Origin: Escherichia coli
Lineage (GTDB): Bacteria > Pseudomonadota > Gammaproteobacteria > Enterobacterales > Enterobacteriaceae
DNA: 64,000 nucleotides
Strand: one strand, 5' to 3'
NCBI RefSeq assembly: GCF_016903815.1
Contig: NZ_CP069973.1
Shown here: piece after piece, positions 1 to 64,000 of the stretch
How positions within the stretch are numbered: position 1 is the first letter of the stretch
Layout: the number at the start of each line of letters is the position of its first letter
Program-made: the position numbers and the translations under genes
The notes under the pieces: generated by a model
Told to the model about the DNA's origin: nothing
The model's database searches: none
Seen by the model: only the letters and a program-made list of their open reading frames with translations

Positions 1-510
1 AGACCTGCTGATGGCAAGGTCGACACGCAATCTGCCGGTCCGCCATCAAAAAGCGCGGTGAACGCCTGTGCGGATAACGGAACATCGCGCTCATTTTGCA
101 GTAGCACTTGCGTTAACCGCTGAGCGATGACGTCTTTATGCGCTTCGGCTTGCTCAAGTGTTAATCCGGTCGTCAGCAGCCGCATGCCACAAGAAATATC
201 GGTGCCGATGGCGGCGGGAATGACTAAATCCGGCGTTGAGGCCACCACCGCGCCAACGGGGACGCCATTGCCGGGATGAAAATCTGGCGTCGCGCACGTC
301 TGGCGCACATAACCTGGGTGGTCTGGTAGCTTCGCTTCTGCAAAATCAAGCAGTTGTGTTACTGCTTTTTCTTCCAGCGGCAGTTCGTCCGGCAGCAGTA
401 CGCGGGCACTGGCACCTGATGGACGAGATAATGAAACAATATTGTTGGCGCGGGAAAGTTGGATCCCTTTGCGCAGAAAGGCTTTATCAAGCCTTGAAAG
501 ATGATGCATA
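1..510 (-). CDS. RtcB-family RNA ligase-like protein, N-terminal part (gene continues beyond window start)
   Basis: Manual minus-strand translation from ATG at 510-508 gives MHHLSRLDKAFLRKG...TPDFHPGNGVPVGAVVA...IPAAIGTDISCGMRLL, matching the conserved RtcB metal-binding motifs (PDxHxGxG ... IPAAVGxDIxCGM). Not in the ORF track as a minus-strand ORF because it is truncated by the window edge. Confidence 0.55.
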
Positions 511-760
511 ACGCTGTCCTGAAATATAGACGTTAAACAACCCCCTGTATTGCGAGGGTAATTTTGTCTTTCCGGTCAGCAGCCAGCAAAAGGGAAAGAA
601 AACGCGCGTAGTGTATGTGGCGATAGCAAGTTTTACAAGTGGTAAATCTGGCTTATTGTTAAAGAGGAATTATCTTTTGTGAAGTCTTTTAAGGCCATGA
701 CTCATTCAATTTAACCGGACATAGATAATATATAACATAGGGTATATAAATTTATCATTG

Positions 761-892
761 TATACTTGTCATAATTCAAGTTGCATGTGCTGCATCGATG
801 TTCGCTCACTCAGGTCACTTACTTATGTAAGCTTCTGGAAATTCATTATTTGTTCCCTTCCTGCAACTTGACTTATTTAGAGTATATTCATG
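761..892. repeat. ERIC/IRU intergenic repeat, copy 1
   Basis: Contains caagttgcatgtgctgc...ttcgctcac...agtcacttacttatgtaagct, the reverse complement of the ERIC core (AAGCTTACATAAGTAAGTGACTGGGGTGAGCG); about 85-90% identical by eye to the second copy at 46690-46816. Confidence 0.8.
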
Positions 893-1098
893 TATATGAA
901 TAATATTCTTGCAATAATAGCTTTAAAGTATTGCATGCGGATAACTGAGGTGAAATTCCTGTTTTAGGATTATTGTCACTTTATTTTCCTGGTTAGACAT
1001 ATAGCTGACTGGTTTGTTTATTTGAATTATGATATTCATTAGTGCTACTGTTTTTTATAAAATAATTTTTGAATTGTTATTTTTTCACGGACGGAATT

Positions 1099-2004
1099 AT
1101 GCGAGGAAAAATACCTAAAACGGAGCTGCTGGTGACTTTTGAGGTCGTCGCACGTTATGAAAGTTATACCAGAGCGGCAGAGGAGTTAGCGTTAACCCAA
1201 AGTGCAGTATTCAGACAAGTAAGTGCGCTGGAGGAATTTTTACATACTCCGTTATTTTCACACTCTAAAAAACGCATTTTTCTTAATGATGCAGGGAAGT
1301 ATTACCTGGGGATAGTAAAAGAAACATTAAATAAGCTGGAACGCGATACCAATACCATTATGACCTGGCAGCCTACGGTTCAGGTTATTGAACTTGCCGT
1401 GAATCCTACGTTTAGTACCCACTGGTTAATCCCAAATTTACATGAATTCACAAAGTTACATCCCGATATTATTGTTAATATTCACTCTTTAGCTAATAAC
1501 GGCGATTTTCTTAATCGGGAGTACGATGCTGTCATTATGCGCGAAAATTTTTGCGCGCCCTGGGCGGAAGTAGAATATCTCTTTGATGAGGAGATTTTGC
1601 CGGTATGCAGCGGCAGTTTGCTTGCAATGTCCGATCAAAAACTGTCAGTGGCAGAACTGCTTACAGAGTTACCACTTCTGCATCAAAGTACCCGTATTAC
1701 TGGCTGGGAAGAGTGGTTTGCCTTATCTGGCGTTAGCAGTCCGCTGGTCAACAACGGACCACGTTTCGATTTGCTTTCAATGCTGATTGCCGCCGTGCGC
1801 TCTAATCTCGGCGTGGCGCTGTTACCACGGTTCGCTATTCAACATGATTTGGATAGTGGCGATATGGTGATTCCCTGTGATGTGCCTATTCGTACCGGTA
1901 ATCGTTTTATTATGACGTGGCAGGAAGAGAAGTCTGACTCACCGCACTTGCAGCAATTTCGTGAATGGTTGCTGGCGAAATCGGTTGTACCGCAGGAGAT
2001 GTAA
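1099..2004 (+). CDS. LysR-type transcriptional regulator (likely regulator of the adjacent glutamate-fermentation operon)
   Basis: ORF 1069-2004; N-terminal HTH signature (TFEVVARYESYTRAAEELALTQSAVFRQVSALE) places the likely start at ATG 1099 (MRGKIPK). C-terminal LysR substrate-binding domain length (about 300 aa). Confidence 0.8.
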   Translation: MRGKIPKTELLVTFEVVARYESYTRAAEELALTQSAVFRQVSALEEFLHTPLFSHSKKRIFLNDAGKYYLGIVKETLNKLERDTNTIMTWQPTVQVIELAVNPTFSTHWLIPNLHEFTKLHPDIIVNIHSLANNGDFLNREYDAVIMRENFCAPWAEVEYLFDEEILPVCSGSLLAMSDQKLSVAELLTELPLLHQSTRITGWEEWFALSGVSSPLVNNGPRFDLLSMLIAAVRSNLGVALLPRFAIQHDLDSGDMVIPCDVPIRTGNRFIMTWQEEKSDSPHLQQFREWLLAKSVVPQEM

Positions 2005-2006
2005 AA

Positions 2007-2034
2007 CCTGCGCCTGGCGGGATGCCAGGCGCAG
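2007..2034. terminator. Bidirectional rho-independent-like hairpin between the convergent LysR and adenosyltransferase genes
   Basis: cctgcgcctggc-gggat-gccaggcgcagg perfect GC-rich inverted repeat directly after the LysR stop (2002-2004) and after the end of the minus-strand operon (2038). Confidence 0.6.
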
Positions 2035-2037
2035 TTA

Positions 2038-2640
2038 TTACCAGTCGATACCCGGCTGGGCCTGAATGCCGTTATCAAAAGCATGTTTGACGGGGCGGAT
2101 TTCGCTGACCGTATCCGCCATTTTTAATATCTGACTGTGGCAACCGCGTCCGGTGACAATGACACTTTGTTGTGCCGGGCGGTTTTGCAGAGAAGCGATC
2201 ACTTCTTCGGTATCCAGATAATGGTAAGCCAGCATATAGGTCAGCTCATCAAGCACCACTAAGTCGTAACGCTTGTCAGCCAGCATCCGTTTGCTTTCCG
2301 ACCAGACCTCTTTCGCCGCGTCGATATCCGCTTGCCGGTTCTGTGTCTCCCAGGTAAAACCGGTTCCCATAATATGAAACTCAACCCCCAGCGGCTGGAG
2401 AAGGTTGTATTCGCCGTTGTCCCATTGCCCCTTGATGTACTGCGCAACCCCCACCGTTTTGCCATGACCCACCGCGCGCGTCACAGTACCAAACGCGGCA
2501 GTGGATTTCCCTTTGCCATTGCCGGTGAAAACAATCAAAATCCCTTTTTTCTCTATCGCCGCCGCGATGCGCGTATCGACCTGTTCCTTCAATTTCTGCT
2601 GGCGCTGCACATGCCGTTCAGTTGAAATTCGCGCTTCCAT
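2038..2640 (-). CDS. cob(I)alamin adenosyltransferase (BtuR/CobA/CobO family)
   Basis: 200 aa; P-loop GNGKGKST and overall similarity to BtuR/CobO; last gene of the B12-dependent glutamate mutase operon. Confidence 0.8.
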   Translation of the reverse strand: MEARISTERHVQRQQKLKEQVDTRIAAAIEKKGILIVFTGNGKGKSTAAFGTVTRAVGHGKTVGVAQYIKGQWDNGEYNLLQPLGVEFHIMGTGFTWETQNRQADIDAAKEVWSESKRMLADKRYDLVVLDELTYMLAYHYLDTEEVIASLQNRPAQQSVIVTGRGCHSQILKMADTVSEIRPVKHAFDNGIQAQPGIDW

Positions 2641-2649
2641 TCATTTTCC

Positions 2650-4302
2650 TTAATGTCCCGCAGGGCAACTGGCGCAGCGGTGTTGCTGCTCAAACTGACT
2701 AAAGAAATTATTGCCTTTATCATCTACCAGGATGAATGCGGGCAGATTTTCCACTTCCATCATCCACACCGCTTCCATACCCAGCTCCGGGTATTCCAGG
2801 CAACGCAGACTTTTGACATATTCTTGCGCCAGTAACGCAGCTGCACCGCCAATACTACCCAGATTGAAGCCACCATGTTTGTGACAGGCATCGGTGACCT
2901 GCTGGCTGCGGTTACCTTTCGATAACATCACCAGACTGCCGCCAGCCGCCTGGAAGGTATCGACATAACCGTCCATTCGACCGCCCGTGGTTGGACCCAG
3001 TGAACCGCAGGCCATGTTCTCCGGTGTTTTCGCCGGGCCAGCGTAATAGACAATATGATGCTTCAGGTAATCCGGCATCGGTTCGCCGCTATCCAGCCGC
3101 GCTTTTATTTTGGCGTGGGCGATATCGCGCGCCACTACGATGGGACCATTTAACGACACGCGGGTGCCTACCGGTAATCTGGCGAGATCCTGCATCACGT
3201 CACGCAACGGACGGTTTAGATCCAGTTGTACATGTGGCGCGTGATTTTCTTCCCGCAGTGAGGCTGGAATATATTGCCCCGGATTGTGTTCGAGTTTTTC
3301 CAGCCAGATACCGTGCTTGTTAATTTTTGCTTTGATATTGCGATCGGCAGAACAGGAGAGCGCCATAGCTATCGGGCAAGAGCCACCGTGACGCGGCAGA
3401 CGAATGACGCGAATATCATGAGCGAAATATTTACCCCCAAATTGCGCACCAATACCAAATTGCTGACTGGCCTCGAGCAACACTTTTTCCAGCTCAATAT
3501 CACGGAATGCTTGTCCCTGCTCGTTTCCGCTGGTGGGCAAATTGTCGTAATATTTCGTTGAGGCCAGCTTGGCAACTTTTAAGGTTTGATCGGCTGAAAG
3601 CCCTCCGACGACAAAGGCGATGTGGTAAGGCGGGCAGGCAGCGGTGCCCAGCGATTTCATTTTTTCGATTAAAAATGCGGTCAGTTTTTCTGGTTGCAAT
3701 AAGGATTTGGTTTCCTGATAAAGTGCGGCTTTATTGGCGGAGCCGCCCCCTTTATTAACACAGAGAAAATGGTACTCATTACCAGCGACAGCGCTGATAT
3801 CAATCTGCGCCGGGAGATTGGTTTGCGTATTGACTTCGGTATACATATCCAGCGGCGCATTTTGTGAAAAGCGCAGATTATTTTCCTGGAAAGTACTGTA
3901 AATGCCTTTGCTTAAGGCTTCAGCGTCGTTACCTCCCGTCCATATCTGTTGCCCTTTACTGGCAACAATAGTTGCGGTGCCGGTATCCTGACAGTTGGGT
4001 AATATCCCTTTTGCTGAGACTTCAGCATTACGTAATAACTGCAACGCAACGTATTTATCATTACTACTGGCCTGCGGATCGTTAAGAATGCTGGCGACCT
4101 GTTGCAAATGAGCGGAACGTAAGAAAAAAGAGGCTTCATAAAATGCCTGCCGGGCAAGCAGCGTTAATGCTTCAGGAGCGATTTTTATCACTTCTTCGCC
4201 GTCTAATTCCGTTACTGTAATATGTTGATCGCTAATTAATGTATATTCTGTACCGTCTTTATTTTGTAGAAACGGTTCTTGCCAGATAAATGGTTTGGAC
4301 AT
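2650..4302 (-). CDS. fumD: Class I (Fe-S) fumarate hydratase family protein, predicted mesaconase/fumarase
   Basis: 550 aa, full-length FumA/FumB-like protein with conserved Cys ligands; sits in a methylaspartate-pathway operon where mesaconate hydration is the required step. The fumD name is from memory of the literature, not verified. Confidence 0.8.
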
Positions 4303-4409
4303 ATTTCACTTTTCACCTTAAACGTTAGTGTTACTTAATTGCCGTCTAACTTCATGATCCGGCTTATAAAAATGCGTAGTCATTGGCTTCTGATTGCTTA
4401 AGATCCCCC

Positions 4410-5690
4410 TCAGGGCAGAGCAACGTTCGATTCATTGGGTTTTAATGCTTTACCCCGACAACCCTCGCCGAAATGTTCGCCTTCCCACCGACTCACCATC
4501 GCAGCGCCCATTGCGTTGCTCATGACGTTTGTCGCGGAACGCCCCATATCAAGGAACGGATCAACGCCCATCAGCAAGATCAGCCCCGCTTCCGGAATAT
4601 TGAACTGGTTGAGCGTGGCGGCGATAACCACCATTGAGGCGCGTGGTACGCCAGCCATTCCTTTCGAGGTCAACATCAGGATCAACAGCATGGTGATTTG
4701 CTCACCGATGGATAAATGGATATTGCAGGCCTGGGCGATGAAAACTGTGGCGAAGGAGCAGTAGGCCATTGATCCAACGAGATTAAATGAGTAGCCAATG
4801 GGTAAGACAAAGCTGGCAATTTTGGGGGAAACGCCAAATTGCTCCAGTTTTTCAAGCGTTCCCGGAAAAGCCGCTTCAGAACTGGATGTGGTAAATGCCA
4901 GCAGGGCGGGTTCCGAAAGGGCGCGGGTCAGGCGTCTGATGCAGGGGCCGACATAAACGATGGCCAGACCGATAAGCAGCACCCAAAGTAATAACATGGT
5001 GAAATAAAATTCACCCATAAAGATCCCGGCGCTCACCATAACTGCCAGTCCTCGTTCAGCAATCAATGCTGAAATAGCAGCGAATACGGTCAGGGGAGCG
5101 AAGAGCATGACGTAGCCAGTGAGCTTTAACATGGCATGTGCCAGCGAATCTAAGGCGTGAACGATGGCGCTGCCTTTCTCGCCAATCGCCGTCAGGCTAC
5201 AGCCGAGGAAAATTGAGAACACCACGATTTGCAAAATTTCATTGTGCGCCATGGCATCGACAATGCTGGTGGGGAAAGCATGCGAAATAAATACTTTTAG
5301 CGTAAAGGGTTCTGACGCGACCACTCCGGTGGTTTCGGCTCCGTGTGCAACAAAATTAATTCCTGTGCCTGGCATGAAGAAATTTACTGTTATCAAGCCT
5401 AAGGCAATTGACAGCAATGAGGCGCAAATAAATAAAAAGAGTGTTTTAGAAAAAATACGACCAAGGGCTTTGGCATCTCCCATTTTAGCTATACCTACCA
5501 CCAGGGTAGAGGCCACTAACGGAGCGATAATCATTTTTATCAGTCGTAAGAAAATCGTCGTGAATATCGATATTTCTTGCGCATAGAGTTTTGCGGTTTC
5601 CGGTGAAGCAGTGTTATTGAGCACTACGCCGATAATCACTCCAAGTACCAGCGCCAAAAGAATCATCGTGGTTAAACTTATTTTCTTCAT
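4410..5690 (-). CDS. Dicarboxylate/amino acid:cation symporter (DAACS, GltP/DctA-like), probable glutamate or C5-dicarboxylate transporter
   Basis: ORF 4410-5711; multiple TM segments and DAACS family similarity. Start trimmed to ATG 5690 (MKKISLTT), which is preceded by a GGAGGA ribosome-binding site. Confidence 0.8.
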   Translation of the reverse strand: MKKISLTTMILLALVLGVIIGVVLNNTASPETAKLYAQEISIFTTIFLRLIKMIIAPLVASTLVVGIAKMGDAKALGRIFSKTLFLFICASLLSIALGLITVNFFMPGTGINFVAHGAETTGVVASEPFTLKVFISHAFPTSIVDAMAHNEILQIVVFSIFLGCSLTAIGEKGSAIVHALDSLAHAMLKLTGYVMLFAPLTVFAAISALIAERGLAVMVSAGIFMGEFYFTMLLLWVLLIGLAIVYVGPCIRRLTRALSEPALLAFTTSSSEAAFPGTLEKLEQFGVSPKIASFVLPIGYSFNLVGSMAYCSFATVFIAQACNIHLSIGEQITMLLILMLTSKGMAGVPRASMVVIAATLNQFNIPEAGLILLMGVDPFLDMGRSATNVMSNAMGAAMVSRWEGEHFGEGCRGKALKPNESNVALP

Positions 5691-5850
5691 TTTTTCCTCC
5701 ATCAGGTGCACGGCGATAAATCAGAATCAGGAGAAGTAGATGCCTGAATAGAGATTCAGGCACCTACCTGCTATTACAACCTTACAAATAGCTGAAGTGT
5801 TGAACTGCAATAAGTGACGGGATGTCAGTTGGCTAAAAGTATTCGGATTT

Positions 5851-6168
5851 TTACAAATCGAAACTCATATTTAATAAAGGTGCATGTTGCTGTGCACCAT
5901 AGACATCATTGTCACCTACATTCCCGGAGATAATATCTCGTGGCATGACGATTTTTACTGCGTTAGAAGGATCAAACCAGACAATACGGTGAATAAAGTC
6001 AGGTTCAACATGATATAAGCGCGCAATCAGTTCTGGGGTTAATTGCCCTGATGATTTAACTCGCTCATAGTTTTCTTTCGTTTTAAATAAAATATCTAAA
6101 ACCAGTTCGTAAGGTCCGGCATTTTTCGAACGAATGACTTGCGCCAGTGAGACAATTGACTGTTTCAT
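5851..6168 (-). CDS. Small conserved protein of unknown function (DUF4387-like), partner of the upstream DUF1446 gene
   Basis: 105 aa ORF whose start overlaps the stop of the 456-aa ORF by 4 nt (translational coupling); family assignment is from memory. Confidence 0.6.
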   Translation of the reverse strand: MKQSIVSLAQVIRSKNAGPYELVLDILFKTKENYERVKSSGQLTPELIARLYHVEPDFIHRIVWFDPSNAVKIVMPRDIISGNVGDNDVYGAQQHAPLLNMSFDL

Positions 6169-7535
6169 GCCTGAACTCCTTCTGGCGTCACCTGTTCAAT
6201 ATGGAAATCAAAACGCAGAGCGTCGTTGGCTTCAATCAGGTGATATATGGAAAATTCGTATACTGGCCCGCCCTGGATATCAGAAGGGGAGAACGGGAAC
6301 GCCAGGTTGCCTGCGGTAGCGATGCGGTTTTCATAGCCGTAGTGCAGCATAGTAGAGCGCACCAGCGAGCAAACGCTGTTGGCAATCTCCTGGGTCGGCG
6401 CAACTACATCTAGGACAATCCCCAGCTCATGCCCGGCAGTTTGCATCGGTTCATGGTCGCCCATCACCCCGTTTTTGCCGTACAGGTGGAAATTGATGTG
6501 AATGCTGTCATCGTCGAGCGACAGGTTACGCGAAACGCTGGTTTTGACTTCATCGATGATTTTATCGATCCCGGCGATCATGATCGGGTCGCGCGTTCCG
6601 GCGATGGTCAGACAGCGGAAGCCCACCCGTCGCGCACCTTCCAGTTTCAGGGCATACGGCGTTTCTTCATGCTTAGAACCGCTGACGTACACTTCGCTGT
6701 CATTGACCGCTTTAAATGTGCAGCCTTTCAGGTTCAACACGCCGCCAGGTCCAGGCAGGAAGTAGGGATCGGATTTCTCATACAGTGTGTGTGCAGCCGC
6801 TGACGTTTCGGTAAATTTACGCTTCGGATTAAATGTCTTCAGCGTAAAGCCGTTGTCATCAATGATGCCCATCGCACAGTCAGAGCCTGAGCCGGGCGTT
6901 GCGGCGATTGCCGCGCATTCAAGGATTTTCCCACAATGCAGCGCCAGACCTTCATCAAAGCCTTGCATGATCGGAAGCGCAGCAAAGCAGGCCGGGTCGT
7001 AAGCGCGCCCGCCCAGCACCACTTGCGCGCCTTCTTTCAGCGCCTGCTGGAAGGGTTCGATGCCCATTTGCGCGACGATATACGTACTTTCGTCAATCGC
7101 GTCGTGGGTTAACGGCGGGACAAAATCCAGCGCCGTGATTTTGCCGTTATCCAGCGCCTGGTGGACGATGGCTTTGTCAACGTCTGCCGGGATCAGCGCC
7201 ATCGAGAACGAGAGGTGCTCTTCCCGGGCAATCTCATGAATTATTTCTCGGCACCACTCCAGGTGTGGTGCGGCACCAGAACCGCCAGCCGTTCCGATCA
7301 CCACCGGTATATTATTTTGCACGCCTGCGGTGATCATATAGCGCAGATCGCGCTTGACCCCTGCGCGATCGGTAAACGGTTTGCCTGCCCCGAGGTAGTG
7401 GGGGCCTGGATCGGAAGAGCCTGCATCAACGGCGATCAGATCGGGCGATTCTGCCATCGCTTTGCGGAAGCTCTCTTCCGGGAATCCATACCCGAGGATT
7501 GCCGTTGGCGATAAGACTTTAAAAGAACGAGCCAT
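6165..7535 (-). CDS. AtuA-like / DUF1446 family protein of unknown function
   Basis: 456 aa ORF, operon-internal between methylaspartate ammonia-lyase and the transporter; resembles the AtuA (acyclic terpene utilisation) DUF1446 family by length and N-terminal motif. No characterised catalytic function known to me. Confidence 0.6.
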   Translation of the reverse strand: MARSFKVLSPTAILGYGFPEESFRKAMAESPDLIAVDAGSSDPGPHYLGAGKPFTDRAGVKRDLRYMITAGVQNNIPVVIGTAGGSGAAPHLEWCREIIHEIAREEHLSFSMALIPADVDKAIVHQALDNGKITALDFVPPLTHDAIDESTYIVAQMGIEPFQQALKEGAQVVLGGRAYDPACFAALPIMQGFDEGLALHCGKILECAAIAATPGSGSDCAMGIIDDNGFTLKTFNPKRKFTETSAAAHTLYEKSDPYFLPGPGGVLNLKGCTFKAVNDSEVYVSGSKHEETPYALKLEGARRVGFRCLTIAGTRDPIMIAGIDKIIDEVKTSVSRNLSLDDDSIHINFHLYGKNGVMGDHEPMQTAGHELGIVLDVVAPTQEIANSVCSLVRSTMLHYGYENRIATAGNLAFPFSPSDIQGGPVYEFSIYHLIEANDALRFDFHIEQVTPEGVQA

Positions 7536-7538
7536 TTG

Positions 7539-8780
7539 TTAATCCTTAGCCTGCAACAGCGCGATAGTACGATTCATTTCGTTGAAGACGATATCGAGGC
7601 CTTCGTCAAAGCCCATCCCTGGTTTTACCAGCATACGCATGGGGCGAGCGGCAAGGGCGACGTGGACACAGGTGCGGGCACTGACATCAGTTTCATTGCA
7701 GGTGCCGCCCTGGTACGCTTCCATGTTGTGGCTGTTGCAATAAAGAACTGCATCGACGATGTTGTGAATACTGCCCAGATCCGGGGTTTTGATTTGCACC
7801 ATGTGGCAACTGGCGGCATCGGTGAAATCAACAATATCCTGGTAGGTGTTACACCATTCATCGGCCACTAGTTTCACGCCGGAACCGAGGCGCGTCAGCT
7901 CTTTGGTAATCGCGGTCAGCAGGCGAATTTGATCGGGCTTGTTACCGGCATCGACCGGACCTTCAATGTAGAGCGGCAGGCCTTGCGCTTCTTTTTCCAG
8001 GCTGGCGATGTATTGCGCACAGCGAAGCGGATCCATATCGAAGATCAGACCGATAGTGCCGTATACATCGATGTGCAGGGTAGGGTGGTAGCGTGCGCTG
8101 GTGCGCTTGCTCAGAATACGATCCGACAGCCAGCGGACATATTCGCGCAGTTTTTCACCTTTAAAGCCCAGTTTCTCTTCGACGTTATTAATCAGTGCAT
8201 GGGGCAGCACGTCGATGCCCTTAAGGATCATCTTATCGACGGCGATATATCGATCGTCGCCGCTCTGACCAAATAATGGAATGGATTCCGCCACGCGTGG
8301 CAACTGCCATTCATCACAGACCACTTCAGTTTTCAGACGGCCGGTTGCCAGCGCGGTAGCATCAAGCAGCGCCTGTGATAATCCGTAGCGCACGGCGGTA
8401 TGCAGCAAGTTGCCGTCAATACGCAATTTGTCGAAGAAACGGGCATTCGGCAGGAAAGTATCCACATCGCGGCCTACCAGTAATGGCTTGATATGGTCGT
8501 TGAGGAACGGAATAAAGTGCTCCGCGAGGAACAGTGGATCGCGACCACCTGCCCCGGAATACTGTACGGCAGCACAGTCACCTACGGCGACCGCGCCGTT
8601 TTCCAGAATCAACTGTACCGATACGCACTCCCCGGCCTGACGTACGGCGTTAAACCCCTGTGTTACTGGCTCCCCGGTATAAAAAAAACCGTCGTGACCC
8701 GCTCCGTTTTTTATCGCCTGCTGGTCATCGAAATAGAATGAGGAGTAGCCAGCGGTAAAAAGGGCCTGTTTTATTTTCAT
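7539..8780 (-). CDS. 3-methylaspartate ammonia-lyase (methylaspartase, enolase superfamily)
   Basis: 413 aa, classic methylaspartase length and enolase-superfamily architecture; immediately downstream of the glutamate mutase genes. Confidence 0.85.
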   Translation of the reverse strand: MKIKQALFTAGYSSFYFDDQQAIKNGAGHDGFFYTGEPVTQGFNAVRQAGECVSVQLILENGAVAVGDCAAVQYSGAGGRDPLFLAEHFIPFLNDHIKPLLVGRDVDTFLPNARFFDKLRIDGNLLHTAVRYGLSQALLDATALATGRLKTEVVCDEWQLPRVAESIPLFGQSGDDRYIAVDKMILKGIDVLPHALINNVEEKLGFKGEKLREYVRWLSDRILSKRTSARYHPTLHIDVYGTIGLIFDMDPLRCAQYIASLEKEAQGLPLYIEGPVDAGNKPDQIRLLTAITKELTRLGSGVKLVADEWCNTYQDIVDFTDAASCHMVQIKTPDLGSIHNIVDAVLYCNSHNMEAYQGGTCNETDVSARTCVHVALAARPMRMLVKPGMGFDEGLDIVFNEMNRTIALLQAKD

Positions 8781-10225
8781 TATGGTCTTCCTATTAATTT
8801 ACTGTGGGATACAGCATTGATGTCATCTACAACCATCTGGAATGTCGGTTGGCGTCCTTCAAAGCGTGCGCGTTCCGCAACGTAATCGTGGTGGAGGTCG
8901 AGAATATCTTTTGGCAATGGAACGGCTCCGGCTTCCAGTACGCGTATCGCGCCGGTGTTGTCACGGACCGGAAGAATTTTGCCCGCGTTACACGCGGCTG
9001 GTGCAAATGGCACATCCAGTACGCCCGCTTCAAATGCCAGCACCGTACCGCGCGCAATATCACCATTACCCAGTTCGAACACTTTATTCAGTACCGCGCG
9101 AACCTCGCTCTTAATCAGTTCAATTTCCAGTTCAACCGCAGGGCACGGCGGGAATTTCTGCTCATTGACCATGTTGAGCATCTGGCGGGAGGCTTTCAGC
9201 CCCTGAATGTTGGCAGCGGCAGTCGGGATTCCCCAGGCTTCGTGAGGGCTTTTGGTGATGACTTTGGTGGCACCAGACATCCCCGCGACGGCTGCACCCC
9301 AGGAGATAATGGCGAACGCTTTCGATTCGTCTTCCGGAAAGCCGCCCATCCACTGGTGAAATACGGTACTTAATTCATAGTCGGTATAGCCATAGTTCTG
9401 AAAGTATTCGTGTGCAAGTTCACGCAGAGACTGGATCGCCGCGACATCCTGCGTCAGGCTGCCGACCTGTCCATAACCAACGGTGATAGATTTCACACCC
9501 TGTTCCAGCGCCAGTAATCCTTCGATTATCGCGATAGAGTGCGAGATAAACGGCGGGATCAGCGTACCCGTTAGTGGGCCAAATGGTTCGCGGTTGATGC
9601 GGATCCCGTGTTCTTCATACATCCCCATTAAACGGTCGCAGTACTGCCAGTCGCGGATCGATTTTTCCAGCGTTACGCGCTTGGCATACGGAATATTGTA
9701 GGAAATGCCGCCGCCTTCATAACTGGTAAAGCCGCTGGCCATCGAGATTTCAGCCAGCAGACGCGCATCTGGCGTGCCGTGGCGGATCTGTAGCGGTTTT
9801 TGCAGAGTTTCGGTGAGGCGACGGCAAGCTGCGACGCCGTGGTTAACGACCGGTAAACCGTTCAGTTTAGAGGTTCCGGCTTCGATGGATTTTTTAATCC
9901 CTACAGCAGCTTCTTCGTACCGATTCAGACGGGTATATGCATCGATGGTGCTCGGCAGCAGATCGCACTCTTCTTGTAGTGTTTTCAGTAGTTCGATGTG
10001 TTCGTCCATCAGCGCCACGCCTGCGCGCGGTTGGCTAAGAGTTTTACCTTCCTTGTCTGCTTTCAGCAGGGCAAGAGAGAAGCGTTTATGCTCAGGAATG
10101 GTTTGTTGGTATTTAACGCCATCTTCAAAGTTTTCAACATCCTTGCCGGTTTCCCAGGTTTTCAATACCTGTTGCCGCTCGGTCATGAATTCGTTATGGG
10201 TTAATTTCTTATTTCGAAGTTCCAT
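8780..10225 (-). CDS. Glutamate mutase epsilon (large catalytic) subunit, MutE/GlmE
   Basis: 481 aa, TIM-barrel large subunit length; operon context with the S and L components. Confidence 0.85.
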   Translation of the reverse strand: MELRNKKLTHNEFMTERQQVLKTWETGKDVENFEDGVKYQQTIPEHKRFSLALLKADKEGKTLSQPRAGVALMDEHIELLKTLQEECDLLPSTIDAYTRLNRYEEAAVGIKKSIEAGTSKLNGLPVVNHGVAACRRLTETLQKPLQIRHGTPDARLLAEISMASGFTSYEGGGISYNIPYAKRVTLEKSIRDWQYCDRLMGMYEEHGIRINREPFGPLTGTLIPPFISHSIAIIEGLLALEQGVKSITVGYGQVGSLTQDVAAIQSLRELAHEYFQNYGYTDYELSTVFHQWMGGFPEDESKAFAIISWGAAVAGMSGATKVITKSPHEAWGIPTAAANIQGLKASRQMLNMVNEQKFPPCPAVELEIELIKSEVRAVLNKVFELGNGDIARGTVLAFEAGVLDVPFAPAACNAGKILPVRDNTGAIRVLEAGAVPLPKDILDLHHDYVAERARFEGRQPTFQMVVDDINAVSHSKLIGRP

Positions 10226-10243
10226 TGATTGCAGCCTTAATTG

Positions 10244-11632
10244 TTATAGGGTTAAGCATTGAATACTGGTGCGCGCGGCGGCCAGTGGATCGACTCTGGC
10301 GACGTTTGCCAGCAGTGGTAATAGCCCCCGGGAATCGCGGTAATATTCAAATTCGGTCGGTAAGAGAATGCGTTTACCGTCGTCGTTTAACTCGCGGTAT
10401 TTCAACCAGTGATGCATATCGAACTGACTGGCACGCGAGAGCCATCCGCCGGAACCCACGACTTTACGCACGGTTGTCAGGTCACGTCCCATCTGTAAAT
10501 CGACATTGCCGACGCAGGTGCAGACCTCTTTTTTGGTGCCCGCATGTCTTTCGGTGGCATAACCCACACACAGTCCGGCCAGGACGGTATCGAAATATTT
10601 TTCTTCTGCATTCGCGGGTAAGTAGTCGGGATGAGCGACTAGATGACGGAGGTAATGATAAAAAGCGTCCAGCTGTGCGGGTTGCTGAGCAAAATTCACA
10701 TTGACTAACTCTTTCGCACTTTCACCAACCACCATTGCCGAGACGCGCATTCCCAGATCGCCTTCCACCGTCCGTTTCACGAAGGGTTCCGGTACGCCAT
10801 GTAAAACAGTGTCGGGCGAGAGCGTGTTGGCACAGGCTGAATAGACATCGGTGGTTGCGCCGCCCATGTCGATCAGCATGAACTCCTTCCAGCTGTGATC
10901 GACGTTACTGATTGCCTTAACCAGTTCAAAGACCGTCCATGGTGTCGGCATTGGTTCTTCGCCTGTTTTATCAACAATGACATCCAGCCCTTTCCCTTTA
11001 ACGATGCGTTTAAGGAATATGTCGCAGATAGCCTGGCGTGCAGCTAAAGGGTTCGGATGGTCAAGATCGGGCAGAACGTTGTCGACGATGGTCAGGTCTT
11101 TATGCCCTAGGATCTCCTGCACCTCGTCCTGAATATCCCGGTTTCCGGCATAAATAATGGCGCAGTCGAGTTTGGATTCTGCCAGCACACGGGCGTTATT
11201 CAGGCCGTAGCTTTCTTCTCCGCCGTCGGTGCCGCCGGTGAACAAGAGAATATCGGGCTGCGTTTCTTCCAGTGCCTGGATATCACGGCGGTTCAGCTTG
11301 TAGGCGTAATATTGCGCAATTTTAGCCCCCGCAGAGTGAGCGGTTACTTTCGCGGTTTCCAGGGTGATAGAAGGCACCAATCCCATTGCGGCAACCGCCA
11401 GCCCACCTTTGGCAGAGGAGGAATACTTCAATGTAACCTCACCGCTGTTAAACAGGGGGAGGGCATTATCTACGTTTAACACCAGGTTCAGGCTGGAGAA
11501 AAACCCCTTCGCCAGATGATGGGTGGTGGTTGGGGTCAGTACGTGGTTAACCAACGTTAACGCGTCCCCCTCCCGGGCGAAGAGGGCTGCTTTGGTCCAC
11601 GTCGAACCAATATCGACAGAGACGATTTGCAT
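10244..11632 (-). CDS. Glutamate mutase L component (MutL/GlmL, reactivating chaperone-like ATPase)
   Basis: 462 aa ORF between the S and E subunits, the typical glmS-glmL-glmE order; ASKHA-like N-terminus ([18 protein letters not shown]). Confidence 0.8.
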   Translation of the reverse strand: MQIVSVDIGSTWTKAALFAREGDALTLVNHVLTPTTTHHLAKGFFSSLNLVLNVDNALPLFNSGEVTLKYSSSAKGGLAVAAMGLVPSITLETAKVTAHSAGAKIAQYYAYKLNRRDIQALEETQPDILLFTGGTDGGEESYGLNNARVLAESKLDCAIIYAGNRDIQDEVQEILGHKDLTIVDNVLPDLDHPNPLAARQAICDIFLKRIVKGKGLDVIVDKTGEEPMPTPWTVFELVKAISNVDHSWKEFMLIDMGGATTDVYSACANTLSPDTVLHGVPEPFVKRTVEGDLGMRVSAMVVGESAKELVNVNFAQQPAQLDAFYHYLRHLVAHPDYLPANAEEKYFDTVLAGLCVGYATERHAGTKKEVCTCVGNVDLQMGRDLTTVRKVVGSGGWLSRASQFDMHHWLKYRELNDDGKRILLPTEFEYYRDSRGLLPLLANVARVDPLAAARTSIQCLTL

Positions 11633-12081
11633 CAGATTGCCTCTTCAAGAATGCGAGTATCAACGTTATGACGTTGGTTGATATCGTGGGCCATCAGCTG
11701 ACAAACATCTTCTAAGTCATGACTTGGGGAAAAGACGCGATCAAATCCCATCTCTTTGAACTTGGTTTCCACGTCAGCGAAGTCATGTTTTCCGACCACC
11801 AGGTTACCGCCCACATAGAGCAGGATGTTACCCAGCCCACGCTCGATGCAGCGTTCGCGCATGCCCAGACAATCGATATCGCCATGCCCATAGATAGAGG
11901 AGACGACAATCGCGTCAGCACCAGTTTCAATGGCAGCATCAATATATTCGTCCTGGCTGACCATTACGCCCAGATTAATAACTCTGAAGTCATGGTTGCT
12001 AAAAACGCGGTCCAGAACTTTATTGCCTACTGCATGGCAGTCCGCGCCAATAACGCCAATCACAAGTGTTGCTTTCTTCAT
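11632..12081 (-). CDS. Glutamate mutase sigma (B12-binding) subunit, MutS/GlmS
   Basis: ORF 11632-12144; cobalamin-binding DxHxxG motif ([11 protein letters not shown]). Start trimmed to ATG 12081 ([12 protein letters not shown]), preceded by AAGGA, giving 149 aa. Confidence 0.8.
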
Positions 12082-12627
12082 GGGTAATCCTTTGTAAGAC
12101 AGAGAGTAAAATAAGTTACACACGTCGTATTTATGGCCGCTCATAACGGCACAGGTTTAATATCACAGGAGTGTCTTTATCTGACCGTAATGTTGCAATT
12201 GATCTATTTTCAAAATGTCTTTCGGGAAATGATTGTTTAAAGTGTGTTTTCAAATTCTCATTTTAATTCAGTGTGTTATGTCAACTAATGTCATGAATGT
12301 TAAATTTTTAAAATTAACTTGATTTGATGTATTGAGATAATTGTGATCAACTTCTAATTTGCATTTTTGTGACGTGGCTTTAGCCATGAGTAAATGCATT
12401 TCATAAAAGTTAAGTCGAATTTCACTGCAATTCATCTCTGCTTAATGTAAAAATAATGTTGAAAATAACAAATAATTAATGATTCATGCGAATTATGACC
12501 TTTGTTAGCTCTTTTGATTTTTCGTAAAAAAGAAAAGTACATGAAGGTGCTACCAGTACGAGTAACGTTAATCAAAAGTTTTATTACGTCTGGCAATAAC
12601 GCAGGCCATTTTCGCGACTGGGTGGAT

Positions 12628-13050
12628 TTAATCAGTATAATCCTCATACAATAGGTCAGGATTTACTGAACCGTTAACGGGGATTTGGTGTTGAAATTTA
12701 GAAATGGCGGAGTCAATTAATGAAGACAATATCGGAAAAATGACAGTGTCAGAATTAATTTCAATTAATCCTTCTCGTTGTTGACCAAAAAAGATATTTA
12801 TCTTGATTTCATTTGTACTACGGCAATCAATATGCAGTAATTTTTGATCGCTGAGATTTTCTGTTTCATAAATGTTTTTGGCGATAGTCGGATGTATTGA
12901 TGCCAGACATCTGCTCAGATAAGCCAGATCCTTTAGGGAACACCCCGCTGAGTAGAGGATGTCAGAGAATTTTTGTGTGTCAACTGTTGTCTCTGAAGCG
13001 TATGTTGCATTGACAGGAAGGGTGTTGAAAGAGATTTGAGATGGGATCAT
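12628..13050 (-). CDS. Hypothetical protein, no recognisable family (orphan, AT-rich)
   Basis: 140 aa ORF in a strongly AT-rich block, co-directional with and 80 bp downstream of the 314-aa ORF; no motif I can assign. Confidence 0.5.
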   Translation of the reverse strand: MIPSQISFNTLPVNATYASETTVDTQKFSDILYSAGCSLKDLAYLSRCLASIHPTIAKNIYETENLSDQKLLHIDCRSTNEIKINIFFGQQREGLIEINSDTVIFPILSSLIDSAISKFQHQIPVNGSVNPDLLYEDYTD

Positions 13051-13130
13051 TATTTAAATCTTTCCGTGAGTAATAAAAATTAATCCCCGGGCATTGTTTG
13101 GCAATATTTGCCACAGGGAATATATAAAAA

Positions 13131-14075
13131 TTAAAGTATTTGATTGGCATCGGTTAACTGATCAATAACCAGTGCCAGATTGGTAAACATTTTGAAAAAG
13201 CGATACTGGCTCGGAATATCTCTTTCAAAGACGAAACATTCAATGTCATTGTTTGAAAAATAAAGGACTAGTGTTGCTGATTCGTCAGGAAAAATATGGA
13301 AATATATCTGGTTACCAGAAGGAGGATAGTCCAGAAGAAGGGTATCTTTGCCCGTCACATACCTGTTGTGGTCGTGGATGCTGCGCTCACACTTCATCAG
13401 AGGTGTCATGATACTCATGTATTCATCTGATGTTAATATATTAAAATCACCATCCATTTTAAAGAAACGATAAAGTAACAGTACATCCTCTTGCGTAACC
13501 GGTTCGTTTGTTTTTAGAGGGAAATAAGTGGGAACCAGAAGATGAGGTTCTAATCTATTTTGTTGAGCGCTATAACTAAATTTGAACATAAATTCCGGAT
13601 CGCTCATCAATTGAGCGACATAATTATGCCTGGCTTCAAAAATTTTAACTTTTATCAGGTTAAATAAGTCTGTTTCGTCATCCTGTATTAAAAGACATTG
13701 ACCATAGCAGCCAGGCTTTTTTTCATTATAAGCAGAAACGGTTATTCTGTCAGGAGTGTCAACGTTATATCCAAAAGCCAGATAGTGACCTTCCTCATCG
13801 AGATTTGTTTCCAGGTTATTTAAATTCATCACATGAAGTGTTTGCAATGCTGATTCAATGAGCTGTTGACTCTCTGAGGTAAATGTTTCGCGCTGCGTTG
13901 TATAAAGTGTATCGATTCCAACGACTATCCGATGTGGATCAAGGATGGCGGCAATCATCTTTATTACCTGCACAGTCATGGGTGATGTCATTGATTCTTT
14001 ATCTGTTTTTAGAGGATCATTAGATGGCCAACCTGAGAAGCGATTGACAGCAGAACTGATATTATCAGGACTCAT
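13131..14075 (-). CDS. Hypothetical protein, no recognisable family (orphan, AT-rich)
   Basis: 314 aa ORF, uninterrupted, in AT-rich DNA between the glutamate operon and the cydA regulatory region; codon usage atypical for the E. coli core. Confidence 0.55.
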   Translation of the reverse strand: MSPDNISSAVNRFSGWPSNDPLKTDKESMTSPMTVQVIKMIAAILDPHRIVVGIDTLYTTQRETFTSESQQLIESALQTLHVMNLNNLETNLDEEGHYLAFGYNVDTPDRITVSAYNEKKPGCYGQCLLIQDDETDLFNLIKVKIFEARHNYVAQLMSDPEFMFKFSYSAQQNRLEPHLLVPTYFPLKTNEPVTQEDVLLLYRFFKMDGDFNILTSDEYMSIMTPLMKCERSIHDHNRYVTGKDTLLLDYPPSGNQIYFHIFPDESATLVLYFSNNDIECFVFERDIPSQYRFFKMFTNLALVIDQLTDANQIL

Positions 14076-14880
14076 AGCAGCAACCTCATTGTAATCAAGC
14101 GAGGCGCTGAGCGTACTCGGCTATAGAAAAACTAACTTGCAAAAATCGCTCATTTTTCATTTATCAGGCGAAAGTGGTCTCTGTTCACTCAGAAACAATC
14201 ACTCCCGCTAAGTCATACCTGTTTCATCGATACATTTAAGTGATTATTACTAATGAAACAATAACATAACGGGCTTACGGCCGGTGCTCATAAAGGCAAC
14301 AATCAATTAACTTTGATAAAAATATGTTATGTAAAATAGCAACAAATTGGCTAATCTAATCAATTGGTATTATAAAAAGTGGATAGGGCGGTTCTGTTAA
14401 ATAAAACACTGGTTTTTTATCTATACCTTTTCATTGTAATAATTGTGTTGCATAAATATTTCACAATAAATTAACAATAAAATCACCAATGATCTATGGT
14501 TTATACATAATTAACATATTTGGTTGGTTTTGATATAAATCAATTTTTAATTCTTGAAAAAAATCTGCAAAACACGATAAATTGTCGTAGATCAAATTGG
14601 TGAGATCGTGACAATTTCGCTATAAATTGATCACTGTCGAAAAATGCAAATTTGCTCAATAAAAACCTGTTTATTGTAAGGATTTTGCGGCGTAATATAA
14701 TTACGGGATCAATTTGGTTTATTCATTAACATATTTGTAACTTTTTTATCATTGTCTTTTCCTCTTTTGATGAAATGGCAACGATAGAGGCGAGCAAATA
14801 ATTTTGTATTGGGGCATGCGTGTGACCCTTTCTAACGGGGTTCACTCTCGGAGTCTTCATGCGATGAGCAAGGAGTCATG
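14076..14880 (+). promoter_or_regulatory. Long AT-rich cydA upstream control region (multiple promoters, ArcA/FNR/H-NS regulated in K-12)
   Basis: About 800 bp non-coding AT-rich DNA directly upstream of cydA, as expected for the cydAB control region; individual sites not resolved by eye. Confidence 0.6.
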
Positions 14881-16449
14881 ATGTTAGATATAGTCGAACT
14901 GTCGCGCTTACAGTTTGCCTTGACCGCGATGTACCACTTCCTTTTTGTGCCACTGACGCTCGGTATGGCGTTCCTGCTGGCCATTATGGAAACGGTCTAC
15001 GTCCTTTCCGGCAAACAGATTTATAAAGATATGACCAAGTTCTGGGGCAAGTTGTTTGGTATCAACTTCGCTCTGGGTGTGGCTACCGGTCTGACTATGG
15101 AGTTCCAGTTCGGGACTAACTGGTCTTACTATTCCCACTATGTAGGGGATATCTTCGGTGCGCCGCTGGCAATCGAAGGTCTAATGGCCTTCTTCCTCGA
15201 ATCCACCTTTGTAGGTCTGTTCTTCTTCGGTTGGGATCGTCTGGGTAAAGTTCAGCATATGTGTGTCACTTGGCTGGTGGCGCTCGGTTCAAACCTGTCC
15301 GCACTGTGGATTCTGGTTGCGAACGGCTGGATGCAAAACCCAATCGCGTCCGATTTCAACTTTGAAACTATGCGTATGGAGATGGTGAGCTTCTCCGAGC
15401 TGGTGCTTAACCCGGTTGCTCAGGTGAAATTCGTTCACACTGTAGCGTCTGGTTATGTGACTGGCGCGATGTTCATCCTCGGTATCAGCGCATGGTATAT
15501 GCTGAAAGGTCGTGACTTCGCCTTCGCTAAACGCTCCTTTGCTATCGCTGCCAGCTTCGGTATGGCTGCCGTTCTGTCTGTTATTGTTCTGGGTGATGAA
15601 TCTGGTTACGAAATGGGCGACGTGCAGAAAACCAAACTGGCTGCTATTGAAGCCGAGTGGGAAACGCAACCTGCGCCTGCTGCCTTTACTCTGTTCGGCA
15701 TTCCTGATCAGGAAGAGGAGACGAACAAATTTGCGATCCAGATCCCTTACGCGCTGGGCATCATTGCAACGCGTTCCGTGGATACTCCAGTTATCGGCCT
15801 GAAAGAACTGATGGTGCAGCATGAAGAACGCATTCGTAACGGGATGAAGGCGTACTCTCTGCTCGAACAACTGCGTTCTGGTTCTACCGACCAGGCGGTT
15901 CGTGACCAGTTCAATAGCATGAAGAAAGACCTCGGTTACGGTCTGCTGCTGAAACGCTATACGCCAAACGTGGCTGATGCGACTGAAGCGCAGATTCAAC
16001 AGGCAACCAAAGACTCCATTCCGCGTGTAGCGCCGCTGTACTTCGCGTTCCGTATCATGGTGGCGTGTGGCTTCCTGCTGCTGGCAATCATCGCGCTCTC
16101 TTTCTGGAGTGTCATCCGCAACCGCATTGGCGAGAAAAAATGGCTGCTGCGCGCCGCGCTGTACGGTATTCCGCTGCCGTGGATTGCTGTAGAAGCGGGC
16201 TGGTTCGTGGCTGAATATGGCCGCCAACCGTGGGCTATCGGTGAAGTGCTGCCGACAGCTGTGGCGAACTCGTCACTGACCGCAGGCGATCTCATCTTCT
16301 CAATGGTGCTGATTTGCGGCCTGTATACCCTGTTCCTGGTGGCAGAATTGTTCTTAATGTTCAAGTTTGCACGCCTCGGCCCAAGCAGCCTGAAAACCGG
16401 TCGCTATCACTTTGAGCAGTCTTCCACGACTACTCAGCCGGCACGCTAA
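14881..16449 (+). CDS. cydA: Cytochrome bd-I ubiquinol oxidase subunit I
   Basis: Translation [28 protein letters not shown]... matches CydA; ORF track starts one Met earlier (14878). Confidence 0.97.
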
Positions 16450-16464
16450 GACAGGAGTCGTCAA

Positions 16465-17604
16465 ATGATCGATTATGAAGTATTGCGTTTTATCTGGTGG
16501 CTGCTGGTTGGCGTTCTGCTGATTGGTTTTGCAGTCACTGACGGTTTCGACATGGGGGTGGGCATGCTCACCCGTTTCCTCGGTCGTAACGACACCGAGC
16601 GTCGAATTATGATTAACTCCATTGCACCACACTGGGACGGTAACCAGGTTTGGCTGATCACCGCGGGCGGCGCACTCTTTGCTGCCTGGCCGATGGTCTA
16701 TGCCGCTGCGTTCTCCGGATTCTATGTGGCGATGATCCTCGTGCTGGCGTCTTTGTTCTTCCGTCCGGTCGGTTTTGACTACCGCTCCAAGATTGAAGAA
16801 ACCCGCTGGCGTAACATGTGGGACTGGGGCATCTTCATTGGTAGCTTCGTTCCGCCGTTGGTGATTGGTGTAGCGTTCGGTAACCTGTTGCAGGGCGTAC
16901 CGTTCAACGTTGATGAATATCTGCGTCTGTACTACACCGGTAACTTCTTCCAGCTGCTTAACCCGTTCGGCCTGCTGGCTGGCGTGGTGAGCGTAGGGAT
17001 GATCATTACTCAGGGCGCGACTTACCTGCAAATGCGTACCGTGGGCGAACTGCACCTGCGTACCCGTGCAACGGCTCAGGTGGCGGCACTGGTGACACTG
17101 GTCTGTTTCGCACTGGCTGGCGTATGGGTGATGTACGGTATCGATGGTTATGTCGTGAAATCGACAATGGACCATTACGCAGCCTCTAACCCGCTGAATA
17201 AAGAAGTGGTTCGTGAAGCTGGCGCATGGCTGGTTAACTTCAACAACACGCCAATTCTGTGGGCTATTCCGGCACTGGGTGTGGTTCTGCCGCTGCTGAC
17301 CATCCTGACTGCACGTATGGATAAAGCCGCGTGGGCGTTTGTGTTCTCCTCCCTGACGCTGGCCTGCATCATCCTGACTGCCGGTATCGCAATGTTCCCG
17401 TTTGTGATGCCGTCCAGCACCATGATGAACGCAAGTCTGACAATGTGGGATGCAACATCCAGCCAGCTGACGCTTAACGTCATGACCTGGGTTGCGGTGG
17501 TTCTGGTACCGATCATTCTGCTCTACACCGCCTGGTGTTACTGGAAAATGTTCGGTCGTATCACCAAAGAAGATATTGAACGTAACACCCACTCTCTGTA
17601 CTAA
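16465..17604 (+). CDS. cydB: Cytochrome bd-I ubiquinol oxidase subunit II
   Basis: 379 aa, [31 protein letters not shown]..., directly after cydA. Confidence 0.97.
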   Translation: MIDYEVLRFIWWLLVGVLLIGFAVTDGFDMGVGMLTRFLGRNDTERRIMINSIAPHWDGNQVWLITAGGALFAAWPMVYAAAFSGFYVAMILVLASLFFRPVGFDYRSKIEETRWRNMWDWGIFIGSFVPPLVIGVAFGNLLQGVPFNVDEYLRLYYTGNFFQLLNPFGLLAGVVSVGMIITQGATYLQMRTVGELHLRTRATAQVAALVTLVCFALAGVWVMYGIDGYVVKSTMDHYAASNPLNKEVVREAGAWLVNFNNTPILWAIPALGVVLPLLTILTARMDKAAWAFVFSSLTLACIILTAGIAMFPFVMPSSTMMNASLTMWDATSSQLTLNVMTWVAVVLVPIILLYTAWCYWKMFGRITKEDIERNTHSLY

Positions 17605-17618
17605 GTAAGGAGCTAAAA

Positions 17619-17732
17619 ATGTGGTATTTCGCATGGATTCTGGGAACGCTTCTTGCCTGTTCGTTTGGGGTAATCACCGCGCTGGCGCTTGAGCACGTCG
17701 AATCAGGCAAAGCCGGTCAAGAAGACATCTGA
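17619..17732 (+). CDS. cydX: Cytochrome bd-I oxidase small subunit CydX (YbgT), 37 aa
   Basis: Manual translation MWYFAWILGTLLACSFGVITALALEHVESGKAGQEDI; below the ORF-track size cutoff; its stop overlaps the ybgE start. Confidence 0.9.
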   Translation: MWYFAWILGTLLACSFGVITALALEHVESGKAGQEDI

Positions 17733-18025
17733 TGAGTAAGATTATCGCAACCTTGTATGCGGTAATGGACAAGCGCCCCCTGCGGGCGCTTTCCTTCGTG
17801 ATGGCGCTTCTGTTAGCCGGATGTATGTTTTGGGATCCATCACGTTTCGCCGCGAAGACCAGTGAACTGGAAATCTGGCATGGTTTATTGCTGATGTGGG
17901 CCGTCTGTGCTGGTGTGATTCACGGCGTGGGCTTTCGTCCGCAGAAGGTTCTTTGGCAAGGGATTTTTTGCCCATTGCTTGCCGATATTGTTCTCATTGT
18001 CGGGCTGATTTTCTTCTTCTTTTAA
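17732..18025 (+). CDS. ybgE: cyd operon protein YbgE
   Basis: 97 aa membrane protein immediately after cydX. Confidence 0.9.
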   Translation: MSKIIATLYAVMDKRPLRALSFVMALLLAGCMFWDPSRFAAKTSELEIWHGLLLMWAVCAGVIHGVGFRPQKVLWQGIFCPLLADIVLIVGLIFFFF

Positions 18026-18039
18026 ATCAGAATTCTCTT

Positions 18040-18077
18040 TAAAAAATTATGGGCCGCTCCAGGCCCATAAATTTTTA
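18040..18077. terminator. Rho-independent terminator after the cyd operon
   Basis: atgggcc-gctcc-aggcccat hairpin flanked by an A-run and a T-run (aaaaaattatgggccgctccaggcccataaattttta). Confidence 0.7.
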
Positions 18078-18174
18078 CGCTCCCTTAACTTGCCCTCATT
18101 CCCAAACCTCAATCGCGCGCGTATAGTAGCAGCGTTTAAAAGCTCTAACTTTTGTTGCATTACCGGGATGTAAA

Positions 18175-19268
<1,094 letters not shown>

Positions 19269-19271
19269 GCC

Positions 19272-19700
19272 ATGGCCAGAGCGCGTGGACGAGGTCGTCG
19301 CGATCTCAAGTCCGAAATCAACATTGTACCGTTGCTGGACGTACTGCTGGTGCTGTTGCTGATCTTTATGGCGACAGCGCCCATCATCACCCAGAGCGTG
19401 GAGGTCGATCTGCCAGACGCTACTGAATCACAGGCGGTGAGCAGTAACGATAATCCGCCAGTGATTGTTGAAGTGTCTGGTATTGGTCAGTACACCGTGG
19501 TGGTTGAGAAAGATCGCCTGGAGCGTTTGCCACCAGAGCAGGTGGTGGCGGAAGTGTCCAGCCGTTTCAAGGCCAACCCGAAAACGGTCTTTCTGATCGG
19601 TGGCGCAAAAGATGTGCCTTACGATGAAATAATTAAAGCACTGAACTTGTTACATAGTGCGGGTGTGAAATCGGTTGGTTTAATGACGCAGCCTATCTAA
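19272..19700 (+). CDS. tolR: Tol-Pal system protein TolR
   Basis: 142 aa, ExbD-like. Confidence 0.97.
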   Translation: MARARGRGRRDLKSEINIVPLLDVLLVLLLIFMATAPIITQSVEVDLPDATESQAVSSNDNPPVIVEVSGIGQYTVVVEKDRLERLPPEQVVAEVSSRFKANPKTVFLIGGAKDVPYDEIIKALNLLHSAGVKSVGLMTQPI

Positions 19701-19764
19701 ACATCTGCGTTTCCCTTGCTTGAAAGAGAGCGGGTAACAGGCGAACAGTTTTTGGAAACCGAGA

Positions 19765-21063
19765 GTGTCAAAGGCAACCGAACAAAACGACAAGCTCAAG
19801 CGGGCGATAATTATTTCAGCAGTGCTGCATGTCATCTTATTTGCGGCGCTGATCTGGAGTTCGTTCGATGAGAATATAGAAGCTTCAGCCGGAGGCGGCG
19901 GTGGTTCATCCATCGACGCTGTCATGGTTGATTCAGGTGCGGTAGTTGAGCAGTACAAACGCATGCAAAGCCAGGAATCAAGCGCGAAGCGTTCTGATGA
20001 GCAGCGCAAGATGAAGGAACAGCAGGCTGCTGAAGAACTGCGTGAGAAACAAGCGGCTGAACAGGAACGCCTGAAGCAACTTGAGAAAGAGCGGTTAGCT
20101 GCTCAGGAACAGAAAAAGCAGGCTGAAGAAGCCGCAAAACAGGCCGAGTTAAAGCAGAAGCAAGCGGAAGAAGCGGCAGCGAAAGCGGCGGCAGATGCTA
20201 AAGCGAAGGCCGAAGCGGATGCTAAAGCTGCGGAAGAAGCTGCGAAGAAAGCGGCTGCAGACGCGAAGAAAAAAGCAGAAGCAGAAGCCGCCAAAGCCGC
20301 AGCCGAAGCGCAGAAAAAAGTCGAGGCAGCCGCGGCGGCACTGAAGAAGAAAGCGGAAGCGGCAGAAGCAGCTGCAGCTGAAGCAAGAAAGAAAGCGGCA
20401 ACTGAAGCTGCTGAAAAAGCCAAAGCAGAAGCTGAGAAGAAAGCGGCTGCTGAAAAGGCTGCAGCTGAGAAGAAAGCGGCTGCTGAAAAGGCTGCAGCTG
20501 ATAAGAAAGCGGCAGCAGAGAAAGCTGCAGCCGACAAAAAAGCAGCAGAAAAAGCGGCTGCTGAAAAGGCAGCAGCTGATAAGAAAGCAGCGGCAGAAAA
20601 AGCCGCCGCAGACAAAAAAGCGGCAGCTGCAAAAGCAGCAGCTGAAAAAGCCGCTGCAGCAAAAGCTGCCGCAGAGGCAGATGATATTTTCGGTGAGCTA
20701 AGCTCTGGTAAGAATGCACCGAAAACGGGGGGAGGGGCGAAAGGGAACAATGCTTCGCCAGCCGGGAGTGGTAATACTAAAAACAATGGCGCATCAGGGG
20801 CCGATATCAATAACTATGCCGGGCAGATTAAATCTGCTATCGAAAGTAAGTTCTATGACGCATCGTCCTATGCAGGCAAAACCTGTACGCTGCGCATAAA
20901 ACTGGCACCCGATGGTATGTTACTGGATATCAAACCTGAAGGTGGCGATCCCGCACTTTGTCAGGCTGCGTTGGCAGCAGCTAAACTTGCGAAGATCCCG
21001 AAACCACCAAGCCAGGCAGTATATGAAGTGTTCAAAAACGCGCCATTGGACTTCAAACCGTAA
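19765..21063 (+). CDS. tolA: Tol-Pal system protein TolA
   Basis: 432 aa; N-terminal MSKATEQNDKLKRAIIISAVLHVILFAALIW, long Ala/Lys/Glu-rich repeat domain II, conserved C-terminal domain. Confidence 0.97.
   Translation: MSKATEQNDKLKRAIIISAVLHVILFAALIWSSFDENIEASAGGGGGSSIDAVMVDSGAVVEQYKRMQSQESSAKRSDEQRKMKEQQAAEELREKQAAEQERLKQLEKERLAAQEQKKQAEEAAKQAELKQKQAEEAAAKAAADAKAKAEADAKAAEEAAKKAAADAKKKAEAEAAKAAAEAQKKVEAAAAALKKKAEAAEAAAAEARKKAATEAAEKAKAEAEKKAAAEKAAAEKKAAAEKAAADKKAAAEKAAADKKAAEKAAAEKAAADKKAAAEKAAADKKAAAAKAAAEKAAAAKAAAEADDIFGELSSGKNAPKTGGGAKGNNASPAGSGNTKNNGASGADINNYAGQIKSAIESKFYDASSYAGKTCTLRIKLAPDGMLLDIKPEGGDPALCQAALAAAKLAKIPKPPSQAVYEVFKNAPLDFKP
20150..20690 (+). repeat. Tandem degenerate coding repeats in tolA domain II (AAEKAAADKKAAAEK-type units)
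   Basis: Repeated gctgcagctga[ag]aa[ga]aaagcggc units visible in the DNA; the source of the low-complexity antisense ORFs in the track. Confidence 0.8.
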
Positions 21064-21195
21064 TCGCGATGTTGACTGTTCCGACGGTCAACATCAGGCA
21101 CCGGTTGCCACGGGGTTCTGGTAGTTTTGTGTATTTTAGTTTGTTAACATTCTGCTAAATTATCGTGGGCCATCGGTCCAGATAAGGGAGATATG

Positions 21196-22488
21196 ATGAA
21201 GCAGGCATTACGAGTAGCATTTGGTTTTCTCATACTGTGGGCATCAGTTCTGCATGCTGAAGTCCGCATTGTGATCGACAGCGGTGTAGATTCCGGTCGT
21301 CCTATTGGAGTTGTTCCTTTCCAGTGGGCGGGTCCTGGTGCGGCACCTGAAGATATTGGCGGCATCGTTGCTGCTGACTTGCGTAACAGCGGTAAATTTA
21401 ATCCGTTAGATCGCGCTCGTCTGCCACAGCAGCCGGGTAGTGCGCAGGAAGTACAACCAGCTGCATGGTCCGCACTGGGCATTGACGCTGTAGTTGTCGG
21501 TCAGGTCACTCCGAATCCGGATGGTTCTTACAATGTTGCTTATCAACTTGTTGACACTGGCGGCGCACCGGGTACTGTACTTGCTCAGAACTCGTACAAA
21601 GTGAACAAGCAGTGGCTGCGTTATGCTGGTCATACCGCCAGTGATGAAGTGTTTGAAAAACTGACCGGCATTAAAGGTGCGTTCCGTACCCGTATTGCCT
21701 ACGTTGTTCAGACCAACGGCGGTCAGTTCCCGTATGAACTGCGCGTATCTGACTATGACGGTTACAACCAGTTTGTCGTTCACCGTTCACCGCAGCCGCT
21801 GATGTCTCCGGCGTGGTCACCAGACGGTTCTAAACTGGCTTATGTGACCTTCGAAAGCGGTCGTTCCGCGCTGGTCATCCAAACGCTGGCAAATGGCGCT
21901 GTACGTCAGGTGGCTTCATTCCCGCGTCACAACGGTGCACCTGCATTCTCGCCAGATGGCAGCAAACTGGCATTCGCCTTGTCGAAAACCGGTAGTCTGA
22001 ACCTGTACGTAATGGATTTGGCTTCTGGTCAGATCCGCCAGGTGACGGATGGTCGCAGTAACAATACCGAACCGACCTGGTTCCCGGACAGCCAGAACCT
22101 GGCATTTACTTCTGACCAGGCCGGTCGTCCACAGGTTTATAAAGTGAATATCAACGGCGGTGCGCCACAACGTATTACCTGGGAAGGTTCGCAGAACCAG
22201 GATGCGGATGTCAGCAGCGACGGTAAATTTATGGTAATGGTCAGCTCCAATGGTGGGCAGCAGCACATTGCCAAACAAGATCTGGCAACGGGAGGCGTAC
22301 AAGTTCTGTCGTCCACGTTCCTGGATGAAACGCCAAGTCTGGCACCTAACGGCACTATGGTAATCTACAGCTCTTCTCAGGGGATGGGATCCGTGCTGAA
22401 TTTGGTTTCTACAGATGGGCGTTTCAAAGCGCGTCTTCCGGCAACTGATGGACAGGTCAAATTCCCTGCCTGGTCGCCGTATCTGTGA
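21196..22488 (+). CDS. tolB: Tol-Pal system periplasmic protein TolB
   Basis: [21 protein letters not shown] signal peptide followed by beta-propeller; ORF track begins one Met earlier (21193). Confidence 0.97.
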
Positions 22489-22498
22489 TAATAATTAA

Positions 22499-23044
<546 letters not shown>

Positions 23045-23053
23045 GAGAATTGC

Positions 23054-23845
23054 ATGAGCAGTAACTTCAGACATCAACTATTGAGTCTGTCGTTACTGGT
23101 TGGTATAGCGGCCCCCTGGGCCGCTTTTGCTCAGGCACCAATCAGTAGTGTCGGCTCAGGCTCGGTCGAAGACCGCGTCACTCAACTTGAGCGTATTTCA
23201 AATGCTCACAGCCAGCTTTTAACCCAACTCCAGCAACAACTCTCTGATAATCAATCCGATATTGATTCCCTGCGTGGCCAGATTCAGGAAAATCAGTATC
23301 AACTGAATCAGGTCGTGGAGCGGCAAAAGCAGATCCTGTTGCAGATCGACAGCCTCAGCAGCGGTGGTGCAGCGGCGCAATCAACCAGCGGTGATCAAAG
23401 CGGTGCGGCGGCATCAACGACGCCGACAGCTGATGCTGGTACTGCGAATGCTGGCGCGCCGGTGAAAAGCGGCGATGCAAACACGGATTACAATGCAGCA
23501 ATTGCGCTGGTGCAGGATAAATCCCGCCAGGATGACGCAATGGTGGCATTTCAGAATTTCATCAAAAATTACCCTGATTCAACTTACCTGCCAAACGCCA
23601 ATTATTGGCTGGGTCAGTTAAACTACAACAAGGGTAAAAAAGATGATGCGGCGTACTATTTTGCTTCGGTAGTAAAAAACTATCCGAAGTCACCAAAGGC
23701 TGCAGATGCGATGTTTAAAGTCGGCGTCATCATGCAGGACAAAGGTGACACCGCAAAAGCGAAAGCCGTATACCAGCAGGTTATCAGTAAATACCCTGGT
23801 ACTGATGGCGCTAAACAGGCACAAAAACGTCTGAACGCGATGTAA
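23054..23845 (+). CDS. cpoB: Cell division coordinator CpoB (YbgF), TPR protein
   Basis: 263 aa, signal peptide, coiled-coil and C-terminal TPR region; last gene of the tol-pal cluster. Confidence 0.95.
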   Translation: MSSNFRHQLLSLSLLVGIAAPWAAFAQAPISSVGSGSVEDRVTQLERISNAHSQLLTQLQQQLSDNQSDIDSLRGQIQENQYQLNQVVERQKQILLQIDSLSSGGAAAQSTSGDQSGAAASTTPTADAGTANAGAPVKSGDANTDYNAAIALVQDKSRQDDAMVAFQNFIKNYPDSTYLPNANYWLGQLNYNKGKKDDAAYYFASVVKNYPKSPKAADAMFKVGVIMQDKGDTAKAKAVYQQVISKYPGTDGAKQAQKRLNAM

Positions 23846-23851
23846 TGCATA

Positions 23852-23888
23852 ACACACGACCAGAAGTCGCATTATTTCTGGTCGTGTC
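23852..23888. terminator. Hairpin downstream of cpoB
   Basis: acacgaccagaa...ttctggtcgtgt inverted repeat just after the cpoB stop; no strong T-run. Confidence 0.5.
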
Positions 23889-24009
23889 GTGCGAATCATA
23901 AGCAGTTGAGTGATCTACATCGAAATTTTTGTTGCGCTCAAGTCTGAAATCAGTAATATATGCCGCCGTTGCCACGGGATATCAAACAAACCGAAAGCAA
24001 CGAAAAAGT

Positions 24010-24085
24010 GGGTCGTTAGCTCAGTTGGTAGAGCAGTTGACTTTTAATCAATTGGTCGCAGGTTCGAATCCTGCACGACCCACCA
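24010..24085 (+). tRNA. lysT: tRNA-Lys (anticodon UUU)
   Basis: GGGTCGTTAGCTCAGTTGGTAGAGCAGTTGACTTTTAATCAATTGGTCGCAGGTTCGAATCCTGCACGACCCACCA, 76 nt with encoded CCA. Confidence 0.97.
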
Positions 24086-24220
24086 ATCGCTAAGGTGGAA
24101 GCGGTAGTAAAACGTGAAGGATAACGTTGCGTCAGCAACGGCCCGAAGGGCGAGACGAAGTCGAGTCATCCTGCACGACCCACCACTAACCTAGTTAGTT
24201 GTAGTATCCAGCGTAGTATC

Positions 24221-24296
24221 GGGTGATTAGCTCAGCTGGGAGAGCACCTCCCTTACAAGGAGGGGGTCGGCGGTTCGATCCCGTCATCACCCACCA
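24221..24296 (+). tRNA. valT: tRNA-Val (anticodon UAC)
   Basis: GGGTGATTAGCTCAGCTGGGAGAGCACCTCCCTTACAAGGAGGGGGTCGGCGGTTCGATCCCGTCATCACCCACCA. Confidence 0.97.
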
Positions 24297-24298
24297 CC

Positions 24299-24374
24299 GG
24301 GTCGTTAGCTCAGTTGGTAGAGCAGTTGACTTTTAATCAATTGGTCGCAGGTTCGAATCCTGCACGACCCACCA
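24299..24374 (+). tRNA. lysW: tRNA-Lys (UUU)
   Basis: Identical to the tRNA-Lys at 24010; 2 nt after the preceding tRNA-Val. Confidence 0.97.
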
Positions 24375-24425
24375 CTAATTACGGTGGGTTCGGTGGAAGT
24401 AGTTTGTAGTATCCAGCGCAGTATC

Positions 24426-24501
24426 GGGTGATTAGCTCAGCTGGGAGAGCACCTCCCTTACAAGGAGGGGGTCGGCGGTTCGATCCCGTCATCACCCACC
24501 A
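24426..24501 (+). tRNA. valZ: tRNA-Val (UAC)
   Basis: Identical to the tRNA-Val at 24221. Confidence 0.97.
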
Positions 24502-24504
24502 CTC

Positions 24505-24580
24505 GGGTCGTTAGCTCAGTTGGTAGAGCAGTTGACTTTTAATCAATTGGTCGCAGGTTCGAATCCTGCACGACCCACCA
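24505..24580 (+). tRNA. lysY: tRNA-Lys (UUU)
   Basis: Identical tRNA-Lys sequence. Confidence 0.97.
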
Positions 24581-24726
24581 ATTTTAACATCAAACTCAGA
24601 TGTTAAGCGTGAAGGATAACGTTGCGCCGGCAACGGCCCGTAGGGCGAGCGAAGCGAGTCATCCTGCACGACCTACCAATTTTAAAGATTGGTTCCGAGT
24701 AGAAATCTTTCAGGTAACACCCGTAT

Positions 24727-24802
24727 GGGTCGTTAGCTCAGTTGGTAGAGCAGTTGACTTTTAATCAATTGGTCGCAGGTTCGAATCCTGCACGACCCAC
24801 CA
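24727..24802 (+). tRNA. lysZ: tRNA-Lys (UUU)
   Basis: Identical tRNA-Lys sequence. Confidence 0.97.
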
Positions 24803-24934
24803 ATTTAAAGGTGGTTACTGGTAGAGAACGTGAAGGATAACGTTGCGTTAGCAACGGCCCGAAGGGCGAGACGAAGTCGAGTCATCTTGCACGACCCACC
24901 ATCCTGAATGATTAAAGCAGCATAATCCCGCAAG

Positions 24935-25010
24935 GGGTCGTTAGCTCAGTTGGTAGAGCAGTTGACTTTTAATCAATTGGTCGCAGGTTCGAATCCTGCA
25001 CGACCCACCA
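24935..25010 (+). tRNA. lysQ: tRNA-Lys (UUU)
   Basis: Identical tRNA-Lys sequence; last tRNA of the operon. Confidence 0.97.
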
Positions 25011-25014
25011 ATGT

Positions 25015-25042
25015 AAAAAAGCGCCCTAAAGGCGCTTTTTTG
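25015..25042 (+). terminator. Rho-independent terminator of the lysT tRNA operon
   Basis: aaaaaagcgccctaaaggcgcttttttg directly after lysQ; an exact second copy lies at 25161-25187. Confidence 0.85.
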
Positions 25043-25353
25043 CTATCTGCGATACTCAAAGATTCGAACCTGCAGCAGGTTTGAGTTGAGCGCAGCGAAA
25101 CAACGGAGCCGCTCGCGGCGACGGCCCGAAGGGCGAGCGAAGCGAGTCATCCTGCACGACCCACCAATGTAAAAAAGCGCCCTAAAGGCGCTTTTTTGCT
25201 ATCAGGCATCTCTCAATTTCAATTCTTAACCCTGATGACATACTCCGCGCTTGCTGCGTAAACAACTCTACGTCGGAGGAATAAGACGCAAAGTGTGGCA
25301 TTCGTCATCTCATACGTAATTCGAGTGACTTTTCCCCACCATTCGACTATCTT

Positions 25354-25371
25354 GTTTAGCATATAAAACAA
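25354..25371 (+). promoter_or_regulatory. Putative NadR operator (NAD box) upstream of nadA
   Basis: tgtttagcatataaaaca, close to TGTTTA-N6-TAAACA, about 70 bp upstream of the nadA start. Confidence 0.55.
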
Positions 25372-25442
25372 ATTTCACCGATAACAGCGAATATTACGCT
25401 CATGTCGGTTTTAACGTTAAGCCTGTAAAACGAGATGGTAAG

Positions 25443-26486
25443 ATGAGCGTGATGTTTGATCCAGACACGGCGATTTATCCTTTCCCCCCGAAGCCGACAC
25501 CGTTAAGCATTGATGAAAAAGCGTATTACCGCGAGAAGATAAAATGTCTGCTAAAAGAACGTAATGCGGTGATGGTTGCCCATTACTATACCGATCCCGA
25601 AATTCAACAACTGGCAGAAGAAACCGGTGGCTGTATTTCTGATTCTCTGGAAATGGCGCGCTTCGGTGCAAAGCATCCCGCTTCTACGTTGTTAGTCGCT
25701 GGGGTGAGATTTATGGGAGAAACCGCCAAAATTCTCAGTCCGGAAAAAACAATTCTGATGCCGACACTTCAGGCTGAATGTTCACTGGATCTCGGCTGCC
25801 CTGTTGAGGAATTTAACGCATTTTGCGATGCCCATCCCGATCGTACTGTCGTCGTCTACGCCAACACTTCTGCTGCGGTAAAAGCGCGGGCAGATTGGGT
25901 GGTAACTTCAAGCATTGCCGTCGAACTTATTGATCATCTGGATAGTTTGGGTGAAAAAATCATCTGGGCACCCGACAAACATCTGGGGCGTTACGTGCAA
26001 AAACAGACGGGCGCAGACATTTTATGCTGGCAGGGTGCCTGCATTGTGCATGATGAATTTAAGACTCAGGCGTTAACCCGCTTGCAAGAAGAATACCCGG
26101 ATGCTGCCATACTGGTGCATCCAGAATCACCACAAGCTATTGTCGATATGGCGGATGCGGTCGGTTCCACCAGTCAACTGATCGCTGCTGCGAAAACATT
26201 GCCACATCAGAGGCTTATTGTGGCAACCGATCGGGGTATTTTCTACAAAATGCAGCAGGCGGTGCCAGATAAAGAGTTACTGGAAGCACCAACCGCAGGT
26301 GAGGGTGCAACCTGCCGCAGCTGCGCGCATTGTCCGTGGATGGCCATGAATGGCCTTCAGGCCATCGCAGAGGCATTAGAACAGGAAGGAAGCAATCACG
26401 AGGTTCATGTTGATGAAAGGCTGCGAGAGAGGGCGCTGGTGCCGCTCAATCGTATGCTGGATTTTGCGGCTACACTACGTGGATAA
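25443..26486 (+). CDS. nadA: Quinolinate synthase A
   Basis: 347 aa; conserved NadA sequence. Confidence 0.97.
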
Positions 26487-26523
26487 CGAATAATAAGGCG
26501 TAACGTTACGCTTTGGGGGAAAG

Positions 26524-27243
26524 ATGGGTTTTTTTAGTGTGCAGAATATCCTGGTACATATACCAATAGGAGCAGGCGGTTATGATCTCTCATGGATCGA
26601 AGCGGTAGGCACGATCGCCGGGTTGCTGTGTATTGGCCTTGCCAGTCTGGAGAAGATCAGCAACTACTTCTTTGGCCTGATCAACGTCACCTTGTTTGGC
26701 ATTATTTTCTTTCAGATTCAGCTGTATGCCAGCCTGCTATTACAGGTGTTTTTCTTTGCCGCGAATATTTACGGTTGGTATGCGTGGTCGCGACAAACCA
26801 GTCAGAACGAGGCGGAGTTGAAAATTCGCTGGTTGCCATTGCCGAAGGCGCTAAGCTGGTTAGCGGTTTGCGTTGTTTCGATTGGTCTGATGACGGTATT
26901 TATCAATCCGGTATTTGCATTTTTGACCCGCGTGGCAGTCATGATCATGCAAGCATTAGGATTACAGGTTGCGATGCCTGAACTGCAACCGGACGCTTTC
27001 CCGTTCTGGGATTCCTGCATGATGGTGTTATCTATCGTGGCAATGATTCTGATGACGCGTAAGTATGTGGAAAACTGGCTGTTGTGGGTGATTATTAACG
27101 TGATTAGCGTCGTTATTTTTGCACTTCAGGGCGTTTACGCCATGTCTCTGGAGTACATCATCCTGACCTTTATTGCCCTCAACGGCAGCCGGATGTGGAT
27201 CAACAGCGCACGCGAAAGAGGTTCACGCGCGCTGTCCCATTAA
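26524..27243 (+). CDS. pnuC: Nicotinamide riboside transporter PnuC
   Basis: 239 aa integral membrane protein immediately after nadA. Confidence 0.95.
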
Positions 27244-28181
27244 TGGTGATGATGTGAATGGCCAGACACCCCTTCATTCAGGTGGCAGTCTGGCCCATGA
27301 CAAGGTTGATATTCCATCTGAATAGTGGCGTGCTCAATCTGATAGTGATCCATCAGGTAGTGTTGGATCTGATCTAACAAGGCATCGTGATCGTGTGGCG
27401 GGATCACCTGCACATGCAGCGTCATCACCGGCTTCTCGCCTACCATCCATACATGTACATGGTGCACATTGCGGACTTCCGGGATTTCCCGGCACATACG
27501 ACGCTTCAGTTCGGCGATATCCAGCGATACCGGTGCACCTTCAAGTAATTCATTCACGCTATCTTTCAACAGTCGCCACGCGCTACGCAGAACCAGAAGC
27601 GACACCAGTATTGAGAGAATGGGGTCAGCAGGTGTCCAGCCGGTCCAGATAATAATCAACGCGGCAATAATAGCCCCAACCGAACCCAGCAGGTCCCCGA
27701 GCACATGCAGTGCCGCTGCTCGCACGTTGAGGTTTTTCTCTTCGCTGCCGTGATGAAGTAACCAGAAAGAAAGTATATTTGCCAGCAGCCCAGCCACGGC
27801 AATTGCCATCATCATGCCGCCCTCGACCGGACGCGGAGTGCGGAAGCGTTCTATCGCCTCCCAGACAATCAAAATAGTAATCACCACCAGGGCGATGGCA
27901 TTCACAAACGCCGCGAGCGTGGTCAATCTTAGCCAACCGAAAGTGTGGCGAATGGTGGGAGGACGACGGGAAAATTGCACTGCGAGTAGGGCGAAAAGCA
28001 GGGCGGCAGTATCGGTCAACATATGACCCGCATCGGCCAGCAATGCCAGAGAACCGGAAAGAAAACCACCAATGACTTCTACGAGCATAAACCCGGCAGT
28101 CACGCCGAAAGCATACAACAAGCGACGAGCATTATTATCTTCTGGCAGGTGTGAGGAAGTGTGTGAGTGTGAGTGCGCCAT
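27240..28181 (-). CDS. zitB: Zn(II)/H+ antiporter, cation diffusion facilitator ZitB
   Basis: 313 aa CDF transporter with His-rich N and C termini ([11 protein letters not shown]...GHSHHHH). Confidence 0.95.
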
Positions 28182-28237
28182 GACGAGTCATCCCTTAATT
28201 ATTCTCACTTAACTTTATGACATCATACTGCTTTTAG

Positions 28238-28273
28238 AAGGGAAAAATTAAAAGGGAGAGACTCCGCTCTCCC
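28238..28273 (-). terminator. Rho-independent terminator of ybgS
   Basis: gggagag-actccgc-tctccc hairpin followed on the minus strand by a T-run. Confidence 0.65.
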
Positions 28274-28294
28274 ATTATTGGCTATTTCGCAGGG

Positions 28295-28675
28295 TTACTG
28301 CGTGGTACCGTCGGTTTTGGTATCGACATCATTGTTGATGCCATCACCGGTTTGGACTTTTTTATTGATATCCGGGCAGCGACCATCTTTGCACATGGTG
28401 TTCTTGTGCTCTTCATCTTTGGTCATGCCGTCATTGTTCATTGAAGAACCATCCGGATGCAGCATTGTGCCACCAGAACCGGTATTTACCCCGTTATTGT
28501 CGACGTTATTTGGCGCGACATTTTCACGGGCATCAGGGGCTACCTGGCCCGCATCAGCTGCGGCGTTTGCCTGGCCGTTATTGCTTTGCGCTCCGCTATC
28601 GGCAGCCAGTGCGGCACCGCTGGCAAGGCTTAGAGTGGCAGTCAAAAATAGTGTGGCCAGTTTTGTCATTTTCAT
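28295..28675 (-). CDS. ybgS: Secreted low-complexity protein YbgS
   Basis: 126 aa, signal peptide [24 protein letters not shown] then Asn/Asp/Gly-rich region. Confidence 0.9.
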
Positions 28676-28901
28676 AGGATGCTCCTGTTATGGTCGTTAT
28701 GTCGGATAACCTCTTCCAACAGTGCATTTGCAGGTGAATATAGGCAATGGTTTAAGATTTCAGCCAGGCTAAGATACCCAGCAGAGAATCTTGAAATAAT
28801 TAACAAACAAAGGAGTTACAGTTAGAAATTGTAGGAGAGATCTCGTTTTTCGCGACAATCTGGCGTTTTTCTTGCTAATTCCAGGATTAATCCGTTCATA
28901 G

Positions 28902-28919
28902 TGTAAAACCCCGTTTACA
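28902..28919 (+). promoter_or_regulatory. TyrR box upstream of aroG
   Basis: tgtaaaaccccgtttaca, a perfect TGTAAA-N6-TTTACA palindrome about 70 bp upstream of aroG. Confidence 0.8.
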
Positions 28920-28989
28920 CATTCTGACGGAAGATATAGATTGGAAGTATTGCATTCACTAAGATAAGTATGGCAACACTGGAACAGAC

Positions 28990-30042
28990 ATGAATTATCA
29001 GAACGACGATTTACGCATCAAAGAAATCAAAGAGTTACTTCCTCCTGTCGCATTGCTGGAAAAATTCCCCGCTACTGAAAATGCCGCGAATACGGTCGCC
29101 CATGCCCGAAAAGCGATCCATAAAATCCTGAAAGGTAATGATGATCGCCTGTTGGTGGTGATTGGTCCGTGCTCAATTCATGATCCTGTCGCGGCTAAAG
29201 AGTATGCCGCTCGCTTGCTGACGCTGCGTGAAGAGCTGCAAGATGAGCTGGAAATCGTGATGCGCGTCTATTTTGAAAAGCCGCGTACTACGGTGGGCTG
29301 GAAAGGGCTGATTAACGATCCGCATATGGATAACAGCTTCCAGATCAACGACGGTCTGCGTATTGCCCGCAAATTGCTGCTCGATATTAACGACAGCGGT
29401 CTGCCAGCGGCGGGTGAATTCCTGGATATGATCACCCCACAATATCTCGCTGACCTGATGAGCTGGGGCGCAATTGGCGCACGTACTACGGAATCGCAGG
29501 TGCACCGCGAACTGGCATCAGGGCTTTCTTGCCCGGTAGGCTTCAAAAATGGCACTGATGGTACGATTAAAGTGGCTATCGATGCCATTAATGCCGCCGG
29601 TGCGCCGCACTGCTTCCTGTCCGTAACGAAATGGGGGCATTCGGCGATTGTGAATACCAGCGGTAACGGCGATTGCCATATCATTCTGCGCGGCGGTAAA
29701 GAGCCTAACTACAGTGCGAAGCACGTTGCTGAAGTGAAAGAAGGGCTGAACAAAGCAGGCCTGCCAGCACAGGTGATGATCGATTTCAGCCATGCTAATT
29801 CGTCCAAACAATTCAAAAAGCAGATGGATGTTTGTGCTGACGTTTGCCAGCAGATTGCCGGTGGCGAAAAGGCCATTATTGGCGTGATGGTGGAAAGCCA
29901 TCTGGTGGAAGGCAATCAGAGCCTCGAGAGTGGGGAACCGCTGGCCTATGGCAAGAGCATCACCGATGCCTGCATTGGCTGGGATGATACCGATGCTCTG
30001 TTACGTCAACTGGCGAATGCAGTAAAAGCGCGTCGCGGGTAA
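28990..30042 (+). CDS. aroG: Phe-sensitive DAHP synthase (3-deoxy-7-phosphoheptulonate synthase)
   Basis: 350 aa, MNYQNDDLRIKEIKELLPPVALLEKFPATENAANTVAHARKAIHKILKG... Confidence 0.97.
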   Translation: MNYQNDDLRIKEIKELLPPVALLEKFPATENAANTVAHARKAIHKILKGNDDRLLVVIGPCSIHDPVAAKEYAARLLTLREELQDELEIVMRVYFEKPRTTVGWKGLINDPHMDNSFQINDGLRIARKLLLDINDSGLPAAGEFLDMITPQYLADLMSWGAIGARTTESQVHRELASGLSCPVGFKNGTDGTIKVAIDAINAAGAPHCFLSVTKWGHSAIVNTSGNGDCHIILRGGKEPNYSAKHVAEVKEGLNKAGLPAQVMIDFSHANSSKQFKKQMDVCADVCQQIAGGEKAIIGVMVESHLVEGNQSLESGEPLAYGKSITDACIGWDDTDALLRQLANAVKARRG

Positions 30043-30047
30043 GGTTT

Positions 30048-30138
30048 AATTGTCGGATGCGCCGTCAGAGTGGCGTATCCGATGAATCACCGTAGCCCTG
30101 ACAAGACGCGCAGCGTCGCATCAGGCAATGTGCTCCAT
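30048..30138. repeat. REP/BIME-like palindromic units between aroG and gpmA
   Basis: tgtcggatgcgccgtcagagtggcgtatccgatg... and ...cctgacaagacgcgcagcgtcgcatcaggc, resembling REP consensus GCCGGATGCGGCG...CATCCGGC. Confidence 0.6.
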
Positions 30139-30154
30139 TGTTAGCAACGACAAA

Positions 30155-30195
30155 CAAAAAAGCCGACTCACTTGCAGTCGGCTTTCTCATTTTTA
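30155..30195. terminator. Bidirectional rho-independent terminator (aroG / gpmA)
   Basis: aaaaaagccgactcacttgcagtcggctttctcattttt, with A-run and T-run flanking the stem. Confidence 0.8.
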
Positions 30196-30207
30196 AGCGA
30201 ATGACGT

Positions 30208-30960
30208 TTACTTCGCTTTACCCTGGTTCGCAACGGCCGCTGCTTTCGCCGCGATCTCGTCAGCATTACCCAGATAATAGCGTTTCAACGGTTTGAAATT
30301 CTCGTCGAACTCATACACCAGTGGCACACCAGTCGGGATATTCAGCTCAAGAATCTCTTCTTCGCTCATGTTATCGAGATATTTCACCAGCGCACGTAAC
30401 GAGTTACCGTGTGCGGCGATGATTACGCGCTCACCGCTCTTCATACGCGGCAGAATGGTTTCATTCCAGTAAGGGATCACGCGGTCAATGGTCAGCGCCA
30501 GGCTTTCCGTCAGTGGCAGTTCTTTCTCGCTCAGCTTCGCGTAACGTGGATCGTGACCCGGATAACGCTCATCATCTTTAGTCAGTTCCGGCGGAGTCAC
30601 TGCAAAACCACGACGCCACTGTTTCACCTGCTCGTCGCCATACTTTTCAGCGGTTTCTGCTTTGTTCAGACCCTGCAACGCACCATAGTGACGTTCGTTC
30701 AGTTTCCAGGATTTCTCAACGGGCAGCCATGCCTGATCCAGTTCGTCCAGCACATTCCACAGGGTATGGATAGCGCGTTTCAGCACAGAGGTGTAAGCAA
30801 AGTCAAAGCTGTAACCTTCCTCTTTCAGCAGCTTACCTGCTGCTTTTGCTTCGCTTACGCCTTTCTCAGACAGATCCACGTCGTACCAACCGGTGAAACG
30901 GTTTTCTTTGTTCCACTGACTTTCGCCATGACGAACCAGAACCAGCTTAGTTACAGCCAT
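30208..30960 (-). CDS. gpmA: 2,3-bisphosphoglycerate-dependent phosphoglycerate mutase
   Basis: [31 protein letters not shown]...; ORF track extends 5 codons upstream (30975). Confidence 0.97.
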
Positions 30961-31127
30961 ATACTTACTCCTCAAATCATCTTTTAATGATAATAATTCT
31001 CATTATATTGCCGTGACGAAGCAACAGCAATGCTTACGCATAACCATAGCGAAAATAGTGTCGCAGTGTAAGGTTGTTGTGAATATTGAGTTGCAAATAT
31101 GTCGGTGTTCGCTGGTGATTTGAACAA

Positions 31128-31158
31128 TATGAAGATAAAGCCCTCATGACGAGGGCTT
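31128..31158 (-). terminator. gal operon terminator after galM
   Basis: aaagccctc-atgac-gagggctt hairpin immediately after the galM stop. Confidence 0.65.
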
Positions 31159-31162
31159 AACA

Positions 31163-32203
31163 TTACTCAGCAATAAACTGATATTCCGTCAGGCTGGAAT
31201 ACTCTTCGCCAGGACGCAGGAAGCAGTCCGGTTGCGGCCATTCAGGGTGGTTCGGGCTGTCCGGCAGAAACTCGCTTTCCAGAGCCAGCCCATGCCAGTC
31301 GGCGTAAGGTTCGGTTCCCCGCGACGGTGTGCCGCCGAGGAAGTTGCCGGAGTAGAATTGCAGAGCCGGAGCGGTGGTGTAGACCTTCAGCTGCAATTTT
31401 TCATCTGCTGACCAGACATGCGCCGCCACTTTCTTGCCATCGCCTTTGGCCTGTAACAAGAATGCGTGATCGTAACCTTTCACTTTGCGCTGATCGTCGT
31501 CGGCAAGAAACTCACTGGCGATGATTTTGGCGCTGCGGAAATCAAAAGACGTTCCGGCGACAGATTTCAGGCCGTCGAGCGGAATGCCGCCTTCATCAAC
31601 CGGCAGATATTCGTCCGCCAGAATCTGCAACTTGTGATTGCGCACGTCAGACTGCTCGCCGTCAAGATTGAAATAGACGTGATTAGTCATATTCACCGGG
31701 CAAGGTTTATCAACTGTGGCGCGATAAGTAATGGAGATACGGTTATCGTCGGTCAGACGATATTGCACCGTCGCACCGAGATTACCCGGGAAGCCCTGAT
31801 CGCCATCATCTGAACTCAGGGCAAACAGTACCTGACGATCGTTCTGGTTCACAATCTGCCAGCGACGTTTGTCGAACCCTTCCGGGCCGCCGTGCAGCTG
31901 GTTAACGCCCTGACTTGGCGAAAGCGTCACGGTTTCACCGTCAAAGGTATAACGGCTATTGGCGATACGGTTGGCATAACGACCAATAGAGGCCCCCAGA
32001 AACGCGGCCTGATCCTGATAGCATTCCGGGCTGGCACAGCCGAGCAGCGCCTCGCGGACGCTGCCATCGGAAAGCGGAATACGGGCTGAAAGTAAAGTCG
32101 CACCCCAGTCCATCAGCGTGACTACCATCCCTGCGTTGTTACGCAAAGTTAACAGTCGGTACGGCTGACCATCGGGTGCCAGTGCGGGAGTTTCGTTCAG
32201 CAC
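31163..32203 (-). CDS. galM: Aldose 1-epimerase (galactose mutarotase)
   Basis: 346 aa. Confidence 0.97.
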
Positions 32204-33345
32204 TGTCCTGCTCCTTGTGATGGTTTACAAACGTAAAAAGTCTCTTTAATACCTGTTTTTGCTTCATATTGTTCAGCGACAGCTTGCTGTACGGCAGGCA
32301 CCAGCTCTTCCGGGATCAGCGCGACGATACAGCCGCCAAATCCGCCGCCGGTCATGCGTACGCCACCTTTGTCACCAATCACAGCTTTGACGATTTCTAC
32401 CAGAGTGTCAATTTGCGGCACGGTGATTTCGAAATCATCGCGCATAGAGGCATGAGACTCCGCCATCAACTCGCCCATACGTTTCAGGTCGCCTTGCTCC
32501 AGCGCGCTGGCAGCTTCAACGGTGCGGGCGTTTTCAGTCAGGATATGACGCACGCGTTTCGCCACGATTGGGTCCAGTTCATGCGCAACAGCGTTGAACT
32601 CTTCAATGGTGACATCGCGCAGGGCTGGCTGCTGGAAGAAACGCGCACCGGTTTCGCACTGTTCACGACGGGTGTTGTATTCGCTGCCAACCAGGGTACG
32701 TTTGAAGTTACTGTTGATGATGACGACAGCCACACCTTTGGGCATGGAAACTGCTTTGGTCCCCAGTGAGCGGCAGTCAATCAGCAAGGCATGATCTTTC
32801 TTGCCGAGTGCTGAAATTAGCTGATCCATGATCCCGCAGTTACAGCCAACAAACTGGTTTTCTGCTTCCTGACCGTTAAGCGCGATTTGTGCGCCGTCCA
32901 GCGGCAGATGATAAAGCTGCTGCAATACGGTTCCGACCGCGACTTCCAGTGAAGCGGAAGAACTTAACCCAGCACCCTGCGGCACATTGCCGCTGATCAC
33001 CATGTCCACACCGCCGAAGCTGTTGTTACGCAGTTGCAGATGTTTCACCACGCCACGAACGTAGTTCGCCCATTGATAGTTTTCATGCGCGACAATGGGC
33101 GCATCGAGGGAAAACTCGTCGAGCTGATTTTCATAATCGGCTGCCATCACGCGAACTTTACGGTCATCGCGTGGTGCACAACTGATCACGGTTTGATAAT
33201 CAATCGCGCAGGGCAGAACGAAACCGTCGTTGTAGTCGGTGTGTTCACCAATCAAATTCACGCGGCCAGGCGCCTGAATGGTGTGAGTGGCAGGGTAGCC
33301 AAATGCGTTGGCAAACAGAGATTGTGTTTTTTCTTTCAGACTCAT
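32197..33345 (-). CDS. galK: Galactokinase
   Basis: 382 aa GHMP kinase. Confidence 0.97.
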
Positions 33346-33348
33346 TTC

Positions 33349-34395
33349 TTACACTCCGGATTCGCGAAAATGGATATCGCTGACTGCGCGCAAACGCTCT
33401 GCTGCCTGTTCTGCGGTCAGGTCTCGCTGGGTCTCTGCCAGCATTTCATAACCAACCATAAATTTACGTACGGTGGCGGAGCGCAACAGAGGCGGATAAA
33501 AGTGCGCGTGCAGCTGCCAGTGTTGATTCTCTTCGCCATTAAACGGTGCGCCGTGCCAGCCCATAGAGTAGGGGAAGGAGCACTGGAAGAGGTTGTCATA
33601 ACGACTGGTCAGCTTTTTCAACGCCAGCGCCAAATCGCTGCGCTGGCCGTCGGTCAAATCGGTGATCCGCAAAACGTGGGCTTTGGGCAGTAGTAGCGTT
33701 TCGAACGGCCAGGCAGCCCAGTAAGGCACTACGGCTAACCAGTGTTCGGTTTCGACAACGGTACGGCTACCGTCTGCCAGCTCGCGCTGAACATAATCCA
33801 CCAGCATTGGTGATTTCTGTTCGGCAAAATATTCTTTTTGCAGGCGGTCTTCACGCTCAGCTTCGTTAGGCAGGAAGCTATTTGCCCAAATCTGTCCGTG
33901 CGGATGCGGGTTAGAGCAGCCCATCGCCGCACCTTTGTTTTCAAAGACCTGCACCCATGGGTATGTTTTCCCCAGTTCTGCGGTTTGCTCCTGCCAGGTT
34001 TTGACGATTTCCGTCAATGCCGCAACGCTCAGTTCTGGCAACGTTTTACTGTGATCCGGTGAAAAGCAGATCACCCGGCTGGTACCGCGCGCGCTCTGGC
34101 AACGCATCAGCGGATCTTTGCTTTCTGGCGCATCTGGCGTGTCAGACATCAAGGCCGCAAAGTCATTAGTGAAAACGTAAGTCCCGGTGTAATCGGGGTT
34201 TTTATCGCCTGTCACCCGCACATTACCTGCGCAGAGGAAGCAATCTGGATCATGCGCAGGTAACACCTGTTTGGCTGGCGTTTCCTGCGCCCCCTGCCAG
34301 GGGCGCTTAGCGCGGTGCGGTGAAACCAGAATCCATTGCCCGGTGAGCGGGTTGTAGCGGCGATGTGGATGATCAACGGGATTAAATTGCGTCAT
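33349..34395 (-). CDS. galT: Galactose-1-phosphate uridylyltransferase
   Basis: 348 aa, HIT-like HxHxQ motif. Confidence 0.97.
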
Positions 34396-34404
34396 GGTCG
34401 TTCC

Positions 34405-35421
34405 TTAATCGGGATATCCCTGTGGATGGCGTGACTGCCAGTGCCAGGTGTCCTGCGCCATTTCATCGAGTGTGCGCGTCACGCGCCAGTTCAGTTCACG
34501 GTCGGCTTTGCTGGCGTCCGCCCAGTAGGCCGGAAGGTCGCCCTCGCGACGCGGTGCAAAATGATAGTTAACCGGTTTGCCGCAGGCTTTGCTGAAGGCA
34601 TTAACCACGTCCAGCACGCTGCTGCCTACGCCAGCGCCGAGGTTGTAGATGTGTACGCCTGGCTTGTTCGCCAGTTTCTCCATCGCCACGACGTGACCGT
34701 CCGCCAGATCCATTACGTGGATGTAATCGCGTACGCCAGTACCGTCTTCGGTCGGATAATCGTTACCAAAAATCGCCAGCGAGTCGCGACGGCCTACAGC
34801 AACCTGGGCGATGTATGGCATCAGGTTATTCGGAATGCCTTGCGGATCTTCGCCCATATCGCCCGACGGATGTGCGCCAACCGGGTTGAAGTAGCGCAGC
34901 AGGGCAATGCTCCAGTCCGGCTGGGCTTTTTGCAGATCGGTGAGGATCTGTTCAACCATCAGTTTGCTTTTGCCGTAAGGGCTTTGCGGTGTGCCGGTCG
35001 GGAAGCTTTCAACGTATGGAATTTTGGGCTGATCGCCATAAACGGTGGCAGAGGAGCTAAAAATAAAGTTTTTGACGTTCGCGGCGCGCATGGCGCTAAT
35101 CAGGCGGAGAGTACCGTTGACATTGTTGTCGTAATATTCCAGCGGTTTTTGTACCGATTCGCCAACGGCTTTCAGCCCGGCGAAGTGGATCACGGTGTCG
35201 ATAGCGTGATCGTGCAGGATCTCGGTCATCAACGCTTCGTTACGAATATCGCCTTCAACAAACGTTGGATGTTTGCCGCCTAAACGCTCGATAACGGGCA
35301 GTACGCTGCGCTTACTGTTACAGAGGTTATCAAGAATGATGACATCATGACCGTTTTGCAGTAATTGCACACAGGTATGACTTCCAATGTAACCGCTACC
35401 ACCGGTAACCAGAACTCTCAT
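34405..35421 (-). CDS. galE: UDP-glucose 4-epimerase
   Basis: MRVLVTGGSGYIGSHTCVQLL...; ORF track extends 14 codons upstream (35463). Confidence 0.97.
   Translation of the reverse strand: MRVLVTGGSGYIGSHTCVQLLQNGHDVIILDNLCNSKRSVLPVIERLGGKHPTFVEGDIRNEALMTEILHDHAIDTVIHFAGLKAVGESVQKPLEYYDNNVNGTLRLISAMRAANVKNFIFSSSATVYGDQPKIPYVESFPTGTPQSPYGKSKLMVEQILTDLQKAQPDWSIALLRYFNPVGAHPSGDMGEDPQGIPNNLMPYIAQVAVGRRDSLAIFGNDYPTEDGTGVRDYIHVMDLADGHVVAMEKLANKPGVHIYNLGAGVGSSVLDVVNAFSKACGKPVNYHFAPRREGDLPAYWADASKADRELNWRVTRTLDEMAQDTWHWQSRHPQGYPD
35387..35402. promoter_or_regulatory. gal internal operator OI (GalR/GalS site) inside the galE 5' coding region
   Basis: atgtaaccgctaccac, reverse complement of GTGGTAGCGGTTACAT. 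Confidence 0.8.
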
Positions 35422-35499
35422 AATTCGCTCCATTAGGCTTATGGTATGAAATAACCATAGCATAACAAAGATGCGAAAAGTGTGACATGGAATAAATTA

Positions 35500-35515
35500 G
35501 TGGAATCGTTTACAC
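35500..35515. promoter_or_regulatory. gal external operator OE within the galP1/P2 promoter region
   Basis: gtggaatcgtttacac, reverse complement of GTGTAAACGATTCCAC, about 80 bp upstream of the galE start. Confidence 0.8.
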
Positions 35516-35683
35516 AAGAATTTAGCCGTTTTTTATGCGCGATTAAGTGATTATAAAACAGAGGGTTTATGAATGATTGCGCTTTTTATCTGAAAAAAAA
35601 GACGCGGTTTCATGCCTGGATGCGTCGAACCGTTGGCCGGAGAGGGCGCTTAGGCCGCCTCCGGCACGGTCAGCACTACCGAC

Positions 35684-37156
35684 TCAATTTATTTTTGTCA
35701 GCACATAGCGATAGAGTCCGCCGTCTGGCACGAACTCAAGACGATGGGTAATACAGGCAGGCGCATCTTCAGCGTGGTGCGAAACAAACAACAATTGCGT
35801 TTCACCTTCGCTAATCAGCACATCAACAAACCGGCGGATAAGCTGGCGATTGAGCGGATCAAGCCCCTGTAGTGGTTCATCGAGAATAAGCAACGTCGGA
35901 TGTTTCACCAGCGCGCGGACGATCAGCGCCAGGCGTTGTTGCCCCCAGGAAAGACTATGGAACGGAGCGTCAGCCGTGCGTTTATCAATGCCGAGAATAT
36001 CCAGCCACTGCTGCACCAGTTTTTGCTGGCGATCCGAAACGGCCTGATAAATGCCAATCGAATCAAAATAGCCAGAAAGAATCACATTACGCACAGTAGT
36101 ACTGACCCGGTAATCCAGATGCAAACTACTGCTGACGTAACCGATATGCTTTTTGATATCCCAGATGGTTTCGCCGCTGCCGCGACGTCGTCCGAAAAGC
36201 GTCAAATCGTTGCTGTAACCTTGCGGATGATCGCCAGTAATCAGGCTTAATAACGTCGATTTTCCCGCGCCATTTGGCCCGACAATTTGCCAGTGTTCAC
36301 CTGGATTCACCTGCCAGCTAAGGTTATTAAGAATGGGGCGATCATTATAAGAAACCACGCCGTTGTTCAGCACAATGCGCGGTTCGTTGGCGGGTAAGGC
36401 GTGACGTGCTGAAGGTTCATCCGGCTCCGGCAGTTGTACACCTTCAAGCTGTTCGCTATGCGCCAGTTGCGCAACGAGTGCTTGTTGGAGCAGTTCCTCT
36501 TTAGCGCCCGTTTCCGCTAACGTACAATCCGCCAGCACGCCAGCAAACTGGACAAATTCCGGGATCTCATCGAAGCGATTGAGCACCAGTACCAGAGTAA
36601 TACCGGACTGATGTAACGAGGCGAGTAGCTCAGCCAGCTGCTGACGTGAGGCAACATCCAGGCCATCGAACGGCTCATCAAGAATCAACAAGTCAGGCTC
36701 CGACATCAGCGCCTGACACAGCAGGGTTTTTCGCGTCTCGCCAGTGGAAAGGTATTTAAAGCGTCGGTCGAGGAGGGCGGTAATACCGAACTGCTGCGCC
36801 AGTTGCATGCAACGCGGAGTATCCTTTACTTCATCCTGAATGATCTCAGCCGTGGTACGCCCGGTGTCATCTTCGCCAGGACTAAGCATATCGGTGTTAT
36901 TCCGCTGCCATTCGTCGCTGACGAGCTTTTGCAATTGCTCGAAGGAGAGACGAGTGATGTGGGAAAACTGGCTTTGCCGTTCACCTTTCAAAAGCGGAAG
37001 TTCCCCCGCCAGCGCGCGGGCCAGGGCCGATTTCCCGCTTCCATTCGAACCGACAAACGCCCAACTATCACCCGCGTTTAACGTTAGCTGAGGCAATTGC
37101 AGCGTTTTTGTGTCGCTAAGACGAAATGTGCCTTGCAAAATTTGCAACGATGACAT
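35684..37156 (-). CDS. modF: ABC-type ATPase ModF (two nucleotide-binding domains)
   Basis: MSSLQILQGTFRLSD..., two Walker A motifs (GSNGSGKS, GPNGAGKS); start trimmed from ORF 37168. Confidence 0.95.
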   Translation of the reverse strand: MSSLQILQGTFRLSDTKTLQLPQLTLNAGDSWAFVGSNGSGKSALARALAGELPLLKGERQSQFSHITRLSFEQLQKLVSDEWQRNNTDMLSPGEDDTGRTTAEIIQDEVKDTPRCMQLAQQFGITALLDRRFKYLSTGETRKTLLCQALMSEPDLLILDEPFDGLDVASRQQLAELLASLHQSGITLVLVLNRFDEIPEFVQFAGVLADCTLAETGAKEELLQQALVAQLAHSEQLEGVQLPEPDEPSARHALPANEPRIVLNNGVVSYNDRPILNNLSWQVNPGEHWQIVGPNGAGKSTLLSLITGDHPQGYSNDLTLFGRRRGSGETIWDIKKHIGYVSSSLHLDYRVSTTVRNVILSGYFDSIGIYQAVSDRQQKLVQQWLDILGIDKRTADAPFHSLSWGQQRLALIVRALVKHPTLLILDEPLQGLDPLNRQLIRRFVDVLISEGETQLLFVSHHAEDAPACITHRLEFVPDGGLYRYVLTKIN

Positions 37157-37223
37157 TTTATATCCCATTTTGTGCAGCGATTACTGACAGGGATACGTGT
37201 TTCATAACAAATTGTCAACACGC

Positions 37224-38012
37224 TTAGCATAGCGTGGCGATAATCACGCTGTCGGCATTAAAGTAGGCCGTGACATTCTGTCCTTGCTGAAGAGAAGTCG
37301 CTTCATTTACCGGCACTGTGGCGCACAGTGTTTGCCCGTCGGGTAGCGCCATTAATACTTCGCACTGCTCTGCGCCGCGCTCAATATGACTAATAATACC
37401 CGGTAATTGGTTGTCGGCGTTTTGTGCGACCGCTTCGTCCTGAGTAATGCCTACCCACGGCGCTTTTAGTAATATCAACACTTCTTTGCCTTCATCCAGC
37501 CCCAGACGCGCGCCGCTTTGTGCGGTAATTGCGACTTTCAGGCGTGTTTTTCCGTCAGCCAGTAAGACATCAACATGCTGTTGAACGTCATCATGATCGC
37601 GGGCGGTGATGGTGCCAAACCATTGGTTACGGGCGCTGGTTTGCAGTGAAAAACGTGAGATCGCGGCCAGCAGGCTGTTCAGCGGCAGGGCGTCATCGTC
37701 ACTTAACACATCAAAGGCTTTTTGCTGGATTTGCGCCAGTAAGTCATAGAGCTGAATCAGTCGCTGACCATAGCGGGTCAGTACTGCGCCGCCGCCACCT
37801 TTACCGCCTGTTGCGCGCTCGACCAGAATATGCTCACTTAACTGATTCATCTCGTTAATGGCATCCCAGGCACTTTTATAGCTGATACCGGCATCTTTCG
37901 CTCCCTGGCTAATGGAACCGGAAAGCGCAATGTGTTTTAGTAGCGAAATGCGGCGCGGGTCGGCGAATAATTTTTGTTGGAGCTTAAGGGTGAGAAGGAT
38001 TTCGGCCTGCAT
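37224..38012 (-). CDS. modE: Molybdate-responsive transcriptional regulator ModE
   Basis: 262 aa, N-terminal HTH and tandem Mop domains. Confidence 0.95.
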   Translation of the reverse strand: MQAEILLTLKLQQKLFADPRRISLLKHIALSGSISQGAKDAGISYKSAWDAINEMNQLSEHILVERATGGKGGGGAVLTRYGQRLIQLYDLLAQIQQKAFDVLSDDDALPLNSLLAAISRFSLQTSARNQWFGTITARDHDDVQQHVDVLLADGKTRLKVAITAQSGARLGLDEGKEVLILLKAPWVGITQDEAVAQNADNQLPGIISHIERGAEQCEVLMALPDGQTLCATVPVNEATSLQQGQNVTAYFNADSVIIATLC

Positions 38013-38122
38013 AACAATGTCCTGGCAAAAGTCTTATTGTGACGGAAAACGAACGCCACGCAAAGCTGACCGCACAAAAGGGGAGTGCTTTTCTGTGCTT
38101 AGCGGTTAGAATAGTCTCATGA

Positions 38123-38290
<168 letters not shown>

Positions 38291-38412
38291 TTCCCTGAAT
38301 GCCCGCTTAGTCGGGCATTTCTTTTGCTCAACTTCCTGCTTTTCCTGCCGATATTTTTTCTCATCTACCTCACAAAGGTTAGCAATAACTGCTGGGAAAA
38401 TTCTGAGTTAGC

Positions 38413-38436
38413 CGTTATATTGACGCCTACATAACG
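38413..38436. promoter_or_regulatory. ModE operator in the modA promoter
   Basis: cgttatattgacgcctacataacg, matching the CGTTATATT-N-TATATAACG type ModE site, about 20 bp upstream of modA. Confidence 0.85.
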
Positions 38437-38455
38437 TTACATTAAGGGGTTACCA

Positions 38456-39229
38456 ATGGCTCGTAAATGGTTGAACTTGTTTGCCGGGGCGGCACTCTCT
38501 TTCGCTGTTGCTGGCAATGCACTGGCAGATGAAGGGAAAATCACGGTGTTCGCCGCCGCATCACTGACTAACGCAATGCAGAACATTGCTACGCAGTATA
38601 AAAAAGAGAAAGGCGTGGATGTGGTTTCTTCTTTCGCTTCGTCATCTACTTTGGCCCGTCAGATTGAAGCGGGTGCGCCTGCGGATCTGTTTATTTCTGC
38701 CGATCAGAAATGGATGGATTATGCGGTTGATAAAAAAGCGATCGATACAGCTACACGTCAGACACTGCTCGGCAATAGCCTGGTCGTTGTAGCACCGAAA
38801 GCCAGCGAGCAGAAAGATTTCACCATCGACAGCAAAACTAACTGGACTTCGCTGCTGAATGGCGGTCGCCTCGCGGTTGGCGATCCGGAACATGTCCCTG
38901 CTGGCATTTATGCAAAAGAAGCACTGCAAAAACTGGGCGCATGGGATACGCTCTCCCCGAAACTGGCTCCGGCGGAAGATGTTCGTGGCGCGCTGGCGTT
39001 GGTCGAACGCAATGAAGCGCCGCTGGGTATTGTTTACGGTTCTGACGCAGTTGCCAGCAAAGGGGTAAAAGTGGTTGCCACCTTCCCGGAAGATTCACAT
39101 AAAAAAGTGGAATATCCGGTTGCTGTTGTGGAAGGGCATAATAATGCGACAGTGATAGCATTTTATGATTATCTGAAGGGGCCGCAGGCTGCGGAAATCT
39201 TTAAACGTTACGGATTTACAACCAAGTAA
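38456..39229 (+). CDS. modA: Molybdate ABC transporter periplasmic binding protein
   Basis: 257 aa with signal peptide. Confidence 0.97.
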   Translation: MARKWLNLFAGAALSFAVAGNALADEGKITVFAAASLTNAMQNIATQYKKEKGVDVVSSFASSSTLARQIEAGAPADLFISADQKWMDYAVDKKAIDTATRQTLLGNSLVVVAPKASEQKDFTIDSKTNWTSLLNGGRLAVGDPEHVPAGIYAKEALQKLGAWDTLSPKLAPAEDVRGALALVERNEAPLGIVYGSDAVASKGVKVVATFPEDSHKKVEYPVAVVEGHNNATVIAFYDYLKGPQAAEIFKRYGFTTK

Positions 39230-39918
39230 TGATACTGACCGATCCAGAATGGCAGGCAGTTTTATTAAGCCTGAAAGTTTCTTCCCTGGCTGTGCTGTTT
39301 AGCCTGCCGTTTGGGATCTTTTTTGCCTGGTTACTGGTACGTTGCACGTTTCCGGGCAAAGCTCTGCTCGATAGCGTACTGCATCTACCGCTGGTGTTAC
39401 CGCCCGTGGTCGTCGGTTACTTATTATTAGTTTCGATGGGACGGCGCGGATTTATCGGTGAACGTCTGTATGACTGGTTTGGTCTTTCTTTCGCGTTTAG
39501 CTGGCGCGGTGCGGTTCTCGCTGCCGCTGTCATGTCTTTTCCGCTGATGGTGCGGGCGATTCGTCTGGCGCTGGAAGGTGTTGATATCAAACTGGAGCAG
39601 GCCGCAAGAACACTGGGGGCCGGGCGCTGGCGAGTTTTCTTTACTATCACGTTACCGCTGACCTTACCGGGCATTATTGTTGGTACGGTACTGGCTTTTG
39701 CTCGTTCTCTCGGTGAGTTTGGTGCAACCATCACCTTTGTGTCGAACATTCCTGGCGAAACGCGAACTATTCCCTCTGCCATGTATACCCTGATCCAGAC
39801 CCCCGGCGGGGAAAGTGGCGCGGCGAGACTGTGCATTATTTCTATTGCGCTGGCGATGATCTCCCTCTTGATTTCAGAATGGCTGGCCAGAATCAGCCGT
39901 GAACGGGCGGGGCGCTAA
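39229..39918 (+). CDS. modB: Molybdate ABC transporter permease
   Basis: 229 aa. Confidence 0.97.
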
Positions 39919-39920
39919 TC

Positions 39921-40979
39921 ATGCTGGAACTGAATTTTTCCCAGACGTTGGGCAACCATTGCCTGACCATTAATGAAACGCTGCCCGCCAATGGCATCAC
40001 TGCTCTCTTTGGCGTCTCCGGTGCCGGAAAAACTTCGCTGATTAACGCCATCAGTGGACTGACGCGCCCGCAAAAAGGGCGGATTGTCCTCAATGGGCGG
40101 GTACTAAATGATGCCGAAAAAGGTATCTGCCTGACGCCGGAAAAGCGTCGCGTTGGCTATGTTTTTCAGGATGCGCGGCTGTTCCCGCATTACAAAGTGC
40201 GTGGCAATCTGCGCTACGGCATGTCGAAAAGTATGGTCGATCAGTTCGATAAGCTGGTGGCGCTTTTAGGCATTGAACCGTTGCTTGACCGTTTACCAGG
40301 CAGCCTGTCCGGAGGCGAAAAACAGCGCGTGGCGATTGGTCGGGCTTTGCTGACAGCACCGGAATTGCTGTTGCTGGATGAACCGCTGGCGTCACTGGAT
40401 ATTCCGCGTAAACGCGAACTGTTGCCTTATCTGCAACGGCTGACACGGGAAATCAACATTCCGATGTTGTATGTCAGCCATTCGCTGGATGAGATCCTCC
40501 ATCTGGCAGACAGAGTGATGGTACTGGAAAACGGTCAGGTGAAAGCCTTTGGCGCGCTGGAGGAAGTGTGGGGCAGTAGCGTGATGAATCCGTGGCTGCC
40601 GAAAGAGCAACAAAGTAGCATTCTGAAAGTGACGGTGCTTGAGCATCATCCGCATTACGCGATGACCGCGCTGGCGCTGGGCGATCAGCATTTGTGGGTC
40701 AATAAGCTGGACGAACCGCTGCAAGCTGCGCTACGTATCCGCATTCAGGCTTCCGATGTTTCTCTGGTTTTACAACCGCCGCAGCAAACCAGCATTCGTA
40801 ACGTATTGCGGGCAAAAGTTGTTAATAGTTATGACGACAACGGCCAGGTGGAAGTGGAGCTGGAAGTCGGCGGTAAAACGCTGTGGGCGCGTATCAGCCC
40901 GTGGGCCAGGGATGAACTGGCGATCAAACCAGGCCTGTGGCTGTACGCGCAAATTAAAAGTGTGTCGATAACCGCCTGA
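39921..40979 (+). CDS. modC: Molybdate ABC transporter ATP-binding protein
   Basis: 352 aa, Walker [10 protein letters not shown] and C-terminal Mop domain. Confidence 0.97.
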
Positions 40980-41798
40980 TTAAATCAGGTGGCTATAAAT
41001 GAACCGGGCAATGCTGTCGGTGGTGTTATCACCAATCACAATGTTGGCGCGCGCTTTTACCGCATCATCGGCGTTGCCCATCGCCACGCCTGTACCAGCG
41101 GCCTCCAGCATACTGATATCATTAAAGTTATCGCCGAAGGCCACGACGTTTTCCATCGACCAGCCTTGCGCCTCAACCCATTTCGTCAAACGTTTACCTT
41201 TGCTGTTGCCGCCGCGTGCAATATCAACCTGATCCTGCCAGGACCATTCACACTCAAGTCCCAGTTCATGTTCGACATGCTTACCAAAATGCTGCAATTG
41301 CGGCAGGTCATCGTGCGTCAGGGCGAACTTCCATACGGCGTTAACTTGTTGCGCCGTTTCAGCCAGAGAAGCGACTTGTGTGAAAGTCGGACGCTGTTCC
41401 GGCGGCAGGGTTTGCGCCCAGTTAGACGTGCGAATGACATGCCCGGTCGGGTGCTCATAGACCATCGCATCATCCACATACATCAGACCGTGAATGTGGT
41501 GTTCATTCAGCATCTCAATGAGTTGCAGGGCTTTATTAACGGGCATTGGGTCCGCTTCCAGCACTGTTTTTGCATGATAATCATACAAATAGGTGCCATT
41601 ACAGCAAATAGCAGGTGTATCCAGCGCCAGCGCCTGATAAAAAGGATGAATAGCGACGTGATGGCGACCTGTGACGATGATTAATTGATAGCCTGCTTCG
41701 CAAGCGCGGGCTAGGGCTTCTATCGATGATGGAAGCAAGGTCTTTTTCGGGGTCAATAAGGTGCCGTCTAAGTCGAGAGCAATCACGCGTGTGGTCAT
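40980..41798 (-). CDS. ybhA: HAD-family phosphatase YbhA (pyridoxal phosphate phosphatase)
   Basis: MTTRVIALDLDGTLL... DxD HAD motif; ORF track extends 34 codons upstream (41900). Confidence 0.93.
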   Translation of the reverse strand: MTTRVIALDLDGTLLTPKKTLLPSSIEALARACEAGYQLIIVTGRHHVAIHPFYQALALDTPAICCNGTYLYDYHAKTVLEADPMPVNKALQLIEMLNEHHIHGLMYVDDAMVYEHPTGHVIRTSNWAQTLPPEQRPTFTQVASLAETAQQVNAVWKFALTHDDLPQLQHFGKHVEHELGLECEWSWQDQVDIARGGNSKGKRLTKWVEAQGWSMENVVAFGDNFNDISMLEAAGTGVAMGNADDAVKARANIVIGDNTTDSIARFIYSHLI

Positions 41799-41916
41799 GG
41801 CGTATTCCAGATTAAGGTTAAGAATTTTCGTCTGCGCGAATGGTACACCGATACCACTATCGGACAAAATTCTGCGTTTTAATTCAGCATTCACCGCCAA
41901 AAGCGACTAATTTTAG

Positions 41917-42948
<1,032 letters not shown>

Positions 42949-42988
42949 CCGCTGATTTACCCGGCGCAGTCTCTTCTGCGCCGGTGTA

Positions 42989-43942
42989 TTAACCTATCTC
43001 CTGTAACGCATGTCTCTGGCGTTCGACGATATTGGTCCACAAATTGTCTTTATCGTCAGTCCACAAATTAATCAGCAAGGCAAAAAAGCGTTCAGCTGCC
43101 GGAGAAAGCACGGCATCTTTGCGGCGAATAATCCCCAATGTCCGACGTATAACCGGTTCCACCAGCGGGATACCAATAATCGAAGAGTAGGGCGCATGAG
43201 GCATTGCCAGGCCTGGAAGCGCCGAAATCCCTAGTCCTGCCTCCACCAGTCCTAATGACGTCGAAAGATGACGCACTTCGTAAAACCAGTCCAGCTTCCA
43301 GGGCTTGTCGGCTAGCTGTTGTTCTATCAACAGTCGGTTGCCGCTGGAGGAGCGTACGCCAATCATTTTGTAACCCACTAACTCCTGCCATTCTACAAGC
43401 TGCTTTTTGGCCAATGGATGGTCACGCCGACAGGCCAGCACGAACGGCTCGTTGACCAGGGGGGTAAAATCAATGGATGAATTTGTGACGTTGTTCATGT
43501 TTATGCCAAAGTCTGATTCGTTACACAGCACCGATTCCATGCAATTATTCGTGCCTTGTTCCAGAATCCGCACTTTAATATTGGGATACAGCTCATTAAA
43601 TTTACCGATTGCCAGCGGTAAAAAATAAAATACTGCGGTCGGAATACACGCTAATGTCACCATACCACGATGATAAGCATTCATATCACGAATATTAAAA
43701 AGCGTTTCATCGAATTTCTTTATTAATTCCCGCGCCTCCGGGAGCAACCTTTTTCCTGCTTTTGTTAACGTAACCTTGCGAGTTGTACGCTCAAATAGTT
43801 GAATATGTAAATCTTCCTCCATCTTTTTTATTCTTCGCGTTAATGCAGGTTGCGTAATATTGAGTAATTTAGCGGCATTGTTAAATGAACTGGACTCTGC
43901 CAGTATGACAAATGCCTTCATACTTGATAATTCATGCTTCAT
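42989..43942 (-). CDS. ybhD: LysR-type transcriptional regulator YbhD
   Basis: HTH at MKHELSSMKAFVILAESSSFNNAAKLLNITQPALTRRIKKME; ORF track extends 21 codons upstream (44005). Confidence 0.9.
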   Translation of the reverse strand: MKHELSSMKAFVILAESSSFNNAAKLLNITQPALTRRIKKMEEDLHIQLFERTTRKVTLTKAGKRLLPEARELIKKFDETLFNIRDMNAYHRGMVTLACIPTAVFYFLPLAIGKFNELYPNIKVRILEQGTNNCMESVLCNESDFGINMNNVTNSSIDFTPLVNEPFVLACRRDHPLAKKQLVEWQELVGYKMIGVRSSSGNRLLIEQQLADKPWKLDWFYEVRHLSTSLGLVEAGLGISALPGLAMPHAPYSSIIGIPLVEPVIRRTLGIIRRKDAVLSPAAERFFALLINLWTDDKDNLWTNIVERQRHALQEIG

Positions 43943-44125
43943 TATTACTCCGGAAAATGGAAGCGTCGATTTTGGGTGGCTGGCCGTTAAAAATTTTAAC
44001 TGCATTTAGCCAACTTAAATTAATGAAAAAATGTTATTAATCGTTGAGCTAAAGTCATTAGAGATGCTTTGCCCTTAATGTAACCATATCGCAATAAGTT
44101 ATGTTTTTAAATTGAGGGCATTATT

Positions 44126-45178
44126 ATGAAAAAAATACCCTGCGTGATGATGCGAGGTGGAACCTCGAGGGGCGCGTTCCTGTTAGCGGAACATTTACCC
44201 GAAGATCAAACGCAGCGCGATAAAATATTGATGGCAATTATGGGTTCCGGTAACGATCTGGAAATTGACGGTATTGGCGGCGGTAATCCGCTGACCAGTA
44301 AAGTCGCCATTATTAGCCGCTCCAGCGATCCGCGTGCAGATGTCGATTATCTGTTTGCTCAAGTTATCGTCCATGAGCAACGTGTCGATACCACGCCTAA
44401 CTGCGGCAATATGCTGTCTGGCGTTGGGGCATTCGCCATTGAAAATGGTTTGATTGCAGCGACTTCGCCAGTTACCCGCGTACGTATCCGCAACGTCAAT
44501 ACGGGTACGTTCATCGAAGCTGATGTGCAAACGCCAAATGGTGTTGTCGAGTACGAGGGTAGCGCCAGAATTGACGGCGTACCGGGTACTGCCGCACCGG
44601 TTGCGCTCACTTTCCTGAATGCCGCCGGAACCAAAACCGGAAAAGTCTTCCCGACGGATAATCAGATTGATTATTTTGACGATGTCCCGGTGACCTGTAT
44701 CGATATGGCGATGCCAGTTGTCATTATTCCTGCTGAATATCTGGGAAAAACAGGCTATGAATTACCGGCGGAGCTGGATGCCGACAAAGCATTATTAGCC
44801 CGCATTGAATCTATCCGTCTACAAGCGGGTAAAGCAATGGGCTTAGGCGATGTCAGTAATATGGTTATCCCTAAACCTGTGCTTATTTCTCCAGCGCAGA
44901 AAGGCGGAGCAATTAATGTGCGTTATTTTATGCCGCATTCTTGCCATCGCGCGCTGGCGATAACCGGTGCTATTGCCATTTCCAGTAGTTGTGCATTGGA
45001 AGGCACCGTCACCCGACAAATCGTCCCTTCTGTAGGATACGGCAATATCAATATTGAACACCCCAGTGGTGCGCTCGACGTTCATTTAAGTAATGAAGGT
45101 CAGGATGCCACGACGTTACGCGCATCTGTTATTCGGACAACCAGAAAAATATTTTCCGGTGAAGTTTTTCTTCCCTGA
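44126..45178 (+). CDS. ybhH: PrpF/AcnD-accessory family isomerase YbhH
   Basis: 350 aa. Confidence 0.9.
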   Translation: MKKIPCVMMRGGTSRGAFLLAEHLPEDQTQRDKILMAIMGSGNDLEIDGIGGGNPLTSKVAIISRSSDPRADVDYLFAQVIVHEQRVDTTPNCGNMLSGVGAFAIENGLIAATSPVTRVRIRNVNTGTFIEADVQTPNGVVEYEGSARIDGVPGTAAPVALTFLNAAGTKTGKVFPTDNQIDYFDDVPVTCIDMAMPVVIIPAEYLGKTGYELPAELDADKALLARIESIRLQAGKAMGLGDVSNMVIPKPVLISPAQKGGAINVRYFMPHSCHRALAITGAIAISSSCALEGTVTRQIVPSVGYGNINIEHPSGALDVHLSNEGQDATTLRASVIRTTRKIFSGEVFLP

Positions 45179-45253
45179 AAAAATTCGTTGTCAGGATAAG
45201 GACAATCAATAAAGGACTTCTGTATGAGTCATACAGAAAGAACAGGATTTTAA

Positions 45254-46687
45254 ATGAATAAAAAATCGTTATGGAAGCTAATTCTGATATTAGCGATCCC
45301 ATGTATTATTGGCTTTATGCCAGCTCCGGCAGGATTAAGCGAACTGGCGTGGGTGCTTTTTGGTATTTACCTGGCGGCCATTGTGGGGCTGGTTATCAAG
45401 CCTTTCCCGGAACCTGTCGTACTGTTAATTGCCGTTGCTGCCTCCATGGTGGTGGTCGGTAACTTATCCGACGGTGCGTTTAAAACCACCGCCGTATTAA
45501 GCGGTTACTCTTCAGGTACCACCTGGCTGGTGTTCTCGGCGTTTACCTTAAGCGCCGCATTTGTGACCACCGGCTTAGGTAAACGTATTGCCTATTTGCT
45601 GATTGGTAAAATTGGTAGCACTACCCTGGGTCTGGGTTACGTTACGGTATTTCTCGATCTGGTACTGGCTCCGGCAACACCGTCTAACACCGCGCGTGCG
45701 GGCGGCATTGTGTTACCGATCATCAACAGCGTGGCGGTGGCTTTGGGGTCCGAACCGGAAAAAAGCCCGCGTCGTGTCGGACATTACCTGATGATGTCCA
45801 TTTACATGGTCACCAAAACCACCAGCTATATGTTCTTTACCGCAATGGCGGGGAACATTCTGGCGCTGAAAATGATCAACGATATTCTGCACCTGCAAAT
45901 TAGCTGGGGTGGATGGGCGCTGGCCGCCGGATTGCCGGGTATCATTATGCTGCTGGTCACCCCGCTGGTGATTTACACCATGTATCCGCCAGAAATTAAG
46001 AAGGTGGATAACAAAACCATCGCCAAAGCGGGCCTTGCCGAACTGGGACCGATGAAAATCCGCGAAAAAATGCTGCTCGGTGTCTTCGTGCTGGCGCTGC
46101 TGGGCTGGATTTTCAGTAAGTCACTGGGGGTTGATGAATCCACCGTGGCAATCGTTGTTATGGCGACCATGCTGCTGCTGGGTATCGTTACCTGGGAAGA
46201 CGTGGTTAAAAATAAAGGCGGCTGGAATACCTTAATCTGGTACGGCGGTATTATCGGCTTAAGCTCCTTATTATCGAAAGTTAAATTCTTCGAATGGTTA
46301 GCTGAAGTCTTTAAAAATAACCTGGCATTTGATGGTCACGGTAACGTTGCTTTCTTCGTTATTATTTTCCTCAGCATTATCGTGCGTTATTTCTTCGCTT
46401 CCGGTAGTGCCTATATCGTTGCCATGTTACCGGTATTTGCCATGCTGGCGAACGTCTCCGGCGCACCGTTAATGTTAACCGCGCTGGCACTGTTGTTCTC
46501 CAACTCCTATGGCGGCATGGTTACTCACTATGGCGGCGCGGCAGGTCCGGTCATCTTTGGCGTGGGTTATAACGATATTAAATCCTGGTGGTTGGTCGGT
46601 GCGGTACTGACGATATTAACCTTCCTGGTGCATATCACCCTTGGCGTGTGGTGGTGGAATATGCTGATCGGCTGGAACATGCTGTAA
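45254..46687 (+). CDS. ybhI: DASS-family (anion:sodium symporter) transporter YbhI
   Basis: 477 aa polytopic membrane protein. Confidence 0.9.
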   Translation: MNKKSLWKLILILAIPCIIGFMPAPAGLSELAWVLFGIYLAAIVGLVIKPFPEPVVLLIAVAASMVVVGNLSDGAFKTTAVLSGYSSGTTWLVFSAFTLSAAFVTTGLGKRIAYLLIGKIGSTTLGLGYVTVFLDLVLAPATPSNTARAGGIVLPIINSVAVALGSEPEKSPRRVGHYLMMSIYMVTKTTSYMFFTAMAGNILALKMINDILHLQISWGGWALAAGLPGIIMLLVTPLVIYTMYPPEIKKVDNKTIAKAGLAELGPMKIREKMLLGVFVLALLGWIFSKSLGVDESTVAIVVMATMLLLGIVTWEDVVKNKGGWNTLIWYGGIIGLSSLLSKVKFFEWLAEVFKNNLAFDGHGNVAFFVIIFLSIIVRYFFASGSAYIVAMLPVFAMLANVSGAPLMLTALALLFSNSYGGMVTHYGGAAGPVIFGVGYNDIKSWWLVGAVLTILTFLVHITLGVWWWNMLIGWNML

Positions 46688-46689
46688 AT

Positions 46690-46816
46690 ATACTCGTCAT
46701 ACTTCAAGTTGCATGTGCTGCGTCTGCGTTCGCTCACCCCAGTCACTTACTTATGTAAGCTCCTGGGGATTCACTCGATTGTCGCCTTCCTGCAACTCGA
46801 ATTATTTAGAGTATAT
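46690..46816. repeat. ERIC/IRU intergenic repeat, copy 2 (ybhI-ybhJ intergenic)
   Basis: caagttgcatgtgctgcgtctgcgttcgctcaccccagtcacttacttatgtaagctcctggggattcac, reverse complement of the ERIC consensus. Confidence 0.85.
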
Positions 46817-46869
46817 CCATTTATTATCTTTCTGCGCACTTCTCGGTGCGCAGATATCTGGAGCATTTG

Positions 46870-49131
46870 ATGATCAAGTTATCTGAAAAAGGCGTGTTTC
46901 TCGCCAGTAATAACGAAATAATTGCCGAAGAACATTTCACCGGCGAAATTAAAAAAGAAGAAGCAAAAAAAGGCACTATTGCCTGGTCTATTCTCTCTTC
47001 TCATAATACGTCCGGAAATATGGATAAACTTAAAATTAAGTTTGATTCATTAGCCTCTCACGATATTACCTTTGTTGGTATTGTACAGACCGCTAAAGCG
47101 TCCGGTATGGAACGTTTCCCGCTGCCGTATGTGCTGACCAACTGCCATAACTCACTTTGCGCCGTCGGCGGCACCATTAACGGTGATGACCATGTTTTTG
47201 GTTTATCGGCGGCTCAGCGTTATGGCGGTATTTTTGTGCCTCCGCATATTGCGGTCATCCATCAATATATGCGCGAGATGATGGCAGGCGGCGGCAAAAT
47301 GATCCTCGGGTCAGACAGCCACACCCGTTACGGTGCATTAGGGACAATGGCAGTCGGTGAGGGCGGCGGCGAGTTGGTAAAACAATTGCTTAATGACACC
47401 TGGGATATCGACTATCCGGGAGTTGTTGCGGTGCATCTGACCGGAAAACCAGCGCCGTATGTGGGGCCACAGGATGTGGCGCTGGCTATCATCGGTGCCG
47501 TGTTCAAAAACGGCTACGTCAAAAACAAAGTGATGGAATTCGTAGGTCCCGGTGTTGCTGCGCTCTCTACCGATTTCCGTAACAGCGTTGACGTTATGAC
47601 CACGGAAACGACCTGTTTAAGTTCTGTCTGGCAAACCGATGAAGAAGTCCATAACTGGCTGGCGCTGCACGGTCGCGGCCAGGATTACTGCCAGCTTAAC
47701 CCTCAACCGATGGCGTACTACGATGGCTGCATCAGCGTTGATTTAAGCGCCATCAAACCAATGATTGCGCTGCCGTTCCACCCGAGCAACGTGTATGAAA
47801 TCGACATGCTGAACCAGAACCTGACCGACATTCTGCGTGAGATTGAAATTGAGTCCGAACGCGTGGCGCACGGTAAAGCCAAACTCTCGCTGCTGGATAA
47901 AGTGGAAAATGGTCGCCTGAAAGTGCAGCAGGGGATTATCGCAGGCTGTTCTGGCGGTAACTACGAAAACGTCATCGCGGCGGCGAATGCACTGCGCGGT
48001 CAATCCTGTGGCAATGACACCTTCTCGTTAGCGGTTTACCCGTCATCACAGCCGGTGTTTATGGATTTAGCCAAAAAAGGCGTGGTAGCAGATTTGATTG
48101 GCGCAGGCGCAATCATCAGAACCGCGTTCTGCGGCCCATGCTTTGGCGCGGGCGATACGCCAATCAACAACGGTTTGAGCATTCGCCACACCACGCGTAA
48201 CTTCCCGAACCGCGAAGGCTCTAAGCCAGCCAATGGGCAGATGTCAGCGGTGGCGTTGATGGACGCTCGTTCTATCGCTGCGACTGCGGCAAACGGTGGC
48301 TATTTAACCTCTGCCAGCGAACTTGATTGCTGGGACAACGTGCCGGAGTACGCCTTCGATGTAACGCCGTATAAAAACCGTGTTTATCAGGGCTTTGTGA
48401 AAGGGGCGACCCAGCAACCGCTGATTTACGGACCGAACATTAAAGACTGGCCGGAATTGGGTGCGCTGACTGACAATATCGTCCTCAAAGTGTGCTCGAA
48501 GATCCTCGACGAAGTCACCACCACCGACGAACTGATTCCTTCCGGTGAAACCTCTTCTTATCGTTCAAATCCGATTGGTCTGGCGGAGTTTACCCTGTCA
48601 CGCCGCGATCCAGGTTATGTTGGCAGAAGTAAAGCGACTGCTGAGCTGGAAAATCAGCGTCTGGCGGGGAATGTCAGCGAGCTGACAGAGGTGTTTGCGC
48701 GCATTAAGCAGATTACTGGTCAGGAGCATATTGATCCGCTGCAAACTGAAATTGGCAGCATGGTCTATGCGGTGAAACCAGGCGATGGTTCTGCGCGTGA
48801 GCAGGCGGCGAGCTGCCAGCGTGTGATTGGCGGTCTGGCGAATATTGCCGAGGAGTACGCGACTAAACGCTACCGTTCTAACGTCATCAACTGGGGGATG
48901 TTACCGCTGCAGATGGCGGAAGCGCCAACGTTTGAAGTGGGGGATTACATTTACATCCCTGGCATTAAAGCAGCGCTGGATAATCCGGGTACGACGTTTA
49001 AAGGTTATGTGATCCATGAAGATGCGCCGGTAACGGAAATTACGCTTTACATGGAAAGCCTGACGGCCGAAGAGCGCGAGATTATCAAGGCGGGTAGTTT
49101 GATTAACTTCAATAAAAACCGTCAGATGTAA
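46870..49131 (+). CDS. ybhJ: Aconitase-family hydratase YbhJ
   Basis: [18 protein letters not shown]..., aconitase-like Fe-S domains; start trimmed from ORF 46846. Confidence 0.9.
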
Positions 49132-49167
49132 AAAAAGGCGCTATGAAATATAGCGCCCAGTTTCATT

Positions 49168-49201
49168 AACCCGATGGTTCAGACTATCGGGTTTTCTTTT
49201 T
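49168..49201 (+). terminator. Rho-independent terminator after ybhJ
   Basis: aacccgat-ggttcagact-atcgggttttctttttt. Confidence 0.7.
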
Positions 49202-50484
49202 TACTTCTTCGCCTCTGCAACCACTTTGCTACCCACGCCGCGGTTATTGTATTCCCACATGCGGTTGTAGTTAGTGTCATTCATATTGCGTTGTATTTCG
49301 TCGCTATCGTCAACACTGCCGGTGTTACCTGCGAATGGACGATTGGAAATCACCGCATCGGCCCACGGTTTCGCCGTGTTAAAACCTTCGTTGATGGCGC
49401 TATCACGGATCACCACCTGACCGTTGGTATTGGCATCAACATCCAGCGAGCGGCCCAGTTGCGCCACGCCATCACCGGAAGCATTGAAACGGCTGTTTAC
49501 GGCGAGGAAACCGTAGTAAATGTTGGACAGCGTAGCCGGTGCAAACACATACGCTTCTTGCTGGGTACGGGAGTTCACCACGCGGAATTCGGTGTTATCG
49601 AACACCACTGCGCCGCGACCAGAAACGATATCCACATCCCCTTCAATATAGCTGTTGGTCACCAGCGTACGCGGCTGACGATTCGTTTCCAGACGGTTCT
49701 GCACACCGCTATTGGTGACAAAGAAGGTGTTCTGACGACCGAGAATGTTAACGTTGTTAATCTGTACCTGGTCACCATCAGTACGCAGTGCCACCGCCGG
49801 ATGGTTACCCGCATCTACGCTATCACCCAGCGTGTTTTCGATGGTCAGGTTTTGCAGTTGCAGGCCATTGTTTTGTGACCAGAAGACCGCAGAGCAGAGA
49901 ACACCGATACTGTCGCTGCGTTTGCTCTGGCAGCTATCGTACATATACCACGCTGGTTTACCTGGCATATATTTGCCGCGCGGGTTGACGTCGTGACGCC
50001 AGTCGGCAGGGCTCATGCCCCCATCAAGGGAAAGCCCAATCTTCACATCAATCGGTTTTTCACCTGTACCGTACAGAGTAATTCCACCCGGAGCGGCAGG
50101 GACATATACCGTTCCCTGATACTCACCAGGCATCACGGCAATATACTGGCGCTTGTTGGTACGCTTGATAATTGCCGCATCTACCGCCGCCTGAATCGTG
50201 GTATGCGTTACACCTTGAGTACCCGCCGGGCCGACAACAAAGTCAGGTTGCGCAGGCAAGGTAATTGGGGAAGGATTCCACGCTGCCGCACCTGGTGTCA
50301 GGGATGCAAAATAGTGTTGAGCATCGAAATTCTGCGCTTCTTTTGCCGACAGAATCGGGCGTGAAGAGGTACCAGGCGCGGTTTGATCAGAAGGACGTTG
50401 ATCGGGCGGTGTTGAGCTACAGGCGGTCAGCGTCACGCCAAAAGCCAATGCCAGCGCCAGACGGGAAACTGAAAATGTGTTCAC
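49201..50484 (-). CDS. ybhC: Pectin methylesterase-like outer-membrane lipoprotein YbhC
   Basis: 427 aa, lipobox LTACSS, parallel beta-helix pectinesterase fold. Confidence 0.92.
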   Translation of the reverse strand: MNTFSVSRLALALAFGVTLTACSSTPPDQRPSDQTAPGTSSRPILSAKEAQNFDAQHYFASLTPGAAAWNPSPITLPAQPDFVVGPAGTQGVTHTTIQAAVDAAIIKRTNKRQYIAVMPGEYQGTVYVPAAPGGITLYGTGEKPIDVKIGLSLDGGMSPADWRHDVNPRGKYMPGKPAWYMYDSCQSKRSDSIGVLCSAVFWSQNNGLQLQNLTIENTLGDSVDAGNHPAVALRTDGDQVQINNVNILGRQNTFFVTNSGVQNRLETNRQPRTLVTNSYIEGDVDIVSGRGAVVFDNTEFRVVNSRTQQEAYVFAPATLSNIYYGFLAVNSRFNASGDGVAQLGRSLDVDANTNGQVVIRDSAINEGFNTAKPWADAVISNRPFAGNTGSVDDSDEIQRNMNDTNYNRMWEYNNRGVGSKVVAEAKK

Positions 50485-50635
50485 AGGTTGCTCCGGGCTA
50501 TGAAATAGAAAAATGAATCCGTTGAAGCCTGCTTTTTTATACTAACTTGAGCGAAACGGGAAGGTAAAAAGACAAAAAGTTGTTTTTAATACCTTTAAGT
50601 GATACCAGATGGCATAGCGCCATCTGGCAGAGTGA

Positions 50636-51112
50636 TTAACTAAACATCGCAGTAATCGAGGCGCTTGCCAGAGAGTGGAAATGGACGTTAAACCCGACCA
50701 TCGCGCCGCTGGCACCTTCATCGACATCAATACGTTCTACATCCAGCGCGTGAACGGTAAAAATGTAGCGATGGGTTTCGCCTTTCGGCGGCGCTGCACC
50801 ATCGTACCCGGTTTTACCAAAGTCGGTACGCGTCTGCAAAACGCCGTCTGGCATTGCTACCAGACCAGAGCCAAACCCTTGCGGTAATACGCGGGTATCA
50901 GCGGGTAAATTAACAACGACCCAGTGCCACCAGCCGGAGCCGGTTGGCGCATCCGGGTCGTAGCAGGTGACGACAAAACTTTTCGTTCCCGCAGGAACAT
51001 CATCCCACGCCAGATGCGGTGAAATATTATCGCCATCGTAACCCATGCCGTTAAAGACATGACGATGTGGCAACTTATCGCCATCGCGCAGATCATTACT
51101 GATGAGTTTCAT
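50636..51112 (-). CDS. ybhB: PEBP/RKIP-family protein YbhB
   Basis: 158 aa. Confidence 0.92.
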   Translation of the reverse strand: MKLISNDLRDGDKLPHRHVFNGMGYDGDNISPHLAWDDVPAGTKSFVVTCYDPDAPTGSGWWHWVVVNLPADTRVLPQGFGSGLVAMPDGVLQTRTDFGKTGYDGAAPPKGETHRYIFTVHALDVERIDVDEGASGAMVGFNVHFHSLASASITAMFS

Positions 51113-51170
51113 GAACCCTCCTTTCTAGTTTGCAGAAAGTGCAGCCAGAAACCCTCACGCTGACTTCCCG

Positions 51171-52460
51171 TTATTGGCAAAAAAATGTTTCATCCTGCAC
51201 CGCACGATTAACCGCTGCGGTCAGACGCTGCAACTGTTGCGGGAGAATAATATAGGGCGGCATCAGGTAAATCAGTTTGCCAAATGGTCGTATCCAGACA
51301 CCCTGTTCGACAAAGAATTTTTGCAGCGCTGCCATATTCACCGGACGAGTGGTTTCGACCACGCCAATGGCCCCTAGCACGCGCACATCGGCAACCATTT
51401 TGGCATCACGGGCTGGTGCCAGTTGCTCGCGCAGTTGTACTTCAATAGCCACCACCTGCTGCTGCCAGTCGCCAGATTCGAGAATCGCCAGGCTGGCGTT
51501 TGCTGCCGCGCAGGCTAGCGGATTGCCCATAAAAGTTGGCCCATGCATAAAGCAACCGGCTTCGCCGTTACTGATGGTTTCCGCAACCTCGCGCGTGGTG
51601 AGTGTGGCGGAAAGGGTCATTGTACCGCCGGTTAAGGCTTTACCGAGGCACAAAATGTCCGGCGCGATATCTGCATGTTCACAGGCAAACAGTTTGCCAG
51701 TACGACCAAATCCGGTGGCGATCTCGTCGGCAATCAGCAAGATACCTTCGCGATCGCACATTTTGCGGATTCGTTTTAACCATTCCGGATGGTAGATGCG
51801 CATCCCGCCTGCGCCCTGGACAATCGGTTCAATGATCACCGCCGCGATTTCATGACGATGCGCCGCCATCAGGCGGGCAAAGCCCACCATATCGCGCTCA
51901 TCCCATTCACCATCCATGCGGCTTTGCGGGGCGGGAGCAAACAAGTTTTCTGGCAGATAGCCTTTCCACAGGCTGTGCATTGAGTTGTCCGGATCGCACA
52001 CCGACATCGCGCCAAAGGTATCGCCATGATAACCATTGCGGAAGGTCAGAAAACGCTGGCGCGCTTCGCCTTTGGCCTGCCAGTACTGCAACGCCATTTT
52101 CATCGCCACTTCTACCGCTACGGAGCCGGAGTCCGCGAGAAAAACGCATTCCAGCGGTTGCGGCGTCATCGCCACCAGTTTGCGGCACAGCTCAATGGCT
52201 GGCGCATGAGTGATACCGCCAAACATCACATGCGACATGGCATCAATTTGCGACTTCATCGCCGCATTAAGCTGCGGGTGATTGTAACCGTGGATCGCCG
52301 CCCACCAGGACGACATACCGTCAACCAGGCGTCTGCCGTCAGACAAAATTAGCTCGCAACCTTCGGCGCTCGCCACCGGATAAACCGGCAGCGGGGAGGT
52401 CATGGATGTGTAGGGGTGCCAGATATGGCGTTGGTCAAAGGCAAGATCGTCCGTTGTCAT
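51171..52460 (-). CDS. bioA: Adenosylmethionine-8-amino-7-oxononanoate aminotransferase
   Basis: [20 protein letters not shown]...; ORF track extends 37 codons upstream (52571), into the operator region. Confidence 0.97.
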
Positions 52461-52467
52461 AATCGAC

Positions 52468-52507
52468 TTGTAAACCAAATTGAAAAGATTTAGGTTTACG
52501 AGTCTAC
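52468..52507. promoter_or_regulatory. bio operator (BirA binding site) between divergent bioA and bioBFCD
   Basis: ttgtaaaccaaattgaaaagatttaggtttacgagtctac, the 40-bp imperfect palindrome of bioO; one position (tacGag) differs from the K-12 sequence as I remember it. Confidence 0.85.
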
Positions 52508-52546
52508 ACCGAATTAACAACAAAAAACACGTTTTGGAGAAGCCCC

Positions 52547-53587
52547 ATGGCTCACCGCCCACGCTGGACATTGTCGCAAGTCACAGAATTATTTGAAAAA
52601 CCGTTGCTGGATCTGCTGTTTGAAGCGCAGCAGGTGCATCGTCAGCATTTCGATCCACGTCAGGTGCAGGTCAGCACTTTGCTGTCAATTAAGACCGGAG
52701 CTTGTCCGGAAGATTGCAAATATTGCCCGCAAAGCTCGCGCTATAAAACCGGGCTGGAAGCCGAGCGGTTGATGGAAGTTGAACAGGTGCTGGAGTCGGC
52801 GCGAAAAGCGAAAGCGGCGGGATCGACACGTTTCTGTATGGGCGCGGCGTGGAAGAATCCCCACGAACGCGACATGCCCTATCTGGAGCAGATGGTGCAG
52901 GGGGTAAAAGCGATGGGCCTGGAGGCGTGTATGACGCTGGGTACGTTGAGTGAATCTCAGGCGCAGCGCCTTGCGAACGCCGGGCTGGATTACTACAACC
53001 ACAACCTCGACACCTCGCCGGAGTTTTACGGCAATATCATCACCACACGCACTTATCAGGAACGCCTCGATACGCTGGAAAAAGTGCGCGATGCCGGGAT
53101 CAAAGTCTGCTCAGGTGGCATTGTGGGCTTAGGCGAAACGGTAAAAGATCGCGCCGGATTATTACTGCAACTGGCAAACCTGCCGACGCCGCCGGAAAGC
53201 GTGCCAATCAATATGCTGGTGAAGGTGAAAGGCACACCGCTGGCGGATAACGATGATGTCGATGCCTTTGATTTTATTCGCACCATTGCCGTAGCGCGGA
53301 TCATGATGCCGACCTCATACGTGCGCCTTTCTGCCGGACGCGAGCAGATGAATGAACAGACTCAGGCGATGTGCTTTATGGCCGGGGCTAACTCAATTTT
53401 CTACGGTTGCAAACTGCTGACTACGCCGAATCCGGAAGAAGATAAAGACCTGCAACTGTTCCGCAAACTGGGGCTAAATCCGCAGCAAACTGCCGTGCTG
53501 GCAGGGGATAACGAACAACAGCAGCGTCTGGAGCAGGCACTGATGACCCCGGACACTGACGAATATTACAACGCGGCAGCACTATGA
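52547..53587 (+). CDS. bioB: Biotin synthase
   Basis: 346 aa, radical-SAM CxxxCxxC (CPEDCKYC). Confidence 0.97.
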
Positions 53588-54738
53588 GCTGGCAGGAGAA
53601 AATCAACGCGGCGCTCGATGCGCGGCGTGCTGCCGATGCCCTGCGTCGCCGTTATCCGGTGGCGCAAGGGGCCGGACGCTGGCTGGTGGCGGACGATCGC
53701 CAGTATCTGAACTTTTCCAGTAACGATTATTTAGGTTTAAGCCATCATCCGCAAATTATCCGTGCCTGGAAGCAGAGTGCGGAGCAATTTGGCGTCGGTA
53801 GCGGCGGCTCCGGTCACGTCAGCGGTTATAGCGTGGCACATCAGGCGCTGGAAGAAGAACTGGCCGAGTGGCTGGGCTATTCGCGGGCACTGCTGTTTAT
53901 CTCTGGTTTTGCCGCTAATCAGGCGGTCATTGCCGCGATGATGGCGAAAGAGGACCGTATTGTTGCCGACCGGCTTAGCCATGCCTCATTGCTGGAGGCT
54001 GCCAGTTTAAGCCCGTCGCAGCTTCGACGTTTTACCCATAACGATGTCGCTCATCTGGCGCGACTGCTTGCTTCCCCCTGTCCGGGGCAGCAACTGGTGG
54101 TGACAGAAGGCGTGTTCAGCATGGACGGCGATAGTGCGCCACTGGCGGAAATCCAGCAAGTAACGCAACAGCACAATGGCTGGTTGATGGTCGATGATGC
54201 CCACGGCACGGGCGTTATCGGGGAGCAGGGGCGTGGCAGCTGCTGGCTGCAAAAGGTAAAACCAGAATTGCTGGTGGTGACTTTTGGCAAAGGATTTGGC
54301 GTCAGCGGGGCAGCGGTGCTTTGCTCCAGTACGGTGGCGGATTATCTGCTGCAATTCGCCCGCCATCTTATCTACAGCACCAGTATGCCGCCCGCTCAGG
54401 CGCAGGCATTACGTGCATCGCTGGCGGTCATTCGCAGTGATGAGGGTGATGCACGGCGCGAAAAACTGGCGGCACTCATTACGCGTTTTCGTGCCGGAGT
54501 ACAGGATTTGCCGTTTACGCTTGCTGATTCATGCAGCGCCATCCAGCCATTGATTGTTGGTGATAACAGCCGTGCGTTACAACTGGCAGAAAAACTGCGC
54601 CAGCAAGGCTGCTGGGTCACGGCGATTCGCCCGCCAACCGTACCTGCTGGTACAGCGCGACTGCGCTTAACACTAACCGCCGCGCATGAAATGCAGGATA
54701 TCGACCGTCTGCTGGAGGTGCTGCATGGCAACGGTTAA
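53584..54738 (+). CDS. bioF: 8-amino-7-oxononanoate synthase
   Basis: 384 aa. Confidence 0.97.
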
Positions 54739-55480
54739 TAAACAAGCCATTGCAGCGGCATTTGGTCGGGCAGCCGCGCACTATGAGCAACACGCAGAGT
54801 TACAGCGCCAGAGTGCTGACGTCTTACTGGCAATGCTCCCACAGCGTAAATACACCCACGTACTGGACGCGGGTTGTGGACCTGGCTGGATGAGCCGCCA
54901 TTGGAGAGAGCGTCACGCGCAGGTGACGGCGTTAGATCTCTCGCCGCCAATGCTTGTTCAGGCACGCCATAAAGATGCCGCAGACCATTATCTGGCGGGA
55001 GATATCGAATCCCTGCCGTTAGCGACTGCGACGTTCGATCTTGCATGGAGCAATCTCGCGGTGCAGTGGTGCGGTAATTTATCCACGGCACTTCGCGAGC
55101 TGTATCGGGTGGTGCGCCCCGGAGGCGTGGTCGCGTTTACCACGCTGGTGCAGGGATCGCTCCCTGAATTACATCAGGCGTGGCAGGCGGTGGACGAGCG
55201 CCCGCATGCTAATCGCTTTTTACCGCCAGATGAAATCGAACAGTCGCTGAACGGAGTGCATTATCAACATCATATTCAGCCCATCACGCTGTGGTTTGAT
55301 GATGCGCTCAGTGCTATGCGTTCGCTGAAAGGCATCGGTGCCACGCATCTTCATGAAGGGCGCTACCCACGAATATTAACGCGTTCGCAGTTGCAGCGAT
55401 TGCAACTGGCATGGCCGCAACAACAGGGGCGATATCCTCTGACGTATCATCTTTTTTTGGGAGTGATTGCTCGTGAGTAA
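54725..55480 (+). CDS. bioC: Malonyl-ACP O-methyltransferase
   Basis: [24 protein letters not shown]...; start trimmed from ORF 54686. Confidence 0.95.
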
Positions 55481-56150
55481 ACGTTATTTTGTCACCGGAA
55501 CGGATACCGAAGTGGGGAAAACTGTCGCCAGTTGTGCACTTTTACAAGCCGCGAAGGCAGCAGGTTATCGGACGGCAGGTTATAAACCGGTCGCCTCTGG
55601 CAGCGAAAAGACCCCGGAAGGCTTACGTAATAGTGACGCGCTGGCGTTACAGCGCAACAGCAGCCTGCAGCTGGATTACGCAACGGTAAATCCTTACACC
55701 TTCGCAGAACCCACTTCGCCGCACATCATCAGCGCACAAGAGGGCAGGCCGATAGAATCATTGGTAATGAGCGCCGGATTACGCGCGCTTGAACAACAGG
55801 CTGACTGGGTGTTAGTGGAAGGTGCTGGCGGCTGGTTTACGCCGCTTTCTGACACTTTCACTTTTGCAGATTGGGTAACACAGGAACAACTGCCGGTGAT
55901 ACTGGTAGTTGGTGTGAAACTCGGCTGTATTAATCACGCGATGTTGACGGCACAGGCAATACAACACGCCGGGCTGACTCTGGCGGGTTGGGTGGCGAAT
56001 GATGTCACGCCTCCGGGAAAACGTCACGCTGAATATATGACCACGCTCACCCGCATGATTCCCGCGCCGCTGCTGGGAGAGATCCCCTGGCTTGCAGAAA
56101 ATCCAGAAAATGCGGCAACCGGAAAGTACATAAACCTTGCCTTGTTGTAG
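55473..56150 (+). CDS. bioD: Dethiobiotin synthetase
   Basis: GTG start, then [17 protein letters not shown]-loop; overlaps the bioC stop. Confidence 0.95.
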
Positions 56151-56636
56151 CCATCCTGTATTTGGTTAAATTGCGAGCGAGATCGCGTCTTCGATTGACT
56201 GCAATTTAACCAATTAAATTCTAAAATAATCACGAAAAAAATTTTACTTCCGCATCATGCGATGTATGTGGGAATTGCCCAGGCGGCGGGGGATAGGGGC
56301 TGCAGACAGTTATCCACTATTCCTGTGGATAACCATGTGTATTAGAGTTAGAAAACACGAGGCAAGCGAGAGAATACGCGGCTTGCACGCGAATTGGCGT
56401 TAAAGACGGCTCAAAGAAATATCTTTTATTTTTTAACTGGTTAGATAATTGCAATGGCAGTCACTGAAGAGGCATCTCTTGCCATAAAACTGTCATCACT
56501 CATCTTGACAAATGTTAAAAAAGCCGTTGCTTTGGGGATAACCCGGTAAGGCCGGAGTTTTATCTCGTCACAGAGTAAATTTTGCTCATGATTGACAGCG
56601 GAGTTTACGCTGTAACAGAAATATTATGGTGAGGAA

Positions 56637-56652
56637 CTGTTTTTTTATCCAG
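56637..56652. promoter_or_regulatory. LexA box (SOS operator) in the uvrB promoter
   Basis: ctgtttttttatccag (CTGT-N8-ACAG family) overlapping a tataat -10 element, about 80 bp upstream of uvrB. Confidence 0.85.
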
Positions 56653-56728
56653 TATAATTTGTTGGCATAATTAAGTACGACGAGTAAAATTACATACCTG
56701 CCCGCCCAACTCCTTCAGGTAGCGACTC

Positions 56729-58750
56729 ATGAGTAAACCGTTCAAACTGAATTCCGCTTTTAAACCTTCTGGCGATCAGCCAGAGGCGATTCGACGTCTC
56801 GAAGAGGGGCTGGAAGATGGCCTGGCGCACCAGACGTTACTTGGCGTGACTGGCTCCGGGAAAACCTTCACCATTGCCAATGTCATTGCTGATCTTCAGC
56901 GCCCTACCATGGTACTTGCGCCCAACAAAACGCTGGCGGCCCAGTTGTATGGCGAAATGAAAGAGTTCTTCCCGGAAAACGCGGTGGAATATTTCGTCTC
57001 CTACTACGACTACTATCAGCCGGAAGCCTATGTACCGAGTTCCGACACCTTCATTGAGAAAGATGCCTCGGTTAACGAACATATTGAACAGATGCGTTTG
57101 TCCGCCACCAAAGCGATGCTGGAGCGGCGTGATGTGGTTGTGGTGGCGTCTGTTTCCGCGATTTATGGTCTGGGCGATCCTGATTTATATCTCAAGATGA
57201 TGCTCCATCTCACGGTCGGCATGATTATCGATCAGCGCGCGATCCTGCGCCGACTGGCGGAGCTGCAATACGCTCGTAATGATCAGGCATTCCAGCGTGG
57301 TACTTTCCGCGTTCGTGGTGAGGTGATTGATATCTTCCCGGCAGAATCGGATGACATTGCACTTCGCGTGGAGCTGTTTGACGAGGAAGTGGAACGATTG
57401 TCGTTATTTGACCCGCTCACCGGGCAGATTGTTTCCACTATTCCACGTTTTACCATCTACCCGAAAACGCACTACGTCACGCCGCGCGAGCGCATCGTAC
57501 AGGCGATGGAAGAGATCAAAGAAGAACTGGCCGCCAGACGCAAAGTGCTGTTGGAGAACAACAAGTTGCTTGAAGAGCAGCGGCTGACCCAGCGTACCCA
57601 GTTTGATCTGGAGATGATGAACGAGCTGGGCTACTGTTCCGGGATTGAGAACTACTCGCGCTTCCTCTCCGGTCGTGGACCGGGTGAGCCACCGCCGACG
57701 CTGTTTGATTACCTGCCTGCCGATGGGCTGCTGGTGGTCGATGAATCACACGTCACCATTCCGCAAATTGGCGGCATGTATCGCGGTGACCGGGCGCGTA
57801 AAGAGACGCTGGTGGAGTACGGCTTCCGCCTGCCATCAGCGCTGGATAACCGTCCGCTGAAATTTGAAGAGTTCGAAGCATTAGCGCCGCAAACCATCTA
57901 TGTTTCGGCGACGCCGGGTAATTACGAGCTGGAAAAATCCGGCGGCGATGTGGTGGATCAGGTGGTGCGTCCAACCGGATTGCTTGACCCGATAATTGAA
58001 GTGCGGCCGGTGGCGACACAGGTTGATGATCTTCTTTCGGAGATTCGTCAGCGAGCGGCAATTAACGAACGCGTACTGGTTACAACTCTGACCAAGCGAA
58101 TGGCGGAAGATCTCACGGAATATCTCGAAGAACACGGCGAGCGCGTGCGTTATCTTCACTCCGATATCGACACCGTCGAGCGTATGGAGATTATCCGCGA
58201 CTTGCGTCTGGGTGAGTTCGACGTGCTGGTAGGGATCAACTTACTGCGCGAAGGTCTGGATATGCCGGAAGTGTCGCTGGTGGCGATCCTCGACGCTGAC
58301 AAAGAAGGCTTCCTACGTTCCGAACGTTCGTTGATCCAGACTATTGGTCGTGCGGCGCGTAACGTTAACGGTAAAGCGATTCTCTACGGCGATAAGATCA
58401 CCCCGTCAATGGCGAAAGCGATTGGCGAAACCGAACGTCGTCGCGAGAAACAGCAGAAGTACAACGAGGAACACGGTATTACGCCGCAGGGCTTGAACAA
58501 GAAAGTGGTCGATATCCTGGCGCTGGGGCAGAACATTGCTAAAACCAAAGCGAAGGGCAGAGGAAAATCGCGACCGATTGTTGAGCCGGATAATGTGCCG
58601 ATGGATATGTCGCCGAAAGCGTTACAGCAGAAAATCCATGAACTGGAAGGGCTGATGATGCAACACGCGCAAAATCTGGAGTTCGAAGAAGCGGCGCAAA
58701 TTCGTGACCAGTTGCATCAGCTGCGTGAGTTGTTTATTGCCGCGTCGTGA
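56729..58750 (+). CDS. uvrB: Excinuclease ABC subunit B
   Basis: 673 aa, helicase motifs including GVTGSGKT. Confidence 0.98.
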
Positions 58751-58757
58751 CAAGATG

Positions 58758-58786
58758 ACGAAGCCGGAATATTCTTCCGGCTTCGT
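58758..58786. terminator. Bidirectional hairpin terminator between uvrB and ybhK
   Basis: acgaagccggaa-tatt-cttccggcttcgt. Confidence 0.7.
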
Positions 58787-58787
58787 G

Positions 58788-59756
<969 letters not shown>

Positions 59757-59893
59757 TTAACCTGCCAATATTGAGGATACAAACTATTTTCTTCTACCTC
59801 TAAAGGACGATGCACGCTATGCCTCTCTGATGATGTATATCAAAGTAAAACCGCCATTTTCCCTTATTCTGTAGCGAAATAGCACGATCATGA

Positions 59894-59917
59894 CGCTATA
59901 TACATGATTACATAGCG
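59894..59917. promoter_or_regulatory. Putative ModE operator in the moaA promoter
   Basis: cgctatatacatgattacatagcg, a palindromic CGCTAT...ATAGCG site with an internal TATAT half-site. Confidence 0.6.
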
Positions 59918-59939
59918 AAAGTGTGGATGGTAAAAATCT

Positions 59940-60092
59940 CATTTACGCGCTAGTATCGGCTTAACCACTAAACACTCTAGCCTCTGCACCTGGGTCAACT
60001 GATACGGTGCTTTGGCCGTGACAATGCTCGTAAAGATTGCCACCAGGGCGAAGGAAGAAATGACTTCGCCTCCCGTATCTGGAAAGGTGTAC
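59940..60092 (+). ncRNA. Molybdenum cofactor (Moco) riboswitch in the moaA 5' leader
   Basis: About 150-nt structured leader directly upstream of the moaA start with the conserved ...gccuccc... segment adjacent to the RBS; position matches the described moaABCDE leader. Boundaries approximate. Confidence 0.6.
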
Positions 60093-61082
60093 ATGGCTTC
60101 ACAACTGACTGATGCATTTGCGCGTAAGTTTTACTACTTGCGCCTGTCGATTACTGATGTGTGTAACTTTCGTTGCACCTACTGCCTGCCGGATGGCTAC
60201 AAACCGAGCGGCGTCACCAATAAAGGCTTTCTTACCGTCGATGAAATTCGCCGGGTTACGCGCGCCTTTGCCAGTCTGGGCACCGAAAAAGTGCGCCTGA
60301 CAGGCGGTGAGCCGTCTTTACGCCGCGACTTTACCGATATCATCGCCGCTGTGCGGGAAAACGACGCTATCCGCCAGATTGCGGTCACCACCAATGGTTA
60401 CCGTCTGGAACGCGATGTGGCGAACTGGCGCGATGCGGGACTTACTGGCATCAACGTCAGCGTTGATAGCCTTGACGCTCGCCAGTTTCATGCCATTACC
60501 GGGCAGGATAAATTCAACCAGGTCATGGCAGGGATCGATGCTGCATTTGAGGCCGGTTTTGAGAAGGTCAAAGTCAATACCGTGCTGATGCGTGATGTTA
60601 ATCATCATCAGCTCGACACCTTTCTGAACTGGATCCAGCATCGCCCTATCCAGCTGCGTTTCATCGAATTGATGGAAACGGGCGAGGGCAGCGAGCTCTT
60701 CCGTAAGCATCACATCTCTGGTCAGGTTCTGCGTGACGAGCTACTGCGTCGCGGCTGGATCCACCAATTACGTCAACGCAGCGACGGTCCCGCGCAAGTC
60801 TTTTGTCATCCGGATTACGCCGGAGAGATTGGCCTTATCATGCCGTATGAAAAAGACTTCTGCGCCACTTGCAACCGCCTGCGCGTTTCCTCCATTGGTA
60901 AACTCCATCTCTGCCTGTTTGGTGAAGGCGGCGTTAACCTGCGCGATCTGCTGGAAGACGATACCCAGCAACAGGCGCTGGAAGCGCGTATTTCAGCGGC
61001 GCTGCGGGAGAAGAAACAGACCCATTTCCTGCACCAAAACAACACCGGTATTACGCAAAACTTATCGTACATTGGCGGCTAA
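60093..61082 (+). CDS. moaA: GTP 3',8-cyclase (radical SAM)
   Basis: [31 protein letters not shown]...; ORF track extends 27 codons upstream (60012), across the riboswitch. Confidence 0.97.
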
Positions 61083-61103
61083 AACGTCAAAAGGAGAGAT
61101 CAG

Positions 61104-61616
61104 ATGAGTCAGGTAAGCACTGAATTTATCCCGACCCGTATTGCTATTCTTACGGTTTCTAATCGTCGTGGTGAAGAAGACGATACCTCCGGTCACTATC
61201 TGCGCGATTCGGCGCAGGAAGCGGGCCATCACGTTGTCGATAAAGCCATTGTGAAAGAAAACCGCTACGCTATTCGCGCTCAGGTATCTGCGTGGATCGC
61301 CAGCGACGATGTACAAGTGGTATTGATTACGGGGGGGACTGGCCTGACGGAAGGAGATCAGGCTCCCGAAGCGCTGCTGCCGTTGTTCGACCGTGAAGTT
61401 GAAGGTTTTGGTGAAGTGTTCCGGATGTTGTCGTTCGAAGAGATTGGCACTTCCACGTTGCAATCTCGTGCGGTAGCGGGCGTCGCTAACAAAACGCTGA
61501 TTTTCGCCATGCCGGGTTCGACCAAAGCGTGCCGTACCGCATGGGAAAATATCATTGCGCCGCAGCTCGATGCCCGTACGCGTCCGTGTAATTTCCATCC
61601 ACATTTGAAGAAATAA
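61104..61616 (+). CDS. moaB: Molybdenum cofactor biosynthesis protein B
   Basis: 170 aa. Confidence 0.97.
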
Positions 61617-61618
61617 GT

Positions 61619-62104
61619 ATGTCGCAACTGACCCATATCAACGCCGCTGGCGAAGCGCACATGGTGGATGTCTCCGCCAAAGCGGAAACCGTGCGTGAAG
61701 CGCGCGCCGAAGCCTTTGTCACCATGCGCAGCGAGACGCTGGCGATGATTATTGATGGTCGCCACCACAAAGGCGACGTATTTGCCACTGCGCGTATCGC
61801 CGGTATTCAGGCGGCAAAACGCACCTGGGATCTGATCCCGCTGTGTCACCCGCTGATGCTCAGCAAAGTTGAAGTCAATTTACAGGCCGAGCCGGAGCAC
61901 AATCGGGTACGTATAGAAACCTTATGCCGCCTGACCGGGAAAACCGGTGTCGAAATGGAAGCGTTAACCGCGGCCTCCGTGGCGGCGCTGACCATTTATG
62001 ACATGTGCAAAGCGGTGCAAAAAGATATGGTAATTGGTCCGGTACGTTTGCTGGCGAAGAGTGGCGGCAAGTCGGGTGACTTTAAGGTGGAAGCGGATGA
62101 TTAA
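61619..62104 (+). CDS. moaC: Cyclic pyranopterin monophosphate synthase
   Basis: 161 aa. Confidence 0.97.
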
Positions 62105-62342
62105 AGTTCTTTTTTTCGCCCAGGTGCGCGAGTTGGTGGGAACAGATGCAACCGAAGTGGCTGCAGATTTCCCAACCGTTGAAGCGTTACGCCAACATCT
62201 GGCTGCGCAGAGCGATCGCTGGGCGCTGGCGCTGGAAGATGGCAAATTGCTGGCTGCCGTCAACCAGACGCTGGTGAGTTTTGACCATCCGCTGACTGAC
62301 GGCGACGAAGTGGCTTTCTTCCCGCCGGTAACCGGAGGTTAA
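62097..62342 (+). CDS. moaD: Molybdopterin synthase sulfur-carrier subunit
   Basis: [15 protein letters not shown]...PPVTGG, 81 aa with C-terminal GG; ORF track starts at an upstream in-frame Met (62034) inside moaC. Confidence 0.95.
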
Positions 62343-62343
62343 G

Positions 62344-62796
62344 ATGGCAGAAACCAAAATTGTTGTCGGCCCGCAGCCATTCAGCGTAGGAGAAGAGTAT
62401 CCGTGGCTGGCGGAGCGTGATGAAGACGGTGCGGTAGTCACCTTTACCGGTAAGGTGCGCAACCATAACCTTGGCGACAGCGTCAAAGCATTAACCCTCG
62501 AACACTATCCGGGGATGACTGAAAAAGCACTGGCAGAAATTGTCGATGAAGCGCGTAACCGCTGGCCGCTGGGGCGCGTCACGGTGATTCACCGCATCGG
62601 GGAATTATGGCCGGGCGATGAAATCGTTTTTGTCGGTGTCACCAGTGCGCATCGCAGCAGTGCGTTTGAAGCCGGGCAGTTTATTATGGATTATCTCAAA
62701 ACCCGCGCACCGTTCTGGAAGCGCGAAGCCACGCCGGAAGGCGACCGCTGGGTCGAAGCCCGGGAGAGCGATCAGCAGGCGGCAAAACGCTGGTAG
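62344..62796 (+). CDS. moaE: Molybdopterin synthase catalytic subunit
   Basis: 150 aa. Confidence 0.97.
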   Translation: MAETKIVVGPQPFSVGEEYPWLAERDEDGAVVTFTGKVRNHNLGDSVKALTLEHYPGMTEKALAEIVDEARNRWPLGRVTVIHRIGELWPGDEIVFVGVTSAHRSSAFEAGQFIMDYLKTRAPFWKREATPEGDRWVEARESDQQAAKRW

Positions 62797-62932
62797 TTTT
62801 TTGTTAGCCGGATAAGGCACAGCTGCGTCCGGCAATTTCACCGCTCAGTACATGTGTTTACGCTGCGTCGATGCACAGCCTCATCATTTTGCAGTATCCT
62901 TAAGATATTCCTTATATCTTCAGGAGATCGTC

Positions 62933-63637
62933 ATGGACAGATTCCCACGTTCTGATTCAATTGTACAACTCCGGGCTGGCTTGCAAACTTATATGGCGCA
63001 AGTCTATGGCTGGATGACCGTTGGCTTGTTGCTGACCGCATTTGTTGCCTGGTATGCGGCTAATTCCGCGGCCGTGATGGAGCTGTTGTTCACTAACCGT
63101 GTCTTTTTAATCGGTCTGATCATCGCGCAATTAGCATTGGTTATTGTGTTATCAGCGATGATTCAAAAGCTGAGCGCAGGTGTAACGACGATGCTCTTTA
63201 TGCTTTATTCGGCGCTGACGGGTCTTACGCTTTCCAGTATTTTCATTGTCTATACCGCTGCTTCTATCGCCAGTACTTTCGTCGTTACTGCCGGGATGTT
63301 TGGCGCAATGAGCCTGTACGGTTACACCACGAAGCGCGATCTAAGCGGCTTTGGCAATATGCTGTTTATGGCGTTAATCGGCATTGTGCTGGCATCGCTG
63401 GTCAACTTCTGGCTGAAAAGCGAAGCATTGATGTGGGCAGTCACCTACATCAGCGTGATTGTCTTTGTCGGATTGACGGCGTATGACACTCAGAAATTGA
63501 AAAATATGGGTGAGCAGATTGATACCCGCGACACGTCGAACCTGCGCAAATATTCCATTCTTGGCGCGTTAACCTTGTATCTGGACTTCATCAACCTGTT
63601 CCTGATGTTGCTGCGGATCTTCGGCAACCGCCGTTAA
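62933..63637 (+). CDS. ybhL: BAX inhibitor-1/YccA-family inner membrane protein YbhL
   Basis: MDRFPRSDSIVQLRAGLQTYMAQVYGWMTVGLL...; start trimmed from ORF 62852. Confidence 0.92.
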   Translation: MDRFPRSDSIVQLRAGLQTYMAQVYGWMTVGLLLTAFVAWYAANSAAVMELLFTNRVFLIGLIIAQLALVIVLSAMIQKLSAGVTTMLFMLYSALTGLTLSSIFIVYTAASIASTFVVTAGMFGAMSLYGYTTKRDLSGFGNMLFMALIGIVLASLVNFWLKSEALMWAVTYISVIVFVGLTAYDTQKLKNMGEQIDTRDTSNLRKYSILGALTLYLDFINLFLMLLRIFGNRR

Positions 63638-63654
63638 TTCTTTTTCACCATCAA

Positions 63655-63682
63655 TATCCCGGCCATGTGTCGGGATTTTTTT
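63655..63682 (+). terminator. Rho-independent terminator after ybhL
   Basis: atcccgg-ccatgtgt-cgggattttttt. Confidence 0.7.
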
Positions 63683-63684
63683 GT

Positions 63685-64000
63685 GCACAGAAAACCCCCA
63701 GCTAGGCTGGGGGTTCCGGAAAGCTTTCAGCTTTGAGCCAGTTATTAAAACCCCTTTTGATTTGTTAAAACACCTTGCGGTCTGGCAACTGCAAGTGTCA
63801 AACAAGAAATCAAAAGGGGGTCCCAATGGGGAACGAAAAGAGCTTAGCGCACACCCGATGGAACTGTAAATATCACATAGTTTTTGCGCCAAAATACCGA
63901 AGACAGGTGTTCTACAGAGAGAAGCGTAGAGCAATAGGCAGTATTTTGAGAAAGCTGTGTGAGTGGAAAAGCGTACGGATTCTGGAAGCTGAATGCTGTG
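63685..64000 (+). mobile_element. tnpA: IS200/IS605-family insertion sequence, left end plus 5' part of tnpA (continues beyond window end)
   Basis: Terminal hairpin aaaacccccagc-tagg-ctgggggtt at 63691-63715; a second inverted repeat (63751-63765 with 63803-63820) that would sequester the aaaggggg RBS; ORF from ATG 63826 translating MGNEKSLAHTRWNCKYHIVFAPKYRRQVFYREKRRAIGSILRKLCEWKSVRILEAEC, the conserved N-terminus of IS200 Y1 (HUH) transposases. Left boundary approximate. Confidence 0.8.

Follow-up and report, generated by a model that had tools for sequence, protein, structure and literature searches.

A 60-aa ORF cutoff hides two characterised small membrane proteins, CydX and AcrZ, in a 64-kb stretch of an Escherichia coli chromosome

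CydX (also YbgT) is the 37-aa subunit X of the cytochrome bd-I ubiquinol oxidase of E. coli and has been resolved as chain X in the structures 6RKO and 6RX4. Published genetics shows that bd-I oxidase activity requires CydX, and an E. coli cydX deletion is reported to be complemented by closely related as well as by divergent homologues (PMC4325964). A paralogous single-helix subunit, CbdX (AppX/YccB), is the small subunit of the bd-II oxidase and belongs to the same Pfam family as CydX. The second system considered here is AcrZ (YbhT; PF10766), which binds the transmembrane domain of AcrB and the deletion of which sensitises to a subset of AcrB substrates, e.g. chloramphenicol (PMC7267776). 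Pro16 of AcrZ is required for the interaction with AcrB, the effect of cardiolipin is additive, and transcription of acrZ is co-regulated with that of acrAB (PMC7267776, citing Hobbs et al. 2012). Moreover, tagged AcrZ is listed among the best-expressed small proteins in MG1655 (bioRxiv 10.1101/511675).

Here, we analysed a 64,000-nt stretch of an E. coli chromosome, referred to as the window, in which an ORF list with a 60-aa cutoff leaves out the genes for both of these proteins. Two stretches of the window around the reported coordinates were tested and are 100% identical to strain 7/2 (NZ_CP023820.1), while the identity of the same two stretches to almost all other complete E. coli genomes is 95-99%. 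Position 1 of the window corresponds to position 795796 of NZ_CP023820.1, and the RefSeq gene coordinates were taken over from strain 7/2. In this RefSeq annotation, cydX and acrZ (b4515 and b0762, respectively, in K-12) are the only annotated protein genes in the window encoding 60 aa or less, followed in size by moaD (81 aa) and ybgE (97 aa). Because only these two genes are that short, the 60-aa cutoff misses cydX and acrZ and no others. Both are already known and are annotated in RefSeq at the exact coordinates. Thus, we regard it as virtually certain that cydX and acrZ are ordinary, already characterised E. coli genes, the products of which are single-helix inner-membrane proteins.

The assignment of cydX (17619-17732, plus strand) is supported by the RefSeq annotation, its translation, identity to a PDB chain, Pfam and NCBIfam matches, conservation, and initiation mapping by Ribo-RET. 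A first-pass annotation had placed a 37-aa CydX frame, too short for the ORF list, at this position, and that placement holds in full: positions 17619-17732 of the plus strand translate cleanly to MWYFAWILGTLLACSFGVITALALEHVESGKAGQEDI, 37 aa in length and followed by a stop codon, and RefSeq has a CDS at identical coordinates. The protein is identical at every residue to PDB chain 6RKO_X ('Cytochrome bd-I ubiquinol oxidase subunit X'), and this chain sequence is present in nine entries. It scores 53.9 bits against Pfam PF08173 (YbgT_YccB; cutoff 26.2) and 70.7 bits against the NCBIfam equivalog TIGR02106 (cutoff 31.6). By contrast, the CbdX model NF011333 gives a weak N-terminal match only (residues 1-17; 21.7 bits vs. 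a cutoff of 57); because this score is far under the cutoff, the CydX of the window is not CbdX, the gene of which we take to follow appCB and to lie outside the window. The most hydrophobic stretch of 19 residues (residues 6-24) has a hydropathy of 2.05, and the C-terminal tail is charged. The protein accession WP_000270282.1 is common to the annotations of strain 7/2 and BL21(DE3); compared to BL21, the DNA of cydX has one synonymous difference (codon 25, GAG vs. GAA) and the protein has none. Because this CydX is 100% identical to chain X of 6RKO, and because of the complementation described in PMC4325964, we infer that the CydX of this strain belongs to the CydAB complex and that the oxidase requires it for activity. 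It would then function as subunit X of the cytochrome bd-I ubiquinol oxidase, and would be placed against CydA as in the solved complex.

The signals around the gene are those of the described system, i.e. the 37-aa sequence, the position after cydB, the RBS and the overlap with ybgE are all the same as for the known CydX. Upstream lies the operon gene cydB (16465-17604, plus strand; RefSeq and ORF list), which ends with a stop codon at 17602-17604. The Shine-Dalgarno sequence AAGGAG (17607-17612, plus strand) begins 2 nt after this stop codon and is separated from the ATG of cydX by 6 nt, so that cydX starts 14 nt past the cydB stop. The predicted duplex with the anti-Shine-Dalgarno sequence is -8.4 kcal/mol, which ranks in the top 10% by strength among the annotated starts of the window; the medians are -5.85 kcal/mol for the annotated genes in the window and -2.0 kcal/mol for all candidate starts. 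The AAGGAG core is retained across related loci. These observations agree with the earlier statement that cydX has a proper RBS and context.

To assess conservation, we used a CydB-based scan of representative bacterial genomes, which returned 80 loci from Escherichia albertii to Gilliamella and Shewanella. A CydX-like ORF in the same orientation begins 8-26 nt past cydB in 80/80 loci, and its start, MWYFAWILGTLLAC, is almost invariant across them. Over codons 1-27 of cydX, the differences from the window sequence number 317, 101 and 974 at codon positions 1, 2 and 3, respectively, and pN/pS is 0.13 in the annotated frame as opposed to 0.99 and 4.9 in the other two frames. Thus, cydX is under strong purifying selection and has a clear coding signature in the stated frame. 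For initiation, we relied on the available part of a published Ribo-RET data set (Table S1 of bioRxiv 10.1101/2021.07.02.450978), the values of which are given in BL21(DE3) coordinates for the plus strand. There, the start peak at the cydX ATG in BL21 is 541 RPM, compared to 602 RPM for cydA and 272 RPM for cydB (bioRxiv 10.1101/2021.07.02.450978). The first pass had proposed ribosome profiling with retapamulin-type initiation mapping as a check on this region, and for cydX the published start peak, as far as the table is available, is strong.

The downstream gene ybgE (17732-18025, plus strand; 97 aa; RefSeq, ORF list and PF09600) is directly connected to cydX. The last base of the cydX stop codon is the first base of the ybgE ATG (TGATG, 17730-17734), and of the 65 related loci with a ybgE-like ORF, 57 have a stop/start overlap in the form of TGATG, ATGA or an 8-nt overlap. 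The Shine-Dalgarno match of ybgE itself is weak (-2.4 kcal/mol), and the available part of the BL21 Ribo-RET table contains no start peak for ybgE. Because the stop/start overlap recurs, the ybgE RBS is weak and no ybgE start peak is listed, ybgE is likely translationally coupled to cydX. cydX is the third gene of the cydABX-ybgE operon and has its own strong AAGGAG RBS for translation.

The second hidden gene, acrZ (38141-38290, plus strand), had been described as a 49-aa frame below the cutoff. Here as well, the frame translates cleanly to 49 aa and coincides with a RefSeq CDS at identical coordinates. The protein equals PDB chain 4C48_C ('Multidrug efflux pump accessory protein AcrZ') at every residue, and its sequence is also present in the PDB entries 4CDI, 5NC5, 6SGR and 6SGS. 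Against Pfam PF10766 it scores 102.9 bits (cutoff 26.2) and covers positions 1-47 of the 48 model positions. No NCBIfam model matched AcrZ and, therefore, the family assignment rests on the Pfam match together with the identity to the PDB chain. Its most hydrophobic 19 residues (residues 8-26) have a hydropathy of 3.08, and Pro16 is present. The RBS and context ascribed to acrZ were also recovered: the Shine-Dalgarno sequence GGAG (38131-38134, plus strand) is 6 nt upstream of the ATG and forms a duplex of -5.9 kcal/mol, which is about the median of annotated genes, and the neighbours are modE and modA as in K-12. Downstream of the gene, a scan detected an intrinsic terminator (38297-38326, plus strand) with a 9-bp G+C-rich stem, GAATGCCCG...CGGGCATT, and a T-rich tail. 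An imperfect palindrome, CGTTATATTGACGCCTACATAACG (38413-38436), is located just 5' of modA and is nearly invariant in three strains; we take it to be, probably, the ModE operator.

Compared to K-12, the 49-aa sequence, Pro16, the location between modE and modA, the RBS and the terminator are the same, and the acrZ CDS is identical at the DNA level; the post-terminator T-tract alone differs, by one base. In a strain that is 94% identical over the region, the CDS has a single substitution (Gly46 to Arg). The spacer downstream of acrZ has substitutions and indels among the compared strains, including differences of 1-2 nt in the length of the terminator T-tract. Of 5426 complete E. coli genomes, 5391 have the acrZ locus and 35 lack it, and acrZ is annotated in 30/30 genomes sampled across the identity range. 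acrZ stands alone between modE and modA, and the GGAG RBS and the intrinsic terminator are its own. Its product would form a kinked helix bound in a groove of the transmembrane domain of AcrB and, in cooperation with cardiolipin, would alter AcrAB-TolC efflux of a subset of drugs such as chloramphenicol.

The regulators underlying the co-regulation of acrZ with acrAB are reportedly MarA, Rob and SoxS. A scan of 38013-38140 for the marbox consensus, allowing up to two mismatches, gave no site; the same scan gave 16 hits across the window vs. 17 expected, i.e. it operates at chance level and is without power. As a consequence, the reported control by MarA, Rob and SoxS is invisible with the marbox consensus. 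In BL21(DE3), galM is truncated and everything from there up to ybhC is missing (compared with approximately 31163-49131 of the window, galM to ybhJ), so that this strain lacks galKTE, modFE, acrZ, modABC, ybhA, pgl and ybhDHIJ. We therefore rejected a reading of the absence of AcrZ from the Ribo-RET table as a lack of translation: because BL21(DE3) has no acrZ, profiling in BL21 is uninformative on the translation of AcrZ.

At both loci, the ORF list offers competing frames. At acrZ, it contains a 61-aa ORF (38226-38411, plus strand) that starts with a TTG inside the 3' end of acrZ, ends 2 nt before the palindrome and had been noted earlier as overlapping and out of frame with acrZ; the ORF is indeed present and it is artefactual. 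In its favour as the real gene at this locus, with the 49-aa frame being incidental, it is the sole ORF of at least 60 aa in the modE-modA spacer. However, apart from its TTG start, it has no Pfam or NCBIfam match, it contains no hydrophobic helix (best 19-residue window 0.85), and it passes through the terminator hairpin and T-tract of acrZ towards the modA promoter region, while the 49-aa AcrZ frame is the protein present in several solved AcrB complexes. Because the length of the T-tract differs by 1-2 nt between strains, the frame of the 61-aa ORF is shifted in K-12 MG1655 and in 23CRST031 and continues into unrelated downstream sequence. This frameshift in other strains refutes the 61-aa ORF as a gene, and we consider the chance that it is one to be negligible. 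An alternative that leaves both loci in place but changes their starts is that AcrZ begins at the in-frame TTG at 38135, giving 51 aa, or that the ribosome signal at cydX belongs to a GTG-started frame of 23 aa (17621-17692). Both of these starts exist in the ORF list, and the available part of the Ribo-RET table gives the cydX peak twice, at the ATG and at the GTG 2 nt downstream. For acrZ, however, the TTG at 38135 abuts the GGAG with zero spacer and, because it follows the GGAG directly, is badly placed for initiation, whereas RefSeq and the solved complexes both have the 49-aa form. For cydX, purifying selection acts in the ATG frame only (pN/pS of 0.13 vs. 4.9 in the GTG frame) and the ATG-frame CydX is the protein in the oxidase structure; because the coding signature lies in the ATG frame, the 23-aa frame can be disposed of. 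We therefore find it extremely unlikely that either alternative start is the correct one, and retain the 37-aa and 49-aa frames.

A broader question is raised by the caution in the first-pass annotation that more small proteins could hide in three AT-rich leaders of the window. This is logically true of any length cutoff; the tests reported here, however, gave no support for such proteins. By RefSeq, the limits of the three regions are 510-1098, 12082-12627 and 14076-14880, with a GC content of 0.34, 0.32 and 0.33, respectively, vs. 0.51 for the window. The second region had previously been given a boundary at 12145 because the longest glmS ORF was taken. That ORF (11632-12144, minus strand; 170 aa) has its ATG at 12144, which is 63 nt beyond the RefSeq start at 12081 (149 aa). 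All ORFs of 8-70 codons were listed for both strands, with ATG, GTG and TTG accepted as start codons, and the duplex with the anti-Shine-Dalgarno sequence was scored upstream of every one. Among intergenic starts, 37 of 368 (10%) reach -5 kcal/mol. Because this fraction is the same as that among all 3500 candidate starts in the window, there is no enrichment of RBSs in the intergenic regions; the systematic search for small ORFs with an RBS model that had been proposed as a check thus failed to single them out. The other proposed check, ribosome profiling of the leaders, yielded marginal calls only in the published data as far as these are available.

Two of the three regions are within a part of the window (1-14075) that is unlike K-12. 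Upstream of cydA, between sucD and cydA, the window carries an island where K-12 has mngR-mngA-mngB (mngRAB). The island encodes a methylaspartate (glutamate mutase) pathway with glmS, glmL, mutase subunit E, methylaspartate ammonia-lyase, a class I fumarate hydratase, a dicarboxylate symporter and cobO, and further contains genes of the RtcB and LysR families. The spacer between glmS and a hypothetical gene in this island (12082-12627) was searched for small ORFs and none was supported. It contains no candidate start with a Shine-Dalgarno match of -5 kcal/mol or better, and none of its longest ORFs is intact in all three of the other island-carrying strains compared; for a 71-aa ORF at 12432-12647, this assessment was based on internal starts. 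This glmS-side spacer is present in 1135 of 5426 complete genomes, O157:H7 included. No feature is annotated in it in 25 genomes sampled from these 1135, and it has no entry in the RIBOseq catalogue of O157:H7 Sakai, in which the shortest listed ORFs are 93 nt. In the current Sakai annotation, the locus tag ECs_0765 is missing between ECs_0764 and ECs_0766 at the spacer matching 12082-12627, which suggests that an ORF was once called there and later withdrawn. The spacer between the RtcB-family and LysR-family genes (510-1098) is complete in 144 genomes only. Small ORFs were sought here too and none found support: a moderate Shine-Dalgarno sequence precedes three ORFs only, which are 11-23 codons long and all start with TTG or GTG, several ORFs are broken in one comparison strain, and the sampled RefSeq genomes have no annotated small gene there.

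The third region, the leader and promoter region of cydA (14076-14880), also provided no supported small ORF. Only its proximal ~400 nt can be aligned across Enterobacteriaceae. In this part, no ORF is intact in more than 16 of 25 species, and the ORFs that reach this number are without a usable RBS. On the plus strand of the leader, the available part of the Ribo-RET table has only a 4-codon TTG ORF (11 RPM) and an 11-codon GTG ORF (0.8 RPM). The 31-aa ORF XECs075 from the Sakai RIBOseq study maps to 14634-14729 (plus strand), and the window has a CTG at 14634 instead of an ATG. The block immediately before cydA (14800-14880) is highly conserved, and an upstream ORF that ends on the cydA start (14816-14881) was considered. 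It is intact in 6/25 species only and was rejected because indels shift its frame in most species. The same block contains a predicted hairpin in the cydA 5' UTR (14822-14845; GUGACCC...GGGUUCAC), which recurs at the corresponding position in 20 of 21 Enterobacteriaceae, with stem sequences that differ, and its median z-score vs. shuffled sequences is -2.3. A second predicted stem (14853-14877), in which CUUC is paired with the GGAG of the cydA RBS, is invariant and shows no covariation. RNAalifold applied to a plain MAFFT alignment recovered only this invariant RBS stem and not the hairpin at 14822-14845, because indels misalign the arms of the latter. Altogether, an RNA hairpin accounts for the conserved block better than an upstream ORF does.

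Published initiation signals also point to short ORFs elsewhere in the window. A 23-codon ORF inside tolB and out of frame with it (21533-21604, plus strand) has a start peak of 259 RPM in the available part of the BL21 Ribo-RET table, which is higher than that of the tolB start itself (131 RPM). The neighbouring gene tolA (19765-21063) is 1299 nt long in the window, 1266 nt in K-12 and BL21(DE3), and 1185 nt in O157:H7 Sakai; these differences presumably reflect variation of the Ala/Lys-rich repeat region. An 18-codon ORF, MHNTRPEVALFLVVSCES (23845-23901, plus strand), has its ATG on the cpoB stop codon (TAATG) and a start peak of 27 RPM in BL21 in the same part of the table. It contains the cpoB terminator hairpin, and the TAATG overlap recurs in many Enterobacteriaceae. 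Neither the tolB-internal nor the cpoB-overlapping ORF is conserved as a protein. Finally, XECs076 (41761-41910, plus strand) occupies the ybhA-pgl interval in antisense orientation to the 5' end of ybhA and is 62 aa in Sakai, while the window retains a GTG-started remnant of 49 aa. As to RNA elements in the window, Rfam matches above the gathering score are the CpoB/ybgF thermometer (22945-23083), which spans the pal-cpoB junction, four RtT elements (24017-25166) in or after a cluster of seven lysine/valine tRNA genes, the molybdenum cofactor riboswitch (59961-60105) 5' of moaA, and the Hfq-binding RNA STnc490 (63693-63816) just 5' of an IS200 transposase gene.

Could the window, in the leaders or elsewhere, then hold further functional small proteins beyond CydX and AcrZ that have escaped annotation? 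A length cutoff hides any further small gene, start peaks are published for the tolB-internal ORF (259 RPM) and the cpoB-overlapping ORF (27 RPM), as far as the table is available, and XECs075 and XECs076 were called by RIBOseq in O157:H7 Sakai, the former within the cydA leader and the latter in the ybhA-pgl interval. Against such proteins, the ATG of the tolB-internal ORF is kept in 5 of 64 species only; the cpoB-overlapping ORF varies in length from 4 to 18 codons, and the conserved element is the terminator hairpin; XECs075 has a CTG for its ATG in the window and is labelled 'pseudo' by the classifier of its own authors; and XECs076 is truncated in the window. More generally, the proportion of intergenic starts with an RBS (37/368) is no higher than window-wide, the cydA leader lacks any ORF conserved throughout 25 species, and the ten best candidate short peptides have no Pfam or NCBIfam match above threshold. 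The current K-12 record includes experimentally validated small proteins, and for the region shared with the window it lists no further gene encoding 50 aa or less. In view of these findings, further functional small proteins in the window are quite unlikely. That some unannotated and poorly conserved short ORF of the window is functional, either by encoding a micropeptide specific to the lineage or by regulating translation of its host operon, is in our estimate very unlikely; the strongest candidate for such a role is the tolB-internal ORF (21533-21604), the start peak of which exceeds that of tolB and which is not conserved beyond Escherichia. Thus, CydX and AcrZ remain the supported small proteins of this window, and because the same tests reject the ORFs of the leaders, the earlier caution points to nothing new here.

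The value of these findings is that of a quality control only. The 60-aa cutoff hides two of approximately 70 annotated protein genes in the window and, at acrZ, it puts a spurious overlapping ORF in the place of the real gene. At the same time, cydX can be recovered without prior knowledge by combining the RBS score, the conservation of an intact ORF, and a frame-specific comparison of synonymous and non-synonymous changes across species, and these same tests reject the other short ORFs of the AT-rich leaders. The two proteins hidden in this way both have solved structures and known roles, in respiration and in drug efflux.

Follow-up and report, generated by a model that had tools for sequence, protein, structure and literature searches.

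The repeat-length polymorphism of tolA is the described system closest to the allele reported here. In Escherichia coli MG1655, the tract lies in the C-terminal part of domain II of TolA and consists of 13 imperfect units, each 15 or 18 bp long (Zhou, Michiels and Aertsen, PLoS One 7:e47766, 2012, PMC3477136), and a survey of 234 isolates (Zhou, Vanoirbeek, Aertsen and Michiels 2012, Res Microbiol 163:316), as relayed in that paper, gave 8 to 16 units, with 13 units in 66% of the isolates. Isogenic variants with 2 to 39 repeats were all at least partly functional, and those with 2, 6, 8, 13, 26 and 39 repeats were phenotyped: tolerance to deoxycholate was higher with more repeats, the plating of fd was down to 28-43% in all tested variants with a repeat number other than 13, and the very long variants performed worse at high salt and at low pH (PMC3477136). 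Repeat changes occurred at about 7e-5 in a RecA-dependent manner, and the selections gave contractions only, with expansions in 0 of 150 colonies (PMC3477136).

Domain II has also been studied by engineering and by comparison across species. Williams-Jones et al. 2023 (PNAS, PMC10666116) described it as an extended alpha-helix, described the SHLS motif of the transmembrane helix of TolA, and used engineered deletions of domain II and chimeras of the TolA and TonB domains II, in a study concerned with the stalk as a determinant of force transduction, stabilisation of the outer membrane and import of colicins. Across Proteobacteria, domain II has from 110 to 335 residues and is poorly conserved, in contrast to the conserved domains I and III (Mol Biol Evol 2025, PMC12204202).

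The DNA analysed here, referred to as the window, is a stretch of 64,000 nucleotides of E. coli. It contains a tolA gene in which the following features were delimited:

19765..21063, plus strand: tolA coding sequence, with a GTG start and 432 amino acids plus the stop codon, from the list of open reading frames.
19942..20703, plus strand: domain II, predicted long alpha-helical stalk, residues about 60-313, from the AlphaFold2 helices and PMC10666116.
20437..20676, plus strand: tandem-repeat tract, residues 225-304; each of its 15 imperfect units is 15 or 18 bp long and encodes K(K)AAA(E/D/A).
20770..21054, plus strand: domain III, the TolA C-terminal domain (Pfam PF06519, residues 336-430, 130.9 bits).

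The assignment of this open reading frame is supported by several lines of evidence. A complete genome with 100% identical sequence has it annotated as tolA (WP_021523047.1), and the gene order of the window is ybgC-tolQ-tolR-tolA-tolB-pal-cpoB when its open reading frames are compared with the annotated operon of K-12 and of the identical genome. The protein matches the NCBIfam equivalog NF007065 over its full length with 554.8 bits, against a cut-off of 213, and TIGR02794 with 309.6 bits, against a cut-off of 59.45. Full-length E. coli TolA chains in the PDB align with it end to end, and its domain III region matches the entries 1tol, 3qdp, 2x9a and 1s62. Domain III, for which TolB, colicins and g3p are binding partners, is identical to that of K-12 in the protein alignment, and the SHLS motif of the N-terminal transmembrane helix (S18, H22, L29 and S33) is present and unchanged with respect to K-12. 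Domain II is abundant in Ala, Lys, Glu and Asp. Two antisense open reading frames of 235 and 165 amino acids (20103-20810 and 20222-20719, minus strand) cross the repeat tract, with a monotonous content of Ala/Phe/Ser or Leu/Gln/Pro; they are by-products of the low-complexity GCN/AAR codon repeats and give no evidence of genes.

The tolA of K-12 MG1655 (b0739, NC_000913 776342-777607) has 1266 bp and encodes 421 amino acids. The reading made earlier from the letters of the window without database searches (the sequence-only reading) had given the open reading frame 432 codons, about 11 more than the 421 of K-12, and both lengths were correct. The alignment of the two genes revealed 15 SNPs, of which a single one is non-synonymous (A186V in the protein alignment), and one difference in length, a gap of 33 bp in the K-12 sequence. 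Where K-12 has this gap, the window has AGCTGAGAAGAAAGCGGCTGCTGAAAAGGCTGC twice in perfect tandem, 20430-20462 being equal to 20463-20495:

20430..20462, plus strand: copy 1 of the 33-bp segment, made of two repeat units (18 + 15 bp) and present as a single copy in K-12.
20463..20495, plus strand: copy 2 of the 33-bp segment, with 33 of 33 bases identical to copy 1.

The duplication adds the peptide AEKKAAAEKAA (11 residues) in frame to the C-terminal part of domain II. The proposal that the extra length comes from the tandem Ala/Lys/Glu-rich repeats was therefore borne out. The interval that had been given for it, 20150-20690, does correspond to the whole Ala/Lys/Glu-rich region, but the indel itself occupies only 20430-20495. 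That the extra codons might instead be an artefact of annotation or of the choice of start codon, or might reflect a wrong length for the K-12 protein, can be dismissed, given that the K-12 protein does have 421 residues, that the two genes share the same GTG and align without gaps over the first 665 nt from it, and that the difference is an internal block of 33 bp. The remaining statements of the sequence-only reading, that group A colicins and g3p of Ff phages make use of TolA and that the number of repeats alters the length of the stalk, agree with publications (PMC3477136).

Exact identity at an offset of 33 extends over 39 bp in the window tolA because both copies and the unit that follows them begin with AGCTGA; this 6-bp sequence opens each copy and is found again at 20496, at the start of the next repeat. 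Within these 39 bp, the choice of which copy counts as the extra one is arbitrary. The unit downstream of the two copies differs from them at 5 of 33 positions, and Tandem Repeats Finder reports a period of 33 bp with 3.5 copies, 90% match and a score of 172 at 20430-20543. The mean identity at lag 33 in the tract is 0.68, and the probability of 33 consecutive matches by chance is about 3e-6.

When the units were parsed in 20 alleles, with the tract defined as in PMC3477136, the window gave 15 units and K-12 gave 13. The 33 bp (18 + 15 bp) are a whole number of units, and the count of 15 lies inside the natural range of 8-16 units, as this range is relayed in PMC3477136. The allele resembles the series of Zhou et al. 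in the gene, the tract, the 15- and 18-bp units encoding K(K)AAA(E/D) and the change of copy number in frame. The end of the tract, KAAAA KAAAE, is kept in all 20 parsed alleles, including that of the window; the last two units, the 12th and 13th of K-12, have been implicated in the binding of CpoB/YbgF. On this evidence, the intragenic tandem repeat (VNTR) already known from E. coli tolA is very probably represented in the window by a natural allele with 15 repeats. The duplication with its position and reading frame, the integrity of domains I and III, and the frequency of the allele, considered below, are directly observed.

The stalk lengthened in this way can be compared with the two other described systems. 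With the constructs of PMC10666116 the window allele has in common that the stalk spanning the periplasm is a tunable determinant through its length and structure, but those constructs are drastic replacements and deletions, whereas the window has a natural extension of the native helix by 11 residues (about 4%). As in PMC12204202, domain II is the part of TolA that varies in length, but the variation described there is between species and includes changes in composition (helical versus proline-rich), whereas here it is found within one species and is attributed to slippage of repeats.

The distribution of tolA lengths was evaluated with two samples spread by rank, one with the window allele and the other with the K-12 allele as query, each with 60 rows of which 59 were full-length. 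The queries had fixed flanks in tolR and tolB, the allele length was read from the span of the match, and the counts of carriers were taken from identity bands and from the match spans of longer queries. The samples are evenly spaced by score rank, not random, and the database is clinically biased, so that the frequencies are approximate: the 421-residue form was found in 76 of 118 sampled genomes (64%), that of 436 residues in about 9% of the 118, and that of 432 residues in 5 of the 118 (about 4%). The last value agrees with the 222 carriers in the band of at least 99% identity to the window allele, which has 215-222 of the 5,425 complete E. coli genomes. The frequency measured for 13 repeats, about 64%, is close to the 66% of the published survey as relayed in PMC3477136, and the 13-repeat allele was sampled in K-12, BL21, APEC O78 and Nissle 1917.

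More than 200 complete genomes, sequenced independently by many laboratories in many countries, have the identical allele of 1299 bp. This makes it exceedingly improbable that the duplication is an error of sequencing or assembly in a repetitive region of low complexity, an explanation that draws on the fact that repeat tracts can mis-assemble and on an example of a possible error at this very locus, the frameshifted tolA of L013 described below. An in-frame change by a clean unit of 33 bp also argues against it. The carriers of the identical allele include WCHEC4533 and WCHEC96200, which are published ST405 isolates. For strain 50579417, an assignment to ST410 was considered and a literature search gave no support for it.

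A tolA match was absent from 1 of 5,426 complete genomes, and a few genomes have only partial matches, for example CAVP773, where the match is cut at the end of the record. Some matches fall on records labelled as plasmids, all with 0.28-4.9 Mb; plasmid-borne tolA was discarded, these records being mislabelled chromosomes or fragments of chromosomes. An exact look-up with an explicit Met start in a collection of 15 billion proteins returned neither the 432-residue TolA of the window nor the 421-residue TolA of K-12, which may be due to low-complexity filtering or to a different stored start.

In total, 19 length classes were seen, from 394 to 448 residues, all in frame except for one genome with a 1-bp homopolymer frameshift. 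Relative to 421 residues the offsets are -27, -26, -21, -17, -15, -14, -11, -5 and -1 among the shorter forms, and +3, +5, +8, +10, +11, +15, +16, +26 and +27 among the longer ones. These values rule out that natural alleles are limited to multiples of 11 residues, by which the helical phase would be kept. For 16 of the length classes, 18 alleles were fetched and translated; the three classes seen only as match spans differ from 421 residues by multiples of 3 bp. All 19 of the 19 sequenced natural length variants are in frame, and the tract does not act as an on/off phase-variable contingency locus in this set. Among 13 aligned alleles every indel is within domain II, with no differences in domains I and III. 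The neighbouring proteins are also constant in the 19 annotated genomes (18 sampled and strain 7/2), with a single TolR protein accession in all 19 and a single TolB accession in all but two.

The sole frameshift in the sampled alleles lies outside the tract, where a homopolymer is changed by 1 bp. It belongs to E. coli A1.S1.126 (L013:166-1475), whose tolA annotation records a frameshift; in the linker that joins domain II to domain III, six consecutive G are reduced to five (G6 to G5), and the gene is otherwise identical to the 436-residue allele L012. The missing base may reflect a sequencing error, or the gene may truly be a pseudogene.

The length of tolA is varied not only by the tract but also by indels of domain II upstream of the 13-unit tract, in the region equivalent to about 20190-20440 of the window. 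A deletion of 48 bp in this region is found in two O157:H7 alleles (L005 and L020) and in strain AREA_505 (L009), a deletion of 42 bp in L006, and an insertion of 24 bp in L011. The 404-residue O157:H7 allele keeps 13 units and is without 16 upstream residues and one Ala. Sizing by PCR would therefore mis-assign the number of repeats in alleles of this kind. E. coli KFu022, from river water (L017:166-1509), has 18 units and 447 residues, which is above the 8-16 units reported for the 234 isolates, as given in PMC3477136. This 18-repeat allele and the indels upstream of the tract go beyond the variants of Zhou et al.

Two other genomes bear on the history of the window allele. E. coli E300082 (NZ_CM128602.1, L015:166-1464) carries the identical 33-bp duplication at the same position on a K-12-like haplotype; its tolA has 1 SNP relative to K-12 and 16 SNPs relative to the window, located on both sides of the tract. 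This points either to a recurrent duplication at the AGCTGA microhomology or to the transfer of a tract of less than about 330 bp. E. coli Survcare321 (NZ_CP076301.1, L018:166-1512) has no SNPs relative to the window and carries an additional tandem duplication of 48 bp (KKAATEAAEKAKAEAE twice), immediately upstream of the repeat tract and corresponding to 20389-20436 of the window, which brings its protein to 448 residues. This is a second, recent expansion in the lineage of the window, where the tract is therefore still changing.

For the origin of the allele, we infer a mechanism, a direction and, further below, a phenotype. A block of 33 bp made of two units (18 + 15 bp) would have been duplicated in frame from the common 13-repeat allele, the likely cause being replication slippage (slipped-strand mispairing) or unequal recombination within the tract of 33-bp periodicity, and the duplicated block would be bounded by the 6-bp microhomology AGCTGA. 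The 6-bp homology at the junction favours slippage, although the published contractions are RecA-dependent; 6 bp are too short for classical RecA-dependent recombination, and the mechanism may thus differ from that of the contractions measured in the laboratory.

The direction of the change was probably from 13 to 15 units, because most alleles, across many backgrounds, have 13 units and the two copies do not differ from each other. It is also conceivable that the 15-repeat form is the older one and that the 13-repeat form of K-12 arose from it by deletion, possibly repeatedly. The laboratory selections, which yielded contractions and never expansions (PMC3477136), and the occurrence of the same 15-repeat structure on two divergent haplotypes are in line with this order of events. 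Nonetheless, it is quite improbable, given that about 64-66% of E. coli have 13 repeats, among them the four strains named above, and that the 33-bp copies are 100% identical when neighbouring units show 5 differences in 33 positions. Identical copies amid divergent neighbours are the pattern expected for a young duplication, which agrees with an expansion from 13 to 15 units.

The secondary structure of the lengthened stalk was examined with a single-sequence AlphaFold2 model, used for this purpose only given that its global confidence is low (pTM 0.25), too low to tell a straight stalk from a hairpin. Helices are predicted at residues 60-200 and 204-313, with pLDDT of about 80-88 over most of their length, and the residues encoded by the 33-bp duplication lie inside a stretch confidently predicted as helical. 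The model has a helix break with a dip of local confidence at residues 201-203 (20365-20373 of the window), which could be a hinge, a hairpin turn or an artefact of modelling. If the helix is continuous, 11 residues would correspond to about three turns, roughly 16.5 Angstrom, with a rotational offset of about 20 degrees. The low pTM and the break at 201-203 make the geometry of a longer reach uncertain. Given that the alleles are not limited to multiples of 11 residues, the helical phase is evidently no hard constraint.

The extension leaves intact both the membrane anchor, SHLS motif included, and the binding domain at the C terminus. By analogy with the published series, a small quantitative shift, or none, would be expected for the 15-repeat allele in the tolerance to bile salts and in the uptake of filamentous phages and colicins, and a loss of Tol-Pal function would not be expected.

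The allele might nonetheless be adaptive in its carrier lineage, such as the ST405 clinical clone, rather than a neutral hitch-hiker, through a higher tolerance to bile salts or a lower susceptibility to Ff phages or group A colicins. The increase of deoxycholate tolerance with repeats and the lower plating of fd in all tested non-13 alleles (PMC3477136) are compatible with such a benefit, as are the apparent fixation of the allele in a successful clinical lineage and the presence of the same duplication on a second haplotype. The published effects, however, come from large changes, to 26 and 39 repeats or to 8 and fewer, and not from two additional units, many length classes coexist in E. coli with no obvious ecological pattern, and an allele is expected to be fixed in a clone simply by descent, which leaves adaptation unlikely in comparison with neutral hitch-hiking. 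It is similarly doubtful that a recurrent microhomology hotspot, the fixation in ST405 and the 48-bp expansion together are the outcome of selection favouring a TolA stalk of slightly greater length. If that were true, the length of tolA would be a tunable adaptive trait of the envelope in the wild.

The repeat polymorphism of tolA is already published, and the allele of the window is an ordinary and moderately common one. Beyond the confirmation of published work, in which the length of domain II varies naturally in E. coli, the significance of the finding is small. Differences in the length of tolA between strains are no ground for assuming errors of annotation, and by analogy with the engineered series, strains with 15 repeats, including ST405, may differ slightly from K-12 in the tolerance to bile salts and in the entry of filamentous phages and colicins.

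Follow-up and report, generated by a model that had tools for sequence, protein, structure and literature searches.

tRNA-linked repeats (TLRs, Rfam family RtT) lie in tRNA and rRNA operons, and the final 18 to 19 nt of each repeat exactly reproduce the 3′ end of the gene upstream (PMC8144298). They were described by Egan and Landy in 1978 and by Rudd in 1999 (as cited in PMC8144298), and Escherichia coli K-12 contains 22 of them at ten loci, with one to five per locus (PMC8144298). Some family members yield RNAs, namely rtT RNA from tyrT and RrA, RrB and RrF of rrn operons rrnA, rrnB and rrnD (PMC8144298). The latter three copy the end of the 5S rRNA and are bound by Hfq and CsrA, whereas the TLRs of tRNA operons scored <0.01 as CsrA binders (PMC8144298). 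No function has been reported for tRNA-operon TLRs in the published sources consulted since the 1978 description. Among functional spacer RNAs of tRNA precursors, 3′ETS-leuZ is mentioned in the same work (PMC8144298). The lysT transcript is approximately 1100 nt long, and RNase P removes its terminator (PMC4176162).

We analyzed the lysT operon within a 64,000-nt stretch of E. coli DNA, referred to here as the window. The operon occupies window positions 24010-25203, is flanked by cpoB and nadA, and contains seven tRNA genes (24010-25010) that ARAGORN places in the order Lys-Val-Lys-Val-Lys-Lys-Lys. Neither an integrase nor foreign DNA was found in the cpoB-nadA interval. Four repeat units accompany the tRNA genes (Table 1), versus five in K-12 lysT as judged by a parse of the locus; K-12 holds a 98-nt TLR at a site that is empty in the window, such that the arrangement K-51-V in the window corresponds to K-81-r-51-V in K-12 BW25113. 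The family is present in the K-12 annotation and in Rfam, and the window carries an ordinary variant.

Table 1. Positions of tRNA genes, repeat units and terminators of the lysT operon in the window.
Feature	Position	Strand	Basis
tRNA-Lys(UUU), lysT position	24010..24085	+	ARAGORN; Rfam tRNA 79.2 bits
TLR/RtT unit 1, short form, 100 nt	24086..24185	+	RF00391 60.6 bits
Unit 1, closing-helix 5′ strand	24113-24122	+	
Unit 1, H1	24125-24140	+	
Unit 1, H2	24141-24151	+	
Unit 1, H3	24154-24162	+	
Extra 18-mer copy, exact (mimic, unit 1 end)	24168-24185	+	
tRNA-Val(UAC)	24221..24296	+	ARAGORN
tRNA-Lys(UUU)	24299..24374	+	ARAGORN
Empty TLR site, 51-nt Lys-Val spacer	24375..24425	+	architecture parse
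tRNA-Val(UAC)	24426..24501	+	ARAGORN
tRNA-Lys(UUU)	24505..24580	+	ARAGORN
TLR/RtT unit 2, short form, 98 nt	24581..24678	+	RF00391 50.2 bits; repeat search; fold
Extra 18-mer copy, one mismatch, ACCTACCA (unit 2 end)	24661-24678	+	
tRNA-Lys(UUU)	24727..24802	+	ARAGORN
TLR/RtT unit 3, short form, 99 nt	24803..24901	+	RF00391 56.4 bits; repeat search; fold
Extra 18-mer copy, one mismatch, ATCTTGC (unit 3 end)	24884-24901	+	
tRNA-Lys(UUU), operon's last gene	24935..25010	+	ARAGORN
Probable operon terminator copy 1, AAAAAAGCGCC-CTAAA-GGCGCTTTTTT	25015..25041	+	hairpin then T run; inverted repeat
TLR/RtT unit 4, long form	25042..25166	+	RF00391 46.7 bits
Unit 4, T-stem 5′ strand GCAGG, then TTTGA and core hairpins	25075-25079	+	
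Extra 18-mer copy, exact (mimic, unit 4 end)	25149-25166	+	
Probable operon terminator copy 2, within second 55-nt copy	25171..25197	+	direct and inverted repeats

A reading of the DNA from its sequence only had noticed copies of the tRNA-Lys 3′ end in four repeats, and these copies are real. When the 18-mer ATCCTGCACGACCCACCA is searched with at most one mismatch, nine matches occur in the 64-kb window where shuffles lead one to expect none; five are the 3′ ends of the tRNA-Lys genes and four are extra copies, each of which (4/4) forms the last part of a repeat unit. The point differences between copies also hold, with one mismatch each in units 2 and 3, where other strains are exact, and none in units 1 and 4. 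The copied stretch had been given as 19 to 20 nt, and the part identical to the tRNA is 18 nt. The repeats had been assigned to four spacers and treated as alike in length, which describes units 1 to 3: these are short forms located between tRNA genes, and their first base directly follows the CCA of tRNA-Lys. Unit 4 is longer and starts after both tRNA-Lys and the first terminator. A repeat search of the window returned families of 48 to 94 nt with 88 to 92% identity, and the material between the direct repeats is 80 to 138 nt long.

The four lysT units are members of the known tRNA-linked repeat family and not a new one. All four exceed the RF00391 gathering score of 45 bits. For units 1 to 3, cmscan aligns the RtT model's 5′ half on the genuine tRNA-Lys, and part of the score comes from the tRNA. 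Because of this overlap the Rfam extents of these units are too long; we dropped those coordinates (24017-24185 and so on) and set the unit borders from the repeat structure. The match of unit 4 is independent of the tRNA gene, and in strain 7/2, which is identical, PGAP labels this unit “RtT sRNA”. We saw neither a loss of RF00391 with the tRNA masked nor a lack of core homology to tyrT. Comparison with the tyrT region of K-12 shows that AACGTTGC..GCAACGGCCCGAAGGG..CGAAGCGA..ATCCT is common to the lysT units, after which the 3′ tail turns to the tRNA-Tyr end. Like the tyrT RtT (rttR, RF00391), the lysT units share the core AACGTTGC..GCAACGGCCCGAAGGG..GAGTMAT, stand directly behind a tRNA gene whose 3′ end their last 18 to 19 nt repeat, and occur in tandem copies; the long-form arrangement of unit 4 is also that of tyrT. 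They differ in that they copy tRNA-Lys rather than tRNA-Tyr, and in that units 1 to 3 lack about 40 nt of the 5′ half and lie between tRNA genes rather than behind the last one. The sequence-only reading had overlooked this named, curated family.

The operon terminator had been reported as present twice, and the duplication is exact: a 55-nt block comprising the tRNA end and the probable terminator occurs at 24993-25047 and again, with 100% identity, at 25149-25203. The second terminator copy had been placed at 25161-25187; it lies at 25171-25197. Both copies read GCGCC-CTAAA-GGCGC followed by TTTTTT, and for the lysT and valU operons this hairpin has been taken to be the Rho-independent terminator (PMC4176162). 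A consensus terminator scan listed neither copy, an omission probably due to the A and T runs on either side, which lengthen the stem; neither the operon promoter nor either plus-strand terminator was flagged by the terminator/promoter scan. The H1 hairpins, which the scan listed as terminator-like on the minus strand, were taken as chance. The layout of unit 4 matches the T1-TLR-T2 arrangement of RrA, RrB and RrF (PMC8144298), with the difference that the twin lysT terminators are identical copies made by a 156-bp tandem unit.

The units fold, by minimum free energy, into a closing helix and three hairpins, and the fold of unit 1 recovers the helix and hairpins with z = -2.5 to -3.0. In an alignment of 47 sequences (A1), 86% of cells are paired versus 29 to 45% with slid partners, and H3 is paired in 100%, by GC, CG, AU and UA pairs. 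The covariation score in A1 is 0.107 versus 0.046 for shuffles (0/500 shuffles reach 0.107), part of which could reflect common descent and not selection because the 3′ strand of the closing helix is tRNA by definition and the 5′ strand may be tRNA-derived. In the long forms, where the T stem follows tRNA identity, its pairing is 87.5% versus 25 to 56% in shifted registers, and the core sits exactly between TTCGA and ATCC of the local T arm (Lys, Pro, Tyr and Arg). The Arg short form makes a nearly full acceptor/T minihelix ending in ACCA; the outer acceptor pairs of the Lys units are unformed.

The sequence-only reading had also proposed unequal recombination among the lysine tRNA copies, and comparison with other E. 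coli bears this out. In a flank-only search of 59 genomes, sampled by spread over score rank rather than at random, the sequence between the flanks measures 553 to 1292 bp and falls into about 20 length classes, a range of 739 bp. Among E. coli genomes the locus has 4 to 6 Lys genes and 1 to 3 Val genes. Every site in 18 other E. coli loci shows the exact presence or absence of a 98- to 100-nt or 156-nt unit, lost or retained exactly between a tRNA 3′ end and its 18-nt copy, and 18 distinct loci, the window locus included, carry 0 to 5 units. In Nissle, among other strains, the absence of unit 1 is exact, and Nissle has no unit at all at lysT. Throughout the parsed E. coli loci the tRNA copies are identical, and within the 18-nt mimics sampled from E. 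coli there are five different private substitutions. Because the locus varies among strains in the number and sequence of its units, it is not the uniform feature that the sequence-only reading had considered as an alternative. Recombination-driven copy-number change at lysT is supported.

Across 5,426 complete genomes, site-specific 45-nt blastn probes, which report presence anywhere in a genome rather than at a given spacer, detect the unit of site 1 in 65%, site 2 in ~43%, site 3 in 75% and site 4 in 33%; sites 2 and 3 cross-match at ~90% identity and were separated by identity band. The sequence that only the long form has is present in 60% of these genomes. These probes replaced megablast counts of site plus spacer (at least 80% covered), which were inflated by the joining of pieces from neighboring units. 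Citrobacter, Enterobacter, Klebsiella, Pluralibacter and other genera contain orthologs of the units, followed by the same spacers, and therefore the absences in E. coli are deletions. The units at the lysT sites are older than E. coli. The same core lies behind tRNA-Lys, Arg, Pro and Ser genes across Enterobacterales and behind tRNA-Tyr in E. coli tyrT. The 18-mer exactly equals the local tRNA in 92 of 112 cases, which represent nine distinct tRNA 3′ ends and include genus-specific variants.

These results are probably best explained by known TLR/RtT members in the lysT operon that take part in recombination. We propose that each unit is a tRNA-derived module, in which a helix closes a conserved three-hairpin core and has as its 3′ strand the 18 nt copied from the tRNA-Lys T-stem and acceptor 3′ end; unit 4 is a tRNA-Lys T arm with the core placed in its T loop. 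Units 1 to 3 lie inside inter-tRNA spacers and would therefore be transcribed within the operon precursor of ~1.1 kb, and unit 4, being between two identical terminators, would be reachable only by read-through. Direct repeats of 18 nt, or of 55 nt in the case of the terminal unit, permit exact, in-register deletion or duplication of a unit, and the identical tRNA genes permit unequal exchange of whole tRNA-plus-spacer blocks, with both routes leading to strain-to-strain variation. At the RNA level, the folded unit may offer a tRNA-like 3′ end and be excised and trimmed by the enzymes that mature tRNAs (RNase P, RNase E and 3′ exonucleases), so that lysT units would leave a short-lived by-product and not a needed RNA.

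We regard this processing to a short-lived by-product as about evenly balanced between right and wrong. Wild-type northern blots with lysT spacer probes, in a design that was not for small spacer RNAs, describe no stable spacer RNA (PMC4176162), and a literature search on small RNAs derived from lysT spacers found nothing relevant. Against a mere by-product, the conserved, covarying structure and the retention across genera argue for more. It is thus possible, if doubtful, that the units are selected RNA modules, acting either as RNase P/RNase E “punctuation” sites in long spacers or as decoys or sponges whose tRNA-Lys-like acceptor end engages processing enzymes, toxins or small RNAs. RrA, RrB and RrF are a precedent, bound as they are by Hfq and CsrA (PMC8144298), but 19 TLRs of tRNA operons were scored <0.01 as CsrA binders (PMC8144298), and the northern blots stand against a stable product (PMC4176162). 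The covariation across genera and tRNA identities, the exact agreement of most 18-mers with the local tRNA, the orthologs kept outside E. coli and the minihelix of the Arg short form all favor selection on the RNA, whereas the natural strains without a unit at lysT, the private substitutions within mimics beside invariant tRNA copies and the unformed outer acceptor pairs of the Lys units do not. The metZWV spacers and 3′ETS-leuZ are sRNA sponges; like the proposed products, they are RNA pieces cut from tRNA operon precursors, but they work through pairing with specific sRNAs and do not belong to the TLRs.

A broader description of the units, as a conserved structured module with the three-hairpin core in a half-tRNA T loop and a closing helix that co-varies with the Lys, Arg, Pro, Tyr or Ser tRNA, would make them either a tRNA-like processing or decoy element or a selfish insertion that targets the T loop; we consider it unlikely, though compatible with the covariation and the tracking of tRNA identity seen across genera. 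Its selfish variant, in which the core acts, or once acted, as a small non-autonomous element, entering the T loop of redundant tRNA copies and leaving the disrupted copy to decay into a TLR, is improbable. The exact position of the long-form core within the T arm and the association of a single conserved core with many tRNA identities fit such an element, but no insertion event was observed, loss explains all E. coli polymorphism, no candidate enzyme is known, and tandem duplication with gene conversion can yield the same pattern.

The integrase footprint suggested by the sequence-only reading fares worse and is very improbable. A unit would then be the remnant of an element integrated in the T loop of a tRNA-Lys gene, and the 18-mer would be the gene's original 3′ end, now displaced (attR). 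The geometry is as expected (an intact tRNA comes before the inserted DNA, and the tRNA sequence from the T loop to the 3′ end then recurs ahead of the original spacer), and T-loop crossover sites, typical of some tRNA-integrating elements, count in its favor. In attL/attR duplications at tRNA genes, too, an insert lies between direct copies of the tRNA 3′ part, and both occupied and empty alleles exist; the exactness of the empty sites is non-discriminating, however, as deletion between direct repeats predicts the same. The inserts of 80 to 138 nt hold no gene and are homologous from copy to copy and to tyrT RtT, and there is no integrase, or cargo, between cpoB and nadA. The same core lies behind five successive Lys genes as well as behind Arg, Pro, Ser and tyrT Tyr genes in many genera, and the lysT units are ancient, orthologous, multi-copy and structurally conserved rather than recent arrivals. 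In addition, simple integration would not lead one to expect the 5′ T-stem strand that the long form retains beside the core. Matches to the core in phage and plasmid collections are almost only large, chromosome-sized records, apart from one 7.4-kb unannotated phage-named Salmonella record, and none is clearly mobile; they therefore give no link to mobile elements. An integrase origin is largely refuted.

Hardly credible is a coding role as small arginine-rich peptides like the “protamine-like” tpr of the tyrT repeats, for although units 1 and 3 contain GTG-start ORFs of 25 to 26 codons (MKDNVASATARRARRSRVILHDPPLT) and units 2 and 4 related ones, we rejected coding potential because the reading frames are not conserved: the core frame reads ARRAR in units 1 to 3 and PEGRA in unit 4, and that of unit 2 shifts after a 2-nt length difference. 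Unit lengths of 76 to 82 nt differ by non-multiples of 3, the compensatory stem changes are an RNA-level pattern, and no Shine-Dalgarno is evident in the sequence.

The feature described here is already known and belongs to a curated family. Natural strains with no unit at lysT show that these copies can be lost. From the sequences, the structure of the family appears conserved and co-varying with its host tRNA. The lysT locus is a compact natural case of repeat-mediated copy-number change within an essential tRNA array, and is relevant to strain typing and to misassembly there.

The lysT segment of the window is 100% identical to that of E. coli strain 7/2. The 18-mer ATCCTGCACGACCCACCA, which comprises the T-stem 3' strand, the acceptor 3' strand, and the CCA of tRNA-Lys, occurs nine times in the window with at most one mismatch, where no occurrence is expected by chance. 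Five of these matches are the ends of tRNA-Lys genes and four are additional copies ("mimics"), each of which a repeat search identified as the closing end of one repeat unit. A 55-nt block containing a tRNA end and the terminator hairpin is duplicated exactly (24993-25047 and 25149-25203); units 1 to 3 are within the transcription unit, and unit 4 is flanked by two identical terminators. The tRNA-Lys 3'-end repeats and doubled terminator described in the sequence-only reading are therefore present, although the copied end is 18 nt long rather than 19-20 nt, the second terminator is at 25171-25197, and only three of the four repeats occupy inter-tRNA spacers, unit 4 being a longer form outside them. 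Neither terminator was listed on either strand by a consensus terminator scan. This miss is probably a limit of the tool and not of the sequence, as the A6/T6 flanks lengthen the stem and leave no T tail.

Features of the lysT operon and known RNA elements in the window
Feature	Coordinates	Remark
Seven tRNA genes	24010-25010	Lys-Val-Lys-Val-Lys-Lys-Lys; between cpoB and nadA
Unit 1	24086-24185	Lys-Val or Lys-Lys spacer
Extra 18-mer copy, unit 1	24168-24185	
Unit 2	24581-24678	Lys-Val or Lys-Lys spacer
Extra 18-mer copy, unit 2	24661-24678	C>T
Unit 3	24803-24901	Lys-Val or Lys-Lys spacer
Extra 18-mer copy, unit 3	24884-24901	C>T
Unit 4	25042-25166	3' of first terminator
Extra 18-mer copy, unit 4	25149-25166	
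Operon terminator, first copy	25015-25041	
Operon terminator, second copy	25171-25197	
CpoB/ybgF intercistronic RNA thermometer	22945-23083	Rfam RF02782, 142 bits; known element just 5' of operon
Molybdenum-cofactor riboswitch	59961-60105	Rfam, 103 bits; known family
STnc490 Hfq-binding sRNA	63693-63816	Rfam, 146 bits; known family

The lysT units are members of the TLR/RtT family. They score 60.6, 56.4, 50.2, and 46.7 bits against Rfam RF00391 (RtT RNA), all above the gathering threshold of 45, and the last unit carries the PGAP label "RtT sRNA" in strain 7/2, K-12 BW25113, and others. According to PMC8144298, RtT units are the tRNA-linked repeats (TLRs), first sighted at tyrT by Egan and Landy in 1978 and tallied in K-12 by Rudd (1999) as 22 copies at ten loci, one to five apiece. 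The same paper gives as their hallmark that the last 18-19 bp repeat how the tRNA or rRNA gene upstream of them ends at its 3' side, and reports that RrA/B/F, the three rrn copies, bind Hfq and CsrA in vitro. When we read the K-12 tyrT region, its repeats shared with the lysT units the core AACGTTGC..GCAACGGCCCGAAGGG..CGAAGCGA..ATCCT, followed by the end of tRNA-Tyr instead of tRNA-Lys. On these grounds the feature is one already known.

Scanning a 20-nt core against one genome per species yielded at least 161 core matches at at least 120 loci. Among the matches listed, 112 of the 161 have a tRNA gene ending at most 130 nt upstream (Lys(UUU), Arg(ACG), Pro(CGG/UGG), or Ser(UGA)), and in 92 of these 112 an exact 18-nt copy of the tRNA's own 3' end comes after the core, with a one-mismatch copy in 9 more; E. 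coli tyrT provides the example for Tyr. The copy also mirrors genus-specific variants: some Citrobacter have Lys ..CACGCCCCACCA, Hafnia has Lys ATCCCGCACG, and both Hafnia and Yersinia have Arg ATCTTCCTGGGTGCACCA. A single array of Citrobacter youngae (minus strand) contains tRNA-Lys variants ..ACGACCC.. and ..ACGCCCC.., each followed by a unit with its own variant, which suggests joint change or joint movement of a tRNA and its unit. Within the sampled E. coli units we found five different private substitutions in the mimics and no difference among the tRNA copies. Over long periods the mimic follows the tRNA, yet it is less tightly constrained than the tRNA itself. Moreover, units with the downstream spacers of E. 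coli sites 1, 3, and 4 appear among the listed matches in Citrobacter, Enterobacter, Klebsiella, Pluralibacter, Phytobacter, and others; the units at these sites therefore predate E. coli.

Some matches have other surroundings. In Brenneria roseae (locus L040) and two loci with the same flank (L124, L125), the core is followed by ..GAGAAATTTGCCTGGCGGC.., resembling the start of a 5S rRNA gene, so that the core would lie upstream of a 5S gene and not downstream of a tRNA. Outside Enterobacterales, an Alcanivoracaceae MAG (L036, with two core copies 156 bp apart) and loci L083 and L112-L114 have core-pattern matches and similar hairpins without a recognisable tRNA 3' copy.

The locus varies widely within E. 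coli. A search with only the flanks (1.5 kb either side), sampled at 59 genomes from top to bottom of the ranking, gave about 20 classes of between-flank length, the shortest 553 bp and the longest 1292 bp. We fetched and parsed 18 E. coli loci, including strain 7/2, which together with the window represent 18 distinct loci. Writing K for tRNA-Lys, V for tRNA-Val, r for a unit, and numbers for nucleotides between, the locus is a modular array with base spacers K-35-V, K-51-V, K-48-K, and K-33-K and a last gene K-4-terminator, to which each site adds, or does not add, a unit of exactly 100, 98, 98, 99, or 156 bp. Comparison across strains, which the sequence-only reading had recommended for copy-number variation, revealed from 0 units (Nissle and three others) to 5 (K-12 type), so number and sequence are not the same in all E. 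coli; one strain has two tandem terminal units, and the window has four units, without the lysW-valZ unit of K-12. Gene numbers range over 4-6 Lys and 1-3 Val per distinct locus, with tRNA copies invariant in sequence across the parsed loci. Probes from the 5' part of each unit, which score presence anywhere in a genome and not in a given spacer, matched 3,549 (65%, site 1), about 2,309 (43%, site 2, at ≥95% identity), 4,062 (75%, site 3), and 1,798 (33%, site 4) of 5,426 complete genomes; a probe for the unique part of the long form matched 3,242 (60%), at 1-5 places per genome.

Because the units at these sites predate E. coli, the absences in E. coli are deletions. Each empty allele corresponds to the occupied allele with everything between the tRNA CCA and the end of the mimic CCA removed, which places the breakpoints at the 18-nt direct repeat. 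Nearby short direct repeats are known to delete readily without RecA. These alleles show that the repeats mediate exact unit loss and duplication, while whole-block changes such as K-48-K-48-K or V-3-K-82-r-33-K (strain FORC 064) are explained by unequal exchange between identical tRNA genes, in agreement with the earlier proposal of recombination among lysine tRNA copies. A further small length variant occurs in strain 47538, which is closely related to the window's strain: its lysT-valT spacer has a 12-bp insertion (47-nt base spacer 3' of unit 1 versus 35 nt). NZ_CP098226.1, filed as a 50-kb E. coli plasmid, carries tRNA-Val, tRNA-Lys, and a long-form unit at about 20287-20599 with 97.5% identity to the window; capture of chromosomal DNA or an error of assembly could explain this.

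Minimum-free-energy folds of units 1 to 3 gave z of about -2.3 to -3.3 for most segments. The predicted structure has a closing helix of CGUGAAGGAU with the mimic's AUCCUGCACG (one mismatch), hairpins H1 (CGUUGC/GCAACG), H2 (GCCC-GAA-GGGC), and a small H3, and the tail ACCCACCA. Across 47 distinct short-form units, aligned from the Lys and Arg loci of a wide range of genera, 86% of cells are paired versus 29-45% with slid partners, and the covariation score is 0.107 versus 0.046 when shuffled (0/500 shuffles reach 0.107). H3 is paired in all sequences, via GC, CG, AU, and UA, and at closing-helix pair 8-71 Lys units have U-A, whereas Arg units mostly have G-C, with A-U in one variant; H2 and the H1 3' strand were fixed by the search pattern and are uninformative either way. 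The 5' strand of Arg units, GCACCAGGGAGGAU, closely resembles a direct fusion of the acceptor and T-stem 5' strands of tRNA-Arg, giving a near-complete acceptor/T minihelix that terminates in ACCA; pairing in Lys units is confined to the inner ten pairs. In long forms, among them unit 4 and the repeats at tyrT, TTCGA is preceded by five bases that pair with the mimic's first five (87.5% of cells versus 25-56% in shifted registers). These bases follow the tRNA (Lys GCAGG/CCTGC, Pro AGAGG/CCTCT, Tyr AAGG/CCTT, Arg GGAAG/CTTCC), and the long form therefore appears to be the local tRNA T arm and acceptor 3' strand with the hairpin core in the T loop. In the single-sequence fold of unit 4, GCAGG pairs with an upstream CCUGC instead and the mimic is unpaired. 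Since both strands may derive from tRNA, part of the structural agreement could reflect descent and not selection.

Units 1 and 3, like their orthologues in other genera, have GGTGG motifs, complementary to CCACC, at their 5' side; in predicted folds these motifs pair with the mimic tail. In the empty lysW-valZ spacer (24367-24397), pairing is possible between the tRNA-Lys 3' end ACCCACC and a GGTGGGT nine bases further 3'.

The primary transcript of lysT measures about 1100 nt; RNase P removes its terminator and separates the tRNAs, RNase E helps in long spacers, and wild-type processing leaves few visible intermediates, with stable spacer RNA not described (PMC4176162). In rrnA, rrnB, and rrnD, a TLR between T1 (87% efficient) and T2 is produced by read-through, and the repeated 3' end is proposed to steer RNase E cleavage (PMC8144298). 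We consider it roughly an even prospect that the lysT units fold, present their tRNA-like 3' end, are excised by the enzymes that mature tRNAs, and finally undergo degradation. As natural strains lack them, they would be tolerated, not required, at this locus. A selected RNA function, as processing signal, decoy, or sponge, is a tentative possibility: covariation and retention across genera favor it, but natural null alleles and the substitutions within mimics weaken it.

A selfish insertion targeting the T loop would account for a single core following tRNAs of many identities, but we saw no event of gain, and we find this origin improbable. The integrase-insertion footprint put forward in the sequence-only reading, whose observation is confirmed and whose interpretation is partly supported, is very improbable: the geometry fits and nothing else does, with no integrase, no cargo, ancient and orthologous units, and no unit in clearly mobile records in phage and plasmid searches. 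Short arginine-rich ORFs run through the units (e.g., MKDNVASATARRARRSRVILHDPPLT; 24114-24194, 24830-24907, 24600-24764, and 25086-25172), recalling the "protamine-like" tpr annotated in the tyrT repeats, but the frame through the core differs between units, making encoded small basic peptides extremely unlikely.

The feature belongs to a family already known, and the window carries an ordinary allele of a strain-variable locus; what is still of interest is the unexplained biology of the TLR family as a whole rather than this instance.

Follow-up and report, generated by a model that had tools for sequence, protein, structure and literature searches.

A perfect 13-bp inverted repeat in the 3' untranslated region (3' UTR) of Escherichia coli bioD is a real, non-random and hairpin-forming element that is specific to the genus Escherichia. 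Judging from its sequence and from that of its orthologues, the repeat most likely acts as RNA, and the reading that we tentatively put forward, with a probability of about 0.4, is that it folds into a hairpin protecting, or defining, the 3' end of the bioBFCD mRNA, one of the type without a U-tract that is known from Rho-dependent transcripts.

Position and Structure of the Repeat

The window analyzed here is a 64-kb stretch of E. coli DNA onto which the RefSeq annotation of an identical genome was mapped; bioD occupies positions 55473-56150 and uvrB starts at 56729. The two arms of the repeat (Table 1) are exact reverse complements over 13 bp with a 26-nt spacer between them, and the gap from the bioD stop codon to the repeat is 11 nt according to both the open reading frame (ORF) list and RefSeq. 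The earlier note on this DNA had described the perfect repeat, its coordinates, its spacer and its place after the bioD stop, all of which proved accurate in the sequence itself, with a repeat finder and with a script. The repeat finder also stretches the arms to 16 nt with one mismatch (56159-56174 and 56201-56216), and a strain alignment revealed an uninterrupted 16-bp stem in two E. coli strains, p11A and AVS0655. A first-order Markov shuffle of 64 kb holds on average 0.065 perfect inverted repeats whose arms are 13 bp or longer and whose spacer is 3–60 nt, and at least one appeared in only 11 of 200 shuffles; the real window has two. RNA folding, which had been suggested as a check, gave a stable structure for the 64-nt stretch, with a predicted energy of -20.9 kcal/mol and z = -4.6 with respect to shuffles.

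Table 1. Features of the bioD-uvrB intergenic region that are discussed in the text, in window coordinates.
Feature	Position	Strand	Basis and remarks
bioD stop codon TAG	56148-56150	+	ORF list; RefSeq CDS end at 56150
Extended hairpin (13-bp stem, U·U mismatch, two outer pairs)	56159-56216	+	Repeat finder, folds, strain alignment
Left arm TTGGTTAAATTGC, 5' half of the stem	56162-56174	+	Sequence, repeat finder, script; 4/13 columns variable in 11 Escherichia sequences
Degenerate CRP-like 22-mer AATTGCGAGCGAGATCGCGTCT	56169-56190	.	Ortholog of the strong CRP-like site found elsewhere
Loop GAGCGAGATCGCGTCTTCGATTGACT, 26 nt, GATC inside	56175-56200	+	Folds predict small inner helices; 15/26 columns variable
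Right arm GCAATTTAACCAA, 3' half of the stem	56201-56213	+	Sequence, repeat finder, script; 3/13 columns variable
AU-rich tract with C over G, candidate Rho-utilization region	56214-56260	+	Inferred from GC skew and the pattern of Dar and Sorek (2018)
DnaA box I TTATCCACT	56310-56318		Placed by sequence against published box descriptions
DnaA box II TGTGGATAA	56324-56332		Placed by sequence against published box descriptions
DnaA box III-like TGTGTATTA	56336-56344		Placed by sequence against published box descriptions

Familiar families and signals were also searched for at this position. An Rfam scan (E ≤ 10) returned only eukaryotic models at chance level (mir-7957, with 19.8 bits against a gathering threshold of 76, and SCARNA7). 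No sigma-70 promoter was called on either strand, and the TTGACT at 56195-56200 lacks a usable -10 element at 16–18 bp. A REP/BIME element, another dispersed repeat or a MITE was rejected, given the median of one place per genome and the lack of a flanking direct repeat around the arms; no additional copy of the arm motif was found above chance in the 64-kb window, and the repeat pattern had no match in viral contigs. The bioD repeat does share with REP/BIME elements its nature of extragenic palindrome in a 3' UTR, a class able to stabilize upstream mRNA, but REP elements are rich in GC and number in the hundreds, whereas the bioD repeat is AU-rich and found at one place per genome (two in a few).

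One further perfect 13-bp inverted repeat occurs in the window, CCCCTTTTGATTT ... AAATCAAAAGGGG at 63751-63819. It has a 43-nt spacer and just precedes an ORF starting MGNEKSLAHTRWNCKYHIVFAPKYR at about 63827; together they look like the left-end hairpin and the transposase start of an IS200-family element. A shorter perfect inverted repeat of 12 bp (ACGAAGCCGGAA-tattc-TTCCGGCTTCGT, 58758-58786) lies 8 nt past the uvrB stop, between uvrB and a convergent minus-strand ORF (58788-59756), and looks like a shared terminator hairpin.

Distribution and Origin of the Repeat

Of 5426 complete E. coli genomes, 5424 contain the 201 bases around the repeat; a 75-nt query over the element matched them at a median of one place per genome, with two places in a few genomes, at 92–100% identity. 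The region downstream of bioD was then compared in one genome each from 80 related species. The hairpin is kept in all six non-coli Escherichia lineages sampled (E. albertii, E. whittamii and four others), and the repeat was not found in the bioD-downstream regions of Citrobacter, Salmonella or Enterobacter in this sample. Citrobacter koseri, C. amalonaticus and C. sedlakii retain only AAATTGCGAGCAAGATCTCG, with no matching right arm; Salmonella carries a different GC hairpin (GCAGGATC-AGAC-GATCCTGC, then TGTTCT) soon after bioD; and most of the others, including Enterobacter, Klebsiella and Kosakonia, have a convergent gene immediately after bioD. Conservation across Enterobacteriaceae, which the earlier note had proposed as a check, thus failed in the strict sense, the repeat being limited to Escherichia. 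A covariance model of the hairpin, searched against 32 loci of other genera, recovered just weak sequence homologues in Citrobacter (E = 0.03–3) in which several pairs are broken, so the long stem is not conserved outside Escherichia.

It was also considered whether every lineage in which bioD is adjacent has a hairpin of its own at the homologous segment, and the picture is mixed, with no clear support. Intestinirhabdus, with bioD adjacent, has its own hairpin (z = -3.2), no significant hairpin was found in the homologous segment of C. koseri and C. amalonaticus (bioD adjacent) or of Salmonella, and a Kosakonia locus (L037) has a long hairpin at the homologous site (z = -3.5) although bioD is not adjacent there and the site is not a bio 3' UTR.

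A cross-genus alignment of 74 loci anchored on the DnaA boxes of DARS1 revealed a module of about 170 bp, upstream of DARS1, that is conserved throughout Enterobacteriaceae, with or without bioD as a neighbor. In many genera, Enterobacter, Klebsiella and Kosakonia among them, bioD and this module are separated by an ABC-transporter ATPase-like gene that is convergent with bioD; in locus L021 this gene is on the minus strand, at 3165 to about 3890, where its 3' end and that of bioD share about 37 nt. The gene is missing from Escherichia, Salmonella and Intestinirhabdus and from some Citrobacter. Within the module, a 22-mer with the consensus AAATGTGAGCAAGATCTCAC lies at a fixed distance of 141–142 bp from DnaA box I (4079-4100 in L021). 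In about 20 loci, from Enterobacter, Kosakonia, Phytobacter, Lelliottia, Silvania and Leclercia, the 22-mer has 9 of the 10 positions of the CRP core TGTGA-N6-TCACA, in the form AAATGTGA-N6-TCNCA; against the full CRP consensus AAATGTGA-N6-TCACATTT, Enterobacter, Kosakonia, Phytobacter, Silvania and others score 12–13 of 16. A core of 9/10 occurs once in the whole 64-kb window. CRP tolerates variation at the varying position of TCNCA. The inner palindrome of the site (GYGAG-N6-CTCRC) was therefore not read as a conserved RNA hairpin, because the varying position breaks the would-be pair and is tolerated by CRP, and the CRP-like reading is preferred. In the other genera the conserved blocks TTAGCTGATAA and AGCGATAAAAATTTTTT come after the CRP-like site. 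The DARS1 literature that was searched makes no mention of this upstream module or of its CRP-like site.

The E. coli ortholog of the 22-mer begins 6 nt before the end of the left arm and reaches 16 nt into the loop, and it scores 11/16 with a core of 7/10; the window has 24 positions with at least 11 and 184 with a core of at least 7. The left arm is homologous to the Citrobacter sequence ATGGTGAAAATGC, with 3 of 13 positions changed. The right arm, which corresponds in the alignment to a conserved block of the enterobacteria (GTTAGCTGAT), has 8 of 13 positions unlike those of Citrobacter. This unequal change indicates that the perfect pairing is an Escherichia innovation over a decaying older module, and on the strength of these alignments the repeat looks like the result of remodeling, in the Escherichia ancestor, of the conserved module upstream of DARS1. 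The perfect pairing could have come from selection for pairing or from a quasipalindrome template switch.

Constraint and Strand Bias within Escherichia

The arms are less variable than their surroundings. Among 11 Escherichia sequences, 7 of 26 arm columns are variable compared to 67 of 132 when the stop-repeat spacer, the next 95 nt and the loop are taken together (Fisher p = 0.021); by part, the variable columns are 11/11 in the post-stop spacer, 15/26 in the loop, 41/95 in the next 95 nt and 0/25 in DnaA boxes I and II of DARS1. The substitutions that did occur in the arms are biased toward pairing in the bioD-sense strand. An A to G change at position 7 (three lineages) and a C to U change at the partner of position 12 (two lineages) both yield a G·U pair on the + strand, and at position 13 several E. 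coli strains have U·G in place of C-G, which went on to U-A in strain Z1323HEC0300. Three arm changes break a pair, and three lineages carry unrepaired stem mismatches. All 12 orthologues fold on the + strand with predicted energies from -12.7 to -23.8 kcal/mol; the - strand reaches -12.4 vs -20.6 kcal/mol for the + strand in E. albertii and -7.9 vs -12.7 kcal/mol in MOD1-EC7003. Diverged relatives thus fold better on the bioD-sense strand, as a consequence of arm substitutions that are for the most part G·U-compatible or compensated on the + strand.

The numbers behind this bias are small (4 of 5 transitions preserve a pair, p = 0.19), and covariation among 12 Escherichia sequences did not differ significantly from shuffles (73/500 for percent paired and 65/500 for the covariation score) because sequence divergence is too low. 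With these few data points, the strand pattern favors an RNA made from the bioD-sense strand. The earlier note had offered an RNA element or a protein-binding site as alternatives; the first fits better since the substitutions of the relatives favor bioD-sense pairing, and the second found no support.

The same observations have to be weighed against a functionless quasipalindrome, in which an imperfect inverted repeat of the ancestral module upstream of DARS1 would have been perfected by intrastrand template switching and would simply persist in a young genus; we regard this as a possible, though somewhat unlikely, explanation. Intrastrand template switching during replication is a known mutational route by which one arm is corrected against the other. 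The unequal divergence from Citrobacter (8/13 positions in the right arm vs 3/13 in the left) looks as if one arm had been rewritten, and the confinement to one genus, the non-significant covariation, the unrepaired mismatches in three lineages and the lack of a 3' end at this position in the published tables searched (see below) all fit such a relic. Template switching would equally give one-sided corrections and the change from C-G to U-A. On the other hand, variation is lower in the arms than in the loop and flanks (p = 0.02), the tolerated changes show a sense-strand G·U bias that a DNA-level process would not prefer, and the repeat survives in 5424 of 5426 genomes and in six other Escherichia lineages while the 11-nt spacer after the stop varies at every column.

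A Candidate Stem-Loop at the 3' End of the bioBFCD mRNA

The position of the repeat fits an RNA role, as it is the 3' UTR of a co-directional operon. A canonical intrinsic terminator was rejected: with 4/13 G-C pairs, an AU-rich stem base and a 26-nt loop (as opposed to about 3–10 nt), the hairpin was not called by the terminator scan, which found no canonical terminator from bioD to DARS1, and the tail UUAAAUUC has 4/8 U and is broken by AAA. The bioD hairpin resembles a canonical terminator in lying right after the last gene of the operon and in having some U residues in the tail (UUAAAUUCU); it differs by lacking a GC-rich base, a short loop and an unbroken U-tract. Two statements of the earlier note are borne out here, namely that no T-run follows the repeat (the first 8 nt 3' of the stem, TTAAATTC, contain four T without a run, and the scan calls nothing) and that a stem with 4/13 G-C pairs, a 26-nt loop and no U-run is unlike a typical intrinsic terminator.

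Another class of 3' ends offers a closer likeness. In E. coli, the steady-state ends of Rho-dependent transcripts have been found just past stable stem-loops without a U-rich tail and with a mild excess of C over G downstream, and these ends are reached by PNPase and RNase II trimming (Dar and Sorek, 2018; PMC6061677). The bioD hairpin is like the members of that class in being stable, in lying just after a coding region and in having no U-rich tract. As for the downstream sequence, GC skew is -0.28 at 56180-56259 (31% GC) and -0.12 at 56200-56279, which leans toward C over G, but the sequence turns G-rich from about 56260. Unlike those stem-loops, whose stem and loop sizes are terminator-like, the bioD hairpin combines an AU-rich stem of 13 bp with a 26-nt loop that pairs partly with itself. 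By analogy, it is probably a member of this known class of U-tract-less 3' stem-loops.

If so, transcription of bioBFCD would produce a + strand RNA that folds into a long AU-rich stem-loop 11 nt past the bioD stop. Alone, this hairpin would not be an efficient terminator, and RNA polymerase would probably continue into the untranslated bioD-uvrB spacer, where transcripts might end diffusely, through Rho acting on the AU-rich tract with C over G downstream of the hairpin, or go onward to DARS1 and uvrB. The 3'-to-5' exonucleases PNPase and RNase II would then trim the transcripts back to the hairpin, which would leave a stable 3' end and protect the bioBFCD mRNA. We infer all three parts of this scheme: transcription of the repeat within the bio mRNA, the exonuclease block and the action of Rho downstream.

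Published 3'-end tables, a check also suggested earlier, list no end at the repeat, although their coverage is poor for such a weakly expressed locus. The Term-seq and bicyclomycin tables of Adams (2021) have no 3' end or Rho-dependent region at MG1655 8135xx-8140xx, and the TERMITe, TRS and SMRT-Cappable-seq tables have no 3' end for bioD or at MG1655 813590-813629; both negatives are weak, since expression of the bio operon is low and rich medium represses it, and since uvrB, too, does not appear by name in the curated 3'-end table of Adams. A literature search returned nothing on a bio operon terminator or a bioD-uvrB element.

The hairpin could instead act by itself as a weak intrinsic terminator of a non-canonical type, or as a pause hairpin, and partly insulate DARS1 and the uvrB promoters from bio read-through; we consider this improbable. 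It does sit where an operon terminator is expected, with no canonical one between bioD and DARS1; the tail has 4/8 U in E. coli and 5/8 (TTAAATTT) in E. whittamii, E1V33 and SCPM-O-B-8794; the GC hairpin of Salmonella also lies soon after bioD; and insulation would be biologically sensible with DARS1 and uvrBp3 96 bp downstream. However, the AU-rich base, the 26-nt loop and the U residues interrupted by AAA make hairpin-driven release unlikely by the usual criteria, long reads have led to the prediction of a bioBFCD-uvrB transcription unit, and the published tables searched hold no 3' end there.

The DARS1 Neighborhood and the ΔDARS1 Allele

The bioD-uvrB spacer houses DARS1 and three uvrB promoters, of which uvrBp3 overlaps the three DnaA boxes that compose DARS1 (Wurihan et al., 2018; PMC6015884). 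The boxes are invariant in all the Escherichia and other enterobacterial loci aligned, and the repeat ends 96 bp upstream of box I. The full ADP-releasing activity of DARS1 in vitro requires the three boxes and a 42-bp flank past the last one (Frimodt-Møller et al., 2015, PMC4585315, citing Fujimitsu, 2009). Additionally, a 70-bp DARS1 fragment that includes the core is active in an ADP-dissociation assay. Neither the required flank nor the 70-bp fragment takes in the upstream repeat, and the repeat was rejected as a part of DARS1 in view of its 96-bp distance from the boxes and of the mapping of published activity to the boxes and the opposite flank.

Several other features were observed around DARS1. 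Between the hairpin and the DnaA boxes, a 16-nt block (GGGAATTGCCCAGGC, 56269-56285) is invariant in 11 Escherichia sequences and mostly kept in other genera as GGGAATTTGCC. In the long untranslated leader from uvrBp3 to uvrBp1/p2, the segment 56505-56565 holds a TTGACA (at 56505), then a GC hairpin (CCGGTAAGGCCGG) and AGTTTTATCT (56543-56565) that the scan flags as terminator-like; the T-rich tail is invariant in Escherichia and the stem is variable. Further downstream of DARS1 lie a LexA box (AACTGTTTTTTTATCCAGTA, 56637-56654) and the uvrB P1 promoter (TTGGCA-17-TAAAAT, 56662-56690).

The proximity of DARS1 raises the question of a double-stranded DNA site, either a CRP remnant or a site for Fis/H-NS or an unknown dimer, that would form a regulatory flank of DARS1 and uvrBp3 comparable to that of DARS2. 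Such a site is quite doubtful. The region is homologous to a module of near-fixed spacing that has a strong CRP-like site 141–142 bp from box I, the arms are AT-rich and symmetric, and the common ΔDARS1 allele removes the repeat together with DARS1, so that any contribution of the repeat is hidden in that of DARS1. Against this, the E. coli CRP-like 22-mer is no better than background (11/16, core 7/10), the 39 bp between arm centers are unusual for a dimer, the arm changes of the relatives break DNA symmetry and keep RNA pairing, the arm motif has no copy above chance elsewhere in the window, and published DARS1 activity needs the boxes and the far flank, not the upstream repeat. The protein-binding site proposed in the earlier note finds no support either: the arm motif is no more frequent in the window than expected by chance, the CRP-like 22-mer, the one recognizable remnant of a protein site, is not built by the arms, and the arrangement is unlike a BirA operator. 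The arms match 8 of 11 positions of BirA half-sites around AACCAA, but everted and at 26-bp spacing, and the real bioO of the window, at about 52468-52503, has TTGTAAACC-type half-sites that face inward 16 bp apart. The resemblance to the regulatory flank of DARS2, with its IHF and Fis regions, lies in a non-coding module that is conserved and keeps a set distance to the DnaA-box core of a DARS; unlike the DARS2 flank, no protein is known or confidently predicted to bind the E. coli repeat, and the activity of DARS1 maps elsewhere. That the repeat would be a working part of the DARS1 regulatory flank, its hairpin gating the bio read-through that reaches DARS1, appears very improbable.

The primers used for ΔDARS1::cat (Frimodt-Møller et al., 2015; PMC4585315) have homology arms that map to 56127-56161 and 56604-56643, so the allele removes the equivalent of 56162-56603, that is, the hairpin, DARS1, uvrBp3 and about 260 bp more, and the deletion starts at the first base of the left arm. 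According to a DnaA-titration study of 2025, the ΔDARS1::cat allele used there came from earlier mutant strains.

Concluding Remarks

If the preferred reading is right and the hairpin defines the 3' end of bioBFCD, it would fill a small gap, the E. coli operon having no canonical terminator between bioD and DARS1, and would provide a lineage-specific example of U-tract-less protective stem-loops. Two by-products of the analysis are more interesting than the hairpin itself, namely the CRP-like module upstream of DARS1 and the loss of the hairpin in the ΔDARS1 allele. In strains that carry the commonly used ΔDARS1::cat allele of 2015, any effect on bio mRNA or on read-through would be confounded with the loss of DARS1. 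Should the repeat belong after all to a regulatory flank of DARS1, part of the published ΔDARS1 phenotypes would be due to the loss of this upstream element, and the CRP-like module would tune DnaA reactivation or uvrBp3, so that biotin or carbon status would be coupled to the initiation of replication.

Follow-up and report, generated by a model that had tools for sequence, protein, structure and literature searches.

The window analysed here is a stretch of 64,000 nucleotides of Escherichia coli DNA (contig NZ_CP069973.1 of RefSeq assembly GCF_016903815.1). The region under study is the divergent intergenic region between yvcK/ybhK, which is encoded on the minus strand and ends at 59697 in RefSeq, and moaA on the plus strand. 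A 501-base query across this region shows 100% identity to E. coli strain 7/2, which places the window in the E. coli chromosome. The locus was found in 5,424 of the 5,426 complete E. coli genomes, and the annotated features beneath the match are the riboswitch and moaA. In the RefSeq annotation of strain 7/2, moaA is followed by moaB, moaC, moaD, moaE and ybhL, and the gene order in K-12 is the same. The five moa genes all lie on the plus strand: moaA (GTP 3',8-cyclase) at 60093-61082 with the start codon ATG at 60093-60095, moaB at 61104-61616, moaC at 61619-62104, moaD at 62097-62342 and moaE at 62344-62796. The moaABCDE operon makes the pterin part of the molybdenum cofactor (Moco). The gene of the regulator that reads the operator upstream of moaA, modE, is located in the same window (37224-38012, minus strand) and acts in trans. 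The window also contains acrZ, modABC and the modA operator (38413-38436), which has acrZ and modE as neighbours, so that modE, the classical target repressed by ModE and the activated target moaA all fall within 23 kb. The window coordinates of modE and modA equal the record coordinates minus 795795.

Several other features of the window were recorded. Directly after ybhL there is an IS200-type element (window 63693-64000), at the place where K-12 has ybhM. The Rfam family STnc490, an Hfq-binding RNA, matches 63693-63816 with 146 bits, immediately upstream of the IS200C tnpA gene, which starts at 63826 and runs past the window end. Of the 5,426 complete E. coli genomes, only 96 have the junction between ybhL and IS200; in strain 7/2 the query matches at 22 places. 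Further upstream (window 22945-25166), other matches reach the gathering level of Rfam: 22945-23083 matches the CpoB/ybgF thermometer with 142 bits, and 24010-25007 holds seven clustered tRNAs with four RtT repeats interspersed among them.

The original prediction, made from the nucleotide sequence, described the interval 59894-60092 as a moaA leader with a palindromic ModE-type site and a structured 5' UTR resembling the Moco riboswitch. All the parts it described are present; position 60092 is indeed the last leader base, but the RNA motif continues to 60105. In a comparison of 58000-64000 with the complete Rfam set (4,227 families, permissive filters), the Moco RNA motif (RF01055, Molybdenum/Tungsten riboswitch aptamer) matched 59961-60105 on the plus strand with 103.4 bits, compared to a gathering score of 36, at an E-value of 1.1e-25 and over model positions 1-135 of 135. 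The scan of the whole window gave the identical match. The 'molybdenum cofactor riboswitch' that RefSeq annotates in strain 7/2 maps to the same interval, 59961-60105. The motif sits directly upstream of moaABCDE and overlaps the moaA start by 13 nt of coding sequence. The moaA Moco riboswitch of K-12 (RF01055; Regulski et al. 2008, PMC2408646) occupies the same locus and is identical base for base over 59962-60105. The two also share the context ybhK/yvcK - moaABCDE - ybhL, the paired elements P1 to P5 including P3, the GAAA tetraloop and a ribosome-binding site (RBS) within P1. The predicted riboswitch is borne out by the family match, the RefSeq annotation and the K-12 comparison alike.

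The aptamer was laid out according to the pair list from the RF01055 alignment, and all elements are on the plus strand. P1 is formed by 59963-59977 with 60086-60099. P2 is a hairpin with an internal loop (59980-60016; 59980-59996 with 60001-60016), and P3 is a hairpin (60018-60043) of five pairs, 60018-60022 with 60039-60043, with a 16-nt loop. P4 (60046-60056 with 60061-60071) was also detected as inverted repeat I2 and carries the GAAA tetraloop at 60057-60060, while P5 consists of 60072-60073 with 60081-60082. Standard pairs make up 34 of the 41 pairs in the window RNA. By the presence of P3, the criterion given in PMC2408646, the window RNA is, as judged from its sequence, of the Moco type. 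The GAAA tetraloop of P4 and its receptor in P2 are part of the published architecture of five paired elements, in which the E. coli RBS lies within P1 (Regulski et al. 2008, PMC2408646). At the receptor position in P2 the window RNA reads CCUGGG/UACGG, which deviates from the canonical 11-nt motif CCUAAG/UAUGG, and a docking contact of the P4 GAAA loop can therefore not be asserted from sequence.

The CCUCCC element that had been predicted beside the RBS was located at 60069-60074, six bases before the RBS purine tract GGAAAGG at 60081-60087. It joins the last part of the 3' strand of P4 to the 5' strand of P5, and the two Cs at 60072-60073 form pairs with the Gs at 60081-60082 that open the purine tract. 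This tract and the P1 3' strand GGUGUA (60086-60091) constitute the expression platform at 60081-60091, and the AUG at 60093-60095 is bracketed by the outer P1 pairs. Because the RBS is taken up in P5 and P1 and the AUG is bracketed by P1, the folded aptamer would occlude the translation-initiation region, in line with the OFF-switch logic of the literature. Two further layers of post-transcriptional control have been published for this leader. Translation of moaA is activated by CsrA, which has two binding sites in the aptamer (PMC7652899; PMC4347634), and moaA is one of the genes for which Adams et al. 2021 report a Rho-dependent 3' end located in the 5' UTR or the ORF (PMC7815308). The leader contains exactly two GGA motifs, one within P4 (60053-60055) and one within the RBS tract (60081-60083), and these are probably the CsrA sites.

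A comparative test of the structure was built without reuse of the Rfam alignment. The core pattern CCTCCCNTNNNTGGAAAGG pulled 120 stretches from contigs representing one genome per species, and a covariance model was made from the E. coli sequence and structure alone. This model matched 60 among the 80 loci listed, and the resulting alignment of 60 RNAs (loci L004-L083) spans many phyla, with members from Vibrio, Aeromonas, Chloroflexi, Bacillota, Deltaproteobacteria and others. In the 60 relatives, 89.6% of the pair cells hold standard pairs; sliding the 3' partners by 1-3 columns lowers this to 36-43%. The value of 89.6% is somewhat inflated, since the relatives were aligned by fitting to the model and the search pattern had fixed P5 and the base of P4. 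The covariation score is 0.496 versus approximately 0.07 for the control, changes on both sides were found at 33 of the 41 pairs, and on four of five measures none of 500 shuffles reached the observed value. P1 helices 1-3 are 84-88% paired with compensatory changes in seven of nine pairs, and all 14 pairs of P2 have changed on both sides across the relatives. The GAAA tetraloop of P4 is retained in 57 of the 60. CCUCCC is invariant among the relatives, but it is part of the search pattern, which makes its invariance uninformative.

Thermodynamic folding was discarded as evidence for the structure. The minimum free energy (MFE) of 59961-60105 is -42.0 kcal/mol with a z-score of only -1.57, and the corresponding fold differs from the Rfam structure, so that the support for the structure is comparative. 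The consensus fold of the aptamer reaches -26.6 kcal/mol, or -33.2 kcal/mol when constrained, and the predicted P1 pair probability in the unliganded ensemble is about 0.01. The MFE fold contains an alternative helix between the Shine-Dalgarno region (60085-60091) and the P2 5' strand (59985-59991). As a conserved alternative state this helix was rejected: in the 60 relatives it is 64.1% paired compared to a shuffled mean of 63.9%, and its covariation score is 0.089 compared to 0.086.

P3 is present in 30 of the 60 relatives and absent from the other 30. The P3-less Moco-motif RNAs, which have been proposed to be of the tungsten-cofactor type, have the junction core, P1, P2, P4 and P5 in common with the window RNA and differ from it in lacking P3. 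Several genomes have more than one copy of the motif, among them a Dehalococcoidales MAG (L031-L034) and Syntrophomonas sp. UBA5288 (L058), where two matches lie on one contig. The moaA leader of Citrobacter sp. FP75 carries a 24-nt insertion, AATGTACTCGACGTATGACGAGTA (approximately L070:1712-1735), which is itself a small hairpin (TACTCG...CGAGTA). Within P1 it interrupts the 5' strand, separating the outer from the inner pairs; otherwise the aptamer is nearly identical to that of E. coli.

With the RNA element placed in its family, the reading that competes best with a Moco riboswitch concerns the effector. In-line probing fits the structural model of the motif, and with the P3 mutants M1 and M2 of the identical K-12 RNA, repression was lost upon disruption and regained upon restoration (PMC2408646). 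Everyone infers direct binding of Moco to the RNA. In 2008 this binding could not be shown, as the instability of Moco precluded a direct test (PMC2408646), a 2024 paper still describes the exact Moco-associated regulating metabolite as unidentified (PMC10845959), and our literature search found no solved structure or binding study. In addition, the unliganded aptamer fold is thermodynamically unfavoured, so some stabilising partner is needed. These points favour a reading in which the RNA element is real and its effector is an unidentified protein or a pterin intermediate other than mature Moco. Against this reading speak the hallmarks of a metabolite aptamer, namely the highly conserved multi-stem junction and the covarying stems, and its occurrence in many phyla, which are unlikely to share one protein factor. 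Published genetics moreover puts the effector within Moco biosynthesis; repression by the leader requires that pathway, and whether P3 is present or absent goes along with the use of Moco versus the tungsten cofactor (PMC2408646). We consider a non-Moco effector of this kind very unlikely. That the aptamer may bind no mature Moco directly, and that the effector is a pterin intermediate or a protein-cofactor complex, is quite unlikely in our judgement. Direct binding between Moco and the RNA is the only question that the present results touch, and sequence analysis cannot advance it. The reading of the leader as a Moco riboswitch is retained below.

A smaller matter is raised by the strain itself. 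A comparison with K-12 MG1655 across 59757-60110 (354 nt) shows three SNPs (window/K-12): 59826 T/C, 59947 G/A and 59961 T/A. None falls inside 59962-60105 and two of the three lie in the core of the proximal promoter S1, where the G at 59947 is in the spacer and the T at 59961, at approximately -1, is also the first position of the aptamer model. K-12, E. albertii and Citrobacter all have A at both 59947 and 59961, which makes the window alleles derived. The haplotype 59947G/59961T is a minority one (95 of 5,422 genomes); this number is close to that of the IS200 junction, and the two probably mark one lineage. The haplotype may shift the strength of S1 or the 5' end of its transcript, although this is a much smaller possibility than a non-Moco effector.

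According to the original prediction, the extended moaA ORF that begins at 60012 runs through the leader and should not be taken as coding. The frame is indeed open from TTG 60012 to ATG 60093 (27 codons, 81 nt), also in E. albertii and Citrobacter, which is what would speak for a MoaA with a 27-residue N-terminal extension and for conservation of the leader as protein sequence. Residue 32 of the extended ORF, corresponding to residue 5 of a protein started at ATG 60093, is where the full-length alignment to the MoaA equivalog TIGR02666 (positions 1-336) begins, and RefSeq uses this ATG as the moaA start in both K-12 and strain 7/2. In the coding sequence, 73 of 82 substitutions relative to E. 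albertii and 142 of 168 relative to Citrobacter fall on third codon positions, and this bias begins at the ATG. The 81-nt extension has one of three and one of nine substitutions, respectively, at third positions, lacks the bias and is more conserved than the gene, and the stretch matches a structured-RNA model with an E-value of 1e-25. moaA starts at ATG 60093, and the extension from TTG 60012 is, as had been predicted, non-coding; a coding extension is effectively refuted and its remaining probability is negligible.

The ModE operator spans 59894-59917 and reads CGCTATAT-N8-ACATAGCG, or in full CGCTATAT-ACATGATT-ACATAGCG; it contains TATAT-N7-TACAT. It was detected as inverted repeat I1 (CGCTATATA / TACATAGCG). 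The pattern CGYTATAT-N8-ACATARCG, searched with at most 2 mismatches, occurs at two places in the 64 kb (four matches counting both strands) versus 0.03 expected by chance, and these are the moaA and modA sites only. TATAT-N7-TAYAT is likewise found twice in the 64 kb, at the same two sites, versus 0.08 expected. With the modA ATG at 38456, 20 bp downstream, the modA site (CGTTATAT-N8-ACATAACG, 38413-38436) is the classical ModE operator and serves as an internal positive control. ModE represses at modA. The two sites have the form of an 8-N8-8 palindrome, CGYTATAT-N8-ACATARCG, with TATAT-N7-TACAT in common and differ in placement: the modA operator is 20 bp from the start codon, whereas the moaA site is just upstream of a -35 element and activates there. 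The published E. coli ModE consensus is ATCGNTATATA-N6-TATATANCGAT (PMC545781), and the moaA site matches 15 of the 16 core positions of this consensus, also written CGNTATATA-N6-TATATANCG.

Conservation and literature agree with this assignment. K-12 and E. albertii carry the identical site sequence. Citrobacter sp. FP75 has symmetric changes in the two half-sites that move the consensus to the opposite strand, as would be expected of a palindrome bound by a dimer and kept under selection. A ModE site is placed at the proximal moa promoter, S1, by Anderson et al. 2000 as cited in PMC2408646, and for K-12 that work is reported to show ModE binding that depends on molybdate and activates transcription. 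AT-rich palindromes are common in promoter regions, but a chance inverted repeat or a site of another regulator is extremely unlikely given the low chance expectation of the pattern, the consensus match, the symmetric half-site swap in a conserved site, the published ModE site at S1 and the modE gene in the same window. The predicted palindromic ModE-type site thus holds. It is not part of the S1 leader, as had been suggested, but a DNA control element upstream of the S1 promoter that is transcribed only within the longer S2 transcript. An 8-nt direct repeat, TAGCGAAA, is found at 59872-59879, at the inferred S2 start, and 41 nt away at 59913-59920, at the right edge of the palindrome; it may be due to chance.

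Both promoters are on the plus strand, and their positions are anchored by published data. A generic sigma-70 scan of 59650-60150 returned no promoter, and the start sites therefore rest on the literature. The S1 leader up to the moaA start codon has a length of 131 nt according to Anderson et al. 2000, as cited in PMC2408646, which puts the S1 start near 59962. The structured nature of the leader had been predicted correctly; its predicted length of approximately 150 nt does not agree with the published 131 nt. The putative S1 elements (59928-59962) are a weak -35, TGGTAA at 59928-59933 (three of six positions), and a -10, TAGTAT at 59951-59956 (four of six), separated by a spacer of 17 nt, and this candidate -35 follows the end of the ModE site at a distance of 10 bp. 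The distal promoter S2 is described as FNR-dependent and located at -87 relative to S1 (Anderson et al. 2000, cited in PMC2408646). Its candidate -10 is TATTCT at 59865-59870, with a start at about 59875 (±3 nt) and essentially no -35. The empty promoter scan and the poor -35 elements agree with the activator dependence of S1 and S2.

Upstream of S2, an FNR-type box, ATGAT-GTAT-ATCAA (ATGATGTATATCAA), was noted at 59830-59843 with nine of ten matches to TTGAT-N4-ATCAA. Measured from the inferred S2 start, it is centred 38.5 to 41.5 bp upstream, compared to about 41.5 bp for a class II-type arrangement. By count, the box is not significant, with five matches at ≤ 1 mismatch versus 2.5 expected in the window. 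It forms a conserved island in E. albertii and Citrobacter with diverged flanks, and the literature and this conservation make it a candidate FNR box.

The transcript from S2 was also considered for a function of its own. Its MFE fold predicts 29 pairs between the 87-nt extension specific to S2, which contains the RNA of the ModE operator, and the moaA translation-initiation region. The energy of this duplex is no better than that of dinucleotide shuffles, as the fraction at least as stable is 0.50 for E. coli, 0.25 for E. albertii and 0.66 for Citrobacter, and the pairing was rejected as a chance result.

We are highly confident that this is the region from which E. coli moaABCDE is controlled in three layers, by FNR- and ModE-dependent promoters combined with the Moco riboswitch. 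In the proposed mechanism, the weak distal promoter S2 (start at about 59875) would depend on FNR bound at 59830-59843, and the weak proximal promoter S1 (start at about 59962) would be activated by molybdate-loaded ModE at 59894-59917, upstream of its poor -35. Transcripts from both promoters would carry the Moco aptamer of 59961-60105, a five-helix junction with the P4 GAAA tetraloop. When the cofactor is plentiful, the aptamer would fold, P5 and P1 would pair the RBS at 60081-60091 with the AUG bracketed, and moaA translation would be blocked, i.e. an OFF switch. CsrA, at two aptamer sites that are probably the two GGA motifs, would counteract this block and activate translation, as the literature reports.

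The moaA control region, a ModE site followed by a Moco riboswitch over the moaA RBS, is an ordinary one that is already well known and annotated in RefSeq. In a genome scan, the region can be annotated confidently as a ModE operator and a Moco riboswitch, with moaA starting at 60093 and not at the start of the extended ORF. The present results leave the known picture unchanged: the region is a textbook case of layered control, where oxygen, through FNR, and molybdate, through ModE, set the making of the mRNA, and the cofactor, through the riboswitch, sets the translation of moaA, with CsrA modulating.

Follow-up and report, generated by a model that had tools for sequence, protein, structure and literature searches.

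The left end of an IS200C insertion sequence directly behind the ybhL terminator of Escherichia coli

Genetic context and left end of the element

The DNA analysed (64,000 nucleotides of contig NZ_CP069973.1 from the Escherichia coli assembly GCF_016903815.1, hereafter called the window) ends with the genes moaABCDE followed by ybhL. The latter (62933–63637, + strand), the upstream neighbour of the element described below, encodes a protein of the Bax inhibitor-1/YccA family (Pfam Bax1-I, 210 bits) and is annotated as ybhL in both E. coli strain 7/2 and K-12. Its intrinsic terminator (63656–63682, + strand) consists of an 8-bp stem-loop (63656–63676) and a T7 tract (63676–63682), as found by a terminator scan and a DNA fold. 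This terminator is the target of the insertion and was left intact, the same sequence being present in the empty sites of K-12 and of two closer relatives that lack the insertion sequence (L126 and L127).

An earlier note, made from the letters alone, had placed an IS200-family element directly 3' of this terminator. It was right, as the T7 run ends at 63682 and the insertion sequence begins at 63683. The start that it gave, 63685, lies within 2 nt of the exact one, which is obtained from the comparison with empty sites and is itself ambiguous by up to 3 T. The left tip of the element (GTGCACAGAA, 63683–63692, + strand), delimited by comparing the occupied site with the empty one and identical in two other E. 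coli copies (L123 and L124), occupies the 10 nt that precede a hairpin with a perfect 10-bp stem and a 3-nt loop (AACCCCCAGC-TAG-GCTGGGGGTT, 63693–63715, + strand). This left-end hairpin folds in silico, corresponds to positions 1–23 of an Rfam model (see below) and covers nt 11–33 of the element. In the IS200 of Salmonella, the equivalent structure (nts 12–34) terminates transcription in both directions, independently of Rho, and thereby keeps read-in transcription out (PMC4513863). By extension from IS608, it is probably also the subterminal structure to which TnpA binds on single-stranded DNA.

Two further structures lie between this hairpin and the transposase gene. A small 6-bp hairpin (63720–63734, + strand), predicted by RNA folding and paired in the Rfam consensus, is located near the transcription start of tnpA, which was reported at about nt 40 of the insertion sequence (PMC4513863). 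It is followed by a large stem-loop of the 5'UTR (63751–63819, + strand, nt 69–137 of the element against nts 69–138 in PMC4513863), which is supported by the RNA fold (z = -4.5) and by the Rfam structure. Its 13-bp lower stem pairs CCCCUUUUGAUUU with AAAUCAAAAGGGG and would thereby sequester the Shine-Dalgarno sequence of tnpA (AAGGGGGT, 63814–63821, + strand), which was read from the sequence and is identical to the one quoted for Salmonella (PMC4513863). In the predicted fold, six of the eight bases of this AAGGGGGU motif, located 5 nt before the ATG at 63826 (nt 144 of the element), are buried in the stem. The 168-nt leader RNA as a whole folds at -64.7 kcal/mol (z = -4.5), a value that none of 200 shuffled sequences reaches. 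Both the strong hairpin after the ybhL terminator and an inverted repeat occluding the ribosome binding site of the transposase, which had been noticed before, are thus found again, the latter in the predicted fold.

The Rfam model RF01405 (STnc490) matches the leader from end to end (63693–63816; 146 bits for a gathering score of 56, E = 1e-31). Considering this full-length match and the 100% identity to annotated IS200C copies, the left-end features described here are not due to chance. A second Rfam hit, to ncr1175 of Bacillus (19.7 bits, E = 0.79), was dismissed, as it reflects two adjacent hairpins only. No promoter was found by a sigma-70 scan of positions 63400–64000, which fits the published account of the tnpA promoter as weak and undefined.

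The region complementary to the antisense RNA art200 is placed at 63747–63836 (- strand) by transfer of coordinates from the published map (PMC4513863). In this map, the 5' ends of art200, an RNA of about 90 nt, are at nts 153/154 of the insertion sequence, i.e. at 63835/63836 on the minus strand of the window. In the literature, STnc490/art200 designates a 90-nt RNA antisense to the 5'UTR of tnpA (PMC4513863). The RF01405 match lies on the tnpA-sense strand (63693–63816) and includes the left-end terminator hairpin, and no minus-strand match to this model was obtained at E <= 1. It is thus apparently the sense leader, and not the antisense RNA, that is modelled in Rfam.

The tnpA gene and the complete element

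The last 175 nucleotides of the window (63826–64000, + strand) carry the first 58 codons, plus one base, of a gene encoding a 152-aa Y1 HUH transposase, which is cut by the window end. Its 58-aa N-terminus matches Pfam Y1_Tnp (E = 1.1e-10, 42 bits for a cutoff of 23) and NCBIfam transpos_IS200 (NF033573; E = 6.5e-14, 52.3 bits), so that the open reading frame indeed begins with the conserved N-terminus of IS200 transposases, as had been claimed. The second score is just below the whole-protein cutoff of 55 bits because only 58 aa are included in the window. At the nucleotide level, positions 63640–64000 are 100% identical to many loci of complete E. coli genomes annotated as 'IS200/IS605-like element IS200C family transposase', and the part of the window end that belongs to the insertion sequence has matches in 3,730 of the 5,426 genomes. 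The name IS200C used here is that of the NCBI annotation.

Only the first 318 nt of the element are inside the window, and what lies further to the right (HUH motif, catalytic tyrosine, right end and neighbouring downstream genes) was seen in near-identical genomes only. One of them, that of E. coli strain 7/2 (NZ_CP023820.1), differs from the window by a single mismatch over the first 50 kb (position 14448, intergenic, upstream of cydA) and by none over the last 6,361 nt; over its last 25 kb, the window matches strain 7/2, and more than 20 further genomes, at 100% identity. In strain 7/2 (locus L001), the element is 712 bp long and carries one uninterrupted 459-nt open reading frame, encoding the 152-aa TnpA, and no tnpB. 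The earlier note had expected a full element of about 0.7 kb, and in this genome both this length and the right end are thus recovered.

The complete TnpA of strain 7/2 (annotated WP_000526135.1) scores 130.7 bits against Y1_Tnp and 147.7 bits against transpos_IS200, and its HUH motif (H61-I-H63) and Y125, the residue mutated to obtain a catalytically dead TnpA (PMC4513863), are intact. It is related to the Y1 transposases of solved structure 2EC2, 2F5G, 2A6M (ISHp608; E = 4e-19) and 2XM3 (E = 2e-16). The partial frame of the window hence continues, in this genome, into a full HUH/Y1 protein, and the sequence is that of IS200C, at a site that is empty in K-12, rather than that of a native conserved E. 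coli gene.

The tips of the element in strain 7/2 (GTGCAC… and …TATTT) are not inverted repeats; instead, a subterminal hairpin is found at each end. The one on the right, CCTCCGGC-TAT-GCCGGAGG, is located 10 nt from the right tip and is followed by ATATTTATTT. Beyond position 64000, about 394 further bases of IS200C, ending with …GGAGGATATTTATTT and followed by CTTACTAAAAACG, are expected from these data. The element is classed in the IS200 group of the IS200/IS605 family, with tnpA as its single gene, and is an insertion sequence of a kind already known, located at a site that is specific to one lineage. Every testable defining feature of the IS200 group is present, on the evidence of the sequences compared.

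Insertion site and distribution

In K-12 MG1655, the empty ybhL–ybhM site reads …GTCGGGATTTTTTT|CTTACTAAAAACG…. The empty sites of K-12, L126 and L127 all read ...GGGATTTTTTT|CTTAC..., and the insertion sequence, where present, lies between the T7 run and CTTAC. Removing the 712 bp from strain 7/2 gives the sequence of L126 with five substitutions and no indel over 388 bp. No duplicated target bases need to be invoked and no host bases are deleted when the occupied site is compared with the three empty ones. This exact restoration of the empty site shows that the event was a simple insertion, in which no target bases were duplicated and no host DNA was lost, which is the behaviour expected of the IS200/IS605 family.

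Searches of the 5,426 complete E. coli genomes with the left junction (400-bp probe), the right junction (400-bp probe) and the whole 1,112-bp unit each retrieve 96 genomes, and in most others the two flanks match as a contiguous 400-bp empty site. The statement that no IS200 lies here in K-12 and that the insertion is strain-specific is borne out by the empty K-12 site and by these counts. Since two of the 96 carriers, WCHEC96200 and WCHEC4533, were published as ST405 strains of phylogroup D (PMC5762679, PMC9037040), the window probably comes from a lineage that includes ST405 strains. The ybhL::IS200C junction could be used as a PCR or in-silico marker for this lineage.

In strain 7/2, the insertion is followed by ybhM-ybhN-clsB-ybhP-ybhQ-ybhR in the same order as in K-12, so that the downstream gene order, for which a check had been proposed, is intact. 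The ybhM gene (L001:6915-7304, about 915–1300 bases past the window end) is a 390-nt allele, compared with 714 nt in K-12. The difference is an in-frame internal deletion of 324 bp between two short similar stretches (…CAGGGCTGGTCCTGG…), and, of the Bax1-I domain, the product of the short allele has kept the C-terminal part alone (34.5 bits for a cutoff of 34.1). The possibility that the insertion sequence caused this deletion was rejected, as the same short allele is found in IS-free genomes (RIVM_C037134 and APEC E14033). As both the terminator of ybhL and the region of about 160 bp upstream of ybhM are intact, little effect would be expected on either neighbour, and the insertion is probably neutral for the host.

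Taken together, these data point, with a probability that we put at about 95%, to positions 63683–64000 of the window being the left part (318 bp) of an IS200C that is complete (712 bp) and was inserted, by a simple event, behind the ybhL terminator in one lineage. One could instead regard the copy as what is left of a decayed or truncated element (a pseudogene or a solo left end), considering that 318 bp are all that is visible in the window and that truncated IS200C fragments occur in E. coli, for example as partial matches on plasmids (H151–H154). This would be most surprising: the part included in the window does not differ at any position from full copies, strain 7/2, which was inspected directly, has the full 712 bp with an uninterrupted 152-aa tnpA, and in the other 95 carriers the match extends over 80% or more of the 1,112-bp unit.

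The suggestion, made in the earlier note, that the element may define the boundary of a rearranged or accessory region beyond the window fares hardly better. IS copies often mediate rearrangements, about 17–31 IS200C left-end matches are found per chromosome among the listed best-matching genomes, and ybhM is 324 bp shorter than in K-12, all of which could be taken as signs that the element marks the edge of a rearrangement, a deletion or an accessory island. However, the same count (96 genomes) is obtained for the right junction, for the left junction and for the whole unit, taking out the 712 bp restores the empty site exactly, the K-12 order of genes from ybhM to ybhR is kept and the short ybhM allele is also carried by the IS-free L126 and L127, so that an edge of this kind is very improbable. 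A complete, simply inserted IS200C at this site matters little beyond annotation, where it amounts to a known insertion sequence correctly identified at a position specific to one lineage, but the ybhL copy provides a clean example of an IS200 placed behind a host terminator.

Association of IS200-group copies with terminators

An exact scan for the 21-mer of the left-end hairpin in contigs representing one genome per species retrieved at least 120 loci from diverse bacteria. The matches listed include named hosts such as Yersinia pestis (IS1541), Vibrio, Brenneria, Edwardsiella, Pluralibacter, Budvicia and Dickeya, as well as metagenome bins assigned to Oxalobacter, Mailhella/Desulfovibrio, Bacillota, Peptococcaceae, Elusimicrobiaceae and Saccharibacteria. 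Many of the matches in metagenome-assembled genomes (L003–L076) lie within about 100–200 nt of contig ends, which fits assembly breaks at a multicopy insertion sequence. The occurrence of an identical 21-mer across Bacillota, Desulfobacterota, Elusimicrobiota and Saccharibacteria suggests either a very wide horizontal spread of this subgroup of IS200 elements or binning artefacts.

The left flanks of these loci were compared by minimum-free-energy scoring of the 36 nt that end 4 nt before the tip of the element, with three kinds of control sites. Among the matches listed, a folding energy of -8 kcal/mol is reached or surpassed by 98% of the 121 distinct left flanks (median -16.8), against 26% of random, 18% of T-rich and 20.5% of intergenic T-rich control sites from the same loci (Mann-Whitney p = 2e-68). 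The same 121 flanks have T at a frequency of 83–97% at positions -6, -5, -4, -2 and -1. The feature common to the listed flanks is thus a hairpin followed by a run of T, with constant register and orientation, and not a fixed short word. This feature extends over Enterobacterales, Vibrio and several metagenome bins of anaerobes. The spacing measured between the foot of the hairpin and the tip of the element is a smear of 0–9 nt, from which a sharp distance cannot be derived, as A-runs located upstream often pair with the T-run. A first detector, which required perfect stems and classed 64 of 118 flanks as terminator-like, was replaced, since it undercounted imperfect stems.

The same arrangement is seen within E. 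coli, where two other IS200C copies lie directly behind the terminators of uhpT and pqqU. That some copies might have carried the ybhL terminator along with them, as unit matches starting 25 nt to the left of the element might suggest (H107–H109), was considered and rejected: the flanks in question are different host terminators (those of uhpT and pqqU) that share a stem of the CCCGGC…GCCGGG type. In an ST38 genome, ten IS200C copies were listed as flanked by TTTT or AAAA (PMC6963479). In Y. pestis, tandem copies of IS1541 are found (L078, L079 and L081), in which the left end of one copy directly follows the right end of the preceding one, which shows that the element can use its own right end as a target. 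As the right end of IS1541 is a hairpin with a T-rich tail, the preferred target resembles the right end of the element itself.

On this comparison of flanks, the position directly behind ybhL is not accidental, IS200-group copies being found almost exclusively behind a hairpin and a T-run. The association could nevertheless arise by two routes. Terminators could simply be places where insertions do no harm, so that the survival of harmless insertions rather than a choice of target would account for the pattern; the fixed register and the single orientation, however, argue for a real target choice and not only for such survival. An active targeting of terminators on single-stranded DNA by IS200-group transposases, combined with a burst in IS200C copy number in the lineage studied here, is a proposal for and against which we would weigh the chances equally. 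If it is true, the terminator would mimic the right end of the element, i.e. a hairpin followed by ATATTTATTT, and the ybhL copy would be one of more than 120 such events and part of a real burst of a supposedly near-immobile element. The pattern of a hairpin plus a T-run is mechanistically suggestive for target choice by the Y1 transposases of the IS200 group.

The association is already partly described. For an explicit description of terminator targeting by IS200/IS1541, only a preprint of 2025–26 was found in the literature, and an earlier one may exist in older papers.

IS200 has the reputation of transposing very rarely. The listed carriers of the ybhL insertion have 17–31 IS200C left-end matches per chromosome; among the E. 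coli genomes with any match, the median is 1 and the maximum 35. A lineage-specific expansion of IS200C is indicated.

A proposed model for transposition and silencing

From work on IS200 and IS608, the transposition of the element can be pictured in the following way. The element would move as a single DNA strand: a dimeric transposase of the HUH/tyrosine type would recognise the subterminal hairpins and excise the top strand as a circle, which would then be integrated, on the lagging-strand template, into a target that is itself single-stranded ('peel and paste'). The GC skew is positive across the whole window and tnpA is carried by the + strand. Hence, tnpA points in the direction of the replication fork, which places the active (top) strand on the lagging-strand template. 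An orientation bias with respect to replication was reported for IS200 (PMC3971601; PMC5027513), and the orientation of the ybhL copy, as a single case, is consistent with this bias rather than a proof of it.

Once inserted, the copy would be kept almost silent by four layers of control, whose roles are transferred from Salmonella IS200 as tested in E. coli. The left-end hairpin would act as a bidirectional terminator against read-through from ybhL, with the own terminator of ybhL as a backup. The promoter of tnpA would be weak, the stem-loop of the 5'UTR would hide the Shine-Dalgarno sequence and the antisense RNA art200 would act together with Hfq. The block of translation by the stem-loop, by art200 and by Hfq would in each case be independent.

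It might be asked whether the host benefits from the RNAs of this copy and has kept it for that reason, the processed 5' leader of tnpA and/or art200 acting as trans-acting sRNAs, in which case the locus would be a domesticated sRNA locus. A trans-regulatory sRNA role was reported for Salmonella IS200, and the leader matches the full length of the Rfam model that was built on this region. Against this, the insertion occurs in 96 genomes only, with an empty ybhL–ybhM site elsewhere, which fits a recent neutral insertion, and the presence of many identical copies per genome implies that no single one of them need be selected. Domestication thus seems unlikely, although less so than a remnant or the edge of a rearrangement, and an almost silent, probably neutral copy is the preferred reading.

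Relationship with other elements

The founding member of the group is the IS200 of Salmonella enterica, whose regulation was dissected by Ellis, Trussler and Haniford in 2015 (PMC4513863). The E. coli variant, named IS200C by NCBI, resembles it by its single tnpA of about 150 aa with Y125, by its region complementary to art200, by a leader that fits the Rfam model, by the same Shine-Dalgarno sequence and by nearly the same positions of the two main structures (11–33 and 69–137 here, 12–34 and 69–138 as published), this likeness being drawn from the published map. The two differ in size, 707 bp being quoted for the Salmonella element while the comparison with empty sites gives 712 bp here, with a boundary that is ambiguous by up to 3 T.

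IS1541 from Y. pestis and Y. pseudotuberculosis, which also belongs to the IS200 group, shares with IS200C an identical 21-nt core of the left-end hairpin, a near-identical left tip (GTGCCCAGAAAAC vs GTGCACAGAAAAC) and a near-identical right end (…CCGGAGGATATTTATT), and its copies are likewise found behind a hairpin and a T-run. It differs by its host, by a much higher copy number and by the presence of tandem copies in Y. pestis, none being in tandem at the ybhL site.

The mechanistic paradigms of the IS200/IS605 family, IS608 of Helicobacter pylori and ISDra2 of Deinococcus, encode a homologous Y1 HUH transposase and have, like the element described here, subterminal hairpins instead of inverted repeats, an orientation with replication and no target duplication. 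Unlike the elements of the IS200 group, which have tnpA only, they also carry tnpB. Moreover, their target is a defined tetra- or pentanucleotide (TTAC and TTGAT), on the 3' side of which they insert, whereas the flanks of IS200-group copies show a hairpin and a T-run instead.

The REP-associated tyrosine transposases (RAYTs), Y1 enzymes with a distant relationship to TnpA, work with extragenic hairpins of high GC content. The match of TnpA to the NCBIfam family REP_Tyr_transpos is weak (32 bits, far below the cutoff of 80), and a RAYT gene is a host gene, present in one copy with REPs on either side, and not a multicopy mobile element.

Other features of the window

Rfam searches also detected, elsewhere in the window, the CpoB/ybgF thermometer (22945–23083), a cluster of seven Lys/Val tRNAs with four RtT repeats (24010–25166) and the Moco riboswitch upstream of moaA (59961–60105). 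Upstream of cydA, positions 1–14100 carry a gene cluster that includes, according to the annotation of strain 7/2, genes for RtcB, a LysR regulator, cobO, a class I fumarate hydratase, a dicarboxylate symporter, a DUF4387 protein, an AtuA-family protein, a methylaspartate ammonia-lyase and the subunits E, L and S of a methylaspartate (glutamate) mutase. This cluster, which is presumably absent from K-12 at the corresponding position, looks like a glutamate/methylaspartate utilisation island.
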